A stretch of DNA of 64,000 nucleotides, from NCBI GenBank assembly GCA_947259885.1, contig CAMYNW010000001.1, positions 148,216 to 212,215 of the forward strand, written 5' to 3'. This document shows positions 1-64,000 of this stretch, piece after piece. Position 1 is the first letter of the stretch. Every line of letters starts with the position of its first letter. The notes under the pieces were generated by a model that did not search any database, had not been told where the DNA came from, and saw only the letters and a list, made by a program, of their open reading frames with translations. A program made the position numbers and the translations under genes. Source of the stretch: an uncultured Gammaproteobacteria bacterium. GTDB taxonomy: Bacteria; Pseudomonadota; Gammaproteobacteria; Arenicellales; Poriferihabitantaceae.

Positions 1-615
1 CGGCTGGCAGATCGACTCGCAGCATTTGAAGTAGATCAGTTTAAGGATTCGGTAAATATTGTCAGCAAGTCACCCGGAAAACAACTTGACTCCATACCGG
101 AAATTGCAGGAGTGACCGTGCTTGGTGACTCTAGTATTGTTCTGATTTTGGATCCGGAATCGTTCATAGATCGAATTGCTCCGCTCGATGATTCAAGTCA
201 TCATATCGATCAGGATATTGCGCGTGCGCCCAGTCTAAGGAGAGTGCTTGTGGTAGACGATTCTTTAGTGGTGCGAAAAGTAATGCAACGGGACCTTGAG
301 GCCGACGGGCTTGAAGTTGAGACTGCGATCGACGGCTTCAATGCCCTGGAAATCCTTGAAAACTCCACTTTTGATATTGCTTTAGTGGATATAGAAATGC
401 CGCGCATGAACGGTTACGAACTGCTGGAAAAACTGCGGCAGGATAGTCGGTTTGGTGACCTTCCAATTATTATTATTACATCGCGCTCAGGAAGCCAGCA
501 TAAAAAGCGTGCGGTGGAATTGGGAGCTGAAGGCTATATAACGAAGCCTTATGATATTAGTGCACTAGACCAACTAATGCGTCAGGTTGTGGATAACAAA
601 CGTAAAGTTCACTAA
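1..615 (+). CDS. C-terminal part of a CheA/ChpA-type hybrid histidine kinase (end of the CheW-like P5 domain plus a CheY-like receiver); the 5' end lies outside the window
   Basis: Frame 1 is open from base 1 (RLADRLAAFEVDQ...GVTVLGDSSIVLILDP, a typical CheA P5 C-terminus). It continues into a receiver domain with VLVVDDS, DIEMPRMNG, ITSRS and KP signatures. The ORF-track start at 112 is therefore internal. Confidence 0.8.
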   Translation, partial: RLADRLAAFEVDQFKDSVNIVSKSPGKQLDSIPEIAGVTVLGDSSIVLILDPESFIDRIAPLDDSSHHIDQDIARAPSLRRVLVVDDSLVVRKVMQRDLEADGLEVETAIDGFNALEILENSTFDIALVDIEMPRMNGYELLEKLRQDSRFGDLPIIIITSRSGSQHKKRAVELGAEGYITKPYDISALDQLMRQVVDNKRKVH

Positions 616-1067
616 TGCAGGTGCTTACTCTCGCGGGGCAGGATTTTAAAATTCTTTTACCCGTTAATATGGTTGCGCAGATTATCGGTCGATCCACTGT
701 GACACCACCTTCTGATGGAGAGTTCAAGTCTCTAGCCGGAAGCTTTCGTTGGAGGGATTATGCTGTGCCGCTCCTGCGCACATCAGAGCTAATGGGTAAA
801 AGTTCAACAGCGGACCAAGATTACGAACGAATAGTAGTGTTATGGCCAATGAAATCAGCGAGCAGTCGTTCCTTCATTGGGTTGACCAGTCTGGCGCCAC
901 CCAGGGTGGTTGAGATAACTGAGCAGCCTTCCTCAGAAATGATCACAGAAATGCCCTATGCTCTTAGTTGTTTGCAGCTAGAGAATGAACTTGCGGTAAT
1001 TCCCGACATTGATCAGGTGTCGCGGGACCTGTTCGAAAACGCAGATGGGCAAGATTTAGGCCGATAG
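615..1067 (+). CDS. CheW-like coupling protein (ChpC/PilI-like)
   Basis: 150 aa. Its start overlaps the kinase stop (TAATG). It shows a CheW-domain pattern (FKILLPVNMVAQII ... FRWRDYAVPLL ... IVVL ... PPRVVEI) and sits directly after the ChpA-like kinase. Confidence 0.7.
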   Translation: MQVLTLAGQDFKILLPVNMVAQIIGRSTVTPPSDGEFKSLAGSFRWRDYAVPLLRTSELMGKSSTADQDYERIVVLWPMKSASSRSFIGLTSLAPPRVVEITEQPSSEMITEMPYALSCLQLENELAVIPDIDQVSRDLFENADGQDLGR

Positions 1068-1070
1068 ATA

Positions 1071-1892
1071 TTGAAAAATAGTGAGCCCAGCCTTGATGAA
1101 GTCTGTAAAATGGTGGTTTCGATTGCTAAAGACTATCCAGGATTAAAACTTGGCGGCGCCGACGTGACCAAGAAGAACGATGGCAGTTACGTTACGAAAG
1201 TAGATCAAGATTTGCAGGACGCTCTCGAGGAGCGAATGCAAAAGCGCTGGCCGAAGTTTGGCTTTATCGGTGAAGAAATGGACCATTCCGATCAGGTGCT
1301 GATATGTAACACGAGCAGTAATGGGTATTGGGTCATCGATCCACTGGATGGAACCACCAATTTTTCGTCTGGATTTCTTTGCTTTGGTATTTCTGTTGCG
1401 CTGGTTATCCAGGGGCAGCCTCGGCTTGCGGTAATTTACGACCCCGTTCGCGAAGAGTGCTTCAGCGCGGAGGCGGGTGGAGGAGCGTTCTTAAATGGCA
1501 CGAAAATTACCTGCAATCGCACTCAAACCCTGGGCGAATGTATCGCCAACGTAGATTACAAACGCCTGGTGGGGGAGTTGGCCGAGCGGCTTGTTCACTC
1601 CCCACCCTATCGATCGCAGCGCAATCTTGGCTCTTCAGTGCTTGAATGGTGCTGGCTGGCGGCAGGCAGGGTACAATTATATCTCCACGGCGGGCAGAAG
1701 CTCTGGGACTTTGCCGCAGGCTATCTGATCTTAACTGAGGCCGGCGGGGCCGCAACAACGTTGTCAGGGGATATACTCGATTGTTCAAGTTTAAAAAAAC
1801 GGTCCGTAGTAGCAGCGGTTAATCCCGAGTTACTTGGTCAATGGTCCAGTTGGATAAACATTAATCGCTTCGATTCGGACTCCCCACTTTAG
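1071..1892 (+). CDS. Inositol monophosphatase family protein (SuhB/CysQ-like)
   Basis: 273 aa with the IMPase signatures FIGEE and WVIDPLDGTTNF, and WDFAAG near the C-terminus. Apparent TTG start. Confidence 0.85.
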   Translation: MKNSEPSLDEVCKMVVSIAKDYPGLKLGGADVTKKNDGSYVTKVDQDLQDALEERMQKRWPKFGFIGEEMDHSDQVLICNTSSNGYWVIDPLDGTTNFSSGFLCFGISVALVIQGQPRLAVIYDPVREECFSAEAGGGAFLNGTKITCNRTQTLGECIANVDYKRLVGELAERLVHSPPYRSQRNLGSSVLEWCWLAAGRVQLYLHGGQKLWDFAAGYLILTEAGGAATTLSGDILDCSSLKKRSVVAAVNPELLGQWSSWININRFDSDSPL

Positions 1893-2070
1893 CCGCTGGT
1901 CCATTAAATAGCCTCCATGACTCTTATTAACATGATAAGAAAAGGCGGCGTGATTCCACTCTGAACAGGGTTTAGAATACCAGCCTTGATTGCGGTTAAA
2001 CGACTGACCTTTTTAATCCATTTGGCCGCAAATCCTCAACTCAAACCAGATCTAAACGTCACTAAGCCAA

Positions 2071-4071
2071 ATGAGTAAAGTTAGCAGGCGCGACAAAGCC
2101 AATGCCATTCGTGCTCTCAGCATGGATGCGGTTCAGAGAGCAAAAAGTGGTCACCCTGGAGCGCCGATGGGAATGGCTGATATCGCCGAAGTTTTATGGA
2201 GTGATTTTCTAAAACACAATCCAAACCACCCATCCTGGATCGATCGAGACAGATTTGTGCTTTCCAATGGCCATGGTTCCATGCTGTTGTATTCGTTGTT
2301 GCATTTGACCGGGTATGATCTGGAAATCGAGCAACTCAAAAATTTTCGACAACTTCACTCGAAGACGCCAGGACATCCCGAATATGGTGATACTCCGGGT
2401 GTCGAGACTACGACCGGTCCACTCGGTCAGGGAATTTCAAATGCCGTAGGTATGGCGATTGCCGAGCGTACATTGGCGGCCCAATTCAACCGGCCTGACC
2501 ACGAAATCGTAAACCACCACACGTGGGTATTTCTTGGTGACGGATGTCTGATGGAAGGAATTTCTCACGAGTCCTGCTCCCTTGCAGGAACTCTCGGCCT
2601 TGGCAAGTTGATCGCATTTTATGACGACAATGGTATTTCAATTGATGGTGACGTATCGGGATGGTTTACTGATAATACGGTAAAACGATTTGAGGCATAC
2701 GGCTGGCAAGTCGTGCCTGAAGTGAATGGCCATGATTCTGACTCTATAATTAACGCTATTAAAGCCGCGCTGGAAGAAACCGATAAACCAACTTTAATCT
2801 GCTGCAAGACGGTTATAGGTTATGGCTCTCCCAACAAACAGGGTAAAGAGTCTTCCCACGGATCGCCCCTGGGGGAGGACGAAGTAGCACTTGCCAGAGA
2901 AGAGCTGGGATGGGAAAGCGACGCGTTTGCGATACCCCCTGCAATTGCTGACGCCTGGAACATGCAGCAACGCGGATCTGCGGCTGAAGCAGATTGGCAG
3001 CAGGGTTTTGACCTGTATAAGGCAGTTTATCCTGAGCTCGCACAGGAATTGAAACGAAGGATAGACGGCGAGTTACCGGCCAATTGGGCCAGATTATCTG
3101 CTAACAAAATAGCGGAGATTAACAACAAAGCCGAAGACGTTGCGACCCGCAAGGCTTCGCTGAACGCGCTGAATGCGTTCGGACCAGATCTCCCAGAACT
3201 GATTGGTGGTTCTGCAGATCTAGCCGGATCTAACTATAGTATCTGGTCTGGTTCTAAGGATATAAAAGAAAACCATGGGGGTAATTATATTTATTTCGGG
3301 GTCCGTGAGTTCGGCATGTCGGCTATCGTCAATGGAATAGTATTGCATGGCGGTTTCAAGGCTTACGGTGCTACGTTTCTGATGTTTTCCGATTACGCGC
3401 GTAATGCTCTTCGTATGGCTGCGCTGATGCAAATACCTAGCATTTTTCTGTTTACCCATGATTCAATTGGTGTCGGGGAAGATGGTCCTACTCACCAGCC
3501 GATAGAACAAACGGCAACCCTTAGGATGATTCCTGGAATGTCGGTATGGAGACCATGTGACAGTGTCGAGTCTGCAGTAGCCTGGCAACAGGCATTCGAA
3601 GCACGCAGCGGTCCAGTGTCTTTGATATTTTCAAGACAGAACCTGAAACATCAGTCTCGAACCCCAGAACAAATCGAGGCAATTAGTCGAGGTGGGTATG
3701 TGCTGAAAGACTGTGACGGCGAGCCAGAAGCTATTGTGATTGCAACGGGTTCAGAGGTAGAACTGGCAACCGGCGCTGTGAAGATATTGTCACAACATCG
3801 CATTCGGGTGGTATCAATGCCTTGCACCGATCGCTTTCTGGATCAGGACGAGGCCTATCGCCAGTCTGTTTTGCCTGACAGCGTGACTAGCAGATTACTT
3901 GTGGAAGCTGGGGTCACAGATGGTTGGTGGAAATTCATCGGCCTCAAAGGACGCGTAATGGGAATCGAAAGCTTCGGCGAGTCTGCACCTGCTGGTGAGG
4001 TATACCGGCATTTTGGGTTAACCGAGGAAGGAGTTGCTAAAACTCTTCAGGAAATGTTGAAACCGAATTGA
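2071..4071 (+). CDS. tkt: Transketolase
   Basis: 666 aa of full-length transketolase-like sequence: [14 protein letters not shown], the TPP-binding [12 protein letters not shown], and the pyrimidine-binding and C-terminal domains. Confidence 0.97.
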
Positions 4072-4086
4072 GATGGGTTAAGTGAC

Positions 4087-5271
4087 ATGAGTATCGTCAA
4101 AATGACAGACCTGGCGCTCGGTAATCAACGGGTGCTGATTCGACAAGACCTGAATGTGCCGGTTAAGGACGGAAAGGTAGTGTCAGACAAACGAATTCTT
4201 GCTTCGCTGCCGACGATTGAACAAGCGCTGGACAGGGGCGCAGCAATATTGTTGATGTCTCATCTCGGTAGACCCACTGAGGGCAAGTATGAGGCTCAGT
4301 ACTCTCTAAAACCAGTTGCCGATAGCTTGAGTAAACTGCTGGATAGGCCGATTAGGTTGGTACCCGACTATTTGCAGCAGGTGCCAGAATGCGCTCCGGG
4401 AGAAGTGGTTTTGTTGGAGAACGTTCGATTTAACCAAGGAGAGAAAAATGATGATGATGATTTAGCCAGAAAATATGCTGGTATGTGCGACATCTATGTG
4501 ATGGACGCATTTGGCACAGCTCATCGCGCTCAAGCATCAACCCACGGAGTAGGTAAGTATGCCAATATCGCATGCGCCGGACCGTTATTGATGGCAGAAC
4601 TAGACGCGTTGGGACAGGCCTTGAAATCGCCTTCGCCTCCGATGGTGGCAATCGTTGGAGGTGCTAAAGTGTCTACTAAGCTTACCGTGCTCACTTCACT
4701 GTGCGCTAAAGTCGACCTATTAGTGCCAGGGGGAGGGATAGCAAATACTTTTATTGCCGCAATGGGGCACTCAGTAGGAAAGTCTCTGCATGAGCCTGAG
4801 TTGATTCCGCAAGCCAAGGCGTTGATCGAACAGGCCACGGACCGAGGTTCCGAGATTCCAGTCCCTGTGGACGTCGTTGTAGGTAAAGCTTTCGATCCGC
4901 AGACTCCGGCTCAGGTGAAACAAGTTGATCGAGTCGATCAAGACGACATGATCTTCGATGTAGGTCCTGAGACGTCAGCAGCCTACGTTGAAATCATGAA
5001 AAAAGCCGGTACCATCGTATGGAACGGGCCTGTTGGTGTGTTCGAATTCGAACAGTTCAGCCATGGAACTCGGGCGCTCGGTCAGGCAATCGCAGATTCA
5101 GATGCATTCTCTATCGCGGGAGGAGGAGACACTCTGGCTGCAGTAGATCAATTTGGGCTAACTGATCATATTTCATATATTTCAACAGGGGGCGGGGCCT
5201 TTCTTGAATTCCTCGAAGGTAAGACTCTACCTGCGGTAAGAATGCTCGAAATCCGGGCGACGCAGGGCTAA
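4087..5271 (+). CDS. pgk: Phosphoglycerate kinase
   Basis: 394 aa with canonical PGK sequence: RVDLNVP-like N-terminus, [15 protein letters not shown], and [19 protein letters not shown] at the C-terminus. The intact C-terminus shows pgk itself is complete. Confidence 0.97.
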
Positions 5272-5273
5272 CC

Positions 5274-5852
5274 GATACTGCTGGCGACGAAGACGGTATA
5301 GGGGCGGAAGGGATATTGGATCATTCACAGCTGCTTACGGATCCTGAAGAGGCGGCGGACTTTGTTAGTAAGACTCATGTTGATGCACTGGCAATCGCTA
5401 TTGGCACGTCTCACGGTGCTTATAAGTTTACTCGTCCGCCCACCGGGGATATTCTGGCAATAGATAGAATTAAGGAAATTCATGCGCGAATTCCGAGCAC
5501 CCATCTGGTAATGCATGGCTCCTCATCGGTGCCCCAGGATTGGCTGGCAACCATTATTGAATATGGTGGTGATATGGGGGAAACCTATGGGGTTTCATTA
5601 GAGGAAATCGTCGAGGGAATAAAAAATGGGGTTCGTAAAGTTAATATCGATACGGATCTACGAATGGCTTCTACTGGAGCGATTAGAAGGCATTTGGCTC
5701 AGAATCCGTCCGATTTCGATCCTCGAAAATACCTGAAAGCTGCCACTGAGGCGATGAAACAAATATGTATTGAACGTTATCAGGCTTTTGGTACAGAGGG
5801 TAATGCAGCAAAAATTAACGCGTTGAATCTGGAGCAGATGACGGAGCGGTAA
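5274..5852 (+). pseudogene. fba: 5'-truncated class II fructose-bisphosphate aldolase (C-terminal half only)
   Basis: The translation ([32 protein letters not shown]...GTSHGAYKF...LVMHGSS...[11 protein letters not shown]...) matches roughly the last 185 residues of about 354-aa Calvin/FbaA-type class II aldolases as I recall them. Homology begins within a few codons of the pgk stop. Only 44 bp separate pgk from the TTG at 5316, so there is no coding room for the N-terminal half. Confidence 0.8.
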
Positions 5853-6024
5853 AGCAGCGGTGAGCTGGACGCCAGAATACACTAGATTAAACATTAGGAA
5901 TTTCCATATTATCGTAGCTTTTTCACGATAAGTTATAGTGTTATAGTTAAAGTCGAGATTAGGTTTGTTGGGTATCTGGTTTCGCTGATTCGGATTTCGG
6001 TTTGGAGATTCGTAAATAGACAAT

Positions 6025-7182
6025 ATGTCGCCTATTCGCCAGTATCAAAAAACTGACTGTCGGCACCCTGCACTGGTTGCCATTAAGTTATACGGAATAC
6101 TCCTGGTAGCGTGCTTCACGCTGGCGGGTTGTTATCTACCCAGCTTCACTTTCCAATCCACCGCAAAACTGGACACTGAAGCCCAATCCGTGGTGACTAC
6201 CGAGTTTGAGTCTTTCCGCGAGACGGTTTTGTTTGATAAATCGGTTGCAATCGATAAGCCGGAAGTCGTTAGCGATACATCCTCTTCAATGGATTCGACC
6301 TCAGTAGATGCGCTTTTTCCGAAGGATCTGGAATCCATAGTTCGGGATTCGGGCAATATTGATTACTGTAGACGCATCGATAGAAAACTCAAATCGGTAA
6401 CCTTGCGAAACTGTCTACTTAAGGAAGCTCTAGATTCAAGATTTCGTTCCAAGCGGGGGAAGCCGATCTATTACGTTCAGTTTGAAGCAAAAGCAGAAAA
6501 GAATCCGTTAGGCAAGGTATTGGTTCTGGGCGGAGTCCATGGGGATGAGTTAACCTCTGTGAGTACGGTATATTTGTGGATTGAAATGTTAAAGGAATAT
6601 CACTCGGGCCTGTTCGATTGGCGGCTCGTGCCGATAGTGAATCCTGATGGCTTCTTTAAACCCAAGCCCACCAGGACCAATGCGAACGGGGTCGATTTAA
6701 ATCGAAATCTTCCCACCTATCAGTGGAATCAGCTTGCGGATCATTATTGGAAACAGCGTGCTGGGGCTGCAGAAAGAAAGTATCCAGGGCCTCTCGCTGC
6801 AAGCGAGCCAGAGTCCAAGTGGTTGATTAATGAGATCAAGACCTATCAGCCAGATGTAATTGTAACAGTGCACGCGCCTTACAATCTTGTGGACTATGAT
6901 GCATCAGACAGATCCAGCGCACCGCAACAGTTAGGGATATTAACTGGAAAATCTCTTGGTACTTATCCTGGCTCGCTAGGGCGTTATGCCGGAGAAGAAA
7001 GAAACATACCGGTCATCACTCTCGAACTGCCCCACTCAAGTCACATGCCGCCTCTATCCGAGACTAATGAGATCTGGTTAGACCTTGTCGGTTGGATGAG
7101 GCAGCACATTGATACCCAAAACATCGCCGGTCGGTCATTTAACCACTGTAATCGATCACCAAGCGCTTCTGGTTGTATCTGA
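6025..7182 (+). CDS. Exported M14-family zinc carboxypeptidase/amidase (MpaA-like murein peptide amidase family), probable lipoprotein
   Basis: 385 aa. The N-terminal hydrophobic segment ends in LAGC (lipobox). M14 motifs are present: GGVHGDELTS (HxxE), NPDG, NANGVDLNRN, and VTVHAPYN (third zinc ligand). Confidence 0.8.
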   Translation: MSPIRQYQKTDCRHPALVAIKLYGILLVACFTLAGCYLPSFTFQSTAKLDTEAQSVVTTEFESFRETVLFDKSVAIDKPEVVSDTSSSMDSTSVDALFPKDLESIVRDSGNIDYCRRIDRKLKSVTLRNCLLKEALDSRFRSKRGKPIYYVQFEAKAEKNPLGKVLVLGGVHGDELTSVSTVYLWIEMLKEYHSGLFDWRLVPIVNPDGFFKPKPTRTNANGVDLNRNLPTYQWNQLADHYWKQRAGAAERKYPGPLAASEPESKWLINEIKTYQPDVIVTVHAPYNLVDYDASDRSSAPQQLGILTGKSLGTYPGSLGRYAGEERNIPVITLELPHSSHMPPLSETNEIWLDLVGWMRQHIDTQNIAGRSFNHCNRSPSASGCI

Positions 7183-7272
7183 ACGATTCACGTATAGAGA
7201 ATAATTTGAAACCATCGTCCGCTAAGCACGGGCGGCCGAATTTCTAATGTACGAGTACTTTAGGCTTATTAT

Positions 7273-8430
7273 TTATCCTTCGTAGATAATCTGCCATTTG
7301 CCAGCTTTTCTTAACCAATACTGCCGCTTCTGTGTAACGCTGTGGTGATTGTTGCTACGGTACTCTTGGTCAAATGAAACCACCATCATGTTTTCGATAC
7401 CAGGATAGCTGTAAATACTTACATTATTCAGATCAATCTCAATGTAACGCTTTAATTTATTAACCCGATACTTGCGCGCGGCAAAAGCCTCGTAATTTTC
7501 TAATTGGCCGGGCGAATAGTGTGATAGAAACTTTTCGGTATCCATGCTCTCCCAATCTTTCTGCCATTGTTCAAGTACAGTGTATGCGGGTTGCGACAGA
7601 ACATCTTTTTGATCGGGTTTTATCCAGTTGAAGCCGCTGGAAATAATGACTGGGGTGCTGCCATCAACTGAAATAAATTGCTGAATATCAAGAAACTCAT
7701 CATTACTTAAAGACAGACAGCCATCACTTGCCAAGGGTACGCGGTTATAGTTTTCCGGTTCTGTACCGTGAATCCAGATTCCGTAACCTGTTCTATTTAG
7801 TTTTTTATCGAATTCGTTCGGATAATTTATAGGGAAGGCGCCAGGCCCATAACGCTCAGGAAGTCCTTCGCCTTGCAGGTAAGAAGTGACAAAATAGACG
7901 CCTTCAGGAGTGCGCAAATCCCCTTCTTTATTTTTCCCCATGCCTTCTTTTCCGATGGTCATGAAGTAATCTTTAATCAAACGGTACGAGGTCCCAGTGT
8001 TCTCGAACACGTACAGTCGAGACTGGCTCGCATCTGCAGCTAAAACATAATGTTCGGTAGGGGCTGAAGCGATCAAATTGGCGGGTACCAGACCACGGGC
8101 CGCTGGTGAATTACCAGTTTGAGTTTGCCAGCGGTAGTAAAGCTCATCGCGCAGGCCGGCGAGCTGAAGCTGATCATCAGCGTAACGTTCCACAAGATCC
8201 ATTGAACCCGCGCGGGCCGCCAGTAAATCCCCCATCACCAGGTAGCCAAGTTTGCTGTTTGGATACCTGTCCACCAGGTCTTCCAATGATTTTAAGGAAT
8301 AACTGAAGTCAGCATTTTTAAGATTATCTACCGAGGTGATGACTTCCCTTTCATAGCGAGACTCCGCCACAGCATGTCCGCCAATCGTGAACGCAATAAC
8401 TAAAGAGCCGATGATCCTGGATAATTTCAT
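7273..8430 (-). CDS. L,D-transpeptidase family protein (YkuD domain) with a C-terminal roughly 100-aa accessory domain
   Basis: 385 aa with a signal peptide. The YkuD catalytic signature is GIWIHGT...SDGCLSLSN. The C-terminal domain (LEQWQKDWES...FLSHYS...) is homologous to the C-terminus of the neighbouring TPR protein. Confidence 0.85.
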   Translation of the reverse strand: MKLSRIIGSLVIAFTIGGHAVAESRYEREVITSVDNLKNADFSYSLKSLEDLVDRYPNSKLGYLVMGDLLAARAGSMDLVERYADDQLQLAGLRDELYYRWQTQTGNSPAARGLVPANLIASAPTEHYVLAADASQSRLYVFENTGTSYRLIKDYFMTIGKEGMGKNKEGDLRTPEGVYFVTSYLQGEGLPERYGPGAFPINYPNEFDKKLNRTGYGIWIHGTEPENYNRVPLASDGCLSLSNDEFLDIQQFISVDGSTPVIISSGFNWIKPDQKDVLSQPAYTVLEQWQKDWESMDTEKFLSHYSPGQLENYEAFAARKYRVNKLKRYIEIDLNNVSIYSYPGIENMMVVSFDQEYRSNNHHSVTQKRQYWLRKAGKWQIIYEG

Positions 8431-8489
8431 AATCTTGTGTATGTATTAGATTACAGATACTTAGGGGGTCAAATGGATCCAGCGTCTTA

Positions 8490-9704
8490 TTATATCAGCT
8501 CTTTGGTGATCAACCACCTGTCTCCCTCTTTTTCAAATTTTAGTGTTTTCTGAATAGTGTCTTCAAATCTCTCTGATTTGTAGTACTGGCTGAAGTCTAC
8601 GGTTGCGCTTCTGCCTTCAATGGAAATATTGTATTTACTTGGTTTTACGATGATAAATTCACGCCATCTTAGGCGTCCATGGCGTTGTTTCTTCCATTCC
8701 TCCAAGGTCAAATTGTCCCGTGGCTTGAATCTCTCGGAATAATGAGAAAGATACCGATCCACGTCTCGGTCCGACCAGGCTTCAGCCCAGCTCTTTATGT
8801 GATTTATCAGTGCTTGTTTTTGCGCCGCAATATCTTCCGCCGCCTGCTTGGCCTCGGCCGTTGGCGTGACCGCGGCAATAACGATAGGCTCAGGTATCGG
8901 TTCAGCTATTTTTTTGACCTTTTCTGGATCAGGAATCTCGACCGCCGTGGGCGCTGATTCAACCACCACGGCCTGGACCTTTTGTTGCGCCGATTCTGGC
9001 TCAGGTTCAGATCTAGTCTCCGAGTCGGGCTTAGATTCGACTGAATCTGCTGCTGAGATTTCCTTGGTTTTGTCTGCAGGTTCCTTTATTGGTTGGTCGT
9101 CTTCCGAGGGCGAATTTTGTCCCAGGGATTCGCTAATATAGTTCTGAACTGAGGCAACCAGGATTGGGGGATTCGGAGATGATCCGGTTATTAAGGGATC
9201 AAGTTTTTCAAGGGACGCTAGTTCTAATGGTTCCAGCGGCGTGTCGGAATTAAGTGCTTTTATATAGGCGACGCTTGCGAGCTGCGCATATATTGCGGTG
9301 AGATTTCTGTAGGCGGTCGCGATTGACGGGTGAGACTGCATCGCCTGTTCAAGTGTTGTGATGGCAGCTTTGTAGTCACCGGTGCGAGCGTAATGAATTG
9401 CCAGGTTGTTGAATGGCTCTAGCAGTTCGGGATGAGAAAGGGTAAGGCCTTTGTAAATTTCTATGGCTTCCTGATTACTACCTTTTTTTTCCGCTATTAC
9501 CGCCTGGGCGAACAATAAGGCAGGATCTTCAGGAGCATCACGAAGTAGAGTTTCAGTCTGCCTCATCGCGTCGGATAAGCGATCCTGTTCGATCAGTGCG
9601 TATATTTCGTCAGTCTCATCGGCAAACCCAGCGAGGGGTAGCACTATAAATACGCTGACTACCAAAATTGATTTCACGGCGTGGTGCATAGACAGGAAAC
9701 GCAT
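8490..9704 (-). CDS. TPR-repeat exported protein with an acidic/Pro-rich linker and the same C-terminal domain as the adjacent L,D-transpeptidase
   Basis: 404 aa. TPR-like repeats lie in residues about 40-160, followed by a low-complexity E/P/S-rich linker. The C-terminus reads WAEAWSDRDVDRYLSHYS...W..QR...V.FSQYYKS...GDRWLI. The true start may be the internal Met at 9689. Confidence 0.75.
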   Translation of the reverse strand: MRFLSMHHAVKSILVVSVFIVLPLAGFADETDEIYALIEQDRLSDAMRQTETLLRDAPEDPALLFAQAVIAEKKGSNQEAIEIYKGLTLSHPELLEPFNNLAIHYARTGDYKAAITTLEQAMQSHPSIATAYRNLTAIYAQLASVAYIKALNSDTPLEPLELASLEKLDPLITGSSPNPPILVASVQNYISESLGQNSPSEDDQPIKEPADKTKEISAADSVESKPDSETRSEPEPESAQQKVQAVVVESAPTAVEIPDPEKVKKIAEPIPEPIVIAAVTPTAEAKQAAEDIAAQKQALINHIKSWAEAWSDRDVDRYLSHYSERFKPRDNLTLEEWKKQRHGRLRWREFIIVKPSKYNISIEGRSATVDFSQYYKSERFEDTIQKTLKFEKEGDRWLITKELI

Positions 9705-9734
9705 TGTCAGACTACAAAAGAAATCTCTGTCAAT

Positions 9735-10859
9735 CTACATACCATCTGCAAGGGATTGTTCCCACTGCAATTGACGGTTCTTTTTTGAATCACGGTATTC
9801 CAGGATATCCGTGACCATAAGCCAGGCACCGATATTTTTAGGTGCTCGTATTTCGGTCCAGTCTCCTTGCTCGTTGACCACCGATACACGCTCTCCGCGT
9901 TTATACTGGCCTAGTGGCGGTGATGATTCATTATCGGTTGAAGGTCTGGGTCTGACTCTCACAGCGTCTGCATTTATTACTCCGTGCTCGCCATCTATAG
10001 TGATGAACTTGCTGTAAATCCAGGTTCGCAGACCATCCGGGAGACTAAATCTTGCCCAGCCGCCATCCTGACCAATTACATCGATCGGAGTGCCAGCAGG
10101 AAGTTCGAGCAGAGCAACGCCGTCTGGTTTGTGGTAGGCCGTAGTAGTCTCATTAATAGTTTTCCAGAATCGCTCGCTGCTCTGATCGCTGGAAGTTGAG
10201 AGCGAAGCAGTTTCCAGTTTTTCTTCACCGTCAACTTGGTTTACGTCGGATACATCAACAGAGCCCTCGGTCAACGTCTGGGACGTAGTGACTATCGCCT
10301 GCTGGCCTCCGTCTAATTCAGACTGTATCACTCCTAGTATACGTTTGGCCTCAGGGTGGTCTTGTTCTGCTGCGAGCGAAATCCATTTTTCTGCGGTTTT
10401 TATATCTGGCGCCCGTTCTTCGCCGATGTAATAGGCAAGTCCCAAATTGAACTGCGCACCACTATCCCCCTTCTGTGCTGATTGCTCCCATAATTTCAGC
10501 GCCTGGTCTTTATTTTTCTCAACGCCAGTGCCTTCCCAGTAGGCGACTCCAAGATTGAACATCGCAGTTGAGTGGCCCTGGGAAGCAGCTTTTTCAAACC
10601 AGGAGAAGGCTGCTGCTGGAGATGAGTCGCTGGCTTCCTGTCGCAGATGCATGACGCCAAGCGCATACTGAGCATTTACATCACCATTACCGGCAAGCTC
10701 GATCCAAGCGACTTCTGCGTCAGAAAAATTCTGGCTCTGATACGCACTGAAAGCTTCTTCATATCGGGCTGATTGAGCGCTTACCTGATCTAGAAAGGAC
10801 AGGCAGACAGTAGTCCCGATTAAAAATTTAACGACAAGGCGAAATAGGGTGGTTTGCAT
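9735..10859 (-). CDS. Sel1-repeat (SLR) protein with a C-terminal bacterial SH3 domain, exported
   Basis: Sel1-type repeats are present (NAQYALGVMH, AASQGHSTAMFNLGVAYWEGTGVEKN, SAQKGDSGAQFNLGLAYYIG, AAEQDHPEAKRILG). The C-terminal SH3-like segment reads GERVSVVNEQGDWTEIRAP. A signal peptide starts at the Met at 10859; the ORF-track start at 10889 is probably too long. Confidence 0.75.
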   Translation of the reverse strand: MQTTLFRLVVKFLIGTTVCLSFLDQVSAQSARYEEAFSAYQSQNFSDAEVAWIELAGNGDVNAQYALGVMHLRQEASDSSPAAAFSWFEKAASQGHSTAMFNLGVAYWEGTGVEKNKDQALKLWEQSAQKGDSGAQFNLGLAYYIGEERAPDIKTAEKWISLAAEQDHPEAKRILGVIQSELDGGQQAIVTTSQTLTEGSVDVSDVNQVDGEEKLETASLSTSSDQSSERFWKTINETTTAYHKPDGVALLELPAGTPIDVIGQDGGWARFSLPDGLRTWIYSKFITIDGEHGVINADAVRVRPRPSTDNESSPPLGQYKRGERVSVVNEQGDWTEIRAPKNIGAWLMVTDILEYRDSKKNRQLQWEQSLADGM

Positions 10860-11023
10860 TTTGCAGCAATTAAAGGTTTCTAACAGCATTGTTTCATGGA
10901 TCCTTGTTTGGGCTGAGAAGTGGCTTTAAGTCTAGCGAATACACCGTGCTTCATGCGTCGTCTGAATTTGCCTCGAAACGACGCAGTATTATACTGATTC
11001 TAATTTGTTTTTTGGAATTTCAA

Positions 11024-11632
11024 TTACACAAAAATCGGTCCCAACTCCAGGTAGCCATCGTATATAAGTTTGAGCGCTACATAGAAAATAACAGCCAGGC
11101 CCAAATAGCCAATCCAGCGATATTTCTGCAGAATGTTGGCAATCCAGTTGGCAAAAAACATCATAAACAGAATAGAAATAGTCAGACCTATAACCAGCAA
11201 TCCACTGTGTCCATCGGCAACACCGGCAACCGCAATGACATTGTCGAGTGACATCGACAAATCAGCCACGATGATTTGAAAAATCGCTGATAACAATGGC
11301 GGGTTTTCATGCCCTGGGTTCATTTCGGAATCCGAGGCTTCAGATATGTCGCTGGCTTCTCGTAACTCCTGCCAAAGTTTCCAGCATACCCACAGCAATA
11401 GCAGACCGCCCGCCAAGGCCAGCCCTTTAATCGCGAGCAATTGCACCGTGAGTAAAGCGAAAACCACTCTGAGTACAACAGCGGCCCCAACCCCGTAAAG
11501 TATGACTTTACGGCGATATTCAGGTGAGAATCGGGATGCTACCAGACCGATCACGATGGCATTGTCACCGGCTAAAACCAGGTCGACAAACAGGATTTGC
11601 AGAAGCTTGGAAGCTTGATCTAGAAATTCCAT
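11024..11632 (-). CDS. TerC family integral membrane protein (short YjbE-like type)
   Basis: 202 aa and polytopic, with the duplicated TerC motif (LAGDNAIVIG ... SLDNVIAVAG). Confidence 0.85.
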   Translation of the reverse strand: MEFLDQASKLLQILFVDLVLAGDNAIVIGLVASRFSPEYRRKVILYGVGAAVVLRVVFALLTVQLLAIKGLALAGGLLLLWVCWKLWQELREASDISEASDSEMNPGHENPPLLSAIFQIIVADLSMSLDNVIAVAGVADGHSGLLVIGLTISILFMMFFANWIANILQKYRWIGYLGLAVIFYVALKLIYDGYLELGPIFV

Positions 11633-11640
11633 GAAAGGGT

Positions 11641-11668
11641 CCGTTACAACAGGCGCCTGTTGTAACGG
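11641..11668. promoter_or_regulatory. Perfect 28-bp palindrome (13-bp arms, CG centre) between the divergent TerC and MFS genes
   Basis: CCGTTACAACAGG-CG-CCTGTTGTAACGG read directly from the sequence. It lies 8 nt upstream of the TerC ATG (minus strand) and 87 nt upstream of the MFS start. The structure is certain; the function (operator or 5'-UTR hairpin) is inferred. Confidence 0.5.
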
Positions 11669-11754
11669 CTTGGACGATGGAATTCAACCCTGGGGCCATT
11701 TTTCGAACCTATTCAAAGCATGTACATTGAATTGCCAAGCTGCTAAAAGCCCGT

Positions 11755-12936
11755 ATGCTTAGAAAAAATCTGTTGTTACTAGCGACCTGTCAGGGATTAA
11801 TGCTGTCGTCGACGTCGTTGACGATGGCTACTTCAGCCTTGGTGGGAGTCAGTCTGGCGCCTAGAGCCTCGCTAGCGACTTTACCGTTGGGGCTAACGTA
11901 CCTCAGCATGATGCTCACTATGATTCCCGGTTCGCTGCTGATGAAGCGCTATGGCAGGCGTGTTGGGTTCACGCTCGGTGGGTTTGCCGGAATTTTTGGC
12001 GGTTCAATCTCGGCGATAGCAATCTATAACAGCAGTTTCAGTCTGTTCTGTTTCGGTTCAAGTTTGTTTGGTGTTGCAAATGGATTCGCCCAGTTTTATC
12101 GCTTTGCGGCAACTGAAGTTGCCGAGCCCGCGTACAAGAGTCGGGCGATTTCGTGGGTGCTCGCGGGTGGTTTGGCAGCTGCCTTTGTTGGCCCAAACGT
12201 TGCAAGGATCACCAGGGAAATGATTCCTGACGCAATGTTTTCAGCTTCTTACGCCTGCATCGCAATATTTTCTTTGTGCGTGATATTGGTGCAATTCTTC
12301 CTGCGAATTCCGATTCCATCTGACGAGGAAGTTTCAGGGCATCGGCGTCCTCTGACATTTGTGTTGACGCGACCAGTGTTTATGGTTGCCGCGCTGTGCG
12401 CAATGATTGCGTATGGCACTATGAATTTGCTGATGACGGCCACCCCTCTGGCAATGGATATGCGTAGCCTCCCGTTTAGCGACACGGCCATTGTTATACA
12501 ATGGCATATCGTCGGTATGTTCGCGCCGTCCTTCTTTACTGGCAATCTGATCCACCGGTTCGGCGTTTTGAGAGTAATGTTTGTTGGAGCATTGCTGCTT
12601 CTTGGGTGTGCGCTGGTTAGTTTGTTCGGTCAATCCTACACCCAATTTTTTTCAGGCCTGGTATTGCTTGGTGTAGGTTGGAACTTTCTATTCGTGGGGG
12701 GAACAACCTTGTTAACGGAAGTTTATCTACCTGCAGAAAAGGGAGCTGTCCAGGGTATTAACGATTTTATGGTGTTTTCAGCTACAGCGTTTACCGCGCT
12801 TACTTCGGGATATTTTCACCACGTCCTCGGATGGGAAAAACTGAATCTATTTACAATCCCGATGGTTTGCTTCGCCGCAATTAGCATCCTTATTCTGGGG
12901 ATGAACAGCCGATTAAGAAATATCCAGGCGACCTGA
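11755..12936 (+). CDS. MFS transporter
   Basis: 393 aa with about 12 predicted TM segments and an MFS-type loop motif (MKRYGRRVGF). Confidence 0.85.
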   Translation: MLRKNLLLLATCQGLMLSSTSLTMATSALVGVSLAPRASLATLPLGLTYLSMMLTMIPGSLLMKRYGRRVGFTLGGFAGIFGGSISAIAIYNSSFSLFCFGSSLFGVANGFAQFYRFAATEVAEPAYKSRAISWVLAGGLAAAFVGPNVARITREMIPDAMFSASYACIAIFSLCVILVQFFLRIPIPSDEEVSGHRRPLTFVLTRPVFMVAALCAMIAYGTMNLLMTATPLAMDMRSLPFSDTAIVIQWHIVGMFAPSFFTGNLIHRFGVLRVMFVGALLLLGCALVSLFGQSYTQFFSGLVLLGVGWNFLFVGGTTLLTEVYLPAEKGAVQGINDFMVFSATAFTALTSGYFHHVLGWEKLNLFTIPMVCFAAISILILGMNSRLRNIQAT

Positions 12937-12953
12937 TTACATTTTACTCGGTA

Positions 12954-13421
12954 TCATTGCACCTTGATCAGCATGGTGCCTGAAGCGAGATCATGCCATG
13001 CCAGTCTTCTTTGGTTTGTCAGTACCCACAGAAAACCCAGACCAAGCAACGACCAAGAGATCATCGCTACAAAAAACCGTATTAAGGCCTGCGACCAGCT
13101 TGAATCTGCCGCAACCGGGGAGTTTCTGCGACGGTCAATAAGCCGAATTTTCCACGCTCGCATACCAATCGTTTGTCCTCCATGAGTCCAGAACCAGCCA
13201 AAGAAGAGAAACGCCACGGCAATTAAATAGGTTAACCGAATACCCTGGCTAAGCCATTGTGGCCACTGATCGTCAGGCAACAATGGTACAGGTTGCCAGG
13301 CGATAAATATCAGGCATATCAGCACCAGTCCGTCGTACAGTAGTGCAGCGAGCCGACGCCAGAGCGGTGCGGCGACTGATTTGGATTCAGTTGCGTGGGA
13401 CTGTTCGTTATTGGATTGCAT
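12954..13421 (-). CDS. RDD family membrane protein
   Basis: 155 aa with a small three-TM architecture. LWRRLAALLYDGLVL at the first TM and a C-terminal WHDLASGT are typical of the RDD family. Confidence 0.7.
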   Translation of the reverse strand: MQSNNEQSHATESKSVAAPLWRRLAALLYDGLVLICLIFIAWQPVPLLPDDQWPQWLSQGIRLTYLIAVAFLFFGWFWTHGGQTIGMRAWKIRLIDRRRNSPVAADSSWSQALIRFFVAMISWSLLGLGFLWVLTNQRRLAWHDLASGTMLIKVQ

Positions 13422-13463
13422 TTAGCGACCTAAGTCATTGTTTTGTATCTCTACGCACAGAAG

Positions 13464-13658
13464 TTATGCACATTGGCGTTCTTATCAATTTCGGATTTAC
13501 CAACTATTCTAAATTAGAGTTTAAATTCAAGTAATCCCATTATCTCATTGAAAAAACAGCAATAAATATTATTCTTCCTGTGATCAACACTGACTAGTAG
13601 GTAGACCGAATCGAATCCTGTCTGCGGCCACACAGAGTTATCCACAGAGTTATCCACA
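13464..13658 (+). promoter_or_regulatory. Cluster of three same-orientation DnaA-box consensus sites flanking an AT-rich stretch
   Basis: TTATGCACA at 13464-13472 matches TTATNCACA. Perfect TTATCCACA sites lie at 13638-13646 and 13650-13658, created by a 12-nt tandem unit (CCACAGAGTTAT). An AT-rich tract lies between them at about 13480-13570. Confidence 0.6.
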
Positions 13659-13775
13659 TGTCGACTCGAGAGGTAACGCGTCAAAGTATATAGAGGTCAT
13701 AAGCTGCAATCGGAGTGTAATCGAACTAGATGTTGCATAGCGCAATAAACAGCGAGTAATTATAGAGATATAGGC

Positions 13776-15149
13776 GTGGTTTTGAGTAGAATCCGGTGTG
13801 CACCGAAACGGCCTGCTATGATTTTTTCCAGCGAATCCCCTATCACATTCGACGATGAGCTCACGACTGAAACTGACGTGGTGGTAATCGGGGGCGGTAT
13901 TATCGGTGTATCAACCGCGTGGTATCTAACAAGAGCCGGTGTCAGAGTAACGATTTGCGAAAAAGGAAGGATTGCGGGTGAACAATCGAGCCGCAATTGG
14001 GGCTGGGTAAGGCAGCAGGGCAGGGATGAAGCTGAGCTGCCGATCATGATCGAAAGTAATCAGATCTGGCAGACACTTTCCGAAGAGATCGGCTCGGATA
14101 CAGGTTTTCGGCAATACGGAGTGATGTATGTTGCAGAGTCTGAACGGGAAATGGCCGAATATAGAGATTGGGTCGAACTCGCAAAGCACTATGATCTTAA
14201 ATCGATCCTTCTGACCGCACAGGAGGTGCAGGAGCAAGTTCACGGTTTCGAAGGAGCATGGAAAGGAGGAGTGGTTACGCCAAGCGATGGTCGGGCAGAA
14301 CCTTTTATTGTAGTACCAGCCATGGCCCAAGGTTGTCAGAAAAGGGGCGCGTTGATTAAAGAAAATTGCGCTGTACGCGGTATCTCAACTCAAGCTGGAC
14401 AGATCGCAGGCGTGATTACTGAGCACGGTGAGATCCTATGCCGCGCAGTTGTTTGTGCCGCCGGTGCATGGTCATCTATGTTCACCGGTCATGTGGGATT
14501 ATCTTTTCCGCAATTAACAGTGAAGTCAACAGTGGCCAGAACTGCAAAGGCGCCAGAGGGGTTTCTAGGAAACGCGGCCTGTGAAGACTTTGCAATGAGG
14601 CGTCGCCAGGATGGCGGTTATACCTTGGCCCCCTCCGGTATTCACGAGCATTTTGTCAATCGCGACAGTTTTCGTTTTTTTGGGGTGTTCCTGCCTAACT
14701 TGGTTGAATCCTGGAGTGAGACCACGCTCAGACTCGGTGGTGATGCGCCAGGAGGTTGGAATGCGACCAGAAAATGGAGCGACGACGAGCCCTCGCCGTT
14801 TGAAACAAACAGAGTATTGAATCCGATACCAGCGGAATCTACCTTAGGCGCATTGCGCGAACGTCTTTCGCGTCGTCTTCCGGCTCTCGGCAATATTGAT
14901 TTTGTCGAAACCTGGGCCGGAATGATCGATACCACACCGGACGTGGTACCAGTAATGGACCAGATTTCCTCACTGCCGGGATTTTATTTAGCGAGTGGAT
15001 TCAGCGGTCACGGGTTTGGAATCGGTCCCGCTGCAGGGCGTGTGATGGCGGATCTGGTCCAAGGCAATTCTCCCGGCCACGATTTAACTCGTTTTCGATT
15101 TTGCCGATTTAGTGACGGGAGCAAACTCGACCGTGGACCGTCGCTGTAA
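13776..15149 (+). CDS. FAD-dependent oxidoreductase (DAO/D-amino-acid oxidase superfamily)
   Basis: 457 aa with the dinucleotide-binding motif VVVIGGGIIGVSTAWYL and C-terminal SGFSGHGFGIGP. The start may be the ATG at 13818 rather than the GTG at 13776. Confidence 0.85.
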   Translation: MVLSRIRCAPKRPAMIFSSESPITFDDELTTETDVVVIGGGIIGVSTAWYLTRAGVRVTICEKGRIAGEQSSRNWGWVRQQGRDEAELPIMIESNQIWQTLSEEIGSDTGFRQYGVMYVAESEREMAEYRDWVELAKHYDLKSILLTAQEVQEQVHGFEGAWKGGVVTPSDGRAEPFIVVPAMAQGCQKRGALIKENCAVRGISTQAGQIAGVITEHGEILCRAVVCAAGAWSSMFTGHVGLSFPQLTVKSTVARTAKAPEGFLGNAACEDFAMRRRQDGGYTLAPSGIHEHFVNRDSFRFFGVFLPNLVESWSETTLRLGGDAPGGWNATRKWSDDEPSPFETNRVLNPIPAESTLGALRERLSRRLPALGNIDFVETWAGMIDTTPDVVPVMDQISSLPGFYLASGFSGHGFGIGPAAGRVMADLVQGNSPGHDLTRFRFCRFSDGSKLDRGPSL

Positions 15150-15357
15150 ACCTCAGCGATCTGTCTTGCTCGTGTCAGATAACACGACTGTGAAGATTAA
15201 CATTTGTTTAAGTCGTAAAAGGGAACGTCCATGGAGTTCGTTTAGATGACTTAGGCTGCTCCGACGCCCTTAACGGACTAATTCAGGGACCATCAACTAT
15301 TTTCCCAAGGCGGAAATTGATATAAAACTGATAATTTTTGCGTCCGTGTTGCATGAA

Positions 15358-15573
15358 TCAATTTATAGGTGAACATGCAAGGGCCTTTGTGAGACCCTCT
15401 GACAGGATGCGGTTTAGGTTGTGCTTATTCACTATATTTTGTTGATGATACAGAATTTGTTTGATGACGGCTGATTCTTCGATATAGGCAATACTCCTAA
15501 CAATATCGTCACATTGCTACAAGGTTTCCATGTCGATGTTCAAAACCTGTTTTAATCCCTGCGCCGATGACCT
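15358..15573 (-). pseudogene. Remnant of the 3' end of an IS91-family (Y2/rolling-circle) transposase gene
   Basis: The minus-strand translation is RSSAQGLKQVLNIDMETL*QCDDIVRSIAYIEESAVIKQILYHQ...ILSEGLTKA. It aligns with the conserved IS91-family C-terminus as I recall it (MTWAQRLKRVFNIDIETCSGCGGAVKVIACIEDPIVIKQILDHL...LPESRAPP). There is an in-frame TAG at 15517-15519 and the CxxC cysteines are lost. No upstream transposase body remains. Confidence 0.6.
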
Positions 15574-15649
15574 TACGTAACTTTCGGTGGTTCCATGTAT
15601 CTTCCGGTCTTCCAAAACTTGAAAACTTTAGCTATGCGATGATTGACCC

Positions 15650-17452
15650 ATGCCCAACGAAGCATTAGAAGACCGAAAAAAATCCAGTTCAGTTAAACCA
15701 TTACAGGCGCTACTGCCGTTTATTCAACCCTACTGGCGCACGCTGCTGGCAGCTCTGGGGGCACTGTCGGTAGCGGCAGCGGCAATGCTGACGCTGCCGG
15801 TGGCTGTGCGCTTTGTTATTGATCGTGGCCTTGCGGCCGAGGATGCTGCAACCATCGATCGATATTTTGCCTACCTGCTGCTGGTGGCAGGTGTGTTTGG
15901 TCTGTTCGCCGCGCTTCGTTTTTACTTGATAACCTGGCTGGGCGAGCGGGTGGTAGCGGATATTCGAAGTGCGGTCTATCGCCATATCGTCCGACTCGAT
16001 CCTGCATTTTTCGAGATCACACGGACCGGCGAGGTGTTGTCCCGCCTTACCACGGATACCACGCTGATCCAGTCCATTGCCGGAGTAAATCTCTCCATCA
16101 CTCTGCGCTCTGTTCTGACTCTGATCGGTTCACTGCTTATGCTGGCGGTGACCAGCCCGGAACTGATGGGCTTGATCCTAATACTAGTGCCACTGGTGAT
16201 CATACCCATCATCCTGATTGCGCGGCGTGTGCGAAAGTTATCCAGGGAGACCCAGGACCGGATTGCCGATACAAGTGGTTTGGCTGGTGAGACATTGAAC
16301 GCGATCCAGACAGTCCAGGCATATACCCTTGAGAATCTTCAGACCGAGCAATTTGACCACACTGTTGAGTTAACATTTGTCACTGCTGTTCGCCGGATTC
16401 AGGTTCGCGCGATGCTGACCGCCGTGGCTGTAGTATTTATCTTCGGCGCCATTACCCTGGTGCTCTGGATCGGCGCTCACAATGTTCTTGCCGGCGAAAT
16501 GACGAGTGGGCAGCTCGGTCAATTCCTGCTGTATGCCATGTTTGTTGCCAGCTCGTCAGCATCCCTGAGCGAAATGTGGGGTGAGATGCAGCGTGCAGCA
16601 GGAGCTATGGAGCGGCTGCTGGAGTTGATGAACGCCGAACCGAATATCAGCGCACCGCCAGATCCGGTCAAAATGCCTCTGCCAGGAAGGGGTGAAATCG
16701 ATATGGACAAGGTAAGTTTCAGTTATCCGTCGAGGCCCGGGATTGTGGCTATCGATCAGTTCTCACTCAAGGTCAAGCCGGGCGAGACCATTGCATTTGT
16801 CGGCCCCTCAGGGGCCGGCAAGAGTACGCTTTTTCAACTGCTTCTGCGTTTTTATGATCCCTGCGCGGGCCAAATCAAGATCGATGGAACCAACCTGATT
16901 GAAGCGGATCCGCGGGATGTGCGTGCCGGCATCGGTCTCGTGCCCCAGGACACCGTAATCTTCAGCACCTCGGCCAAGGAAAACATTGCATTCGGAAGGC
17001 CCGGCGCCAGTTCAGATGAAGTCAGGGCGGCAGCGCGTGCGGCGGCCGCGGATCAATTCATCGAAGCACTGCCGGAAGGATACGATACGTTTTTGGGTGA
17101 GCGCGGATCGCGGCTGTCCGGCGGGCAACGTCAGCGTATTGCAATCGCTCGTGCAATTCTTAAGGACCCGCCAATCCTGCTCCTCGATGAAGCAACCAGT
17201 TCGTTGGACGCGGAAAGCGAGCGGCTGGTACAGGAAGCCCTTGAACACCTGATGGAGAAACGCACCACGATTATCATCGCACATCGCCTGGCCACGGTGC
17301 GAAAGGCCGATCGCATCGTTGTGCTGGATCACGGACGCATGATTAATACCGGGAGTCATCGAGAATTGCTGCAACGCGACCCGCTTTACACACGCCTTGC
17401 AGAGCTTCAATTTGGCGAAGCGATCGACAACGGACGATCGTTGAGACAGTAA
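15650..17452 (+). CDS. ABC transporter, fused permease/ATPase (ABCB/MsbA-Atm1-like exporter type)
   Basis: 600 aa with an N-terminal six-TM domain, then Walker A GPSGAGKST, signature LSGGQRQR and Walker B ILLLDEATS. Confidence 0.9.
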   Translation: MPNEALEDRKKSSSVKPLQALLPFIQPYWRTLLAALGALSVAAAAMLTLPVAVRFVIDRGLAAEDAATIDRYFAYLLLVAGVFGLFAALRFYLITWLGERVVADIRSAVYRHIVRLDPAFFEITRTGEVLSRLTTDTTLIQSIAGVNLSITLRSVLTLIGSLLMLAVTSPELMGLILILVPLVIIPIILIARRVRKLSRETQDRIADTSGLAGETLNAIQTVQAYTLENLQTEQFDHTVELTFVTAVRRIQVRAMLTAVAVVFIFGAITLVLWIGAHNVLAGEMTSGQLGQFLLYAMFVASSSASLSEMWGEMQRAAGAMERLLELMNAEPNISAPPDPVKMPLPGRGEIDMDKVSFSYPSRPGIVAIDQFSLKVKPGETIAFVGPSGAGKSTLFQLLLRFYDPCAGQIKIDGTNLIEADPRDVRAGIGLVPQDTVIFSTSAKENIAFGRPGASSDEVRAAARAAAADQFIEALPEGYDTFLGERGSRLSGGQRQRIAIARAILKDPPILLLDEATSSLDAESERLVQEALEHLMEKRTTIIIAHRLATVRKADRIVVLDHGRMINTGSHRELLQRDPLYTRLAELQFGEAIDNGRSLRQ

Positions 17453-17458
17453 GGCTAA

Positions 17459-17603
17459 GGCACTCCGGGCGATGTAAGCCTCGCGCTGCGTTCAGAAATC
17501 ATCGCCAAACTTTACCAAACAGAACCAGACATCACTATCGAAATTTTTTCTTCAAACGCTGCGAGTGATATACAACGTCGCGAAGCTGATATAGTGATTC
17601 GCA
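17459..17603 (+). pseudogene. Internal fragment of a LysR-family regulator (start of the effector-binding domain)
   Basis: The frame is open from 17459: GTPGDVSLALRSEIIAKLYQTEPDITIEIFSSNAASDIQRREADIVIRS. This matches the typical LysR pattern (G.l.i... ...l....P.i.lel......dl.rreaDiaiR). There is no start codon and no HTH-coding region. It is wedged between the ABC transporter stop and the end of the Mrp cluster. Confidence 0.55.
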
Positions 17604-17604
17604 G

Positions 17605-19290
17605 TTACAGCAATGCCGAAGTTAGAAGTATTCCTGCCAGCATTATCGCAACCCATAACACCATTCCGCCACTGGGCCAGGTTCGTGCCAGGATTCCGTG
17701 GGGCCCATGGTGTCGATATAATCGTTTTATAAACCTCTCAATACGCTGATGAATGGCATGTTCAATTCGAATGTGGGTGTTGGAGGTTTTGACGGTGAAT
17801 TCTTTGGCGAAAATGTGCAGGAAGCGGCGGTAAAACCAATCAAAATCAAGACTGATGGTTAGCGTACGTTTCATCAATGGCAGCATTACGAAGAAAGCAA
17901 AGCCCGCAAATAACAGCAACTGAAACTGTGTCACAAGATGTGAGGCGGTGTAAGGCTGATACTCTACCGGATAGGGCAGCAGCCGATACAGCGGGCCCGG
18001 AAACAGGCCAATAGCAATACAGAGAAATGAAAACCCCCACATGCTGAACCGCATATTGCCGGGAGGGTCTGGTGGGCGCTGTCCTGAGTCTTTCTGGAAG
18101 AAAACGAACCACGGAAATTTAATTCCCGCATGCAGAAACACGCCTGCAGATGCCGCAATTAACAAAAACCAGACAGCCACCATCCCTTGCGAGGCTGCCG
18201 CAGCCGTTTCCAAAGACTTTGTCACAAATCCTGAAGTGAATGGAAATGAGGATATCGCCAGGGCGCCGATAATTCCATTGATTGCGGTTTGTGGCATGCT
18301 TTGAAATAAACCGCCCAGGTCGGTACATTTCCTTTTCCCTGTCATCATAAGCACGCTTCCCGCCGACATCAGTAATAGTGCTTTATATATGATATGTGCA
18401 AAGGCATGAGCAGCTGCGCCATTTAGCGCGAGCTCGGTTCCGATACCAATTGCGCAGACCATGAAGCCAACCTGATTGACGATGCTGTATGCCAGAATTC
18501 TGCGCATATCGTTTTCGAGCAACGCATAGATAATTCCATAAAACACCATATACAATCCGATGTAGATCAGTATCGTGGCACCCGGAAAACCAACCAGCAA
18601 AGCATATACCGCTGTTTTGGTGGTGAAAGCGGAGAGAAACACCATGCCGCTCGGACTGGCTTCAGGATATGCGTCAGCGATCCAGGCAGATAAAGGTGGT
18701 GCCCCTGCATTCACTAGAAAGCCAACCAGGATCAATATGCTTGCGAGATTATCTGGTTGCATAGCGGTGAAGTCGGTGGACCCCGTGGTATGCACATGGA
18801 GAATGATGCCGGCCATCAGGACCACGCCTCCGAGCAGATGAATCATTAGATAACGAAAGCTGGCTCGATAGGCAGACTGGCTGCCCGCGGCCCAGAGTAC
18901 CATGGTTGATCCGAGGGCCATTATTTCCCAGAAAATGAATAGCGAAATCAGGTCACCGCAGAAGGTCACACCGATTGCAGAACCGGCATATACGTAAGCA
19001 GCAGTTAGCTCGAGTATTTTGGCTTGACCCATTGCATAGATACCACCTGCAAAAGTCATGATGCAAAAGATGGAAGCGAACAGGCGTCCTGTCGGCGTTG
19101 AGTTAACAGGACTCAACTGATAATCGAGAAAGCTTAGTACGAGGGTATAATCGTTGGGTATCCACCAAACCAAGACCAATGTCATCACTGGCAGCAGGAC
19201 GATGAGTGCTTGCTGAATCTTACCCTTTAAAAAGGGCAGGGCTATTGCGCCAAGCACTAATATAAGCCCAGGTGGAAAGTTGAATTCCAT
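17605..19290 (-). CDS. Mrp/NuoL-M-N-type proton-conducting antiporter subunit (third D-like subunit) with an extended C-terminus
   Basis: 561 aa with the typical antiporter-like core (IFWEIMALGS..., multiple TMs). About 85 extra C-terminal residues consist of a charged amphipathic stretch (FYRRFLHIFAKEFTVKTSNTHIRIEHAIHQRIERFIKRLYRHH) followed by one final TM. Confidence 0.85.
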   Translation of the reverse strand: MEFNFPPGLILVLGAIALPFLKGKIQQALIVLLPVMTLVLVWWIPNDYTLVLSFLDYQLSPVNSTPTGRLFASIFCIMTFAGGIYAMGQAKILELTAAYVYAGSAIGVTFCGDLISLFIFWEIMALGSTMVLWAAGSQSAYRASFRYLMIHLLGGVVLMAGIILHVHTTGSTDFTAMQPDNLASILILVGFLVNAGAPPLSAWIADAYPEASPSGMVFLSAFTTKTAVYALLVGFPGATILIYIGLYMVFYGIIYALLENDMRRILAYSIVNQVGFMVCAIGIGTELALNGAAAHAFAHIIYKALLLMSAGSVLMMTGKRKCTDLGGLFQSMPQTAINGIIGALAISSFPFTSGFVTKSLETAAAASQGMVAVWFLLIAASAGVFLHAGIKFPWFVFFQKDSGQRPPDPPGNMRFSMWGFSFLCIAIGLFPGPLYRLLPYPVEYQPYTASHLVTQFQLLLFAGFAFFVMLPLMKRTLTISLDFDWFYRRFLHIFAKEFTVKTSNTHIRIEHAIHQRIERFIKRLYRHHGPHGILARTWPSGGMVLWVAIMLAGILLTSALL

Positions 19291-19353
19291 TATTGGATGC
19301 GATCCGTGTCGGGAATTGCAGGCTGCCGATGGCTATCATACGGTCGACAGTAT

Positions 19354-19398
19354 CTAGTCATCATACAGCTAGTCATCGCACAGCTATTCATCGTAGTA
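19354..19398. repeat. 15-nt tandem repeat: two good copies plus one degenerate copy
   Basis: The copies are CTAGTCATCATACAG, CTAGTCATCGCACAG and CTATTCATCGTAGTA. On the minus strand each copy encodes x-x-D-(D/E)-stop, and the third copy is the actual 3' end of the 88-aa ORF. Confidence 0.6.
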
Positions 19399-19650
19399 CG
19401 AATCCTTTCGTTTGAGGAAGATGCCAAGTATTTTTGCGGCTATTACCATAGCGGCACAGGATAGAAACCCATACCATGCGGTAAAGCCGAAGGTGGCATC
19501 AACTAACACGCCGTTTTCTTGAAAATGTGGATGATGGTGCAGAACAAATTCTGGCACCAGTGCAATAACAAGGATGAATACCTGGATCATCCAGAGTTTA
19601 GGCAGACTGCTGGAACGATAGAACCAGTGTTTATCTTGATCGCTGATCAT
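19384..19650 (-). CDS. Small two-TM membrane protein embedded in the Mrp-like cluster
   Basis: 88 aa. Its start overlaps the stop of the upstream D subunit (ATGA), suggesting translational coupling. It has two hydrophobic helices and I recognise no family. Confidence 0.55.
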   Translation of the reverse strand: MISDQDKHWFYRSSSLPKLWMIQVFILVIALVPEFVLHHHPHFQENGVLVDATFGFTAWYGFLSCAAMVIAAKILGIFLKRKDSYYDE

Positions 19651-21104
19651 GTGGAAATCTGCTGGATGAGTTCAAACGGTATCCCAGGAAAAAAGAAGAG
19701 TAAAACGGTCAAGCCTGCTGTCATGCAAAGTGCGGTAACCACGGGCCACGGAGCTTCTCCATATGTGAGCATTGCTTCAGAAGATTCCCGCTTGAACCAG
19801 GCCGCGTATATCACGGGTATAAAATAGGAAGCGTTCAGGAGCGTGGAGGCGATAATAACCGCAACAGCGGCTAATTGCTGCGCCTGGAATGCGCCCATTA
19901 ACAGGTACCATTTAGATATGAATCCTGCAGTTGGCGGTATGCCAATCATAGACAAGGCGCCAATAGAAAATGCTGTCATGGTGTAGGGCATGCGTCGTCC
20001 GATCCCATCCAACTGGCTTACTTCCGTTTTCTTGCAGCTTGTATAAATTGAGCCGGCAGCAAAAAACAACGTGATCTTGCCAAATGCATGCGCAATGATG
20101 TGCAATGCCGCGCCGGTGATCGAAAGTGGGGCCAGAAGGACTGCGCCCAGCACCACATAAGCTAACTGGCCGATGGTCGAATAGGCCAGCCGTTTCTTTA
20201 AGTTGTCTTGTCTCAATGCGATAAGCGACGCTGCAATAAGTGTAAAGCAGGCGATCCATATCAGCCAGTCTGCACCGGGCGCTTGCTTGATCAGGTCAAG
20301 GCCAAATATATATACCACTACTTTCACCACACTAAAAACCCCTGCCTTAACAACTGCAACGGCATGCAATAAAGCACTAACCGGGGTAGGAGCGACCATG
20401 GCAGCGGGCAACCATCTGTGTATCGGCATTAAAGCGGCTTTTCCGATTCCAAATAGAAAGAGCAGCGCCAACAGAGTTATGGCTCCGCCTTCAATATGTC
20501 CAGTGAGTATTCCGCCGGGTATGAAATTATTGGTACCGGCCAATGTCCAGGTCCAGACAATTGCTGGCAGCAGCAGACCAATTGATGTGAACAGAAGTAT
20601 CCCGAGATATGTGCGACCCCCCAGCATTGCCATTTGATTGCCTTTGTGAGCGACCAGAGGAAAGGTAGATAGAGTCAATACTTCATAAAAAACAAAAAGG
20701 GTTACCAGATTGCCAGCAAATGCGACTCCCATTGCAGCCGCAATGGCAACTGCGAAAAAGATGTAAAAACGCGTTTGATGTGACTCTTCATTGCCGCGCA
20801 TGTAACCGATAGAGTAAAGAGAATTAATTGGCCATAGAGTCGCAGCAACCGTGGCAAACAACATGCCAAGAGGTTCAATTTCGAACCGCAGTTCAAGGCC
20901 TGGTAACATTTCGAGCAGAATCAATTCTGGTCTGGCACCCGCCATCACAAGCGACAGAAGTTGAAGAACAACAAGTAACAACAGCATTGAAACTACCAGG
21001 GTGAAACCTTCTCGGAGATTAGGATTTTGTCGGCAGATAGAGACGCCGATAACCCCTGACAGCGGTAACGCCAGCGCAAGAAGAATAAGCGTTCCGCCGG
21101 TCAC
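19647..21104 (-). CDS. Mrp antiporter subunit D-like (NuoN/M family), copy 2
   Basis: 485 aa, polytopic, with proton-conducting membrane transporter motifs (FVFYEVLTLSTFPLV, WLPAAMVAPTPVSALLHA). Confidence 0.9.
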   Translation of the reverse strand: MTGGTLILLALALPLSGVIGVSICRQNPNLREGFTLVVSMLLLLVVLQLLSLVMAGARPELILLEMLPGLELRFEIEPLGMLFATVAATLWPINSLYSIGYMRGNEESHQTRFYIFFAVAIAAAMGVAFAGNLVTLFVFYEVLTLSTFPLVAHKGNQMAMLGGRTYLGILLFTSIGLLLPAIVWTWTLAGTNNFIPGGILTGHIEGGAITLLALLFLFGIGKAALMPIHRWLPAAMVAPTPVSALLHAVAVVKAGVFSVVKVVVYIFGLDLIKQAPGADWLIWIACFTLIAASLIALRQDNLKKRLAYSTIGQLAYVVLGAVLLAPLSITGAALHIIAHAFGKITLFFAAGSIYTSCKKTEVSQLDGIGRRMPYTMTAFSIGALSMIGIPPTAGFISKWYLLMGAFQAQQLAAVAVIIASTLLNASYFIPVIYAAWFKRESSEAMLTYGEAPWPVVTALCMTAGLTVLLFFFPGIPFELIQQIST

Positions 21105-21106
21105 TT

Positions 21107-22588
21107 TTATGGTGCTCCAAAAAGCGTAGTTGCAGCCGAGGAGGTGAACCCAGTAGTAAAGCTGGCGTCAATTCCAAAATAATAGTTGGCTAGCACTAAT
21201 ATCCATGTCGGCACTAGCAATGAAGCAGGTGCTTCTACTACTGTTACCGATTGATCAGGCCTCTGGTGCAGATAGGCTGCCTCCACGACTCGCCACACGT
21301 AGATCACTGCAATTAACGACCCTAATACAACAATAACGGCAATCGGCCACCAACCTTTTTCCAGTGCAGCCAGAATCAAATACCACTTTGAAATAAATCC
21401 TACTGTCAACGGGACACCAATTAGGCTCAATCCGCCAGCAACAAACGCGCCCATGGTCCATGGCATTTGCCGACCAATTCCATCCATGTTATCGATCAGA
21501 GTGTTACCAAGGCGATAACATACTGCGCCCATTGACAGGAACAATGCTCCCTTCATTAACGCATGGTTGAACAGGTGCAGTAATGTGGCCGTTAATCCAG
21601 TAGTGCTGACAAGGCCGATTCCCACCAGCATGTAGCCGATTTGGGCCACGGATGAATACGCCAGCATCCTTTTAATATCGCGCTGAAACACGGCTACAAT
21701 AGACGTGAACAGCACTGCTATTAATCCAACGGGAATCAATAACCAGTGGATATACATGGCCGAAAAGGAAAACTCATGGCCAAAAATAGTAAATAGATAA
21801 CGCACCATGACATAAACCGCCACTTTAGTCGCGGTGGCGGCAATAAATGCGGAAACGATAGATGGTGCGAAGGCATAAGCATTGGGCAGCCAAAGGTGGA
21901 GCGGAAACATCGCCAGTTTCAGTCCAATCCCAACAATTAGAAATCCGAATCCTGCCTGTAGCGCGCGAGACTCTCCAATTTCACCAATTCGGTCAGACAA
22001 ATCAGCCATGTTCAATGTGCCCGTTAACATGTACAAAATTCCCACACCGATAAGAATAAACGTGGCGCCGATAGTCCCCATAATCAGATACTGAAAAGAA
22101 GCGGTCAGTGCGCGTCGGTCTCGGCCAAGGCTGATCAGGGTGTAAGTGGAGAGGGAGGATATCTCTAACAGAACAAATAGATTGAACGCGTCTCCCGTAA
22201 TTGTAATGCCAAGAAGCCCGGCAAGACATAACAACATGCAGGTAAAAAAAAGTGGTTGTTGCTCAGGATCTACTTCATTTTGAACGCTACTCCAACTGTA
22301 TGGAAACATCACGGAAGCGATACCTGACACAATCAACAGTACCAGTACGTTAAGTTGGTCGACACGATACTCGATGCCCCACGGTGGGGCCCAGCCTCCG
22401 AATGCATATTGAATTTGTCCGCCGTCTGCAACCTGAAACGCAAGCCGCACCGCAATCCAAAGACAGAGCCAGCTAACTAAAGTTGATAATATCCAACCCA
22501 ATCGTCGGTAACGGCCCAAAAGAAAACAAAGCGGTGCTGCCATCAAAGGCACCACCACCTGCAGCGCCGGCAGGTGGTGTGAGATCAT
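21107..22588 (-). CDS. Mrp antiporter subunit D-like (NuoN/M family), copy 1
   Basis: 493 aa with FVLLEISSLSTYTLI, HLWLPNAYAFAPS and SKWYL motifs. It is tightly packed against its neighbours. Confidence 0.9.
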   Translation of the reverse strand: MISHHLPALQVVVPLMAAPLCFLLGRYRRLGWILSTLVSWLCLWIAVRLAFQVADGGQIQYAFGGWAPPWGIEYRVDQLNVLVLLIVSGIASVMFPYSWSSVQNEVDPEQQPLFFTCMLLCLAGLLGITITGDAFNLFVLLEISSLSTYTLISLGRDRRALTASFQYLIMGTIGATFILIGVGILYMLTGTLNMADLSDRIGEIGESRALQAGFGFLIVGIGLKLAMFPLHLWLPNAYAFAPSIVSAFIAATATKVAVYVMVRYLFTIFGHEFSFSAMYIHWLLIPVGLIAVLFTSIVAVFQRDIKRMLAYSSVAQIGYMLVGIGLVSTTGLTATLLHLFNHALMKGALFLSMGAVCYRLGNTLIDNMDGIGRQMPWTMGAFVAGGLSLIGVPLTVGFISKWYLILAALEKGWWPIAVIVVLGSLIAVIYVWRVVEAAYLHQRPDQSVTVVEAPASLLVPTWILVLANYYFGIDASFTTGFTSSAATTLFGAP

Positions 22589-22950
22589 TCTGCCTCATCC
22601 TCCCGCTGGCTGATTGCCAGGATGTCATCTTCTTCAATCGAGTGATAGGCTTCCTTGATACGAATGACCAGTGACAAGCCCAAAGCGGTAGTCGCGACAG
22701 CTACGACAATGGCGGTCAGAATCAGGACGTGGGGCAGGGGATTTGAATATAACTCAGAATTCACAGTGACAATCGGTGCGGTGCCGCCGATGACCTTTCC
22801 CATGCTGATGTACATAATGAACACCGATGTCTGGAATATATTCAGGCCGACGATTTTCTTTACAAGATTGCCACTGGCGATTACGGTATAGAAGCCTGCC
22901 ATCATTAGAATGATTACAATCCAGTAATTGAACAAACTGAAAGCGTTCAT
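22585..22950 (-). CDS. Mrp antiporter subunit C (NuoK-like)
   Basis: 121 aa with three TMs and the NPLPHVLILTAIVV motif typical of MnhC/MrpC. It overlaps the next gene by 4 nt. Confidence 0.85.
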   Translation of the reverse strand: MNAFSLFNYWIVIILMMAGFYTVIASGNLVKKIVGLNIFQTSVFIMYISMGKVIGGTAPIVTVNSELYSNPLPHVLILTAIVVAVATTALGLSLVIRIKEAYHSIEEDDILAISQREDEAE

Positions 22951-22952
22951 AC

Positions 22953-23915
22953 CTACTGCTTTTCTGTTTTGCCGGCGAAGGCGAAAAATATTGCGATCAT
23001 GACCGCGGCGACGGTAATTCCGACGCCAAGTTCAATTACCAATATCCCGAAGTGTTGCCCTTGTAATGGATCGTGGGAAAGAGCGTTGTAGTCCAGGTAA
23101 TTTCCTCCATTCAACATTGAAACGACACCAGTGCCGGCATATATCAAAACACCCAGTGCCGAGAGCCTCAGCACAACTTTCGGCGGAGCCAAAAGCATTG
23201 CATCGTCGAGCCCGAAATTTAACGTATAAAGTATGATTGCAGCTGCAAAAATGACCCCTGCCTGAAAGCCTCCTCCTGGTCCATAGTCGCCGTGGAATTG
23301 AACATAAAGGGCAAACAAGATGATGAAAGGTATCAGCAGAATTGCCATCACCTGGAGAACTGGATAGGGTCGCCTCGTTGCTGAGTTTTCTGGTGGGGGA
23401 GTGGATTGTTTTCTCTGTCGCCTGATTCCGATCAACGATAGTACGCCCATCAGTGCCGTGAACACGACGATCACCTCTCCCATAGTGTCATACCCGCGAT
23501 AACTTGCTAGAACTGAAGTGACCATATTGGGAATTCCGATTTCGCGAGGAGACTCTATTACATAGCGGTCGGCCACGTGGTGGTGCACCGGATCCGCAGG
23601 ATTGCCAAAACCGGGCATATCCAACGTGCCCCAGATTAATCCTGCTCCTGTCACAGTGACAACTGCCAGCGGCAGCAGAGGGTGATGGCGAGGCGGTTTT
23701 TCATGGCGCCCGGTTGTCACCAAAGTTGCCAGCATTAAAACTGTGGAGATACCGGCGCCTACCGCGGCTTCTGTAAAGGCAACATCTACTGCATCTAGAA
23801 CCACAAAAATCATTGCGCTCAACAAACTATATATACCAAACAGCATTACTACTGTGAACAGCCTGCGAAACCTGACTACGGCAATTGCGGTAATGGCCAG
23901 CATGGTGAGTAACAC
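22953..23915 (-). CDS. Fused MrpA-C-terminal-like (DUF4040/MbhD-like) plus MrpB subunit
   Basis: 320 aa. The N-terminal part (AVDVAFTEAAVGAGISTVL) resembles DUF4040. The middle NMVTSVLASYRGYDTMGEV and the later HGDYGPGGGFQAGV are MnhB/MrpB-type motifs. Confidence 0.8.
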   Translation of the reverse strand: MLLTMLAITAIAVVRFRRLFTVVMLFGIYSLLSAMIFVVLDAVDVAFTEAAVGAGISTVLMLATLVTTGRHEKPPRHHPLLPLAVVTVTGAGLIWGTLDMPGFGNPADPVHHHVADRYVIESPREIGIPNMVTSVLASYRGYDTMGEVIVVFTALMGVLSLIGIRRQRKQSTPPPENSATRRPYPVLQVMAILLIPFIILFALYVQFHGDYGPGGGFQAGVIFAAAIILYTLNFGLDDAMLLAPPKVVLRLSALGVLIYAGTGVVSMLNGGNYLDYNALSHDPLQGQHFGILVIELGVGITVAAVMIAIFFAFAGKTEKQ

Positions 23916-23932
23916 AACATTTACGAACAGTT

Positions 23933-24259
23933 CTATGACTGCACCTCGCTGCTTTGTTTATTGCCATGTGTCATTGCTCTCAGCCCAGCTCGATAGGCTG
24001 CCCTCACCAATGCATGGCTCGAAGTGGGACTGGTAATCCATAAAAGTGTCAGCACGATCAGAAGTTTAATGGTGACCAGACTCCAGCCCGCCTGAAAAAC
24101 CAATCCAAGTATGAAACATGCGGCACACAATGTATCGGCAATGCTCACCGCATGTACTCTTGCGTAAAAGTCAGGGAAAGTCATCAAACCCCAGGCGCCT
24201 GTGATTCCAAGCACTGAACCGGCCAGTAAAAAAATCCAGGTCAACAAATCTGCGACCAT
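23933..24259 (-). CDS. Mrp antiporter subunit G
   Basis: 108 aa with MnhG-like TFPDFYARVHA and three TMs. Confidence 0.8.
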   Translation of the reverse strand: MVADLLTWIFLLAGSVLGITGAWGLMTFPDFYARVHAVSIADTLCAACFILGLVFQAGWSLVTIKLLIVLTLLWITSPTSSHALVRAAYRAGLRAMTHGNKQSSEVQS

Positions 24260-24261
24260 TG

Positions 24262-24540
24262 TTATTGCTCCTCCACTTCGTCGTATTCCTCAATACGCTC
24301 GATAAATTTGAGGACTGCAATGACGCCGATAAAGTTAATCAAAGCATAGAAGATGGAAAGATCAAGGAAATCCGGTCTCTCAGTGAGAAAGCCGTACACC
24401 GCAATCAATAAAACTGTTTTGGTGCCAAACATATTTACCGCTAAAACCCGATCGTAGATCTTTGGGCCTGCTAAGGCTCGGATAAGTGCAAAAAGCATTA
24501 CAACCAGCAAGGCTACGACTGCAATACCGAGGCTCATCAT
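24262..24540 (-). CDS. Mrp antiporter subunit F
   Basis: 92 aa with MnhF-like RALAGPKIYDRVLAVN and three TMs. Confidence 0.8.
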   Translation of the reverse strand: MMSLGIAVVALLVVMLFALIRALAGPKIYDRVLAVNMFGTKTVLLIAVYGFLTERPDFLDLSIFYALINFIGVIAVLKFIERIEEYDEVEEQ

Positions 24541-25016
24541 TTCCTTTGCTCCAATTTGGAGACGCGTTGATTCATTTCTCCATCCATCAATTCCACTATT
24601 GCTTCTTCGACAATGGCGTGCACCAATACACCATCATCTTTAATATCAAAAGACACTGTTCCTGGTGTGAGGGTAATGGAATTGGCATATATGGTCTTTC
24701 CTAGCTTGGATTTTTGTGACATCGGAAGACGTTTAACGGTTGGACTGATCGGATAATGTCGCGGAAACCAGATATTTTTAACCACTGCAATATTTGCTTT
24801 GAATACTTCAATTAAGAGCCAATGCAGATAGGCAGGAAAGCGCAGAATCAGAGACCAATCCGAGTACAATCGATATTGGCGCCTGATTCTCCAGGAAATA
24901 TAGAGAGAAAATAAGGTCGATGCCAGACCCAGGAACAACAGAAGGCTGTTGCTCCAAAATCCGGATAAAAGCAGCCAGAAGCCGCTTAGCCCAATGCCAA
25001 GCAGAATTAGGTACAT
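24537..25016 (-). CDS. Mrp antiporter subunit E
   Basis: 159 aa with two N-terminal TMs and an MnhE-type ANSITLTPGT motif. It is the first gene of the minus-strand cluster. Confidence 0.8.
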   Translation of the reverse strand: MYLILLGIGLSGFWLLLSGFWSNSLLLFLGLASTLFSLYISWRIRRQYRLYSDWSLILRFPAYLHWLLIEVFKANIAVVKNIWFPRHYPISPTVKRLPMSQKSKLGKTIYANSITLTPGTVSFDIKDDGVLVHAIVEEAIVELMDGEMNQRVSKLEQRK

Positions 25017-25229
25017 CTCCTCAATGTGGTGCTGTAGTTAAGTTTATGTTTGGTATATTGTAAACCAGAATTATAGGAAACATAGCAATCCAATGTTACC
25101 AACCGCGATGGGATTTATAAAAGTTAATAATCTCCGGGTGTCCTATAATTTGTGCCGGGCACTTTACTAATTTAATGAAAAATTTAATATAGTCAAGATT
25201 AAACTTTTCATTTACAAAAGGTCTATCCT

Positions 25230-26186
25230 GTGATGGCAAGAAGATTAATTCAACTCCTGGTTCTGACTGTTGGATTTTCCTGGCAACTGGTGTATTGCTG
25301 GGCCGCTACTGGAGAAACCGATCTGAATGAAAGCATGCGACAAAACTACATCGAGTTTGTCGCGGCTGAGGCAGATGAGAGCAATCCTTTGCCATTTTTG
25401 CTTGAGTCGGTTAGCGACGCCAGTAATTCATGGGCGAGTATTCGATACTTTCTTGATTCTGTATCGCTCGATACCTTTATTGCGCGGCTCAAACAACCCC
25501 GTGAATGGTGCGAATTCATTCCTCTGCACCTCAATATTAAGGCTTGCAGCTATCAGGAGTTAGGAGACAGGAGTATTTTAAGTTTTTATGTTGGCATCAA
25601 AGGCTATTTAACTCCTGACAAGGCGCATCTTTTGCAGTTAGACTTTCGGTCGCAAACGAAGGGAGATGTGTTCGTTGTAAATTTGTTTGCTAAAGATGGT
25701 CCGCTCGACAGTTCTGATATCGATTTTGATATACGGGCTATCAGCGTTGAGCACGACAACCGACAGGGAATATACCTTGAGTTTGATTTATCGAGTGTGC
25801 CTGGTTTGGCATCGAGTTTGGCCAGTCTTTACCTCGCTACGATTGCCCGCAATAAGATTGGGTTCTCTATAGAAGGAAAGACCTGGTCTGGAAAACCTAA
25901 GTTCGTGGGCGGAAAACGTGGTGCAACTGAACGTAACCTTGTGCGCTATCTGCTCTCTATCGAAACATATTTCGCCACCCTGGACATGCCCTCTGAGAAA
26001 CAATTTATACAGCGTATCGAGCACTGGTATGATTCCACCGATAGGTTTCGAGCCCAGTTGTATGAGCTGGAGAAAGAAGAATACATATCAAACAAGTATC
26101 GAGAACGGAAGAATCAGGAAATCCTGCAACAGGCGATTTTTAATAAGGTGGAGCCCGTTTATGTGCCGGTAGACCGCTTAAAATAA
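25230..26186 (+). CDS. Hypothetical exported protein
   Basis: 318 aa, GTG start, N-terminal signal-like segment (LLVLTVGFSWQLVYCWAATG). I recognise no family motif. The C-terminus is coiled and charged. Confidence 0.55.
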   Translation: MMARRLIQLLVLTVGFSWQLVYCWAATGETDLNESMRQNYIEFVAAEADESNPLPFLLESVSDASNSWASIRYFLDSVSLDTFIARLKQPREWCEFIPLHLNIKACSYQELGDRSILSFYVGIKGYLTPDKAHLLQLDFRSQTKGDVFVVNLFAKDGPLDSSDIDFDIRAISVEHDNRQGIYLEFDLSSVPGLASSLASLYLATIARNKIGFSIEGKTWSGKPKFVGGKRGATERNLVRYLLSIETYFATLDMPSEKQFIQRIEHWYDSTDRFRAQLYELEKEEYISNKYRERKNQEILQQAIFNKVEPVYVPVDRLK

Positions 26187-26214
26187 TCTATTGAGCTAAA
26201 TACTCAGGGTATTT

Positions 26215-27225
26215 TTATGTTTTCGGAGCAGCCAGTTCATACAAACAATCTCCCCTCTGGGTGATTGCAGGCACTCGTTTGCAAATTACAGTTGCCTGGA
26301 TATCGAAATAGATCGGGTGCGGTGCCTCCATGGGCGTGTCGGGGTGGTGGATCCATCCGGCTAACTGCCCTTCAGTTACTTCCGCGCCAATTTCTACTGC
26401 GGCTTCGAACAGACCATCGTATCGGCTATACACATAGTAGTCCTGTGAGGGTACTTCAAGAAACTGCGTCTTTTGCCTTGAGCGTTGTAATTCTGGGGAT
26501 TCTGCAGGTACAGCTCCAAGGTGACCGAGATAGGCGCGCAAACCATTTTCCAGTTGATTTAACGCGTCAGCATCGACGGTGCCAGCGCCGGCGATTTCTG
26601 CGGTAATCGCTATCGTGTTCTGTCTCTCTGCAGCAGACGAAGAATAGGAGCCGTCTGGAGATGCAGGGAAAAGAATCGCGCGGCTAAAACCGAAAGATGA
26701 CAAGATCGCGAAATTTTGTTGCTGTTGCTCGGGATCAATGTGCCGAGTCATCAACAGTGTCGGGTGATATATCATTGAACTGCCACCCGAATGAATATCC
26801 AGCAAATAATCCGCTCTGGTCAGAAGCACAGACTCGATATAGTGCGCAATCATTTCTGTCGGTGTCCCAACAGGATTGCCGGGGAAACTTCGGTTTAAAT
26901 TGCCTTGATCAAGGGGGGAGGTGCGAAGCCCAGCTTTAGCAGCGGGATAGTTAGCCATTGGCAAGATGATCAATTGCCCGGTCACACTGGATTCAGTGGT
27001 GTTTCGGGCGAGATTGTTGAGAGCAATCTGGCCCTCATACTCATCGCCATGATTACCCCCCAGCAGCAGCACAACGGGTCCATCCCCATTCTTTATCGAT
27101 ATCACTGGGATGGGAATCCATCCGTATGCAGAACGATGAACCGAGTGGGGCAGCCTCAGGTAACCGTGATGTTTGCCGTCGCGATCAAAATCGACTTCAC
27201 TGGTGAGTTGGGATTTTACCGGCAT
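26215..27225 (-). CDS. Succinylglutamate desuccinylase/aspartoacylase (AstE/AspA) family zinc deacylase, DoeB-like
   Basis: 336 aa with LRLPHSVHRSAYGWIPIPV, GGNHGDEYEG (HxxE) and DIHSGG. It resembles N-acetyl-diaminobutyrate deacetylase-type members as I recall them. Substrate unknown. Confidence 0.8.
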   Translation of the reverse strand: MPVKSQLTSEVDFDRDGKHHGYLRLPHSVHRSAYGWIPIPVISIKNGDGPVVLLLGGNHGDEYEGQIALNNLARNTTESSVTGQLIILPMANYPAAKAGLRTSPLDQGNLNRSFPGNPVGTPTEMIAHYIESVLLTRADYLLDIHSGGSSMIYHPTLLMTRHIDPEQQQQNFAILSSFGFSRAILFPASPDGSYSSSAAERQNTIAITAEIAGAGTVDADALNQLENGLRAYLGHLGAVPAESPELQRSRQKTQFLEVPSQDYYVYSRYDGLFEAAVEIGAEVTEGQLAGWIHHPDTPMEAPHPIYFDIQATVICKRVPAITQRGDCLYELAAPKT

Positions 27226-27331
27226 TGCGCATTAAAGTCAGAAGGAAGCGATATAATAACCTTTTAAAAAATATCTCGTGTTACTGATCTGCTGAAAGTG
27301 ACCCGCTCTTATAGTTTAGCGGGCAAATACC

Positions 27332-29569
27332 ATGACTATCGCAATTAAATCAAAGTCTTTTCCGCTTAACCAGTACACACCATACTGGGCTGAATGTTTT
27401 GGTGTTGCGCCTATGTTGCCGATGTCACGTGCTGAAATGGATAAGCTTGGCTGGGACAGTTGTGATGTGATTGTGGTTACCGGCGATGCATATGTCGACC
27501 ACCCCAGTTTCGGGATGGCAATTATTGGTCGCTTGCTTGAAGCCCAGGGATTTAGAGTTGGCATTATCAGCCAACCGGAGTGGGATAGCGCAGCGCCGTT
27601 CAAGGTCCTCGGTAAACCCAATCTGTTTTTTGGCGTCACAGCTGGGAATATGGATTCGATGATAAATCGCTATACCGCGGACCGAAAAATCAGGTCAGAT
27701 GACGCATACACTGCCAACGATATCGGTGGTAAACGACCAGATCGAAGTTCGCTGGTGTACGCCCAGCGTTGTCGTGAGGCATATCCGGAGGCACCAATTA
27801 TTCTGGGTGGAATTGAGGCATCTCTGCGCAGGGTATCGCATTATGATTACTGGCAGGATAAGGTGCGACGTTCGATTCTCGCCGATGCTAAAGCGGATTT
27901 GCTGGTATATGGCAATGGCGAACGGGCGATTGTTGAGATTGCTCATCGCCTTGGAAGTGGTGAGGAAATGCACCGGATACAGGACGTACGCGGGACTGCC
28001 TTTATGTTGAAAGATATTCCCGAAGATTGGCAAGTAATTGATTCTACCAATATGGATAAACCGGGCCGAGTGGAGCGACAGATCAATCCTTATGAATTTT
28101 CTGATCGGGGACAAGGCGGTCAGGCGGACGCAAAATCGCCAGCAAAGGAATCCGCTATCAAAGTGCAATTCGAACCCAAACAGCAGCGCGTTCAGAGGCT
28201 GCTTGCAGCTCGGCTGAAAACGGTAATCCGACTACCCTCGTTTGAGGCGGTTTCACGTGATCCGGTAATGTACGCACATGCCAGCAGAGTACTGCACTTG
28301 GAGACCAATCCGGGTAACGCGCGTGCGCTGGTACAAAACCAAGGTGGACGTAAAATATGGTTGAATCCTCCGCCAATCCCGCTGAGCACGGAGGAAATGG
28401 ATTATGTCTATGGTTTGGAGTACGCCCGAATTCCACACCCGAGTTACGAAGGTGCTCGGATTCCCGCGTATGAAATGATTCGTTTTTCAATCAATATTAT
28501 GCGAGGCTGTTTCGGTGGTTGTACATTTTGTTCAATAACTGAGCACGAAGGTCGTATTATCCAGAGTCGATCTGAGGACTCCATAATTCGGGAACTTGAG
28601 GATATTCGAGACAAGGTACCTGGATTTACCGGCGTTATATCGGATCTCGGCGGGCCAACCGCCAATATGTATCGGATTGCATGTAAATCGCGAGAGATAG
28701 AATCTGCCTGCCGCCGACCTTCGTGTGTTTATCCGGGTATCTGTGAAAACCTCAATACCGATCACTCGCCTTTGATCAAGTTGTATCGACGTGCAAGAGA
28801 AGTAAGAGGAATCAAGAAGGTGTTGATAGGCAGTGGTCTGCGCTATGACCTGGCGGTTGAGTCTCCTGAGTATGTTGAGGAGTTGGTGACGCATCACGTT
28901 GGGGGGTATCTAAAAATTGCTCCAGAACATACCGAAGATGGCCCACTTTCCAAAATGATGAAGCCAGGTATGGGAAGTTACGATCGATTTAAGAAAATGT
29001 TTGATCACTATTCACACAAAGCTGGAAAGAAACAATATTTGATTCCTTACTTCATCGCGGCTCACCCGGGTACTTCAGATGAAGATATGGTGAATCTTGC
29101 TGTTTGGCTTAAAGCCAATGGATTTAGAGCAGATCAGGTGCAAAATTTTTATCCTTCCCCGATGGCCACCGCAACGGCGATGTATCATAGTAGGCGAAAT
29201 CCATTGAAGAGAGTTTCGCGAAACAGTGATGCCGTTACTGTGGCGAAAGGGAGCAAGCAACGTAGATTGCATAAGGCTTTCTTGCGATATCATGATCCTA
29301 TCAACTGGCCTATACTTCGCGTCGCGCTTAAAAAAATGGGCCGCAACGATCTGATTGGCAACAGCAAACATCATCTTATCCCATCATGGCAACCGGCGAG
29401 CGAATTGGGATATCGAAGTCCGAGACGCAAAAACAGTTCTGATGGGGTAGTCCCAAAACTAGATAAAACCCGGATAAAAAACGCCCGCCGTGGTGCAGGA
29501 AAAAATCCAGACCGGCGACGAAATATTTTGACGCAGCATACCGGACTGCCCCCAAGAAAGTTGCATTAA
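27332..29569 (+). CDS. ygiQ: YgiQ family radical SAM protein (UPF0313)
   Basis: 745 aa. The N-terminus ([37 protein letters not shown]) is characteristic of YgiQ, and the radical-SAM cysteine cluster is CFGGCTFC. It has a basic C-terminal tail. Confidence 0.9.
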
Positions 29570-29631
29570 ATTGATGCAGTAATCTGACGTATTGACTAAA
29601 AACGGCCCCGATTTAACTTCACTGATCGCTG

Positions 29632-30108
29632 ATGATTCTTCCCCTGTTTTGTTTTGGATCCCTGATGGACGAGGATGTTTTAACCTGCGTTCTTGGTGAA
29701 TGTCCTGCCTCCCGAATAGTGATCGAGCCAGCCATATTTGTGGATTATCGGAGGGCTCGATTGCCCCATGAATCCTATCCGATGCTAGTGCCCGAAGCAG
29801 ATAGTATTGTTGAAGGTGTGTTGCTGTGCGGATTAAACAAAAAGGACTTGGACCGAAGTGTGTTTTTCGAAGGGGAAGAGTATGAACTTTCGCCCTGCCA
29901 GGTAAAATTAGCCGATGAGACTTGTGCCGAAGCGCTATTTTTTGATGAAGGCATTATGCCGCTGCCTGAAACGGAAGCGTGGGACTATAAGCTGTGGGCA
30001 ACTCAGCACAAGGACTATATGCTGCGCCAGTCAAGAGTATATATGTCTTTAAATGGAAAAATGAGTGCTGCTGAGGCCGACGTGCACTGGCAGACTTATG
30101 TTGAGTAA
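29632..30108 (+). CDS. Gamma-glutamylcyclotransferase-like (AIG2/GGACT family) protein
   Basis: 158 aa. The N-terminal LFCFGSLM resembles the YGSL motif of the GGCT fold. The size is appropriate. Confidence 0.6.
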   Translation: MILPLFCFGSLMDEDVLTCVLGECPASRIVIEPAIFVDYRRARLPHESYPMLVPEADSIVEGVLLCGLNKKDLDRSVFFEGEEYELSPCQVKLADETCAEALFFDEGIMPLPETEAWDYKLWATQHKDYMLRQSRVYMSLNGKMSAAEADVHWQTYVE

Positions 30109-30125
30109 TGAATTGAGAATTCCTT

Positions 30126-31484
30126 ATGGCGCCTTCTGAGCATCTTGCTGGATTTTGTTCCAGATTAAAGTTTGAAGATATTCCACGGCACGTGGTGGAT
30201 CGAACCCTTGAGTTGATGTTGGACTGGACCGGATCGTGCTTGGCCGGATCAAATTCTCGGCAGGCCCTGATCTTGAGAAGTTTCGCTGATGAAATGGGAC
30301 CTGGACAGGGTGCCAGCACTATCCTTGGCAGTGAGATAAATACTTCCCCGTTTTTTGCCGCGTTGGTAAATGCGGCAGCGTCTCATGTTGTGGAACAAGA
30401 TGATTTGCATAACAGTTCAGTGTTTCACCCCGCTACGGTTGTGTTTCCACCCGCCTTAGCGGTCGCAGAGCATGAGGGCGCTGGAGGGCGAGAGTTGATT
30501 GCGGCTTCGGTTGCAGGCTACGAGGCGGGAATTCGTATAGGTGAGTTTCTTGGGCGTAGCCACTATCGGATTTTTCATACCACCGCTACCGCCGGTACTC
30601 TCGCGGCGGCGATGGCATCCTCAAATCTGCTGCGTCTTGATGCCCAAGAAACATTAAATGCTCTCGGGTCGGCAGGCACCCAAGCGGCTGGCCTTTGGGA
30701 ATTTCTACGCGATGCTGCGGACTCGAAACAGTTGCACACCGCTAAGGCTTCCGCTGATGGTCTGCTTTCTGCCTACACTGCTCGAAAAGGCCTGTCTGGT
30801 GCGACTCGGATACTCGAAGGTGCGCAGGGCTTAGGCGCAGGTCTAATGGCGGAGAGCAACCCTGATACGCTGATACAAGGGCTCGGTGACAGGTGGGCTC
30901 TACTGGAAACTTCTTTCAAATACCATGCCTCTTGCCGACACACTCACCCGGCAGCCGACGCGATGCTTGAAATCATGAAGGGCCACAATCCAGATTTAAA
31001 TGCGATCAAAGCTGTGCAAGTGTATGTTTATCAGGCCGCATATGACGTACTAGGTGCGGTCGATCGGCCAAGTACGGTTCACCAGTCGAAATTTTCTATG
31101 GGGTTTGTACTTGCATTGATTGCTCGAAAGCGCAGAGCAGGTGTAAGCGAGTTTAGTGATTGTGCTTTGTCTGATCCGAATCTACTTTCGCTGCATGATA
31201 AAGTCAGCATGATAGTCGATCCGGAAATTGAGGCAGTTTACCCAAAAAAATGGTGTGCCAGAGTGGAGGTCGTTATGAACACGGGAGAACGGTTCAGTCA
31301 GTTTGTGGATACACCTCTGGGAGACCCCGGAAATACCCTCAGCAGGGAGCAGCTTGAGCAAAAAGCTTATCGGCTTGTTGAACATTTTAGCGTATGCACT
31401 AAGCATCAGATGGAGGGACTGATTGAGCGTATCTGGAATTTGCCTTCAGTTGATCAGATAAATGGAATTTTTCAGATCGGCTAG
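30126..31484 (+). CDS. MmgE/PrpD family protein (2-methylcitrate dehydratase superfamily)
   Basis: 452 aa with typical PrpD-family N-terminal text (LAGFCSRLKFEDIPRHVVDRTLELMLDW) and the conserved mid region (FHPATVVFPPALAVAE). Confidence 0.88.
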   Translation: MAPSEHLAGFCSRLKFEDIPRHVVDRTLELMLDWTGSCLAGSNSRQALILRSFADEMGPGQGASTILGSEINTSPFFAALVNAAASHVVEQDDLHNSSVFHPATVVFPPALAVAEHEGAGGRELIAASVAGYEAGIRIGEFLGRSHYRIFHTTATAGTLAAAMASSNLLRLDAQETLNALGSAGTQAAGLWEFLRDAADSKQLHTAKASADGLLSAYTARKGLSGATRILEGAQGLGAGLMAESNPDTLIQGLGDRWALLETSFKYHASCRHTHPAADAMLEIMKGHNPDLNAIKAVQVYVYQAAYDVLGAVDRPSTVHQSKFSMGFVLALIARKRRAGVSEFSDCALSDPNLLSLHDKVSMIVDPEIEAVYPKKWCARVEVVMNTGERFSQFVDTPLGDPGNTLSREQLEQKAYRLVEHFSVCTKHQMEGLIERIWNLPSVDQINGIFQIG

Positions 31485-31545
31485 CAAGGATAATCTAAAA
31501 AAGATTGTCTTCACAACACAAAATCAATACTTGTTTGCGTACCGG

Positions 31546-33633
31546 TTACTCCTCCACTTTATTGGATGCGGGCACAGCTATGTGTTTGAAAGCTGTTTTA
31601 TGGCCAGGCGAGGCTCGAAATCCTCTGACCAGTTTTCTGAATCGATTTAGCGCACCTTTCTCTGGGGCATCGACTATTGCATAACGCAGCGCTATATATT
31701 CCTGAGTGATCAGCTGTACTTCTCTCTGTAGTCCGGGCAGACGTGCTGACACTCGATGTGCGAAATCCACCGGTCCTTCATTGTGGCGTCTAGTCAACCC
31801 GCGTCGTTTCAGTTTGCAGCAGAAATTAAGATAAATGCGGTCAACTGGATCCGGGTGCACCTGATCTCGCCTGAACAGGATAAAGCTGAACAGGGATAGC
31901 AGACCAAGTGCGCTGATAAAAGCGCCGACCGACAGCAACTTTGCGTTAATCTGTCCAAGGCCCATAGAGCGCAACAATTGCCGCTGGCGTGACCCATCAA
32001 ACGCAACGAACCATCTATTCCATTTGGCCTTGATGGCATCTTTCAACCATACCAGTTCGATACCAATTCGACGTAATCCCTGAAAATCGCGTGCAGAAAA
32101 TAACACGACGCGGTCGGTGTTGAGGCTGGTGTCGAAGTCTATTGGATACTCGACTCTTTCGGGTGCAATGGAGGCAGTGGGATCAACTCTTGTCCATCCA
32201 ATTTCTGAATCCCAGATTTCTGTCCAGGCGTGCGCATCAGATTGGCGAACAACGATCTGATTGCTTCTCGGATTATGTTCGCCGCCGAGATAACCTACCA
32301 CGACTCTTGCCGGAATGCCGGCACTGCGCATGATGGTGGCGAAGCTACTGGCATAATGGCCACAAAAACCGCGTCGGCTTTCGAAGAGGAATTCATCGAC
32401 CGGCGCGTCACTTTCTAGTAACGGTGGTTGCAGTGTGTAACTAAAATCGTTCTGGTTAAAATGCTCAAGCATGCGCTGCGCAATATCACTTGGAGAGTTT
32501 GTGCCGCGAGTAATTTCCTGAACTAAACCGTCTAGTCTCGGTGTGAATACAGTTCCCCCTAAATTTAAAGACTGCAATCTGGCGATATCAGATAATGGCT
32601 CTTTTATTGAAGTGCCATTTGACACAATTTCATATCTGAAAGGGCGTTCAATTGGGCGAGATACGTATAGGTGGTGGTCCGCGTCTAATCGCGCATCACG
32701 CGGAATCGATATAGGATAATCAAGTGAATACAGCCAGTTCTGATTGGTCGGCTCGAGTTCAATTTCGTAACGATAAACCTGGTTCTGCAAATCAGTAACT
32801 GCGGGTGTAACACCAAGGAATGGTGCGAACTTGCCGCGAGTCCATTGTCTGCCATCCGTTACCCACAGCACGCCACCACGCCAGTAGCGTTCGGATGGCG
32901 GTGGAATCTGCTGGCCGAGAAAAGTTGCGGTAAAGGCTACTTCTCTGGATTGAATCAGATTGCTGATAGTTCCCATATTTAAGGTATCACTCAGACCAGT
33001 AACCGCGGTATCAGCCTCGGTCTCAAAAAGAAAAACCGATCCGGATAGCCTTGGGAATAGATAAAAAAGTATGAAAACAAAAGGCAGAGCCTGGATCAGC
33101 ATTTTCCCAACCAGCTTGAGGTCGGAAAAGAGATATCGACCGGGATCCGCGTGTTCAATTTGTGTCATCAACCAGGTAAGCGCTATGACCAGTCCAAGCA
33201 AAGGAGCTGCCCAGGAGATTCCGTCGACATATAAAAAGTGTGTGGCGATCATGAAAAAACCCAGTAGCAGGACGATCCGTATATCACGCAGGGTACTGAT
33301 CTCTACGCATTTCAATCCCATCAGCACGAGCAGGAACGCTACTCCTGGATCTCTACCAATAGGCGCCCCATACAACCAGGCTGAAACCGAGAAGCCAATT
33401 ATTGCAAACAAGTAAATGATCCAACGATTTCTGGGAAGCCTGTTCCCGCGCGTTGCTACCAGTCTCCATATCGCAAGCGCAAGGAAGATGGCAATTACCT
33501 CAAAACGCAGATGGTTGATGTGAGGAAGAACGGCTAGTGTCAAAAAGCCAATGGCGAGCGCCAGCAATCTGGTTCCACTCGGCGTCTTTTCGACATACTG
33601 TGGTTCGGTTTTTGCTCGCAATCGATTAATCAC
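31546..33633 (-). CDS. Transglutaminase TgpA-like membrane protein (DUF3488 N-terminal TM domain plus transglutaminase core)
   Basis: 695 aa with multiple N-terminal TMs. The transglutaminase Cys-His-Asp core is present: RRGFCGHYASSFATIMRSAGIPARVV, DAHAWTEIW, WTRVDPT. Confidence 0.9.
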   Translation of the reverse strand: MINRLRAKTEPQYVEKTPSGTRLLALAIGFLTLAVLPHINHLRFEVIAIFLALAIWRLVATRGNRLPRNRWIIYLFAIIGFSVSAWLYGAPIGRDPGVAFLLVLMGLKCVEISTLRDIRIVLLLGFFMIATHFLYVDGISWAAPLLGLVIALTWLMTQIEHADPGRYLFSDLKLVGKMLIQALPFVFILFYLFPRLSGSVFLFETEADTAVTGLSDTLNMGTISNLIQSREVAFTATFLGQQIPPPSERYWRGGVLWVTDGRQWTRGKFAPFLGVTPAVTDLQNQVYRYEIELEPTNQNWLYSLDYPISIPRDARLDADHHLYVSRPIERPFRYEIVSNGTSIKEPLSDIARLQSLNLGGTVFTPRLDGLVQEITRGTNSPSDIAQRMLEHFNQNDFSYTLQPPLLESDAPVDEFLFESRRGFCGHYASSFATIMRSAGIPARVVVGYLGGEHNPRSNQIVVRQSDAHAWTEIWDSEIGWTRVDPTASIAPERVEYPIDFDTSLNTDRVVLFSARDFQGLRRIGIELVWLKDAIKAKWNRWFVAFDGSRQRQLLRSMGLGQINAKLLSVGAFISALGLLSLFSFILFRRDQVHPDPVDRIYLNFCCKLKRRGLTRRHNEGPVDFAHRVSARLPGLQREVQLITQEYIALRYAIVDAPEKGALNRFRKLVRGFRASPGHKTAFKHIAVPASNKVEE

Positions 33634-33647
33634 AATTGAAGGTCGTG

Positions 33648-34643
33648 TTAGGGATTGTTGAACAAAGCAAGCGCTTTGAGGCAGCGGTGTCTATGTGATT
33701 CACCGGCGGCAGGTTCGATCCTACGACCTGGTATTTCAAGTCCGTAGTCGATGTCCAATCTGTCCAGGTCGAGCACCGCTCTTGAAAGATGGGACAGTTT
33801 TTGTTCCTGGTCCTCCCCTTCGGTTTCCTGCCATCGAAGCCAGACTTGTTCGCCTTTTGCGGCGCTGAAATTCTTAAGCCACCATCCTTTTCCTCTTGCC
33901 ACGACTTTCCAGTCTACATGCATCACACTGTCTCCTGACTGGTAGGCTTTATGACCCACGAAGTCGTCGTTTCCAGTTTCCGCGACGTTGCTGGCATCCA
34001 CATCACTTGACCAGTAATCCAGGCCACTGCCCACTTCAGCAGGTTTTGGATAAACTAAGCAGTTGTGATCAGCCTCAAAATAGGCCCAGGCGCGAAATAA
34101 TCCAAGCGGGAAACTTGTTTCAAGTACAACCCGGTCCACCGGCATAAATCCTCTTTTACTGGTGGGTTTGGAAACATTTAATATGGCATCGGATTCCGGA
34201 TCCAGATCCACACGCGCGGCATCGGGCGACTGATGCCCATAGATGAACGCACCAATACCAGCACGAGGTGCATCGTAAGGATTGCGCAGCCGAAATGGAT
34301 AGCTTGCGTCTGCTCCACAAAAAACCGCTTCCGCATTGCTTGTCGTGAGTTCAATACCAACCAGGTTTTTCCACGTTTGGAACAGCGCAGCCATACCTAG
34401 TCCGGTGAGAAGGAAAGTCAGCAAGAAGCCAGGGTTACTGCCATAGTTGTTCGAGCCAAATAGCATTGCAAACAGCATAGCCCCAAACAAAATCCCAAAG
34501 CGGGTAGGCAGAATATAAACTTGGCGAGGTTTAACTCGGATTACGCCTGACGGGTCCGGTGCCGCAGTGCGCATCAGGCTTTGAAACCATCGCCACAAAC
34601 GATCGCTGGGTGGTCTGTTTCTGAATTTAAGGAATGGTGACAT
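33648..34643 (-). CDS. DUF58 domain protein
   Basis: 331 aa with two TMs after the N-terminus. It holds the conserved position between the MoxR ATPase and TgpA. The DDFVGHKAYQSGD segment is typical of DUF58. Confidence 0.75.
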   Translation of the reverse strand: MSPFLKFRNRPPSDRLWRWFQSLMRTAAPDPSGVIRVKPRQVYILPTRFGILFGAMLFAMLFGSNNYGSNPGFLLTFLLTGLGMAALFQTWKNLVGIELTTSNAEAVFCGADASYPFRLRNPYDAPRAGIGAFIYGHQSPDAARVDLDPESDAILNVSKPTSKRGFMPVDRVVLETSFPLGLFRAWAYFEADHNCLVYPKPAEVGSGLDYWSSDVDASNVAETGNDDFVGHKAYQSGDSVMHVDWKVVARGKGWWLKNFSAAKGEQVWLRWQETEGEDQEQKLSHLSRAVLDLDRLDIDYGLEIPGRRIEPAAGESHRHRCLKALALFNNP

Positions 34644-35538
34644 TTTCCAGAATCAGCCGGTCGAGGTTGGTAGTCGGTTCTCTTGCCGATAGGTGGTGGA
34701 CGCTATAAGGAATAACAGTCTGCAGATCCTCCGGCAGCACATGGTTACGCCCGTGCACGACCGCCCAGGCCTTGGTTGCCTCAAGTAATGACATGCCTGC
34801 CCGTGGTGAATATCCGCTTCGAAAGGCAGGATCGTGGCGCGTGTAAGCGATAATTGCTTGAAGATAATCAAGAAGCTTGTTAGAGACTGTGACCCTGGCT
34901 ACACTGGTTTGCGCCAATGCCAGCGACTCGGTGTTAAATACCGGTCGCAAAGAGCTCAGTTTTTGCCTGGGGTCAGGGTTCTTCAGCATATCCCGTTCAG
35001 CTTCCCGATCTGGATACCCCAAGCTGATTCCTAGCATAAAGCGATCAAGCTGGGAGTCAGGCAATGAGAACGTGCCAGTCTGTTCTGTGGGATTGCGGGT
35101 CGCGATAACAAAAAACGGACGGGGTAGTGGACGGGTTTTTCTGTCAATGGTGACTTGCCGCTCTTCCATAGCCTCTAGGAGTGCGCTCTGGCATTTTGGT
35201 GTCGCGCGATTGATCTCGTCAGCCAATACCAGCTGTGTAAAAATCGGACCCGGATGGAAGGTAAAGGCAGTCGTTTCCTGATCAAATATTGTGACACCTG
35301 TAATATCCGCGGGTAGCAGGTCACTGGTAAACTGAATGCGCTTGAAGTTGAGGCCGAACAGACGGGCGATCACGTTGGCCAAGGTTGTTTTACCAACCCC
35401 TGGTTTATCGGTAATCAGCAGGTGTCCGTTGGCGAGTAGGGTGGATATGGCGAGTCGAATGACGCGATCCTTTCCTAGTATGACTTGACTAGCTTGTGCG
35501 ATGAGCGCGTCAATGGTCGATTGAATTTCGTTGTTCAA
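34627..35538 (-). CDS. MoxR-family AAA+ ATPase
   Basis: 303 aa with Walker A DKPGVGKTTLA, Walker B LADEINRATPK, and the MoxR-like C-terminus. It overlaps the DUF58 gene by 17 nt. Confidence 0.92.
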   Translation of the reverse strand: MNNEIQSTIDALIAQASQVILGKDRVIRLAISTLLANGHLLITDKPGVGKTTLANVIARLFGLNFKRIQFTSDLLPADITGVTIFDQETTAFTFHPGPIFTQLVLADEINRATPKCQSALLEAMEERQVTIDRKTRPLPRPFFVIATRNPTEQTGTFSLPDSQLDRFMLGISLGYPDREAERDMLKNPDPRQKLSSLRPVFNTESLALAQTSVARVTVSNKLLDYLQAIIAYTRHDPAFRSGYSPRAGMSLLEATKAWAVVHGRNHVLPEDLQTVIPYSVHHLSAREPTTNLDRLILENVTIP

Positions 35539-35648
35539 TTTATTATGTCCAGATTGTTCTCAGAATTATTGTTACAGACTTTGGGTAGTCGCAATGACTA
35601 GCTCGAGGTCTGATTTTATGTAAAAAACCCGTCCCTTAGGAATATCAC

Positions 35649-36857
35649 ATGAAGTTTTCTAGTTTAACCGAACGTATTGCTGGAGACAGCGTGGATGCAT
35701 GGGATGTGCATTATCGCGGTATGAACCGCCTGGAGGCAGGGGAGGATATCATCCTGCTCAGCGTAGGGCAGGAGTCAGGAGAGGTGACGCCGGCACCGAT
35801 TGTTGACGCGGCGATCAAAAGTCTACGCGGGGGAAGACACCACTATACATCGGTTGAGGGCACCGATCGGCTGCGCGTCGCCATTGCCGCAAAACATCAA
35901 TCATTGACTGGACAGAAAGTCGGCGCAGTTAATTGTGCGGTGTTCAATGGTGCCCAGAATGCATTATTCTCGGTCGCACAGTGTTTGCTCGAACCCGGGG
36001 ACCAGGTGATTTTATCTGAGCCGTATTACACGACCTATCCAGCGACGGTTACCGCTTCCGGGGCGGAGCTGATTAGCGTGCCGACGCGAGCCGAAGACCG
36101 ATTTCAGATTGACCCGGATGAGATCGCTAAACATGTCACCCCTCAGACCCGTGCGATATTGCTTAATTCTCCAAACAACCCCACGGGCGCTGTATACACA
36201 CGCCAGCAGTTTGAGGCCGTTGTGGATTTGTGCCTAAAAAACCAAATCTGGTTGATCAGCGATGAGGTCTATCAGGAAATCCTGCCTGAAAAAGATCGCT
36301 TCAGCCCCTCATCGCTGGATCGTGCAGCGGAAATCTGTATTACGGTCTCAAGTCTATCCAAGTCCCATCGCATGACTGGATGGAGGCTGGGATGGGTTGT
36401 TGGACCGACGTCACTGATCCAACACCTGAGTAATTTGTTAATGTGTATGGCATATGGCATGCCTACTTTTATCCAAGATGCTGCCGCCGCGGCGCTAGAA
36501 AGTGATCATGAAACCGCAGCAATCGTTAGAAGTAGCCTGGGTAGTCGCCGGCGTGCACTAGTCACTGCGCTTCAAGATGTTGATGGTATCGATCTTTTCA
36601 GCGCGGAGGGGGGAATGTTTGTGGTATTCGATATTCGCGAGTTGCCGATCTCAAGTCAGGATTTTGCCAGTGAGTTGTTGGATCGATACGATGTGGCAGT
36701 TCTTCCATGCGATGGATTCGGACCAAGCGGGGCGGGATTACTGAGAGTCAGCCTGTGCGTCCCGGAACAGCAATTGGTCGTTGCTGCAGGACGGATTGTC
36801 GAATACGTGGAATCGATCCTAGCAGGGCCTGTTAAAAACGCAGTGGATGCTGATTAG
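35649..36857 (+). CDS. Class I/II pyridoxal-phosphate-dependent aminotransferase
   Basis: 402 aa with NSPNNPTG and the PLP-lysine motif SLSKSHRMTGWRLGW. Confidence 0.9.
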   Translation: MKFSSLTERIAGDSVDAWDVHYRGMNRLEAGEDIILLSVGQESGEVTPAPIVDAAIKSLRGGRHHYTSVEGTDRLRVAIAAKHQSLTGQKVGAVNCAVFNGAQNALFSVAQCLLEPGDQVILSEPYYTTYPATVTASGAELISVPTRAEDRFQIDPDEIAKHVTPQTRAILLNSPNNPTGAVYTRQQFEAVVDLCLKNQIWLISDEVYQEILPEKDRFSPSSLDRAAEICITVSSLSKSHRMTGWRLGWVVGPTSLIQHLSNLLMCMAYGMPTFIQDAAAAALESDHETAAIVRSSLGSRRRALVTALQDVDGIDLFSAEGGMFVVFDIRELPISSQDFASELLDRYDVAVLPCDGFGPSGAGLLRVSLCVPEQQLVVAAGRIVEYVESILAGPVKNAVDAD

Positions 36858-36936
36858 ACTCCGTTAGGCACATTTATCGGATGTTTGACGTCTGGCGTCG
36901 AGACAAAGACAACACATATATGGTGGAACAGAAAAT

Positions 36937-39366
36937 ATGAAAACACATGCGCAGGTGGTGGTGATTGGTGGTGGATTGGTCGGCTGCAGCATCCTTTATC
37001 ATCTCACCAAACTGGGATGGTCCGATGTGGTGTTGCTGGAACGTAACGAGCTGACTTCAGGTTCGACTTGGCATGCTGCAGCCAATACCCACGGTCTGCA
37101 CGATAACAATAATATTTCCAGACTGCAGTATTACACTATGAAGGTGTACGAGGAGTTGGAGGCAGAAACCGGGCAATCCTGTGGATTACACCATCCCGGA
37201 TCAATCTACCTGGCCTGCACCAATGACCGTGTGCATCAACTGCGCATTCAGGCCGCAAAGGCCCATGCATTCGACGCGGATTTTTACGAGATTTCTCTAG
37301 AGGAGGCAAAGGAGCTGCATCCTCTGCTTAATCTGGATAATGTCAAGTGTGCGATGTTCGAACCAATGGCGGGCCATGTAGATCCTTCTGGTGTCACCCA
37401 TGCCTATGCCAACGGTGCGCGCAAGAACGGTGCTGAGATACATCGATTTACCCCCGTAATTGAAACCACTCCCCGACCTGATGGGACCTGGAATGTGGTC
37501 ACAGAAAAAGGCACGGTGCACGCGCAGCATGTTGTAAATGCCGCGGGCCTATGGGGCAGGGAAGTGGGTCGTCTGGCTGGCCTCGAGCTTCCGCTTATGA
37601 CGATGGAGCATCAGTATTTCGTTACCGAGGAAATTCCCGAGATTGCAGCGCTTGACCGAGAGCTGCCCGCGGTGGCGGACCGAGACATGGAGTACTACCT
37701 GCGTCAGGAAGGTAAAGGCCTTCTGGTGGGCGCATATGAAAAAGATGGTCGATTCTGGGCCGAGGATGGCACACCGCTGGATTTCGGGCATGACCTCCTT
37801 CCAGAAGACCTCGATCGAATAACTGACAACGTTATGCGGGCCTGTGACCGAATCCCTGCGCTGGCCGAAGCCGGGGTTAAGCAGGTAATAAACGGCCCCA
37901 TGATATGGTCGCCGGACTCATCGGCCCTTCTCGGTCCTGCACGGGGGCTGAAGAATTACTGGTGCTGCAATGGCATCATACCCGGGTTTAGCCAGAGTGC
38001 CGGGCTTGGCTTGACCCTGGCTCAATGGATAGTGGAAGGTGAGCCGGAACTGGATATGTTCCCTTGGGATGTGACACGCTTCGGCGACTGGGCGACCAAG
38101 GACTATACGAAAGCCAGAGCCCTGGATACTTACAGCACTCGCTTCAGTATTCACTTTCCTAATGAAGAACGGGAGGCTGGTCGGCCTCTTGGTAAACGTC
38201 CTGTTTACGCTATGCAGCGGCAGATGGGGGCGGTGTTTGGGTTCTCATTTGGATATGAGCATCCGCACTGGTATGCGCCCGAAGGGGTTCCCCAGGAAGA
38301 CGAGTTTACCTTTGAGCGCCCACGTTGGTTCGATGTGATGGGCCAGGAAGCTCAAACCCTGCGTACTTCCGTTGGCGTAGTTGATACGTCGAACTTCGCC
38401 AAGTACTTAATTTCAGGGCCTAATGCGAGGGAGTGGCTGGACAAGATAATTGCTAACTATGTTCCAAAAGAGAATGGACGTACCTGCCTGACCCCATTGC
38501 TCGGGTTACGCGGTGGCCTTGCGGGGGATTTTACCGTCGCCCGCCTTGAGGACAATAAATTGTTCATGATTGGGTCGGGTATCGCCGAGGATTACCACCG
38601 AAGGTTATTTGATCAATATTTACCCACCGAGGGTGTAAGTTTTGAATCGCGGACCCAGGCCATGTGCGGCTTTAATGTTGCAGGTCCCAATGCGCGTAAG
38701 CTGATGGAGAGCATGACCGCTATGCCGTGGGGAAATGAAGACCTTCGGTTTATGTGTAATCGTGTAATCAACTTCGATGGCTACGATGTGATTGTTATCC
38801 GGGTATCGTTTACTGGTGATCTTGGGTACGAGATGTACGTAGCCGAAGAAAATCAATTACAACTTTACCAATCCATTTTTGAACATGGCAATAATCTGGG
38901 TATCCGACCTGTGGGATCGCGTGCCCTTGGCTCCATGCGTATTGAAAAAGGCTACGGTAGCTGGAGTCGCGAGTATTCGCCCGAATGGTATCCCACCGAG
39001 TCACGAATGGATTTTCTGGTTAAGACCGACAAGCCGGAATTCCATGGCCGTGAAGCCTATATGAAGATCAAAGATCAACCTCCCCGTCAGCTAATGTGTA
39101 ATTTCCAGATTGATACTAAACCAGGTAAAGATGGCGCGGATGCGTGGGGCGGAGAAGCCATATTCCGTGGTGGCAAATACGTGGGTCGCATCACATCAGG
39201 ATCTTATAGCTTTACGTTTAATACCTCGGTTGCAATTGGCTACGTCGATGCTGACCAGGCAGACCCGGGAGAGGATTTTGAAGTCGCTGTACTAGGTATC
39301 CCTACTAAGGCCAGATTGCTCGAAAAGCCATTGTTCGATCCGAATGGAGAAAAACTAAGAGCCTAA
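36937..39366 (+). CDS. FAD-dependent oxidoreductase fused to a GcvT-like folate-binding domain (dimethylglycine/sarcosine dehydrogenase family)
   Basis: 809 aa with the N-terminal VVVIGGGLVGCSILYHL FAD motif and a C-terminal aminomethyltransferase-like half (VSFTGDLGYEMYV, MRIEKGY). Confidence 0.88.
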   Translation: MKTHAQVVVIGGGLVGCSILYHLTKLGWSDVVLLERNELTSGSTWHAAANTHGLHDNNNISRLQYYTMKVYEELEAETGQSCGLHHPGSIYLACTNDRVHQLRIQAAKAHAFDADFYEISLEEAKELHPLLNLDNVKCAMFEPMAGHVDPSGVTHAYANGARKNGAEIHRFTPVIETTPRPDGTWNVVTEKGTVHAQHVVNAAGLWGREVGRLAGLELPLMTMEHQYFVTEEIPEIAALDRELPAVADRDMEYYLRQEGKGLLVGAYEKDGRFWAEDGTPLDFGHDLLPEDLDRITDNVMRACDRIPALAEAGVKQVINGPMIWSPDSSALLGPARGLKNYWCCNGIIPGFSQSAGLGLTLAQWIVEGEPELDMFPWDVTRFGDWATKDYTKARALDTYSTRFSIHFPNEEREAGRPLGKRPVYAMQRQMGAVFGFSFGYEHPHWYAPEGVPQEDEFTFERPRWFDVMGQEAQTLRTSVGVVDTSNFAKYLISGPNAREWLDKIIANYVPKENGRTCLTPLLGLRGGLAGDFTVARLEDNKLFMIGSGIAEDYHRRLFDQYLPTEGVSFESRTQAMCGFNVAGPNARKLMESMTAMPWGNEDLRFMCNRVINFDGYDVIVIRVSFTGDLGYEMYVAEENQLQLYQSIFEHGNNLGIRPVGSRALGSMRIEKGYGSWSREYSPEWYPTESRMDFLVKTDKPEFHGREAYMKIKDQPPRQLMCNFQIDTKPGKDGADAWGGEAIFRGGKYVGRITSGSYSFTFNTSVAIGYVDADQADPGEDFEVAVLGIPTKARLLEKPLFDPNGEKLRA

Positions 39367-39547
39367 AACGTATAGCTTGACTGCGGGAGGCCAACACATC
39401 AAGTAAAAAAGAGAGTTCCGTTAGGTCGGAGCCAAATAGGTGCAAGCGGAGCCAGTCTGTCAGAAATGCAGACCAAATCTAACGCAGACTAAATCTAAAT
39501 TGAGCCGCATGAACAAAAGTAAACCCAATTTATTTGTATACAAAATC

Positions 39548-40000
39548 CTATCGTTGAATATGGCACCCCTGGCACTGCCCCACGAGACGCCCTGCAGGAT
39601 AATAATCGGGTGGGTCCGCCTGCGCTGCCCTGCGCGCCATTGAAAGCTGGTCGCGAAAATTTTCCATATGTTGAGCTATGACAGGGTGGTTAGATTGATT
39701 CCCACCTGTGTTGAGAGACCGGGAAATGTCTTCTATGTTTGTGAGTTCAGCATTCACATCTTCTTTTTTGGTTGATGATTGGTATTCTGTGTCTGAAAGC
39801 AATCTGTCTAACTTACCGATGCTGATTGCCATTTTCTGCATCGACGTCCTGACCTCCTGTTTTTCCAGATAAACGAAATCAGGGGGGTAGGTGGCTTTAC
39901 GAATCTGGGCGCAGCCTCCGAGCATTGCCGAAGCGAGCAGTACTGCGATCAAACTCAGAGGCAAATGCAGAGTCTTTTCTGCAAGTTTGGACTTAATCAC
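39548..40000 (-). CDS. Lipoprotein with a C-terminal CxxCH haem-binding motif (possible class II, cytochrome c'/c-556-like)
   Basis: 150 aa with lipobox LGGC, a predicted helical body, and a single CQGCH five residues from the C-terminus. That placement is typical of four-helix-bundle class II c-type cytochromes. Confidence 0.55.
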   Translation of the reverse strand: MIKSKLAEKTLHLPLSLIAVLLASAMLGGCAQIRKATYPPDFVYLEKQEVRTSMQKMAISIGKLDRLLSDTEYQSSTKKEDVNAELTNIEDISRSLNTGGNQSNHPVIAQHMENFRDQLSMARRAAQADPPDYYPAGRLVGQCQGCHIQR

Positions 40001-40368
40001 GTTATGCTTTCTAAATGGCTGTAAATTCTATTCTACGCTATCAACTCAGAACTCAAGTGGGTTGATTTCGATCAAGTCAGTATACAGATGTCGGTCTATT
40101 AAATCGTTCAAACTTTTAACACGCATAATTAATTTAGCTGCTTCGCGAATAGTGTAATAAAAAATTTATCGACTAATAATTGCCCGCAATCAATGTCGAA
40201 AGTCTACACCTATCTAAAGCGTTAGCGAAAACTTCGGCACCACCCGGTTGCCAAACGGGGCGATGGTCGGAACGAGCGAGATGGAAGCTGTATACGGCAC
40301 ATCCTGTGGTCAGCCAGATGGAGGCTGGAAAGCGCACATTTATAGTTGCGGTATTTCGTATGCAAGAA

Positions 40369-40395
40369 CCGACATGACTCTTTATGTCATGTCGG
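40369..40395 (-). terminator. Hairpin downstream of the TRAP permease gene
   Basis: A perfect 10-bp stem (CCGACATGAC/GTCATGTCGG) with a 7-nt loop lies 36 nt after the permease stop. On the minus strand it is followed by TTCTTGC, a weak U-tract. Confidence 0.55.
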
Positions 40396-40430
40396 CTGAA
40401 CTAATCTGACCAACCACCTACCGACTTGAG

Positions 40431-43064
40431 CTAGGCTGGTGCAATAGATTTTTCTCTGCGCCTGCGCTGCACCCAGAATATCAATCCTAACAACAGCGCG
40501 GCCGGGATATAGAATACCTCCTTGAGCACGCGATCTTTCTCGCTTCGGATTACACCCACCTCCACCGGTTGGTCACCATAATAATCGAACGACTTTCCAA
40601 TTGACTCGAAAAATGGGGTGCCCGGAAAAGGTTCCTCAATCAGGGCCCTGTCGTTTTCCATAACGATGTTAAGACCGGCAGTCTGCAACCGATCCGGAGC
40701 TTCTGCTTCATCACCGACAGGAACAAGAATAGTGGTACTGGTGATATCCCCGCTGTCAAAATCCGGCCCCTTGACCGTCATGGTGATCACACTGCCAGGC
40801 ACCGCGTCGCCTACGACCTCATAGATCATCGAAGGTGACAGATCTTCAAATGGTGGATCGACCCGATCGAGCCAGAATCCGGGTCGGAATAGGGTAAATG
40901 CCACTAGTAACAATGCGACCGATTCCCATATCCGATTGCGTATAACCAGCCAGCCCTGAGTGGCGGAGGCGAATAACATCATCGCAATGACAGCCACCAC
41001 AAATACGAAAATAGCCTTACCTGGAGACACATCGATCAGCAGCAGTTCAGTATTAAATATAAAAAGGAAGGGCAGCAGCGCGGTTCGAATATCGTAAGCA
41101 AAACCCTGTAGGCCTGTCTTGATTGGGTCTCCCCCGGAAATCGCGGCCGCCGCGAATGCCGCCAGACCCACAGGCGGCGTGTCGTCAGCCAGTATTCCGA
41201 AGTAGAACACGAACAGGTGAACCGCGATCAAAGGCACGATCAGGCCGCTGGCAGCTCCAAGAGTTATAATCACCGGTGCCATCAGTGATGACACTACGAT
41301 GTAATTTGCCGTGGTGGGCAGCCCCATACCGAGGATCAGACTCATCACCGCAACCAGGATGAGCATTAGAATCAGGCTGCCTCCAGACAGAAATTCGACA
41401 AATTCTCCAACGACCTGGTGGGCCCCCGTAAGGGAAATGGTGCCAACGATAATCCCCGCCGCACCGGTGGCGACACCAATCCCAATCATGTTTCGTGAAC
41501 CGGAAATCATGCCATTCACCCATTCTCCAACACCGCGCCTGAAGGCCGCGCCCAGATGGCCGCTGCCGCGAAACATCGCTTTAATCGGGTGCTGCGTTAG
41601 CGCTACCGTAATCATGGCAATGGTGGCCCAAAAGGCGGAAAGTCCGGGTGAGAGTCTTTCTACGATGATGCACCAGATCAAGATAACGATTGGCAGAATG
41701 TAATACAGCCCGGTAATGGCGGTGGCGCCAGCCCTGGGCAATTCCGTTATTGGAGCATCGGGTGCATCTACAACCAGGTCAGGATGACGTGACGCAAGCC
41801 ACAGCAGTATCAGGTAAAAGATCGAACAGCCAATAACCACAATGGTGAATGCCATATCCGGAGCGGCTGTTTTGATCCACCCCATCCCGTAATAGACGAT
41901 CAGTCCCAGTATCGCGATACCGATAAACCCACCAAGAAACCCGATAATCTTGGTAGCAAATGTAAGTGTAGAGGGGGGCTTCTTTAGCCCTTTAAGATCC
42001 ATTTTCATGGCCTCAAGATGCACGATATATACCAATGCAATATAGGACACCAGTGCAGGTACCAGGGCATGTTTGATGATCTCAGTATAGGCAATACCGG
42101 TAAACTCAGAAATGAGGAAGGCGGCGGCGCCCATTACGGGGGGGGTGAGCTGGCCGTTGGTAGAGGACGCCACCTCTACTGCGCCTGCTTTCTCCGCCGA
42201 AAATCCGGTACGTTTCATCAACGGAATCGTGAAGGTGCCGGTTGTCACCGTATTGGCAATTGACGACCCGGAATAAAGTCCGCTCAGTGCCGAAGCTACT
42301 ACTGCAGCCTTTGCAGGGCCACCGCGAAAATGGCCTAGCAGCGCAAATGCAATCTTGATGAAAAAATTTCCCGCACCGGCCTTTTCCAGAATTGATCCAA
42401 AGAGTACGAACAGAAAAATTAAAGAAGCCGAGACACCCAGGGCGACGCCGAAGACCCCTTCGCTTTGCATCCAGTAATGCCACATGGCCTTGCCGTAAGA
42501 TGCCCCCTTCCAGCGGATGGCATCGGGCAGGTTTTCCGAATGACCGAAAAACACATAGAGTACAAATACGGACGCAACGATTACCAGTGGTAAACCAAGA
42601 GCGCGATAGACGGTTATCCCCAAAACCAGCATACCAATTGTGGATACGACCAGATCACCACCAGTTGGCAATCCCGCACGAACCGCTATTTCGTTGCGCA
42701 AAACCACGATATATAGACACGACATAATTCCAAGTGCCGCCAGAAGCCAGTCGTACCAGGGAATCGTGTCGCGAGGACTCGATTTGAAAAGCGGGAAAGC
42801 CATCGCGGCGAGAAACAGGGCAAACGCAAGGTGAATCAGACGCGCATTAGAGTTGGTAACCACCAGACTGATGCCGGTCATATCGGTGAGTGTAAATGGC
42901 AGATTGGAAGCGATATAGAGCTGAAACAATGCCCAGATAAAAGCCACACCTGGTATCAGGTTGCGCATCCACCCTTGCGGATTGCGAGCGCCGGTATCGA
43001 CTGATGCGACAAGATCGTCCGCAGTTACGCCGGTCTTGGCGTTAGTTTTTGAATTGCCTGCCAT
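40431..43064 (-). CDS. TRAP transporter fused permease (TAXI-associated 4TM/12TM fusion) with a C-terminal extra domain
   Basis: 877 aa and highly polytopic. It lies adjacent to a TAXI receptor. The roughly 150-aa soluble-looking segment before the last TM resembles the DUF3394-type extension seen in this permease class. Confidence 0.9.
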   Translation of the reverse strand: MAGNSKTNAKTGVTADDLVASVDTGARNPQGWMRNLIPGVAFIWALFQLYIASNLPFTLTDMTGISLVVTNSNARLIHLAFALFLAAMAFPLFKSSPRDTIPWYDWLLAALGIMSCLYIVVLRNEIAVRAGLPTGGDLVVSTIGMLVLGITVYRALGLPLVIVASVFVLYVFFGHSENLPDAIRWKGASYGKAMWHYWMQSEGVFGVALGVSASLIFLFVLFGSILEKAGAGNFFIKIAFALLGHFRGGPAKAAVVASALSGLYSGSSIANTVTTGTFTIPLMKRTGFSAEKAGAVEVASSTNGQLTPPVMGAAAFLISEFTGIAYTEIIKHALVPALVSYIALVYIVHLEAMKMDLKGLKKPPSTLTFATKIIGFLGGFIGIAILGLIVYYGMGWIKTAAPDMAFTIVVIGCSIFYLILLWLASRHPDLVVDAPDAPITELPRAGATAITGLYYILPIVILIWCIIVERLSPGLSAFWATIAMITVALTQHPIKAMFRGSGHLGAAFRRGVGEWVNGMISGSRNMIGIGVATGAAGIIVGTISLTGAHQVVGEFVEFLSGGSLILMLILVAVMSLILGMGLPTTANYIVVSSLMAPVIITLGAASGLIVPLIAVHLFVFYFGILADDTPPVGLAAFAAAAISGGDPIKTGLQGFAYDIRTALLPFLFIFNTELLLIDVSPGKAIFVFVVAVIAMMLFASATQGWLVIRNRIWESVALLLVAFTLFRPGFWLDRVDPPFEDLSPSMIYEVVGDAVPGSVITMTVKGPDFDSGDITSTTILVPVGDEAEAPDRLQTAGLNIVMENDRALIEEPFPGTPFFESIGKSFDYYGDQPVEVGVIRSEKDRVLKEVFYIPAALLLGLIFWVQRRRREKSIAPA

Positions 43065-43190
43065 AGTATCTTCCCGCGTCGTTTTTATAAGAATTTAAGT
43101 AAATTGGAAACTGACTAGCTTCAGACCGCCTGCGAGGAGCTTATCCGATCGCGCAGGCGTTGAAATATAAAGAGTAGGGTCGTTGGGCCC

Positions 43191-43217
43191 AAAAAAAGGG
43201 CGGCCTGTGGCCGCCCT
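43191..43217 (-). terminator. Rho-independent terminator/attenuator between the TAXI receptor and permease genes
   Basis: On the minus strand, AGGGCGGCC-ACA-GGCCGCCCT is followed by a run of seven T. It lies 14 nt after the receptor stop codon. Confidence 0.8.
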
Positions 43218-43230
43218 TGTTGTGGGCTGT

Positions 43231-44205
43231 TTACATCCAGCCGCGCTCTTTGTAGTACTTTATCGCGCCATCATGCAGCGGCGCAGAGATGGCATCTGTG
43301 ATCATCTCCTTTTCGGTAAGGTTTGCAAACGCCGGATGTAGTTTTTTAAACTGATCAAAATTATCGAATACTGCCTTTACCACCACATACACCGCATCAT
43401 CCGATACATCGGCGCTGGTGACAAACGTTGCGCCAACACCGAAAGTCTGCACATCGGCATCATTGTTATACATTCCGGCGGGGATCACAGCTTTACGATA
43501 ATAAGGATTATCCGCAACCAGTTTGTCGATCTCGGGACCCTCCACGCTCACAAGATGTGCTGCGCAGGTTGCCAGAGACTCCTGGGTGAGTGCGGATGGA
43601 TGCCCCACGAGCCAGAAATAGGCGTCGATCTTGCCGTCACATACAGCTTGCCCGGTTTCAGCGGATTTCATCTCCGCTGCTAATTTGAGATCGCTGCGCT
43701 GCCAGCCCAGGGCCGCCTCAATAACATCCCATGTGCCACGGGTGCCGGAGCCCGCGTTGCCTATGTTCAAGCGCTTGCCCTTGGCGTCGGTGAGTGTGTT
43801 GATTCCCGAATCATCGCTGGCAATGACCGTGACCGGCTCAGGGTGCACGGAAAACACCGCGCGCAGGTTTTCGAACGGCCCCTGGTCCTCGAATTTAGAG
43901 GTGCCGTTATAGGCGTGATACTGCCAGTCGGACTGCGCGACTCCAAACTCGAGCTCGCCAGCACGTATGGTGTTGATATTGTATATTGAACCACCGGTCG
44001 ATTCCGCCGAACATCGAATCCCATGTTCCTTGCGGTCTTTGTTTACCAGCCGGCAAATGGCGCCTCCGGTTGGATAGTAAACACCCGTGACACCACCGGT
44101 GCCAATAGAAATGAATTCCTGATCTTGTGCTTGAACGGCTCCGGCGGTCATACCTGCTAGCGCAAAACTGGCGGCAATTACGGAACCGAGAAGTGATTTT
44201 TTCAT
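43231..44205 (-). CDS. TAXI-family TRAP transporter solute-binding protein
   Basis: 324 aa with a signal peptide. TAXI hallmarks are present: ISIGTGGVTGVYYPTGGAIC, NINTIRAGELEFGVAQSD, and GAIKYYKERGW at the C-terminus. Confidence 0.9.
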   Translation of the reverse strand: MKKSLLGSVIAASFALAGMTAGAVQAQDQEFISIGTGGVTGVYYPTGGAICRLVNKDRKEHGIRCSAESTGGSIYNINTIRAGELEFGVAQSDWQYHAYNGTSKFEDQGPFENLRAVFSVHPEPVTVIASDDSGINTLTDAKGKRLNIGNAGSGTRGTWDVIEAALGWQRSDLKLAAEMKSAETGQAVCDGKIDAYFWLVGHPSALTQESLATCAAHLVSVEGPEIDKLVADNPYYRKAVIPAGMYNNDADVQTFGVGATFVTSADVSDDAVYVVVKAVFDNFDQFKKLHPAFANLTEKEMITDAISAPLHDGAIKYYKERGWM

Positions 44206-44495
44206 GTTGTAATCTCTTTGTTGTGGTGTATTAGAAATGACTCACGGCAAAATATAGGGTAAGTCATCAACATAACTAAAACAAATCGCGCTCCAGAGAT
44301 TTTGAACAAGATTAACCTGACTCTCGTAGCGCTTCAGTTTTTGTTTGTGGCAGCAAGTAGATAACAAACTATGGTGAAATGTCAAAGAGATCGGGGAGGT
44401 AGAATATATTTTGCGTAATTTCAGAGACTTATATTAGCTATATAAATAGGATTTTAGAAAAATTACATCTCAGTGTTATTGAATACGCAAGAATT

Positions 44496-45485
44496 TTAGG
44501 TTTGCAGAACGACTTTGGGCGCCGCACATTTACCCTCAAGTAGTTCTCGAAACGCCGCTGCGCCGTCCGCGAGAGGTCGTTGCTCCAACCAGCTGAGTCC
44601 TCCCAACGCTCCGCTATACAGCTTGTCTAGGGTGACACGCATGTCGACCGGTGAGTATGTGTAACATCCGATAAAGGTGATTTCCTGTAAAGTCAGGCGT
44701 CTGATGTCCATTCCCCCCTTATTGTCCATGAGCCCGATATGGACGATCACGCCACCTGGTTTTACCGAATTTACCGCCATAGCTCGTGTCGATTCACCCC
44801 CAACGGCGTCAAGAATAATATCGAAATCCGATTCCCTTGGTGGTATTGAAATCGGATCAAAAGCTTCTAGCGAAGTATGCTGGCGCACGCTGTTGAGTCG
44901 CAGCTCATTAGTTTCAGCGATCTTCAAGTTCTCAACTCCTTTGTCCTTCAGAATAAGCGCAGTTAAAAGCCCTACAGATCCTGCACCAATGACCAAAGCC
45001 CGACATTCGCTGATGGGCCGGTGCAGCGTTCGCTCTCCAAGCAATACCGCGTGCAAAGCAGTTGCGCCAGGTTCGGTCAGTGCAGCTTGAGCGCTATTCA
45101 TATCTTCCGGTACAGGAATTAGATTTCTTTCAGGGATCGCAATACGCTCGGCAAAAGCGCCAGCGCGATACATGCCAATTAGATCTCGCTGCGCACAAAG
45201 ATTTTGTCGGCCATCTAGACATTCGTCACATTCCCCACAGGTGATCAATGGATTGAGTACGACTTTACGACCGGGCTCCGATCCCTCAACTACCGTACCC
45301 ACCGCTTCGTGACCCAGTATCAGTGGCGGTACACGCCGGGAATCGTGGCCAAGGTAAGCATGCATGTCGGAGCCGCAAATTCCGACAGATTCAATTGCAA
45401 CCAAGGCGTCATCGGGTTCGGATACAGGTGCGGGCTCTTCCCGATAAGTCATTTCCTTATTTGCTGTATATACGAGTGCCTTCAT
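44496..45485 (-). CDS. Zinc-dependent medium-chain alcohol dehydrogenase (MDR family); HpsP-like by family and context
   Basis: 329 aa with GICGSDMH, GHE, the structural-zinc CGECDECLDGRQNLC, and a GAGSVG Rossmann motif. Confidence 0.9.
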   Translation of the reverse strand: MKALVYTANKEMTYREEPAPVSEPDDALVAIESVGICGSDMHAYLGHDSRRVPPLILGHEAVGTVVEGSEPGRKVVLNPLITCGECDECLDGRQNLCAQRDLIGMYRAGAFAERIAIPERNLIPVPEDMNSAQAALTEPGATALHAVLLGERTLHRPISECRALVIGAGSVGLLTALILKDKGVENLKIAETNELRLNSVRQHTSLEAFDPISIPPRESDFDIILDAVGGESTRAMAVNSVKPGGVIVHIGLMDNKGGMDIRRLTLQEITFIGCYTYSPVDMRVTLDKLYSGALGGLSWLEQRPLADGAAAFRELLEGKCAAPKVVLQT

Positions 45486-45563
45486 AGGATTATTCCAATT
45501 CTTTGGTTTCTGGATTCGTTCACCAATACGGATGAGCTGTCGCAGGAGAACATCTAAGATAGG

Positions 45564-46337
45564 TTATTTAGCGGTAAATCCACCGTCTACGTAGAGCGTT
45601 TGCCCAGTAATAAAAGACGATGCCGGTGAGGCAAACAAAACCGTAGCGCCGAATAAGTCGTCAAGCTCACCATTACGTCCAATAGTGGTCTGGTTTGCGG
45701 CCCAGTCGCGGGTATCCGAATCGGAAAATACAGGTCCGGTGAGTTCGGTCGGAAAAAATCCCGGTGCAATAGCGTTACAGGTGATGCCATATTTTGACCA
45801 GGCTTCTGACATCGCTCGAGTGAGCTGGCAGATTCCTGCTTTGGACGCTCCGTAGGGCAATCCGTTGGGAAATGCGCGAGCAGACTGCAACGAGGCGATG
45901 TTGATAATTCGACCGTAACCTCGAGCGCGCATACCCTCGGCGAAACATCTGGAGAAGAAGAATGGCGTCGCCAGGTTTATATTCAGGGTTTTATCCCAGG
46001 TCTCAAGAGATACCTGATCCGGCGGCTGGCGCAGATTGATCCCAGCTGCATTGATTATGCCGTCAACTGAGCCAAAAGCTTCAGTGCATTCAGCCGCGAC
46101 TCGTTCCAGATTCCCTCGGTCTTGCAGATCTGCGATAACGTAGCGGCACTGGCTCAATTTTTCAATTTCACTGCACGCCGATTCAAGTTCTTGTTTGCGG
46201 CGCGCAACCAGCACCACATTAGCGCCGGCTTCGGCAAGGAATCCAGCCATAGCCCGCCCGATTCCGGAACTTGCACCTGTGACCACAAAAGTCTTGTCGG
46301 CTAAACCGAACTTTTGCTCCAGTAACTTAGCTTTCAT
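45564..46337 (-). CDS. Short-chain dehydrogenase/reductase (SDR); HpsO-like by family and context
   Basis: 257 aa with TGASSGIGRA, NAAG, and the catalytic YGASKAG (YxxxK). Confidence 0.9.
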   Translation of the reverse strand: MKAKLLEQKFGLADKTFVVTGASSGIGRAMAGFLAEAGANVVLVARRKQELESACSEIEKLSQCRYVIADLQDRGNLERVAAECTEAFGSVDGIINAAGINLRQPPDQVSLETWDKTLNINLATPFFFSRCFAEGMRARGYGRIINIASLQSARAFPNGLPYGASKAGICQLTRAMSEAWSKYGITCNAIAPGFFPTELTGPVFSDSDTRDWAANQTTIGRNGELDDLFGATVLFASPASSFITGQTLYVDGGFTAK

Positions 46338-46355
46338 ACTTGCTGGTTGGCCTAA

Positions 46356-47714
<1,359 letters not shown>

Positions 47715-48093
47715 TCAGGGAGTTAATTGACGGACCTTCCTGTGCAGGTTTGGTAGTGGTCCAAATGCGTCCAGACCGGACAAGGAGTATGGTACGTGCG
47801 AACATTGAATAGCAACAAAAATATCCAGACCAGGAAGTTTCAAATGACACATAAAATGAAACTCCTTATCCCATTCTGTCAGAAAATCCCTGTTCCCGCA
47901 ATTTATAGAAATCTGGCTGGGATTTTGGCCTGGGAAGAGATCTTGGTCCGCCTGCTTCCGTCCTAAAGTACGTCGCGCTTGATGCGCGTTTTGCTTGGGG
48001 CTGGACTTGAGAATCTGAGAATAATTGCGGTTTCAGCGCTGAGACTGTGACTTTCTTCAGGGTAACGGAGGTAAGGTGAGGGTGGTCGCGATA

Positions 48094-49713
48094 TCAGGCC
48101 CAATCCTGTTTGACCATGTCAGCACATTTTTCCCCGATCATGATAGTCGGTGCATTGGTATTGCCTGATACGATATCTGGCATGATCGATGCATCGGCTA
48201 TTCGCAGTCCTTCGATTCCGTGGACTCGAAGACGAGTATCGACCACAGCCTGGGAATCGCTGGCCGGACCCATTTTGCAGGTGCAGGCGGGATGGTAGAT
48301 AGTAGTAGCGGTGTTACGCGCGTGCTCGAGCAATTGCTCGTCAGTCTGAATATGTTCGCCGGGATCATGCTCTCCGGTGATCAATGGCTTTAACGCCGGC
48401 ATACTGGCAATTCGACGTGAAGCTTTCATACCGTCTACCGCAACCTGGCAATCCAGATTGGTGCTGAGGTAATTTGGCTGAATGGATGGGTAATCATAGG
48501 GGTCCGCCGACTTGATTTTGACTTCCCCTTTGCTCGATGGGCGCAATTGGCAAACCGAAGAGGTGAACGCGGAAAAATCGTGCGTGCCTTCTCCCGGGCT
48601 GTCGGAACTAAGTGGCTGGTAGTGAAATTGGATATCGGGACGTGCCACATCATCCCGCGAGCGTGTAAAGATTGCCACCTGACTCGCCGCCATAGCCATC
48701 GGCCCAGTGCGAAACGCCATGTATTCAAGTCCAATCAGCATTTTTCGCAGTGGATTACTGATCTCATCATTCAATGTCGGTTGGCGACATTTGTATACCG
48801 CTCGAATTTGCAGGTGATCCTGAAGGTTCTTGCCGACCCCTGGCAAATCCACTACGCTGTCGAGGCCCAATTTCTGGCATAAGCCACCCGGTCCAATGCC
48901 AGATATCTGAAGAATTTGCGGTGAGCCAATTGCGCCAGCACTAATTAAAGTTTCCCGGGAAGACACCGCATGCTGAATCTGCCGTTTGTGAAGGTACTCC
49001 ACTCCGGTGACCCTGTTCCCTTCCAAAAGCAGTCTTGACACCTGCGTGGAGGTCATAATTTTCAAGTTTGTGCGCGATCGAGCAGGTTTCAAATAACCGG
49101 TGGCGGTGCTGCAACGCCAACCTTTGCGCGTAGTAAGCTGGAAGTATCCAACTCCTTCCTGAGTGGCACCGTTGATATCATCATTTGGTGGAATTCCAGA
49201 TTCAATGGCGGCCTGAATAAATGCATCCGTAATTTTTCTGCGCAGGCGAATGTTAGATACCGCTAAAGGCCCCCCCGAACCATGATAATCATCGGCGCCA
49301 CGCTCTTGATCTTCGGAACGTTTAAAGTAGGGAAGCACATCCTCAAAACTCCAACCGGGATTTCCTGCTGCGGCCCAAAGGTCGTAATCTTCAGGCTGGC
49401 CTCGCACATATAACAGGCCGTTAAGAGAGCTTGATCCTCCCAGAACCTTTCCGCGGGGCCACTTGAGTTGGCGGCCATTTAATCCGGGGTCAGGATCAGT
49501 GACATAACACCAGTCAACCGCCGGGTTGTGCATGGTCTTAAAATATCCGACCGGGATATGAATCCACGGATTCCAGTCTCTGGCACCCGCTTCCAATAAC
49601 AACACTCTGACCTCAGGATCTTCGCTCAGCCGGTTTGCAATAACACATCCTGCGGAACCCGCTCCGACAACGATATAGTCAAAGATTTCTTTGCTTTCTT
49701 TTGCTTCAATCAT
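48094..49713 (-). CDS. GMC-family FAD oxidoreductase (choline dehydrogenase-like)
   Basis: 539 aa with [20 protein letters not shown], the GMC signature [14 protein letters not shown], and C-terminal HPACTCKMG ... [11 protein letters not shown]. Confidence 0.92.
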
Positions 49714-49999
49714 GCCGAGATCAATTCGGATTCAAATGGGAAGTGTTTAACCAAAACCAATGTGAGGGTGTGAGTTATTGGTTCGTGATGATATAGATCC
49801 AGATTTAAGAGGCAGCATTGTTAGCCTCAAGACAACTATTCGGGACGTGTTCGTTCAAAGACTGTAAGACTTAAATTAGGAGTGAAGCCCGGTAAAGTAC
49901 AGGAGAATCGGTACAATCTGAATTGCTTGATACTAAATCTAAACTAAAAAAGTGCCCTCAATTCAATTATATGTAGTTTAAGCTGAGAATATAACCCAT

Positions 50000-50320
50000 T
50001 TGAAAGTCTACCCCTTTGCTACCGGTCATGAATTATTGATGCGTAGCCTTGCGGATAATGGAAAGCAGAATGTGTCCGTCGATCGGGAACAATATATCGA
50101 GGGAATGATTGCTGAAGCTGTTCCATTTCGGGGTCGAAACGGAACGTTGTATTCCACGGTTTCGTTCCATGCCCCTGTGGTTCGAATGGAATTAACTACT
50201 GCATTGCAGTATGCGCCAAGATTACACCAGGCTGCAAAAGACCTGGGTCAGTTGATAGAGGAACAACTGCGACGAATAAAAGCGGGGCCTTCCAGACCCT
50301 ATCCCATCGAAGTGGTTTGA
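50000..50320 (+). pseudogene. C-terminal remnant of an IclR-family regulator (effector-binding domain only)
   Basis: The 106-aa ORF (YPFATGHELLMRSLA...AEAVPFRGRNGTLYSTVSFHAPVVRM...APRLHQAAKDLGQLI) matches only the last roughly 100 residues of about 250-aa IclR proteins. Upstream, about 49830-49999 shows faint IclR-like pieces in different frames interrupted by stops. No HTH-coding ORF exists. Confidence 0.6.
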
Positions 50321-50347
50321 GACTCAGGGGAAAGTTTCGGCGAATGC

Positions 50348-51058
50348 TTAATCGAGGTTAATCAGACTCTTAAGGCTCTTTTTACGCTTCTTTTCCTTGG
50401 CATCGAAATCTTCTAGACAGCTGCCTTGAAGAACCATCGCGCACTCGAGGTAGTCGACAATTTCAACCACCGCGGCGCGGATCGCTTTGCCCGCGGGGGT
50501 TTTTTTGTACTTACCTAAGTCTCCTGAGAAATTGCCTCGGGACAAACCGAGCTTGAAGCCGAAGCCGCCGGTTCGAGCTTCAACAGTTCTGTTGTAGGCG
50601 ATTTCCCCCGTGTTGGTGTCAACCACGCGCAGATCGAGTGCCATGTAGGCCTTATTGTTTTTGCCCCCGATCCTGACCCCTGAAATGGTAAATCCTCCAC
50701 CGGTACCTTCTGTGTTTTCTTCGTATGCTGTTACCGTGCCCAGAACAAGGTATTGCGCGCCAGTCAGTTCACCGATTTTGGATCGGGTACTCTTGGAAAT
50801 GCGCCCGGATGCTGATAAATCCTGCTCATCCAGAACAGTGTAGAGCTTATCTCGCTCGACTAGGTTAAAACTGCCATTATTCGCCAATTCATTAGTGACC
50901 ATACTGGCCAGATCCCTTCCAACCCCTCCAGACCACCAATATGCGCCAGAAGTATTGCTGAAATCCGCCACTCCAAGCCTGGGTTCGGAAGCCTGGGTTT
51001 GACTGGCGGTAAGACCGGTGAAAATCATGACCAGTAACATATTTTTCAGTATTTTCAT
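50348..51058 (-). CDS. CsgG/HfaB-family periplasmic/outer-membrane protein
   Basis: 236 aa with a signal peptide. The CsgG-like pattern is present: LGVADFSN, FNLVERDKLYTVLDEQDLSASGRIS, GAQYLVLGTVTAYE, DLRVVDTNTGEI. There are no csgE/F/A/B neighbours. Confidence 0.72.
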   Translation of the reverse strand: MKILKNMLLVMIFTGLTASQTQASEPRLGVADFSNTSGAYWWSGGVGRDLASMVTNELANNGSFNLVERDKLYTVLDEQDLSASGRISKSTRSKIGELTGAQYLVLGTVTAYEENTEGTGGGFTISGVRIGGKNNKAYMALDLRVVDTNTGEIAYNRTVEARTGGFGFKLGLSRGNFSGDLGKYKKTPAGKAIRAAVVEIVDYLECAMVLQGSCLEDFDAKEKKRKKSLKSLINLD

Positions 51059-51235
51059 CGAATAACCCTCGCTTTTAGAATGACAGTTTTATATCTTTAT
51101 ATCGGAGCAATTATAGTGGACAGTCCAGCTGTCGTCCTGTGAACTATTCACTTTTTGGCTGTGAACGTGTCGTTAAAGCGTATTGATATATCTTCTCCAA
51201 TACTTATATATTAGGGGTAGTATGACTAAATCACC

Positions 51236-51568
51236 ATGCAGACAGACCTAAGTATTAGCAAAGACGCTGTTGTACGAATTAACCAGCTTCTAGCTTCGAA
51301 GGAGAATCCGGAACTTGTGCTCAGGGTATATATCCAGGGTGGCGGTTGCTCGGGTTTCCAGTACGGTTTCCAGTTTGATGATGCCGCGCAGGAAGACGAC
51401 ATTTCTATCGAGCAATCTGGGATTAAGGTAGTGGTGGATATGCTTAGCCTGCAGTATCTGGGTGGAGCAGAGATCGACTTTAAGGACGACATCATGGGTA
51501 CTCGCTTTCTGGTCAATAATCCAAATGCTTCCGCCACCTGCGGGTGCGGCTCTTCGTTCTCTATTTAA
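51236..51568 (+). CDS. erpA: Iron-sulfur cluster insertion protein ErpA (A-type carrier)
   Basis: 110 aa with GGGCSGFQY and the C-terminal CGCGSSFSI. Confidence 0.9.
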   Translation: MQTDLSISKDAVVRINQLLASKENPELVLRVYIQGGGCSGFQYGFQFDDAAQEDDISIEQSGIKVVVDMLSLQYLGGAEIDFKDDIMGTRFLVNNPNASATCGCGSSFSI

Positions 51569-51756
51569 TCTCCTTAACTTCTCTCAAGCATCCTGAGCGG
51601 CAATCCTATTTCAGGCGCCCTTGGTCCGGTTGTGTTGTCGCGGATACCATTTTTGTACTTACTATTGTGAGTAAGGCAGATACTCATCAAATTGCCCTTA
51701 ATTTAAACACTGAATACAAGCGATAAAAAATTCCCACAAAAAAAGTGTTGGAAAAC

Positions 51757-51785
51757 CTTGTGCATCAGGAACCAAGACCCCACTT
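51757..51785 (+). promoter_or_regulatory. Putative sigma-32 (heat-shock) promoter of grpE
   Basis: CTTGTGC-N14-CCCCACTT compared with the E. coli sigma-32 consensus CTTGAAA-N13-15-CCCCATNT. It lies 34 nt upstream of the grpE ATG. Confidence 0.5.
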
Positions 51786-51818
51786 TCCCCGGCACACAAC
51801 AGTCAATAACCGCGGACA

Positions 51819-52517
51819 ATGACAACTAAGCAGATAGACCCTGAATTTGGTGAAAATCCAGAACATGCGAAGACCGTCGAAGACGAGACTGCATCTGACG
51901 ATACTGTGATCTCAAAAGAGGCGCGGGAGGTTGAGTCTACCCGCGGTAAAAACCAGGAAACAGAAAGTCAAGGACCTGAGAAGATGGATGAGGATGGCAA
52001 CTCTTCATTTGGTGCGGATGAGGACGACCTTGCTAGCCTGTCCCCGACCGAACTGGCTGATGCACTGAAGGTAGCCAGGAGCCAAATCAATGAGATGAAA
52101 GATAGCTTTTTAAGGGCCAAGGCTGAGATGGAGAACATCCGCCGCCGGTCGCAGAATGAGGTCGTTTCCGCGCGAAAATACGCGATTGAGGGGTTTGCTC
52201 AGGAGTTGCTGAATGTGTTTGACAGCCTGGATCAGGCGGCTCAAGTGGAATTGGCCGAGGGCGCAGTGGAAGCCGTCGTGAAAATGAAAGAAGGCTTGGG
52301 CCTGACGTTGAAACAGATGGAATCTGTTATGAATAAGTTTGCGGTCACTGAGGTGGAAGCCGGACCAGGAGTAAAGTTCGATCCTGAACAGCATCAGGCA
52401 ATCAGCATGGTTGTCTCGGATCAGGTGGAATCTAATCACATTATAAACGTGATGCAGAAAGGGTTTCTATTGAAGGATCGATTGCTCAGACCGGCAATGG
52501 TTGTGGTGGCGAGCTGA
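51819..52517 (+). CDS. grpE: Nucleotide exchange factor GrpE (with a long acidic N-terminal extension)
   Basis: 232 aa with a GrpE core (FLRAKAEMENIRRR ... KFDPEQHQAIS ... GFLLKDRLLRPAMVVV) and a position upstream of dnaK. Confidence 0.92.
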   Translation: MTTKQIDPEFGENPEHAKTVEDETASDDTVISKEAREVESTRGKNQETESQGPEKMDEDGNSSFGADEDDLASLSPTELADALKVARSQINEMKDSFLRAKAEMENIRRRSQNEVVSARKYAIEGFAQELLNVFDSLDQAAQVELAEGAVEAVVKMKEGLGLTLKQMESVMNKFAVTEVEAGPGVKFDPEQHQAISMVVSDQVESNHIINVMQKGFLLKDRLLRPAMVVVAS

Positions 52518-52568
52518 GGCAGTTGGCGAATTTAAAAAACAGCAGTGCATAATTTCGGGTTAATTAAC

Positions 52569-52597
52569 CTTGTATTAACAAGGGTTAATCCACATAT
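52569..52597 (+). promoter_or_regulatory. Putative sigma-32 promoter of dnaK
   Basis: CTTGTAT-N14-CCACATAT lies about 50 nt upstream of the dnaK ATG, with the same spacing as the grpE candidate. It overlaps an imperfect inverted repeat (TTAACCTTGT/ACAAGGGTTAA). Confidence 0.45.
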
Positions 52598-52647
52598 TTG
52601 TTTGCAGTTAAGACAATTTATACAGAATCTGAAGAGGATTATAGATA

Positions 52648-54588
52648 ATGGCTAAAATCATAGGTATTGATTTGGGTACGACCAATTCATGTGTGGCGGT
52701 AATGGAGGGCGATCAGCCCAAAGTTATCGAGAATAGTGAAGGGGATCGTACGACACCTTCAATCGTCGCCTTTACCAAGGATGACGAGGTGCTGGTTGGG
52801 CAATCGGCAAAGCGGCAATCCGTAACCAATCCTGAAAATACGGTTTTCGCTGTCAAGCGACTGATCGGCCGGAAGTTCGATGAAGAGGTGGTGCAGCGTG
52901 ATATCGATATCATGCCTTATAAAATAGTCAAAGCAAAAAACGGTGACGCCTGGGTTGAAGCGGGTGGGAAACAGATGGCGGCTCCGGAGATTTCGGCACG
53001 AATTCTGCAAAAAATGAAACAGACCGCGGAAGACTATCTTGGAGAGAAGATAAAAGAAGCGGTTATTACCGTACCTGCTTATTTTAACGACTCCCAACGT
53101 CAAGCCACTAAGGACGCTGGGAAGATCGCTGGCCTTGATGTAAAGCGAATCATCAATGAGCCTACGGCAGCCGCACTTGCGTACGGCATGGACAAGGCCA
53201 AAGGCGATCGCAAGATTGTTGTATACGACCTGGGCGGTGGCACTTTCGATGTATCGGTAATTGAAATTGCTGAAATAGAGGGTGAGCATCAGTTCGAAGT
53301 TTTGTCTACTAATGGCGATACCTTTCTCGGAGGTGAGGATTTTGATAGACGCTTGATCGATTACCTGGCAGACGGATTTAAAAAAGATCAGGGTATGGAC
53401 CTGAGAGGCGATCCGCTCGCCATGCAGCGTTTAAAAGAGGGTGCCGAGAAAGCCAAAATTGAACTTTCTTCCAGCACCCAAACCGAAGTCAACCTGCCCT
53501 ATATCACAGCGGATGCAAGTGGGCCAAAACACCTTAACCTGAAGTTAAGCCGTGCCAAACTTGAATCCCTGGTAGATGAGTTGCTGCAAAGTACGCTCGA
53601 GCCTTGCAAGATCGCTCTTAAGGATGCGGGGCTCTCGGCATCGGAAATAGACGATGTAATCATGGTAGGTGGTCAGACACGAATGCCCAAGGTGCAGGAA
53701 GTAGTGAAAAACTTTTTTGGCAAGGAGCCGCGAAAGGATGTCAATCCAGATGAGGCAGTGGCGATGGGCGCCGCCATTCAAGGCGGTGTACTGGGTGGCG
53801 ATGTGACTGACGTGCTGTTGCTTGACGTGACACCTCTATCACTCGGTATCGAGACCTATGGTGAGGTCATGACCAAGCTGATTGAAAAGAACACCACGAT
53901 TCCAACCAAAGCAACGCAGGTTTTTTCAACTGCAGCAGATAATCAGAATGCGGTAACGGTACATGTGCTTCAGGGTGAGCGTGAGATGGCTGGTGGTAAC
54001 AAGTCGCTGGGTCGCTTCGATTTGACAGAAATTCCTCCTGCACCTCGTGGCGTACCGCAAATCGAAGTCACTCTTGATATTGACGCCAACGGCATCCTTA
54101 ACGTATCTGCTAAAGACAAAGCTACGGGTAAGGAAAATAAGATTGTGATCAAGTCCAGTTCGGGCTTGTCTGATGATGAAGTTGAAAGAATGGTCAGGGA
54201 CGCCGAGGAGCATGCTGACGAGGATCGCAAGGCCCGTGAGCTTGTCGATGCCCGTAACCAGGGAGAAGCCATGATCCATGGTGTCCAAAAATCCATGGAG
54301 GAACTGGGAGACAAGCTTGATCCGGGAGAGAAGTCGAATATTGAGTCAGCGATTTCCGAACTTGAAGAAGCGCTCAAGGGAGAAGACAAAGAGGCGATCA
54401 CCAGTAAGACAGAGACGTTGACCCAGGCTAGTCATAAAATGGCCGAGCAACTGTATTCCCAGGGAGCAGACGATGCAGGGGCCGCGGACGCAGGCGAAGA
54501 ATCGTCTGGCACAGGGCAAACCCATGGTTCGGACGATGTTGTTGATGCAGAGTTTGAAGAAGTTGACGATAGCGACAAAAAATCGTGA
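52648..54588 (+). CDS. dnaK: Molecular chaperone DnaK (Hsp70)
   Basis: 646 aa of canonical Hsp70 sequence ([24 protein letters not shown], and others). Confidence 0.99.
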
Positions 54589-54626
54589 TTTAATTTTAGT
54601 CTGATCAAAGATTAGGTAGGTTTGTT

Positions 54627-54653
54627 AAGGCGGGATCAGGTTGGTCCCGCCTT
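54627..54653 (+). terminator. Hairpin between dnaK and dnaJ (attenuator-like)
   Basis: AAGGCGGGA-(9-nt loop)-TCCCGCCTT lies 39 nt after the dnaK stop. The following U-tract is poor (CGTGCGTTT), so it is probably a partial terminator or a stabilising element. Confidence 0.5.
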
Positions 54654-54670
54654 CGTGCGTTTAAGATAAT

Positions 54671-55798
54671 ATGTCAAAAAGAGATTATTACGAGGTCCTT
54701 GGGATTGATCGCAGTGCCGGCGCTGATGATCTGAAAAAAGCCTATAGACGGCTGGCAATGAAGTACCACCCCGATCGAAATCAGGGGGACGACAGTGCCG
54801 AAGTTAAATTCAAGGAAGCCAAGGAAGCCTATGACGTATTGTCAGACCCGCAGAAAAAAGCAGCCTATGACCAGTTTGGCCACGCAGGTGTGGATCAATC
54901 AGCCGGCATGGGCGGTGGCGGGTTCAGTGGTGGCGTAGGCGATATTTTTGGCGATATTTTTGGAGACATTTTTGGCGGCGGAGGCGGTGGTAACCGACGG
55001 CAAAGTCGCGGTGCAGATTTACGCTATAACCTTGAGCTGAGCCTCGAAGAGGCGGTTCAAGGAGTGGACAAGAAGATCCGTGTACCGCGGATGTCAGATT
55101 GCGCCACCTGCAAAGGCAGTGGCGCACGGCCCGGATCCGAACCCAAGACTTGCGGAACCTGCAGCGGGCAAGGACAGGTGCGAATGCAGCAAGGGTTTTT
55201 CTCGGTGCAACAAACCTGTCCACAATGCCGCGGTCGAGGTACTGTAATCTCTGATCCATGTTCATCCTGCAATGGACAAGGCATGGTTAGAGACGAAAAG
55301 ACACTCTCAGTAAAAATTCCTGCCGGAGTAGATGAAGGTGATCAGGTTCGACTCAGCGGGGAAGGCGAAAGCGGTGGCCCTGGGACTCGTGCTGGAGATC
55401 TCTATGTGCAAGTAAGGATCAAACAGCACGATTTATTTGAACGGGATGGAGACAACCTGTACTGTGAAGTGCCGGTAAGTTTCAGCACCATGACCCTGGG
55501 TGGCAGTATCGAAGTACCTACATTATCGGGCAGAGCATCTATTAAAATTCCACCGGAAACCCAATCTGAAAAAGTCTTCCGCCTGCGCGGCAAAGGCGTA
55601 CGCAATGTGCGAAATGGTAACCTTGGCGATCTTTACAGTAAGGTGGTGGTGGAAACACCTGTTAACCTCACACGAAGACAAAAGGAGTTGATCAAGGAGT
55701 TCGACGACACGCTTACAGAGGGTGGAGATCGGCATTCGCCACGCAGAGGTTCATGGACATCAAAAATAAAGGCGTTCTTTGATGATCTTGTAACCTGA
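54671..55798 (+). CDS. dnaJ: Co-chaperone DnaJ
   Basis: 375 aa with a J domain (HPD in YHPDRN), a G/F-rich region, and four CxxCxGxG zinc-finger repeats. Confidence 0.98.
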
Positions 55799-55851
55799 TG
55801 TTTATCCCCAGGCTCGTTATAATCAGCCACTTTTAAAATCAGGGCAAACGA

Positions 55852-56388
55852 GTGGACGTCGAAAAAACCAGTTTACCTGGTGTAGTGGTAATAAACCCAA
55901 CAGTCCATGGAGACCAAAGGGGCTTTTTTATGGAAACATTTCATCAGGCAGATTTTGCTCAGGCAGGGCTTCCAGATCACTTCGTTCAGGACAACCATTC
56001 GCGATCTGCGAAAGGGGTTCTGCGAGGCTTGCACTTCCAATATCCCCAATGGCAAGGAAAGCTGGTGCGCGCCATCCTGGGGGAGGTATTTGACGTCGCG
56101 GTGGACGTTCGAATTGACTCTCCCAGTTTCGGCGAATGGTTTGGTGTAAATCTCAGTGCGGAAAACAAAAAGCAAATGTATGTACCTCCGGGCTATGCGC
56201 ATGGTTTTTGCGTACTTAGCGATATGGCCGAAGTCGTTTACAAGTGCACAACACTTTATAAACCCAAAGATGAAATCGGGATTCGCTGGGACGATCCTGA
56301 AATTGGCATAGAGTGGCCGATTAAAAATCCTGTAGTGTCCGAGAAGGATCGTCATGCCGGCCTATTGTCGGAGCTTAATGTTCGATGA
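55852..56388 (+). CDS. rfbC: dTDP-4-dehydrorhamnose 3,5-epimerase
   Basis: 178 aa, GTG start, with RmlC motifs (HGDQRGFFMETF, RGLHFQ, YVPPGYAHGF). Confidence 0.92.
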   Translation: MDVEKTSLPGVVVINPTVHGDQRGFFMETFHQADFAQAGLPDHFVQDNHSRSAKGVLRGLHFQYPQWQGKLVRAILGEVFDVAVDVRIDSPSFGEWFGVNLSAENKKQMYVPPGYAHGFCVLSDMAEVVYKCTTLYKPKDEIGIRWDDPEIGIEWPIKNPVVSEKDRHAGLLSELNVR

Positions 56389-57257
56389 GTAATTCTCACA
56401 AAGTGCTGCTTTTCGGCAAACACGGCCAGGTCGGCGGTCAGCTGGTAAATCAGTTGGCGCAACGAGCGGAATACGCAGTAGTTGCTACCGATATCGAGGA
56501 TGTTGATCTCACCGACGATTCGGCAACCCGAACACTGGTACTTGAGCAGCGGCCTGATTGGGTCATCAATACTTCGGCACATACTGCCGTCGACCGTGCT
56601 GAAACTGAACAAGAGCTTGCAAATCAAATAAATGCAGTCGCTCCAGGAGTAATTGCGGAAGCCTGTGCGGAAATTGGTGCCGCCATGATTCATTACTCGA
56701 CAGATTATGTTTTTGATGGCAGTGCGTCGTTGCCCTATGTAGAGACGGACGAACCAAATCCCCAAAGCGTCTACGGCATAACTAAGTTGAAGGGGGAGCG
56801 CGCGGTACTGTCTGCGCTTGATCGTTCGCTAATATTCAGAACCGCATGGGTCTATTCAAAAGAAGGTAAGAACTTTGTCAATACGATGCTTCGACTGGCT
56901 GCCGAACAGGGTGAAATAAAGGTTGTCTGTGATCAGTATGGCAGTCCCACCTTGGCTGACGATCTTGCTGCAATGACAATCAGTGCGTTGGGCCGAGTCG
57001 TTGTTGATCCAGATTTTTCTGCATATGGGATCTATCATGCTACCGGACAGGGAGTTGTGAGCTGGGCTGGGTTTAGCGAAGAGATCATGCGGTTATCCGG
57101 ACACAGCGAAGTAAAGGTCCATCCAATACCTTCTTCAGATTATCCCACCCCAGCGCCCAGACCCGCTTACTCTGTACTTTCAAACCAAAAACTGAAACAG
57201 CAGTTCGGACTCGAGTTGTCGCTCTGGCAAGATGCTCTTGGCCGCTGTCTTGGGTAA
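56385..57257 (+). CDS. rfbD: dTDP-4-dehydrorhamnose reductase
   Basis: 290 aa with an RmlD pattern (GKHGQVG, INTSAHTAVDRAE, STDYVFDG, YGITKLKGE). An ATGA overlap joins it to rfbC. Confidence 0.92.
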   Translation: MSNSHKVLLFGKHGQVGGQLVNQLAQRAEYAVVATDIEDVDLTDDSATRTLVLEQRPDWVINTSAHTAVDRAETEQELANQINAVAPGVIAEACAEIGAAMIHYSTDYVFDGSASLPYVETDEPNPQSVYGITKLKGERAVLSALDRSLIFRTAWVYSKEGKNFVNTMLRLAAEQGEIKVVCDQYGSPTLADDLAAMTISALGRVVVDPDFSAYGIYHATGQGVVSWAGFSEEIMRLSGHSEVKVHPIPSSDYPTPAPRPAYSVLSNQKLKQQFGLELSLWQDALGRCLG

Positions 57258-59172
57258 GTCTGAAGCGGCCGCCGTCGAGGCACTCGGAGAGAAAGGGCCG
57301 TTTCACACTAGGCTGGATGGGTTCACGCCGCGAACGGTACAGCAACAGATGGCCGCATCGGTGGCGGATACGCTCGCCCTTGGTGGGACCCTGATTGTGG
57401 AGTCAGGAACAGGCACGGGGAAAACCTTTGCCTACCTGGTGCCCATCTTGCTGAGTGGCGATCGTACTATTATTTCAACTGGCACACGGCATCTTCAGGA
57501 CCAGATATTCCATCGTGATCTTCCTGCTGTAGCAGAAATCCTTGATCGCCGGGTGAATGCCGTAATGTTAAAGGGGCGATCCAACTACCTGTGTCGCTAC
57601 CGCTTACGTGATAACAGTGGGCAGACTGAGCTGGTTGGTAAATCATCCGATCAGTCATTCAGTATTATTGAAAGGTGGGCTTCCAGGACCAGAACAGGTG
57701 ATGTATCGGAAGTGAGTGAAATTAGTGATCAGGCGCCAGTCTGGAAGGAAGTAACCTCAACTGTGGACAACTGCCTCGGCGGAAAGTGTCCGGAATTCAA
57801 AAAGTGTTTTGTGACTAAAGCGAGACAGAGTGCAATGGATGCGGATGTGGTGGTAGTGAATCACCACCTGTTTTTCTCTGACCTTACTCTCAAGGATGAC
57901 GGTTTTGGAGAGTTGTTGCCAAACTATGATGCAGTGGTATTCGACGAAGCTCACACACTTTGCGATATTGCTTCCATTTTTTTTGGATTTTCGATATCGA
58001 GCTTCCAAATACGGGATCTCTATACCGATATATCAAAAGCTGAGAAAGAAGAAAAGAGTAGCACCAATTTCAATGCCGTAATTCCGCCACTGGAGCAATC
58101 TGTAGACCAGCTACTGGCCGAGTTAGCCAGCTATGCGAATCTCTCAGTTGAGGTGTCCGCGGTTGATAAACCAGGTTTTCGCAGTGCTCTTGAAACGTTG
58201 CAAATTCGTGTAGGCCAATTATTAGAGCAGCTCGAAGTTGCGGCGACTGCGGGAGAAGGGTTGGATCGGTGTTACCAGCGCGCATTACAAATGCAAGAGC
58301 GACTGGATCTTTGGATTGAAGGTAGGGACCACAATCTGGTGCGCTGGTTAGATATTGGGCAGCGCTCTGTTCGCTTGCAGGCCACTCCACTTCGAATCAG
58401 GCGTCGATTTATTGAAATTATGGAGCGCGCAAAATCTTGGATATTTACTTCAGCAACGCTTGCGATAGGTGATGATTTTACTGCGTTTAGCAGTCAGCTT
58501 GGCCTGGAGCAGGGGCAGCATGCCAGATGGCAGAGTCCATATGATTTTGCACAAAATGCACTCCTTTACCTACCGACCGATATGCCTGATCCTCGTGAGT
58601 CTCAATATCCTGGTCGGCTGGTGGAGGTAATCCTCGAAGTGACGAATGCCAGCCGTGGAAGGGCGTTTTGTTTGTTTACCAGCCACGGAATGATGAACAA
58701 GGTCGCGCGAGTCCTCAAGAAAAAGTGTCGTTGGCCTTTGATGATGCAAGGGGACGCGCCAAGAAGCGAGTTGATGGATCGTTTCCAACGAACCGCAAAT
58801 GGTGTGTTACTTGGTACCTCGAGTTTTTGGGAGGGCGTTGATATCAAAGGAGACGCGCTGTCCTGCGTGATCATCGATAAGTTGCCGTTTGCCCCACCTG
58901 GAGACCCTGTTCTAAAGAGCCGTTTACAAGTCTGTGAGGAGGAGGGCGGAAATCCATTTATGGAGATTCAAGTTCCGGCAGCGGTGATCTCTCTTAAGCA
59001 AGGTGCAGGAAGATTGATTCGATCTGAAACCGATAAAGGTGTTCTGGTATTGTGTGACCCTAGGTTAGTGACAAAGCGATACGGTGATCTTTTCCTAAAA
59101 AGTCTGCCACCAATGCCGGTTACCCGGCAAGTTTATGACGTTCAGAACTTTTTTAATAAGTCACAGTATTGA
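57232..59172 (+). CDS. yoaA: DinG/YoaA-family ATP-dependent DNA helicase (XPD-like, Fe-S)
   Basis: 646 aa with ESGTGTGKTFAYL, LKGRSNYLC, cysteine cluster CLGGKCPEFKKCF, a DEAH box (FDEAHTL), and C-terminal FWEGVD/QGAGRLIR. It is collinear with E. coli YoaA as I recall it. The exact start is uncertain within about 20 nt; the listed ATG overlaps rfbD by 26 nt. Confidence 0.85.
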   Translation: MLLAAVLGKSEAAAVEALGEKGPFHTRLDGFTPRTVQQQMAASVADTLALGGTLIVESGTGTGKTFAYLVPILLSGDRTIISTGTRHLQDQIFHRDLPAVAEILDRRVNAVMLKGRSNYLCRYRLRDNSGQTELVGKSSDQSFSIIERWASRTRTGDVSEVSEISDQAPVWKEVTSTVDNCLGGKCPEFKKCFVTKARQSAMDADVVVVNHHLFFSDLTLKDDGFGELLPNYDAVVFDEAHTLCDIASIFFGFSISSFQIRDLYTDISKAEKEEKSSTNFNAVIPPLEQSVDQLLAELASYANLSVEVSAVDKPGFRSALETLQIRVGQLLEQLEVAATAGEGLDRCYQRALQMQERLDLWIEGRDHNLVRWLDIGQRSVRLQATPLRIRRRFIEIMERAKSWIFTSATLAIGDDFTAFSSQLGLEQGQHARWQSPYDFAQNALLYLPTDMPDPRESQYPGRLVEVILEVTNASRGRAFCLFTSHGMMNKVARVLKKKCRWPLMMQGDAPRSELMDRFQRTANGVLLGTSSFWEGVDIKGDALSCVIIDKLPFAPPGDPVLKSRLQVCEEEGGNPFMEIQVPAAVISLKQGAGRLIRSETDKGVLVLCDPRLVTKRYGDLFLKSLPPMPVTRQVYDVQNFFNKSQY

Positions 59173-59175
59173 TGC

Positions 59176-59892
59176 ATGAAAATTCTCGGTATCGATACTG
59201 CAACCGAATGCTGCTCAGTGGCTCTTGTACCGGGCGATGGCCACGATATTGATGAAATACAACATATTACCCCCAACGGGCACTCCAGAATGGTGCTTGG
59301 CATGGTCAGAGAACTACTTAACAAACATCACTTGAACCTTACCGATCTGGATGCGTTGTCAGTGGATATTGGTCCCGGATCATTCACTGGGCTCCGAATT
59401 GGTATCGGAGTCGTGCAAGGTCTTGCCTATGCGGCGGGTGTCCATACTGTCGGATTAAGCTCACTACATGCATTGGCGGGGCGTTGTCCGGACGGATTAA
59501 GCGTTCCTGCTATCGATGCCAGAATGAAGCAGGTGTATTGGGGGGTATTCGAAAATCGGGGGGGAGAACCGAGAAAATTAGCCGGGCCCTTTGTAACAGC
59601 ACCAGAACAAATTGAAAACATGTTCTCCGAAGTGGTGAAGGCAGAATATTTGACGCGATTGAATCGTGAAGATTCGATACTAGCTGTTGGCAATGGTTGG
59701 GATCACTATTCTTGTCAGCTTCCCAGCTCAGTCGGCGCGCGCGCAATCAGAGTAATCGAGAAAAGTTTTCCTCTCGCCTCACAAATTGTCCGGCTGGCTT
59801 TACGGGCCGATCAGGCTGCGTTTCGTTCGCCTCTCGAATTGACTGCGGCCTATGTCAGGAACAATGTTGCAGATCGTCCTGGAGAAGGCTAG
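59176..59892 (+). CDS. tsaB: tRNA threonylcarbamoyladenosine (t6A) biosynthesis protein TsaB
   Basis: 238 aa with MKILGIDTATECCSVAL and GPGSFTGLRIG motifs. Confidence 0.9.
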   Translation: MKILGIDTATECCSVALVPGDGHDIDEIQHITPNGHSRMVLGMVRELLNKHHLNLTDLDALSVDIGPGSFTGLRIGIGVVQGLAYAAGVHTVGLSSLHALAGRCPDGLSVPAIDARMKQVYWGVFENRGGEPRKLAGPFVTAPEQIENMFSEVVKAEYLTRLNREDSILAVGNGWDHYSCQLPSSVGARAIRVIEKSFPLASQIVRLALRADQAAFRSPLELTAAYVRNNVADRPGEG

Positions 59893-60329
59893 CAAAGTAC
59901 CTGAAACTGCTGGACTGACACCTTTTCTCCATCGACAAAAACTTCCGCTTTCCATTCCCCAATAAACTCTTCCATGCCAAATGACGGATCGAACATTTGA
60001 CCCACTATAGCACCGGTGGGACCATGTAACTGCAGCCATGCCCATATTTTGGTTACCGGTAATCCTTGAAAATTATAGCGCGTCAGTTCGCGCTGGGCGC
60101 CCAGTGGGTCGAGCCATCGAACTTTTAGTTCATGACTCTCCTGTTTTAACCCAGCTACTGTGACCACAACAAAAATCCGGTCTGAGCAGTCAAACTGAGT
60201 CATGGGTTGGTCTAGTGGCTTGTCTTCTTTTTCCTGGTTGGTCAGAAAAATATTATACCCAACACTCTGTTGGGCTAGCGATGCGCATGAAAAAAGCAGC
60301 ATGGAACTCCATGCTGCTTTCGTACACAA
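59889..60329 (-). CDS. Hypothetical small exported protein (possible lipoprotein)
   Basis: 146 aa with an N-terminal hydrophobic segment ending LLFSCAS and a beta-rich body. No family recognised. It overlaps the tsaB stop by 4 nt (convergent). Confidence 0.5.
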   Translation of the reverse strand: MCTKAAWSSMLLFSCASLAQQSVGYNIFLTNQEKEDKPLDQPMTQFDCSDRIFVVVTVAGLKQESHELKVRWLDPLGAQRELTRYNFQGLPVTKIWAWLQLHGPTGAIVGQMFDPSFGMEEFIGEWKAEVFVDGEKVSVQQFQVLC

Positions 60330-60365
60330 ACTTATGAATTGCCGTTTCGTCAGAACTCTCTCCGT

Positions 60366-60995
60366 TTAGGTGCTGCAACGATCGAAGTTACCCATCTCGA
60401 GAAATGTCGTTGCGCTGACATCGATTGGAGTTCCATTAAACTCTGCGCCTGATGCAGTAACTTTGACGTTATAGCTGGCAATACTGCCAGAAGTCTGCGC
60501 GGCGAACTCCGGCAAAGTTAAATCGAGATCGACCAGAACGACTTGAAATGATGCAGTGGAAGTTCCATTAGGCAGCGTCATGGTCTGCAGGTAAACCCTG
60601 TCTCGCAAATTAGGTGCAAAGGAATTCGCGGGTATAAAAGACACTCTGTAACGGTCAAAAGACACTCCTTCAGGGAAAAACTCGATTGGAGTCAAGCCAG
60701 ATGAATCCATGAGGTCCCGAGAGTTAATTGTCAGGGTGCCGAATGTGGTGCTCAGGCCAGGCTCGAGCGTTGGGTCTTCATCCGGATCATCGGGAATGTC
60801 GCAGATATCCTGGATGGCGTCCACGCTGGGACTATCATTCACTATTAAAGAGGTCAGTAGCAATAAATCCCCTTGCGTCGTCTGCACTCCCAGTCCATCA
60901 CCGCTGGAGGTCGTGCCGCCTTTACTGCTACAGCCCCCCAATAGGAATAGTGCGACAAGCAACGGTGTAAATATTTTCATGGACGTCTCCCCCAA
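60366..60995 (-). CDS. Hypothetical lipoprotein
   Basis: 209 aa with a clear lipobox (LFLLGGCSS) and a beta-rich, Thr/Ser-rich body. The likely real start is the Met at 60977. No family recognised. Confidence 0.65.
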   Translation of the reverse strand: MGETSMKIFTPLLVALFLLGGCSSKGGTTSSGDGLGVQTTQGDLLLLTSLIVNDSPSVDAIQDICDIPDDPDEDPTLEPGLSTTFGTLTINSRDLMDSSGLTPIEFFPEGVSFDRYRVSFIPANSFAPNLRDRVYLQTMTLPNGTSTASFQVVLVDLDLTLPEFAAQTSGSIASYNVKVTASGAEFNGTPIDVSATTFLEMGNFDRCST

Positions 60996-61083
60996 ATGCT
61001 TTAAAAATTATCGTGTTAAAGAGTTTATTGCTACTTCTTTATTAAGTCGAAAGATAACTGGAATAACCCCTGAGGTCAATCAC

Positions 61084-61926
61084 TCAGGCCAATATTATCG
61101 AGGTCACAAATCGAGTCCCGAAGTAAGCCAGAATAAGCACTGCAAAGGCAACAAGGGTCCATTTTGCCGCAATTCTGCCTCTCCAGCCATATATTTTATG
61201 CCCTGCGAGGAGCGCCGAAAACCCCAGCCATGCAATAAATGACAGTAATATGTGATGATTGAACTCCAAAGATTTCCCATAAACTTGCCATGAAGAGATC
61301 ATTCCGGTTACAAGATTGGTGGTCAGGAGAATAACACCAAGAAGGGTAAGCTGGAACAAATTAGTTTCCATAGTCTGTATTGCTGGCAGGGCTGGAAAAA
61401 AAGTGCCTGGGTGGTGACTGTGTAATTGATTCTCCTGAACATACAGTAACAGAGCCTGGGCTGCGGCGATGCAAAGGATCCCGAATGCCAACACTGCGAT
61501 CACCAGATGCACCCACAATACGGTAAGTGTAATTTCTACAATCAGCGGATCTCCGGTGAGGAAAAGCCCGGTCGTGAGGCCAGCAAGTCCCAGCGGAAGT
61601 GCAAAAATGCCAAGGTTGAGGGTCTGTCTTTTGAAGGTCGCAAATGCGTAAACCGCCAGAGTCATCAAGCTGACCAGGGAAAAATCATTTCCGAGCGCAA
61701 GATTGATTGCATTGTCTTGAATAGCGCTCGCGTACAAGACTGTTCCGTGACAAACAACGATTACAACAACCAAAGACATGAGCACGGATTTTTTTCCCAG
61801 GCTGAATGAAGCGCCGCTATCCGAAAGATCTTCAGATTCTTCCGAAACACCATGATTGACGCGCATCCAAAACAGTACGGTTACTGCAATGTATAGTGCA
61901 ATGGTGAATACAATTAGAATGGACAT
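61084..61926 (-). CDS. ypjD: Cytochrome c assembly family inner-membrane protein (YpjD/CcsA-like)
   Basis: 280 aa with about 8 TMs. It is divergent from ffh, as ypjD is in E. coli. It has a C-terminal W-rich CcsA-like region. Confidence 0.78.
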   Translation of the reverse strand: MSILIVFTIALYIAVTVLFWMRVNHGVSEESEDLSDSGASFSLGKKSVLMSLVVVIVVCHGTVLYASAIQDNAINLALGNDFSLVSLMTLAVYAFATFKRQTLNLGIFALPLGLAGLTTGLFLTGDPLIVEITLTVLWVHLVIAVLAFGILCIAAAQALLLYVQENQLHSHHPGTFFPALPAIQTMETNLFQLTLLGVILLTTNLVTGMISSWQVYGKSLEFNHHILLSFIAWLGFSALLAGHKIYGWRGRIAAKWTLVAFAVLILAYFGTRFVTSIILA

Positions 61927-62100
61927 CGACTGAAAAAGTAGCGGTTGGTGGTGGTGGATAAGTTACACTACAATCAGTGGCCGGGCTCTTTAAATAAGCT
62001 TCAATTATACACCGGCTCCCGGTTGTCACTGCTTCTATCTAACGTAAATTAGCTTGATCGCAGGATTAGTCGTCCTAATAAGTATTCTTGGTAAGCAAAA

Positions 62101-63465
62101 ATGTTTGAACAGCTAAGTGACCGATTAAGGTCAACATTTAAAAACCTGAGCGGCAAAGGCCGGCTTTCAGAAGACAATATCGCTGACGCACTGCGCGAGG
62201 TAAGGATCGCATTGCTAGAAGCAGATGTTTCCCTTGAGGTGACCCGCGAGTTTGTTGGCAAGGTCAAAGAAAGAGCGGTCGGCCAGGAGGTTGTGGGAAG
62301 TCTGACTCCAGGACAGGCAGTGATCAAAGTGGTTCAGGAAGAGCTGGTTGAATTGATGGGTGGCGCCAACGATGGGCTGCAATTAAACACTCGTCCACCG
62401 GCCGTCATCCTGGTTGCTGGATTGCAGGGTGCGGGAAAGACCACGACGGTGGGTAAACTCGCGCATTTACTCAAGACCAGGGAAAAGAAATCAGTGATGG
62501 TGACCAGTGCTGATGTTTATCGCCCAGCGGCAATCAAGCAGCTTGAGACTGTCGCAGCGAACGCTGGTGTTGATTTCTTTCCGAGTTCAGAGAGTCAATC
62601 ACCCGTTGATATCGCCCGGGACGCATTGGATGAAGCGAAAAAATCCGGTAATGATGTTCTGATTGTGGACAGCGCGGGTCGTCTGCATATAGATGACGAT
62701 CTGATGAGCGAGATACAAAAGGTGCACGCGGCGGTTTCTCCAATTGAAACGCTTTTTGTGGTCGATAGTATGACCGGTCAGGACGCGGTAAATAGCGCCA
62801 GAGCATTTGATCAGGCTCTGCCTCTCACCGGTGTGATACTGACCAAAACCGATGGGGATGCGCGGGGAGGCGCTGCGCTTTCGATACGTTTCGTGACAGG
62901 CAAGCCGATCAAGTTTTTAGGCATTGGTGAAGCTTTGGATGCATTGGAAGCGTTTCACCCGGATCGGATTGCTTCTCGCATATTAGGGATGGGTGACGTG
63001 CTGTCATTGGTCGAAGAAGTCGAACGCAAAGTCGATAAAACTAAAGCAGAAAAGCTTGCCAAGAAATTTGCCAAAGGTAAGGAATTCGATCTTGAAGACT
63101 TTCGGGATCAGATGATCCAGATGCAAAATATGGGTGGAATGGCCAGCATGATGGATAAACTGCCCGGCATGGACAAGATCCCTCAGAAAGCCCTTGATAA
63201 AGTTGGGGACAAACAAACCAGCCAAACCATCGCGATCATAAATTCAATGACGCCTCACGAACGGCGATTTCCCGCTGTGCTGCGGGGATCACGCAAGAAG
63301 CGCATCGCGATTGGTTCCGGCACCCAGGTTCAGGATGTTAATCGTCTCCTAAAGCAATTTATGCAGATGCAGAAAATGATGAAGAGAATGAAGAAGAAAG
63401 GAGGAATGCGCGGATTGATGCAGCAGATGAAAGGGCAGGGCGGGATGCCTGGAATGCCGCTTTGA
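62101..63465 (+). CDS. ffh: Signal recognition particle protein Ffh
   Basis: 454 aa with an NG domain (GLQGAGKTTT, DSAGR, TKTDGD) and a Met-rich M domain. Confidence 0.98.
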   Translation: MFEQLSDRLRSTFKNLSGKGRLSEDNIADALREVRIALLEADVSLEVTREFVGKVKERAVGQEVVGSLTPGQAVIKVVQEELVELMGGANDGLQLNTRPPAVILVAGLQGAGKTTTVGKLAHLLKTREKKSVMVTSADVYRPAAIKQLETVAANAGVDFFPSSESQSPVDIARDALDEAKKSGNDVLIVDSAGRLHIDDDLMSEIQKVHAAVSPIETLFVVDSMTGQDAVNSARAFDQALPLTGVILTKTDGDARGGAALSIRFVTGKPIKFLGIGEALDALEAFHPDRIASRILGMGDVLSLVEEVERKVDKTKAEKLAKKFAKGKEFDLEDFRDQMIQMQNMGGMASMMDKLPGMDKIPQKALDKVGDKQTSQTIAIINSMTPHERRFPAVLRGSRKKRIAIGSGTQVQDVNRLLKQFMQMQKMMKRMKKKGGMRGLMQQMKGQGGMPGMPL

Positions 63466-63597
63466 CCTCGAAGTTGATTTTCTCTGGAGTTCGGTGAGAT
63501 ATTTTCATATCGCAGGCTTTATTGGACTTAAGTTGAGCGGTCTACTGTGTCTGTCCCTACTTGGGCGCATCTGGCACTAACCCTCTCCGTGGAAGTA

Positions 63598-64000
63598 TTA
63601 CCGTGGTTGAGCTTGTTGCCAAAGGTCGATCAGAAGTTGATCACCGGGCGGTTCGGTTTCGAAACAGGGATACTGTTGCCGATCGATAGTGACCCATGGC
63701 TGCGCGCTGCGGGTCCAGATATGCGCCACAGGTTTTAGCTTGGAAGTGTCATCGAGGCTTCCAGCCTTCACGCTAAGGACTGCATTCGGTTGATCTGAGG
63801 TGTGAAAAATCCTCGAACCACATAGGTCGCAGTAGCCACATTGTTTCGTTGTGCCACTCTCGCCATAGGTGAGGTAGAAAGAAAGCTCCCCTGAAATCAG
63901 ATTAAAATCTGCGGCATTGACCCACAAGGACATCCCGAAGGCGCTTGAAGACTGCTTCTGGCAGTCTTTGCAGTGACAGACATATAGCGTTAGAGGTTGA
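63598..64000 (-). CDS. GFA/CENP-V family protein (glutathione-dependent formaldehyde-activating enzyme fold); the 5' end lies outside the window
   Basis: The minus-strand frame stays open beyond the listed Met to the window edge (QPLTLYVCHCKDCQKQSSSAFGMSLWV...). Cysteine motifs CHCKDC and CGYCDLCGSRIF are typical of GFA zinc sites. Confidence 0.75.
   Translation of the reverse strand, partial: QPLTLYVCHCKDCQKQSSSAFGMSLWVNAADFNLISGELSFYLTYGESGTTKQCGYCDLCGSRIFHTSDQPNAVLSVKAGSLDDTSKLKPVAHIWTRSAQPWVTIDRQQYPCFETEPPGDQLLIDLWQQAQPR

Follow-up and report, generated by a model that had tools for sequence, protein, structure and literature searches.

A nine-gene group 3 Mrp operon with a split MrpA and three antiporter-like subunits, probably encoding a stand-alone cation/proton antiporter

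Group 3 Mrp systems are defined by the absence of mrpA and sometimes by the presence of multiple mrpD genes (PMC8415708, PMC5703873), the class, as treated in Swartz 2005, Ito 2017 and Haja 2021, being marked by an irregular gene order and at least one mrpD-like gene. Examples are the Aphanothece Ah-Mrp (mrpCD1D2EFGAB), the Synechocystis mnh genes slr2006-2013, the Microbacterium TS-1 mrpFGBCDDAE and the mrp genes of Nitrospira alkalitolerans with two extra NuoL/M-like genes; similar multi-D clusters are known from Nitrospira (PMC7784846). Regarding function, the stand-alone mrpEFGBB'CD of P. furiosus was studied by deletion (PMC8415708), and Ah-Mrp is described, in work cited in PMC5703873, as complementing E. 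coli and carrying out Na+/H+ antiport. Na+-coupled function is published for other group 3 Mrp systems (Ah-Mrp, PMC5703873; P. furiosus, PMC8415708). Helix HL, for its part, scales with how many antiporter-like subunits a complex has (PMC8165549).

In the window, that is, the whole stretch of 64,000 nucleotides that was analysed, nine co-oriented genes of the minus strand (17605-25016) encode MrpE, F, G, a MrpA-C-terminal/MrpB fusion, MrpC, D1, D2, S and D3. The nine tightly packed ORFs listed in the preliminary description were all recovered, with 4-nt overlaps at three junctions (E/F, C/D1 and D2/S) and gaps of 2-17 nt at the remaining ones, bar 93 nt at S/D3. The features are as follows.

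25017..25229, minus strand: upstream intergenic region, common to the operon and to a divergently transcribed 318-aa gene
24537-25016, minus strand: E, MrpE/MbhA-like subunit, 159 aa (PF01899, E = 6e-27)
24262-24540, minus strand: F, MrpF/MbhB-like subunit, 92 aa (PF04066, E = 8e-19)
23933-24259, minus strand: G, MrpG/MbhC-like subunit, 108 aa (PF03334, E = 4e-23; TIGR01300, 67 bits vs a cut-off of 63)
22953-23915, minus strand: A'/B fusion, MrpA C-terminal domain (MbhD + MbhE, NuoJ-like) plus MrpB, 320 aa (PF13244 + PF20501 + PF04039, i.e. MbhD + MbhE + MnhB)
22585-22950, minus strand: C, MrpC/NuoK-like subunit, 121 aa (PF00420; NF005624, 128 bits vs a cut-off of 95)
21107-22588, minus strand: D1, MrpD/MbhH/MbsH-type antiporter-like subunit, 493 aa (PF00361, E = 1e-63)
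19647-21104, minus strand: D2, antiporter-like subunit with MrpA-N/NuoL/ND5-type signatures, 14-TM core only, 485 aa (PF00361 and a weak PF00662)
19384-19650, minus strand: S, two-helix membrane protein, 88 aa (no Pfam or NCBIfam match)
19291-19383, minus strand: spacer between S and D3, 93 nt
17605-19290, minus strand: D3, divergent terminal antiporter-like subunit with a TM15 + lateral-helix + TM16 tail, 561 aa (NF009310, 671 bits vs a cut-off of 564)

Of the Mrp/CPA3 transporters (TC 2.A.63), the MrpB, C, D, E, F and G families are all present, PF04039, PF00420, PF00361, PF01899, PF04066 and PF03334 lying in one co-oriented, overlapping cluster in which all seven Mrp subunit families score strongly with Pfam and NCBIfam models. 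The survey of gene order across genomes that had been proposed was carried out, and the order was identical in 59 of the 61 informative loci (Gamma-, Alpha- and Betaproteobacteria, Gemmatimonadota), the two exceptions being contig joins marked by runs of N. Because this synteny accompanies the strong family matches, chance is excluded: the nine genes form one real, tightly packed operon. With the order E-F-G-A'B-C-D1-D2-S-D3, no full MrpA and three PF00361 proteins (D1-D3), which bears out the three-pump Mrp variant announced earlier, the operon belongs to the already recognised group 3 Mrp rather than to a new category, and it is already named by NCBIfam models. Groups 1 and 2 (mrpA(B)CDEFG, with a MrpA of ~800-960 aa that is intact or A-B-fused) were considered and rejected, since both gene order and subunit sizes differ. 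The resemblance to Mbh/Mbx gene order pointed out beforehand holds as well, E-F-G-A'-B-C-D being equal to MbhA-H. As to whether this cluster type had already been characterised, no functional study of the nine-gene type was found in the literature searched.

The distribution of the operon is ordinary. Relatives of D3 occur in at least 588 species genomes, and the carriers include many autotrophic sulfur oxidisers and also many heterotrophs (Pseudoalteromonas, Colwellia, Teredinibacter, Bradyrhizobium); in roughly a quarter of the related loci, A' and B are two separate genes. No conserved flanking gene was detected, as flanking families recur in at most 8 of the 80 related loci, which span very different lineages; a scan of 49 ORFs found no nuo (including NuoH-type), hydrogenase, redox or DabA genes in the 64-kb window, in agreement with the initial remark that hydrogenase- or Nuo-type genes are not adjacent. 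Upstream, a sigma-70-like site (25099-25070, GTAACA-18-TATAAT) matches at 10 of 12 positions some 55 nt before the start of E, but the region as a whole has no more such sites than shuffled sequence would lead one to expect, which makes this promoter-like match weak evidence. The 93-nt S/D3 spacer is specific to the source lineage: S and D3 abut or overlap in most relatives, locus L001 alone having a gap (81 nt), and the spacer holds no significant RNA structure (z = -1.0).

The HMM classification of the subunits refines the earlier view of two D-type subunits of ~490 aa: D1 is of the MrpD/MbhH/MbsH type, and D2 carries MrpA-N/NuoL/ND5-type signatures. The best solved relatives of D1 are MbsH (235 bits), Bp MrpD (201) and MbhH (198), and its Glu in TM5 and its Lys residues in TM7, TM8 and TM12 show no or almost no variation. 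For D2, the NCBIfam ranking places HyfD, MrpA and NuoL models above the MrpD and NuoM/N models, the PDB scores are 131 for NdhF, 121 for NuoL and 118 for MrpA, and the TM8 motif SALLHAVAVVKAG contains H247 in 68 of 68 sequences, matching the His248 "histidine switch" of MrpA (PMC9568556). Neither D1 nor D2 varies in its proton-path residues. D3 comes closest to MbsH' and MrpA chains, MbsH' being its best PDB sequence match and three MrpA chains, over ~620 columns, its best Foldseek matches. It retains E122, K225, K303 and K358, while the invariant N194 (79/79) aligns with MbsH' K217 and Bp MrpD K219, so that the TM7 Lys is replaced by Asn. Its tail consists of TM15 (451-477), an amphipathic segment (481-528) and TM16 (538-561); as the pLDDT of this tail is below 50 in the AF2 model, the subunit arrangement given below is inference and not a model. 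DabB-type models are absent among the best 25 NCBIfam matches of D1 to D3.

These assignments bear on the statement that the cluster has no full-length MrpA. No ORF of ~800 aa with the full MrpA architecture (NuoL-like N-terminal part, lateral helix and NuoJ-like C-terminal part) exists in the cluster, and none of D1-D3 fits a conventional MrpA, a candidate that was therefore rejected. MrpA is nevertheless split rather than absent: its C-terminal domain is joined to MrpB, its TM8 ND5/MrpA signature is found on D2 and its TM15/lateral-helix/TM16 tail on D3. On this point the preliminary description is right about the missing ORF.

Regarding the remaining subunits, residues known or proposed to be essential in Mrp (A. 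flavithermus numbering) are MrpF D29/R30 and D35, MrpA-C E706, D792 and E796, MrpC H37/H40, MrpD E137/K219, MrpG P86 and MrpE H131/P114. Most of them are kept in the family, the exceptions being MrpF D35 (Asn) and MrpC H37/H40 (Thr, Phe). In the same numbering, the MrpE P114 equivalent is conserved in 59/59 family members and that of H131 in 58/59, MrpE H133/P118 being kept in E; G conserves D30, R34, H36 and P78. The A'/B fusion (NCBIfam NF009161, 427 bits vs a cut-off of 272) aligns with residues 608-911 of the fused Dietzia MrpA and retains the essential MrpA-C carboxylates as E49 (AFTEAAVG), D143 and E147 (YRGYDTMGEV), all invariant in 52/52. In F, D30 and R31 are kept in 60/60 family members, but the motif reads DRVLAVN where the canonical one is DRxxAxD, with Asn36 in 59/60 where each of the five solved structures has Asp (Af D35, Bp D38, MbsB D36). 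The D35L mutant of A. flavithermus MrpF is inactive, and an Asp-to-Asn change at this position is tolerated in B. subtilis Mrp according to a citation in PMC7419157. In C, TM2 lacks ionisable residues and the LPQ motif reads LPH. The TM2 segment IFQTSVF aligns with LLSHGAH of Af/Bp, LIDSGIH of MbhG and IMETGVN of MbsG, so that the H37/H40 positions of A. flavithermus MrpC are Thr and Phe and the Glu (MbsG) or Asp (MbhG) position is Gln, Q40 being invariant in 60/60. Three canonical residue sites are replaced family-wide (MrpF Asp to Asn, MrpC TM2 ionisables to Gln/Thr/Phe, D3 TM7 Lys to Asn), so that the cation and its coupling may not be those of classical Mrp.

The small S protein, noticed from the outset as an 88-aa protein with two TM helices, is a real gene, since it lies between D2 and D3 in 74 of 80 related loci and its family forms 792 representative clusters among 1.84 billion library proteins. 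It has no match in Pfam, NCBIfam or the PDB and hence represents a widespread, unnamed family, with the conserved motifs HWLxR, FGFxAWYGF and AKxLGxFLKRxDxYYD and an AF2-predicted hairpin (H13-38 and H52-86). A homologue of S (HMM E = 1.5e-15) sits between the D2 and D3 homologues of the S. meliloti green complex I, and D2-S-D3 is a portable three-gene module that takes the place of NuoL in this rhizobial complex (49% identity). In rhizobia, D2-S-D3 works inside a redox complex, and association of the present operon with a partner is therefore conceivable. This sharing of the module by an Mrp operon and rhizobial complex I is a link that was out of reach for the preliminary description, made from the sequence alone. 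A reading of the nine genes themselves as green complex I was rejected, as the module follows mrpC and D1 instead of lying between nuoK and nuoM, and no nuo genes are present in the window.

Taken together, these data make it probable that the nine genes encode a stand-alone multisubunit CPA3/Mrp cation/proton antiporter of group 3, without an intact mrpA, whose function would most likely be that of a PMF-driven cation/H+ antiporter with an extra proton module. Starting from the observed gene content, homology, conservation, residue patterns and absence of a linked partner, we infer subunit order, direction, ion and stoichiometry by homology to the solved Mrp, MBH and MBS structures. E, G and F would form the cation-entry end, and the A'/B fusion with C a NuoJ/NuoK-like coupling module, adjoined by the MrpD-type D1 and then by D2, the MrpA-N/ND5-type core with the TM8 histidine switch. 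D3 would occupy the distal end, with an amphipathic lateral helix and a terminal TM anchor that run back past its neighbours as in NuoL, MrpA and MbsH', and S would be a small hairpin subunit bound up with the D2/D3 pair. The membrane potential would drive protons in via three antiporter-like channels, the usual number being two, and these protons would then be relayed on the central Lys/Glu axis to a coupling site made of the D1 TM5 Glu, A'/B E49 and C TM2/TM3, where they would expel a cytoplasmic cation, most likely Na+, outward. The third antiporter-like module would raise the H+ to cation ratio.

Within the same architecture, the complex could be something other than a classical Na+/H+ exchanger, working with another cation (K+, Ca2+) or with a markedly different stoichiometry or direction, e.g. 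Na+-gradient-driven proton export for pH homeostasis. The family-wide replacements do lie along the putative Na+ path and coupling site (MrpF Asn in 59/60; MrpC TM2 without His, Asp or Glu, Q40 in 60/60; LPQ to LPH), those in F and C are also found in a haloarchaeal three-D cluster and are on this ground an old, selected trait, and Mrp systems specific for K+ or Ca2+, as well as Mrp working in reverse, have been described (PMC5703873, PMC8415708). Nevertheless, such a departure seems rather unlikely, given that neither the remaining essential carboxylates nor the entry Asp/Arg pair has changed, that the Asn at the MrpF position is of the kind tolerated in B. subtilis Mrp as cited above, that Gln and Thr are still able to ligate Na+, and that no positive evidence exists for any non-Na+ ion. 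A bolder proposal, possible although doubtful, is that the operon represents a distinct, undescribed Mrp subclass in which evolution would have plugged the D2-S-D3 module (two proton channels plus their own lateral helix) into an Mrp core and, for NuoL, into complex I, with a rewired coupling site (MrpF Asp to Asn; MrpC TM2 without ionisables and a His gained in TM3; D3 TM7 Asn). If so, the complex may differ from every characterised Mrp in the ion that it uses or in a markedly higher H+ to cation stoichiometry.

Other readings give the nine proteins a partner. They might constitute the membrane arm of a respiratory or redox complex whose peripheral module is encoded elsewhere, as in MBH, MBS or green complex I, and the order E-F-G-A'-B-C-D (that of MbhA-H), the similarity of D1 and D3 to MbsH and MbsH' and the integral place of D2-S-D3 in the nuo operon of Sinorhizobium all fit this idea. 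It becomes improbable in the light of the missing NuoH/MbhM-type anchor, which every such complex needs for docking, of the lack of any redox gene within 64 kb and of the lack of a conserved neighbour in the 10-kb flanks of 80 loci from very different lineages. Even slimmer are the chances of an energy-coupled CO2-hydration or inorganic-carbon system like the cyanobacterial NDH-1MS or DabAB, whose antiporter-like subunit would serve a partner akin to carbonic anhydrase. It is true that the low-CO2 CcmR/NdhR regulon includes the multi-D mnh operon of cyanobacteria (slr2006-slr2013, ndhD5/ndhD6; PMC4390856, PMC3401165) and that many carriers are autotrophic sulfur oxidisers, but neither CupA/ChpX nor a DabA-like (DUF2309) gene is found in the window or the conserved neighbourhoods, many carriers (the four genera named above) are heterotrophic, and the role proposed in cyanobacteria is itself Na+ extrusion supporting SbtA/BicA.

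The stand-alone group 3 antiporter that is favoured here can finally be placed beside known systems. It shares with other group 3 Mrp the absence of an intact mrpA, several mrpD-like genes, a separate MrpA-C-terminal/MrpB-type piece and a stand-alone operon. At the level of gene order, the cyanobacterial C-D-D-(D)-E-F-G-A'-B becomes E-F-G-A'B-C-D-D-D by circular permutation, and the Synechocystis ORF slr2008, between ndhD5 (slr2007) and ndhD6 (slr2009), recalls D2-S-D3 by its position. However, the cyanobacterial order starts elsewhere, the number of D genes varies between sources, and the Na+/H+ antiport data obtained in E. coli belong to the Aphanothece cluster and not to the nine-gene type. 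In rhizobial green complex I, listed with the Manganitrophaceae Complex_I_3, the same three-gene module is found (S. meliloti: nuoJ-nuoK-[D2, 49% identity]-[S homologue]-[D3, 49% identity]-nuoM-nuoN), its D3 homologue also having Asn at TM7 and an HL tail; there, the module stands in for NuoL within a redox-driven pump that has NuoA-N, its D3 has a tail ~25 residues longer (104 vs 78-86 aa after the DWFYR motif), and MrpE, F, G and B genes are lacking.

With the P. furiosus Mrp and the MBH (MbhA-I) and MBS (MbsA-H') arms, the operon has in common the order of E-F-G, B-type pieces, C and D; besides, D1 is closest to MbsH, D3 to the likewise distal MbsH', and the A' part matches MbhD and MbhE. 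In these archaeal systems, by contrast, S is lacking, antiporter-like subunits number one (Mrp, MBH) or two (MBS), Asp occupies the MrpF position and MrpC TM2 has Asp, Glu or His; MBH and MBS also carry MbhM/NuoH-type and hydrogenase-type subunits that are absent from the nine-gene operon. The solved group 1/2 Mrp complexes (A. flavithermus 6Z16, B. pseudofirmus 7QRU, Dietzia 7D3U) are built from the same seven families of proteins, and the proton axis of Lys/Glu, the carboxylates of MrpA-C, the DR motif of MrpF and the Pro of MrpG recur in them, as does a distal antiporter-like subunit bearing the lateral helix. Compared to them, the nine-gene operon has a split MrpA (C-terminal part on B, N-terminal-type functions over D2 and D3), one more antiporter-like subunit, the small S, Asn for MrpF D35, no MrpC His residues and a D3 without the TM7 Lys. 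In haloarchaeal plasmid clusters such as that on pHTS171 of Haloterrigena salifodinae, A' and B each have a gene of their own, acidic insertions go with a greater length of the D proteins, MrpC keeps LPQ and no S homologue was detectable; yet the order is E-F-G-DUF4040-MnhB-C-D-D-D, F reads DRLLAVN, C reads NLFQTAIF, D3 has Asn at TM7, and the D proteins pair one-to-one with D1 (38%), D2 (44%) and D3 (33%).

The interval 17605-25016 contains nine co-oriented ORFs on the minus strand, which were confirmed by Pfam and NCBIfam scans exactly where the preliminary description had placed a nine-gene Mrp-like cluster:

E, minus strand, MrpE-like subunit (PF01899)
F, minus strand, MrpF-like subunit (PF04066)
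G, minus strand, MrpG-like subunit (PF03334)
A'B, minus strand, 320-aa fusion of the MrpA C-terminal domain and MrpB (NF009161, 427 bits against a cut-off of 272)
C, minus strand, MrpC-like subunit (PF00420; NF005624 exceeds its cut-off)
D1, minus strand, 493-aa antiporter-like subunit (PF00361)
D2, minus strand, 485-aa antiporter-like subunit (PF00361)
S, minus strand, 88-aa two-helix protein in the D2/D3 interval, with neither Pfam nor NCBIfam match
D3, minus strand, 561-aa antiporter-like subunit (PF00361; NF009310, 671 bits against a cut-off of 564)

The genes overlap by 4 nt at E/F, C/D1, and D2/S, and the remaining gaps measure 2-17 nt, with the exception of the 93 nt separating S from D3. 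A sigma-70-like site is located ~55 nt upstream of E, in a region showing no enrichment in such sites. Horizontal transfer of the cluster was also considered and set aside, the GC content being even along it. The S-D3 spacer (19291-19383) is otherwise found only in a 93%-identical relative, where it measures 81 nt, S and D3 abutting or overlapping in the other loci. It carries two copies of a short direct repeat, GATGACTAG; its RNA fold is not significant (z = -1.0), and no Rfam family or RNA structure was found in this spacer or elsewhere in the window.

A scan limited to one genome per species detected at least 588 loci; 80 loci were retained, 61 of which have sufficient upstream sequence. 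The exact gene order, whose survey across genomes had been proposed in the preliminary description, is E-F-G-A'B-C-D1-D2-S-D3 in 59 of these 61 loci. Both exceptions (L021, CP070733.1, and L026, CP070738.1) are MAG 'chromosomes' broken by 100-N joins at intervals of a few kb, which is why the operon seems incomplete there. The A' and B parts are unfused in about one quarter of the loci. The carriers belong to the Gamma-, Alpha-, and Betaproteobacteria and to the Gemmatimonadota, and the cultured ones include Pseudoalteromonas, Thalassotalea, Leucothrix, Thiorhodococcus, Teredinibacter, and Bradyrhizobium. Among more than 8000 scored homologues of D3, the nearest are gammaproteobacterial, for instance those of Thiothrix, a Solemya symbiont, and Sedimenticolaceae.

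As regards the neighbourhood, no nuo, hydrogenase, NuoH-like, CupA, or DabA gene was found in the 64-kb window, in agreement with the earlier remark that hydrogenase- or Nuo-type genes are not adjacent. The operon is bordered by genes for an FAD oxidoreductase, an MsbA-like ABC exporter, a secreted hypothetical protein, an AstE-like hydrolase, and a YgiQ-type radical SAM protein, while the remainder of the window comprises housekeeping and betaine/choline-type catabolic genes. A conserved partner gene was sought by clustering the flanking ORFs of the 80 loci, and was rejected since every family occurs in at most 8 of them. Four features outside the operon can be mentioned:

5316-5852, plus strand, 178-aa ORF located 3' of the transketolase and phosphoglycerate kinase genes, matching only the C-terminal half of class II fructose-bisphosphate aldolase (profile 147-276 of 277); as space for the N-terminal half is lacking, gene truncation or a frameshift may account for it
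25230-26186, plus strand, divergent from the mrp operon, 318-aa protein whose N-terminus resembles a signal peptide and for which Pfam gives no match; it is probably unrelated to the operon, since an orthologue adjoins the latter in only 3 of 80 loci
31546-35538, minus strand, apparent operon for a MoxR-type AAA ATPase, an unannotated 331-aa protein, and a TgpA transglutaminase
36937-49713, block that looks like one for betaine, choline, or dimethylglycine catabolism, with an 809-aa DAO + GCV_T fusion, a fused TRAP/TAXI transporter (DctM + DUF3394) and its NMT1_3 binding protein, dehydrogenases, a histidinol-dehydrogenase-like protein, and a GMC oxidoreductase

The three large subunits differ in kind. 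In sequence searches against solved structures, D1 is clearly of the MrpD/MbhH/MbsH type (MbsH, 235 bits; B. pseudofirmus MrpD, 201; MbhH, 198), and D2 lies at about the same distance from L-type as from D-type subunits (NdhF, 131; MbsH, 126; NuoL, 121; MrpA, 118). The NuoL N-terminus profile PF00662 matches D2 weakly, and the HyfD, MrpA, and NuoL models of NCBIfam rank higher on it than those of MrpD, NuoM, and NuoN. In addition, its TM8, SALLHAVAVVKAG, whose His247 is present in 68 of 68 relatives, is the MrpA/ND5 signature, which includes the 'histidine switch' residue of B. pseudofirmus MrpA, His248 (PMC9568556). D3, for its part, has diverged from all solved structures in sequence, its top match being MbsH' at 94.5 bits; with Foldseek, MrpA chains are the top three matches, over ~620 aligned columns. 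Sixteen helices are predicted in D3, namely a 14-TM core, TM15 (451-477), and a terminal TM (538-561), with an amphipathic stretch at 481-528 (hydrophobic moment up to 1.9). Since the AF2 model is usable for the core but has a pLDDT below 50 in the tail, the topology of this tail, lateral helix included, was deduced from secondary structure and hydropathy.

These features bear on the fate of MrpA, which had been described as lacking in canonical, full-length form. It is true that no ~800-aa ORF with the full MrpA architecture exists in the cluster, and the absence of an intact gene therefore stands. Nevertheless, the alignment of the A'B fusion to the fused Dietzia MrpA covers residues 608-911 of the latter, corresponding to MrpA-C + MrpB, and this, together with the TM8 signature of D2 and the lateral-helix tail of D3, shows that MrpA is split rather than absent. 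The antiporter-like subunits of the operon thus amount to the classical Mrp count plus one. As a minor practical point for annotation, the three 'subunit D' labels cover proteins of different kinds, and the small ORF should be treated as a member of the complex.

The small protein S occupies the D2/D3 interval in 74 of the 80 loci and keeps the motifs HWLxR, FGFxAWYGFxxC, and AKxLGxFLKRxDxYYD. An exhaustive profile search gave a family of 792 representative clusters; among the best 150 of these 792 representatives, lengths range from 59 to 237 aa and no D2-S or S-D3 fusion was found. AF2 folds S as a two-helix hairpin. No relative was found in Pfam, NCBIfam, or the PDB, a Pfam search with 31 members at E up to 5 gave no consistent match, and ten divergent relatives are all named 'hypothetical protein'. 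The idea that S could be a detached piece of another subunit, such as a NuoL-like TM15/16, would find an echo in the HW(L/F)xR / DWFYR motif common to S and D3; this is a 6-residue match only, and hhalign gives the S family probabilities of at most 0.6%, whether the target is the C-terminal part of D3 or any of D1, D2, D3, C, A'B, E, F, and G, so that this origin was rejected. Likewise, two homologues (P0123 and P0134) are labelled 'fumarate reductase subunit D' by JGI, a name with neither Pfam nor profile support. In a Gemmatimonadaceae MAG (L027), the sole such case among the 80 loci, S and D3 form one in-frame 707-aa ORF that ends at the D3 stop, which could reflect either a true fusion of the genes or an error in sequencing where the stop and start codons normally overlap.

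At the residue level, D1 and D2 keep the complete canonical set (TM5 Glu, TM7 Lys/His, TM8 Lys, TM11 Lys, and TM12 Lys). D3 retains E122, K225, K303, and K358, and has Asn at position 194, equivalent to MbsH' K217 and B. pseudofirmus MrpD K219, in 79 of 79 relatives. Also conserved are D30/R31, which form the entry pair of MrpF, the carboxylates E49 and D143/E147 of MrpA-C, residues D30, R34, H36, and P78 of MrpG, and P118 and H133 of MrpE. The Asp of the MrpF motif DRxxAxD (A. flavithermus D35, B. pseudofirmus D38, MbsB D36) is found in five out of five solved structures and is described in the literature as invariably conserved; in the relatives of the operon, this position is Asn36 in 59 of 60. 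The D35L substitution inactivates the A. flavithermus Mrp according to PMC7419157, which also reports that a D-to-N change was tolerated in B. subtilis. The Asn is thus compatible with activity, yet it is the hallmark of a distinct subfamily. In MrpC, TM2 has no ionisable residue, reading IFQTSVF versus LLSHGAH in Mrp, LIDSGIH in MbhG, and IMETGVN in MbsG, and TM3 has LPH in place of the otherwise universal LPQ.

These sequences best support the prediction of a cation/H+ antiporter that works as a stand-alone unit and is driven by the PMF. The membrane arm would consist of the Mrp core (E, G, F; A'B + C; D1) lengthened by D2-S-D3, with the lateral helix of D3 clamping the row of subunits as in NuoL, MrpA, and MbsH', in keeping with the published rule that the length of this helix tracks the number of antiporter-like subunits (PMC8165549). 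The predicted order along the arm is E/G/F, A'B/C, D1, D2, D3, the lateral helix of D3 reaching back over D2 and S lying on the D2/D3 side. The additional channel would raise the H+ to cation ratio. By homology the transported ion is probably Na+, although the MrpF and MrpC substitutions leave room for another specificity or coupling. How a chain of proton channels is coupled to an ion or redox site is the subject of continuing debate, and the operon represents a natural three-channel Mrp, of very frequent occurrence among bacteria of marine, saline, and soil habitats, with natural variants at debated residues (in MrpF the mid-membrane Asp, in MrpC the histidines, and in the distal subunit the TM7 Lys). 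It offers a stand-alone system in which the effect on stoichiometry of a single added antiporter-like module could be measured. Its moderate interest rests on the common D2-S-D3 module, the unnamed subunit S, and the family-wide residue changes.

Regarding known systems, the operon fits the group 3 Mrp class, defined by the lack of an intact mrpA, of which the Microbacterium mrpFGBCDDAE is a documented example. According to a citation in PMC5703873, the Aphanothece mrpCD1D2EFGAB confers Na+/H+ antiport in E. coli. The Synechocystis mnh operon slr2006-2013 (ndhD5/ndhD6) belongs to the CcmR regulon and is still 'poorly understood' (PMC4390856, PMC3401165). A Nitrospira cluster has mrpD followed by two additional NuoL/M-like genes (PMC7784846), and the stand-alone mrpEFGBB'CD of P. 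furiosus has been studied by deletion (PMC8415708). In the open-access literature searched, neither functional nor structural work on the nine-gene type was found, nor any mention of S. As a whole, the interpretation given in the preliminary description is supported; the three-pump Mrp holds, but as a variant it is common and of a kind already classified.

An unexpected link reaches beyond Mrp. In a tblastn search of plasmids, D3 retrieved Sinorhizobium, Rhizobium, and Ensifer megaplasmids at ~48% identity. The S. meliloti locus, which lacks nuoL, reads nuoJ, nuoK, 487-aa, 84-aa, 586-aa, nuoM, nuoN, and nuoA to nuoG, the middle trio being annotated 'antiporter subunit D family', hypothetical, and 'Na+/H+ antiporter subunit D', and being homologous to D2 (49%), S (S-profile E = 1.5e-15), and D3 (49%), respectively. 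Its positions 8276-11743 (CP050559.1) correspond to 17605-21104 of the window, the 84-aa 'hypothetical protein' being the S homologue. This locus encodes what is known from rhizobia as 'green complex I', where 'two MrpD-like subunits replace NuoL', and related MrpD1/MrpD2 pairs carrying the lateral helix are known from Ca. Manganitrophaceae (PMC9040806, PMC7415380); the published descriptions of these extra-pump complexes do not appear to mention S. Past the conserved DWFYR motif, the D3 tail measures 78-86 aa in the stand-alone family versus 104 aa in the complex I version. On the Haloterrigena salifodinae plasmid pHTS171, an Mrp cluster (2107-10695), with integrase genes downstream, runs E-F-G-DUF4040-MnhB-C-D-D-D. 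S is not detectable in this cluster, nor does the long-tailed haloarchaeal D2 contain an S-like region; the three D proteins of the cluster match D1, D2, and D3 one-to-one, and the F and C TM2 changes recur (MrpF DRLLAVN, MrpC NLFQTAIF). The Asn at the TM7 Lys position of D3 is shared by the rhizobial and haloarchaeal homologues. [quoted passage not shown]
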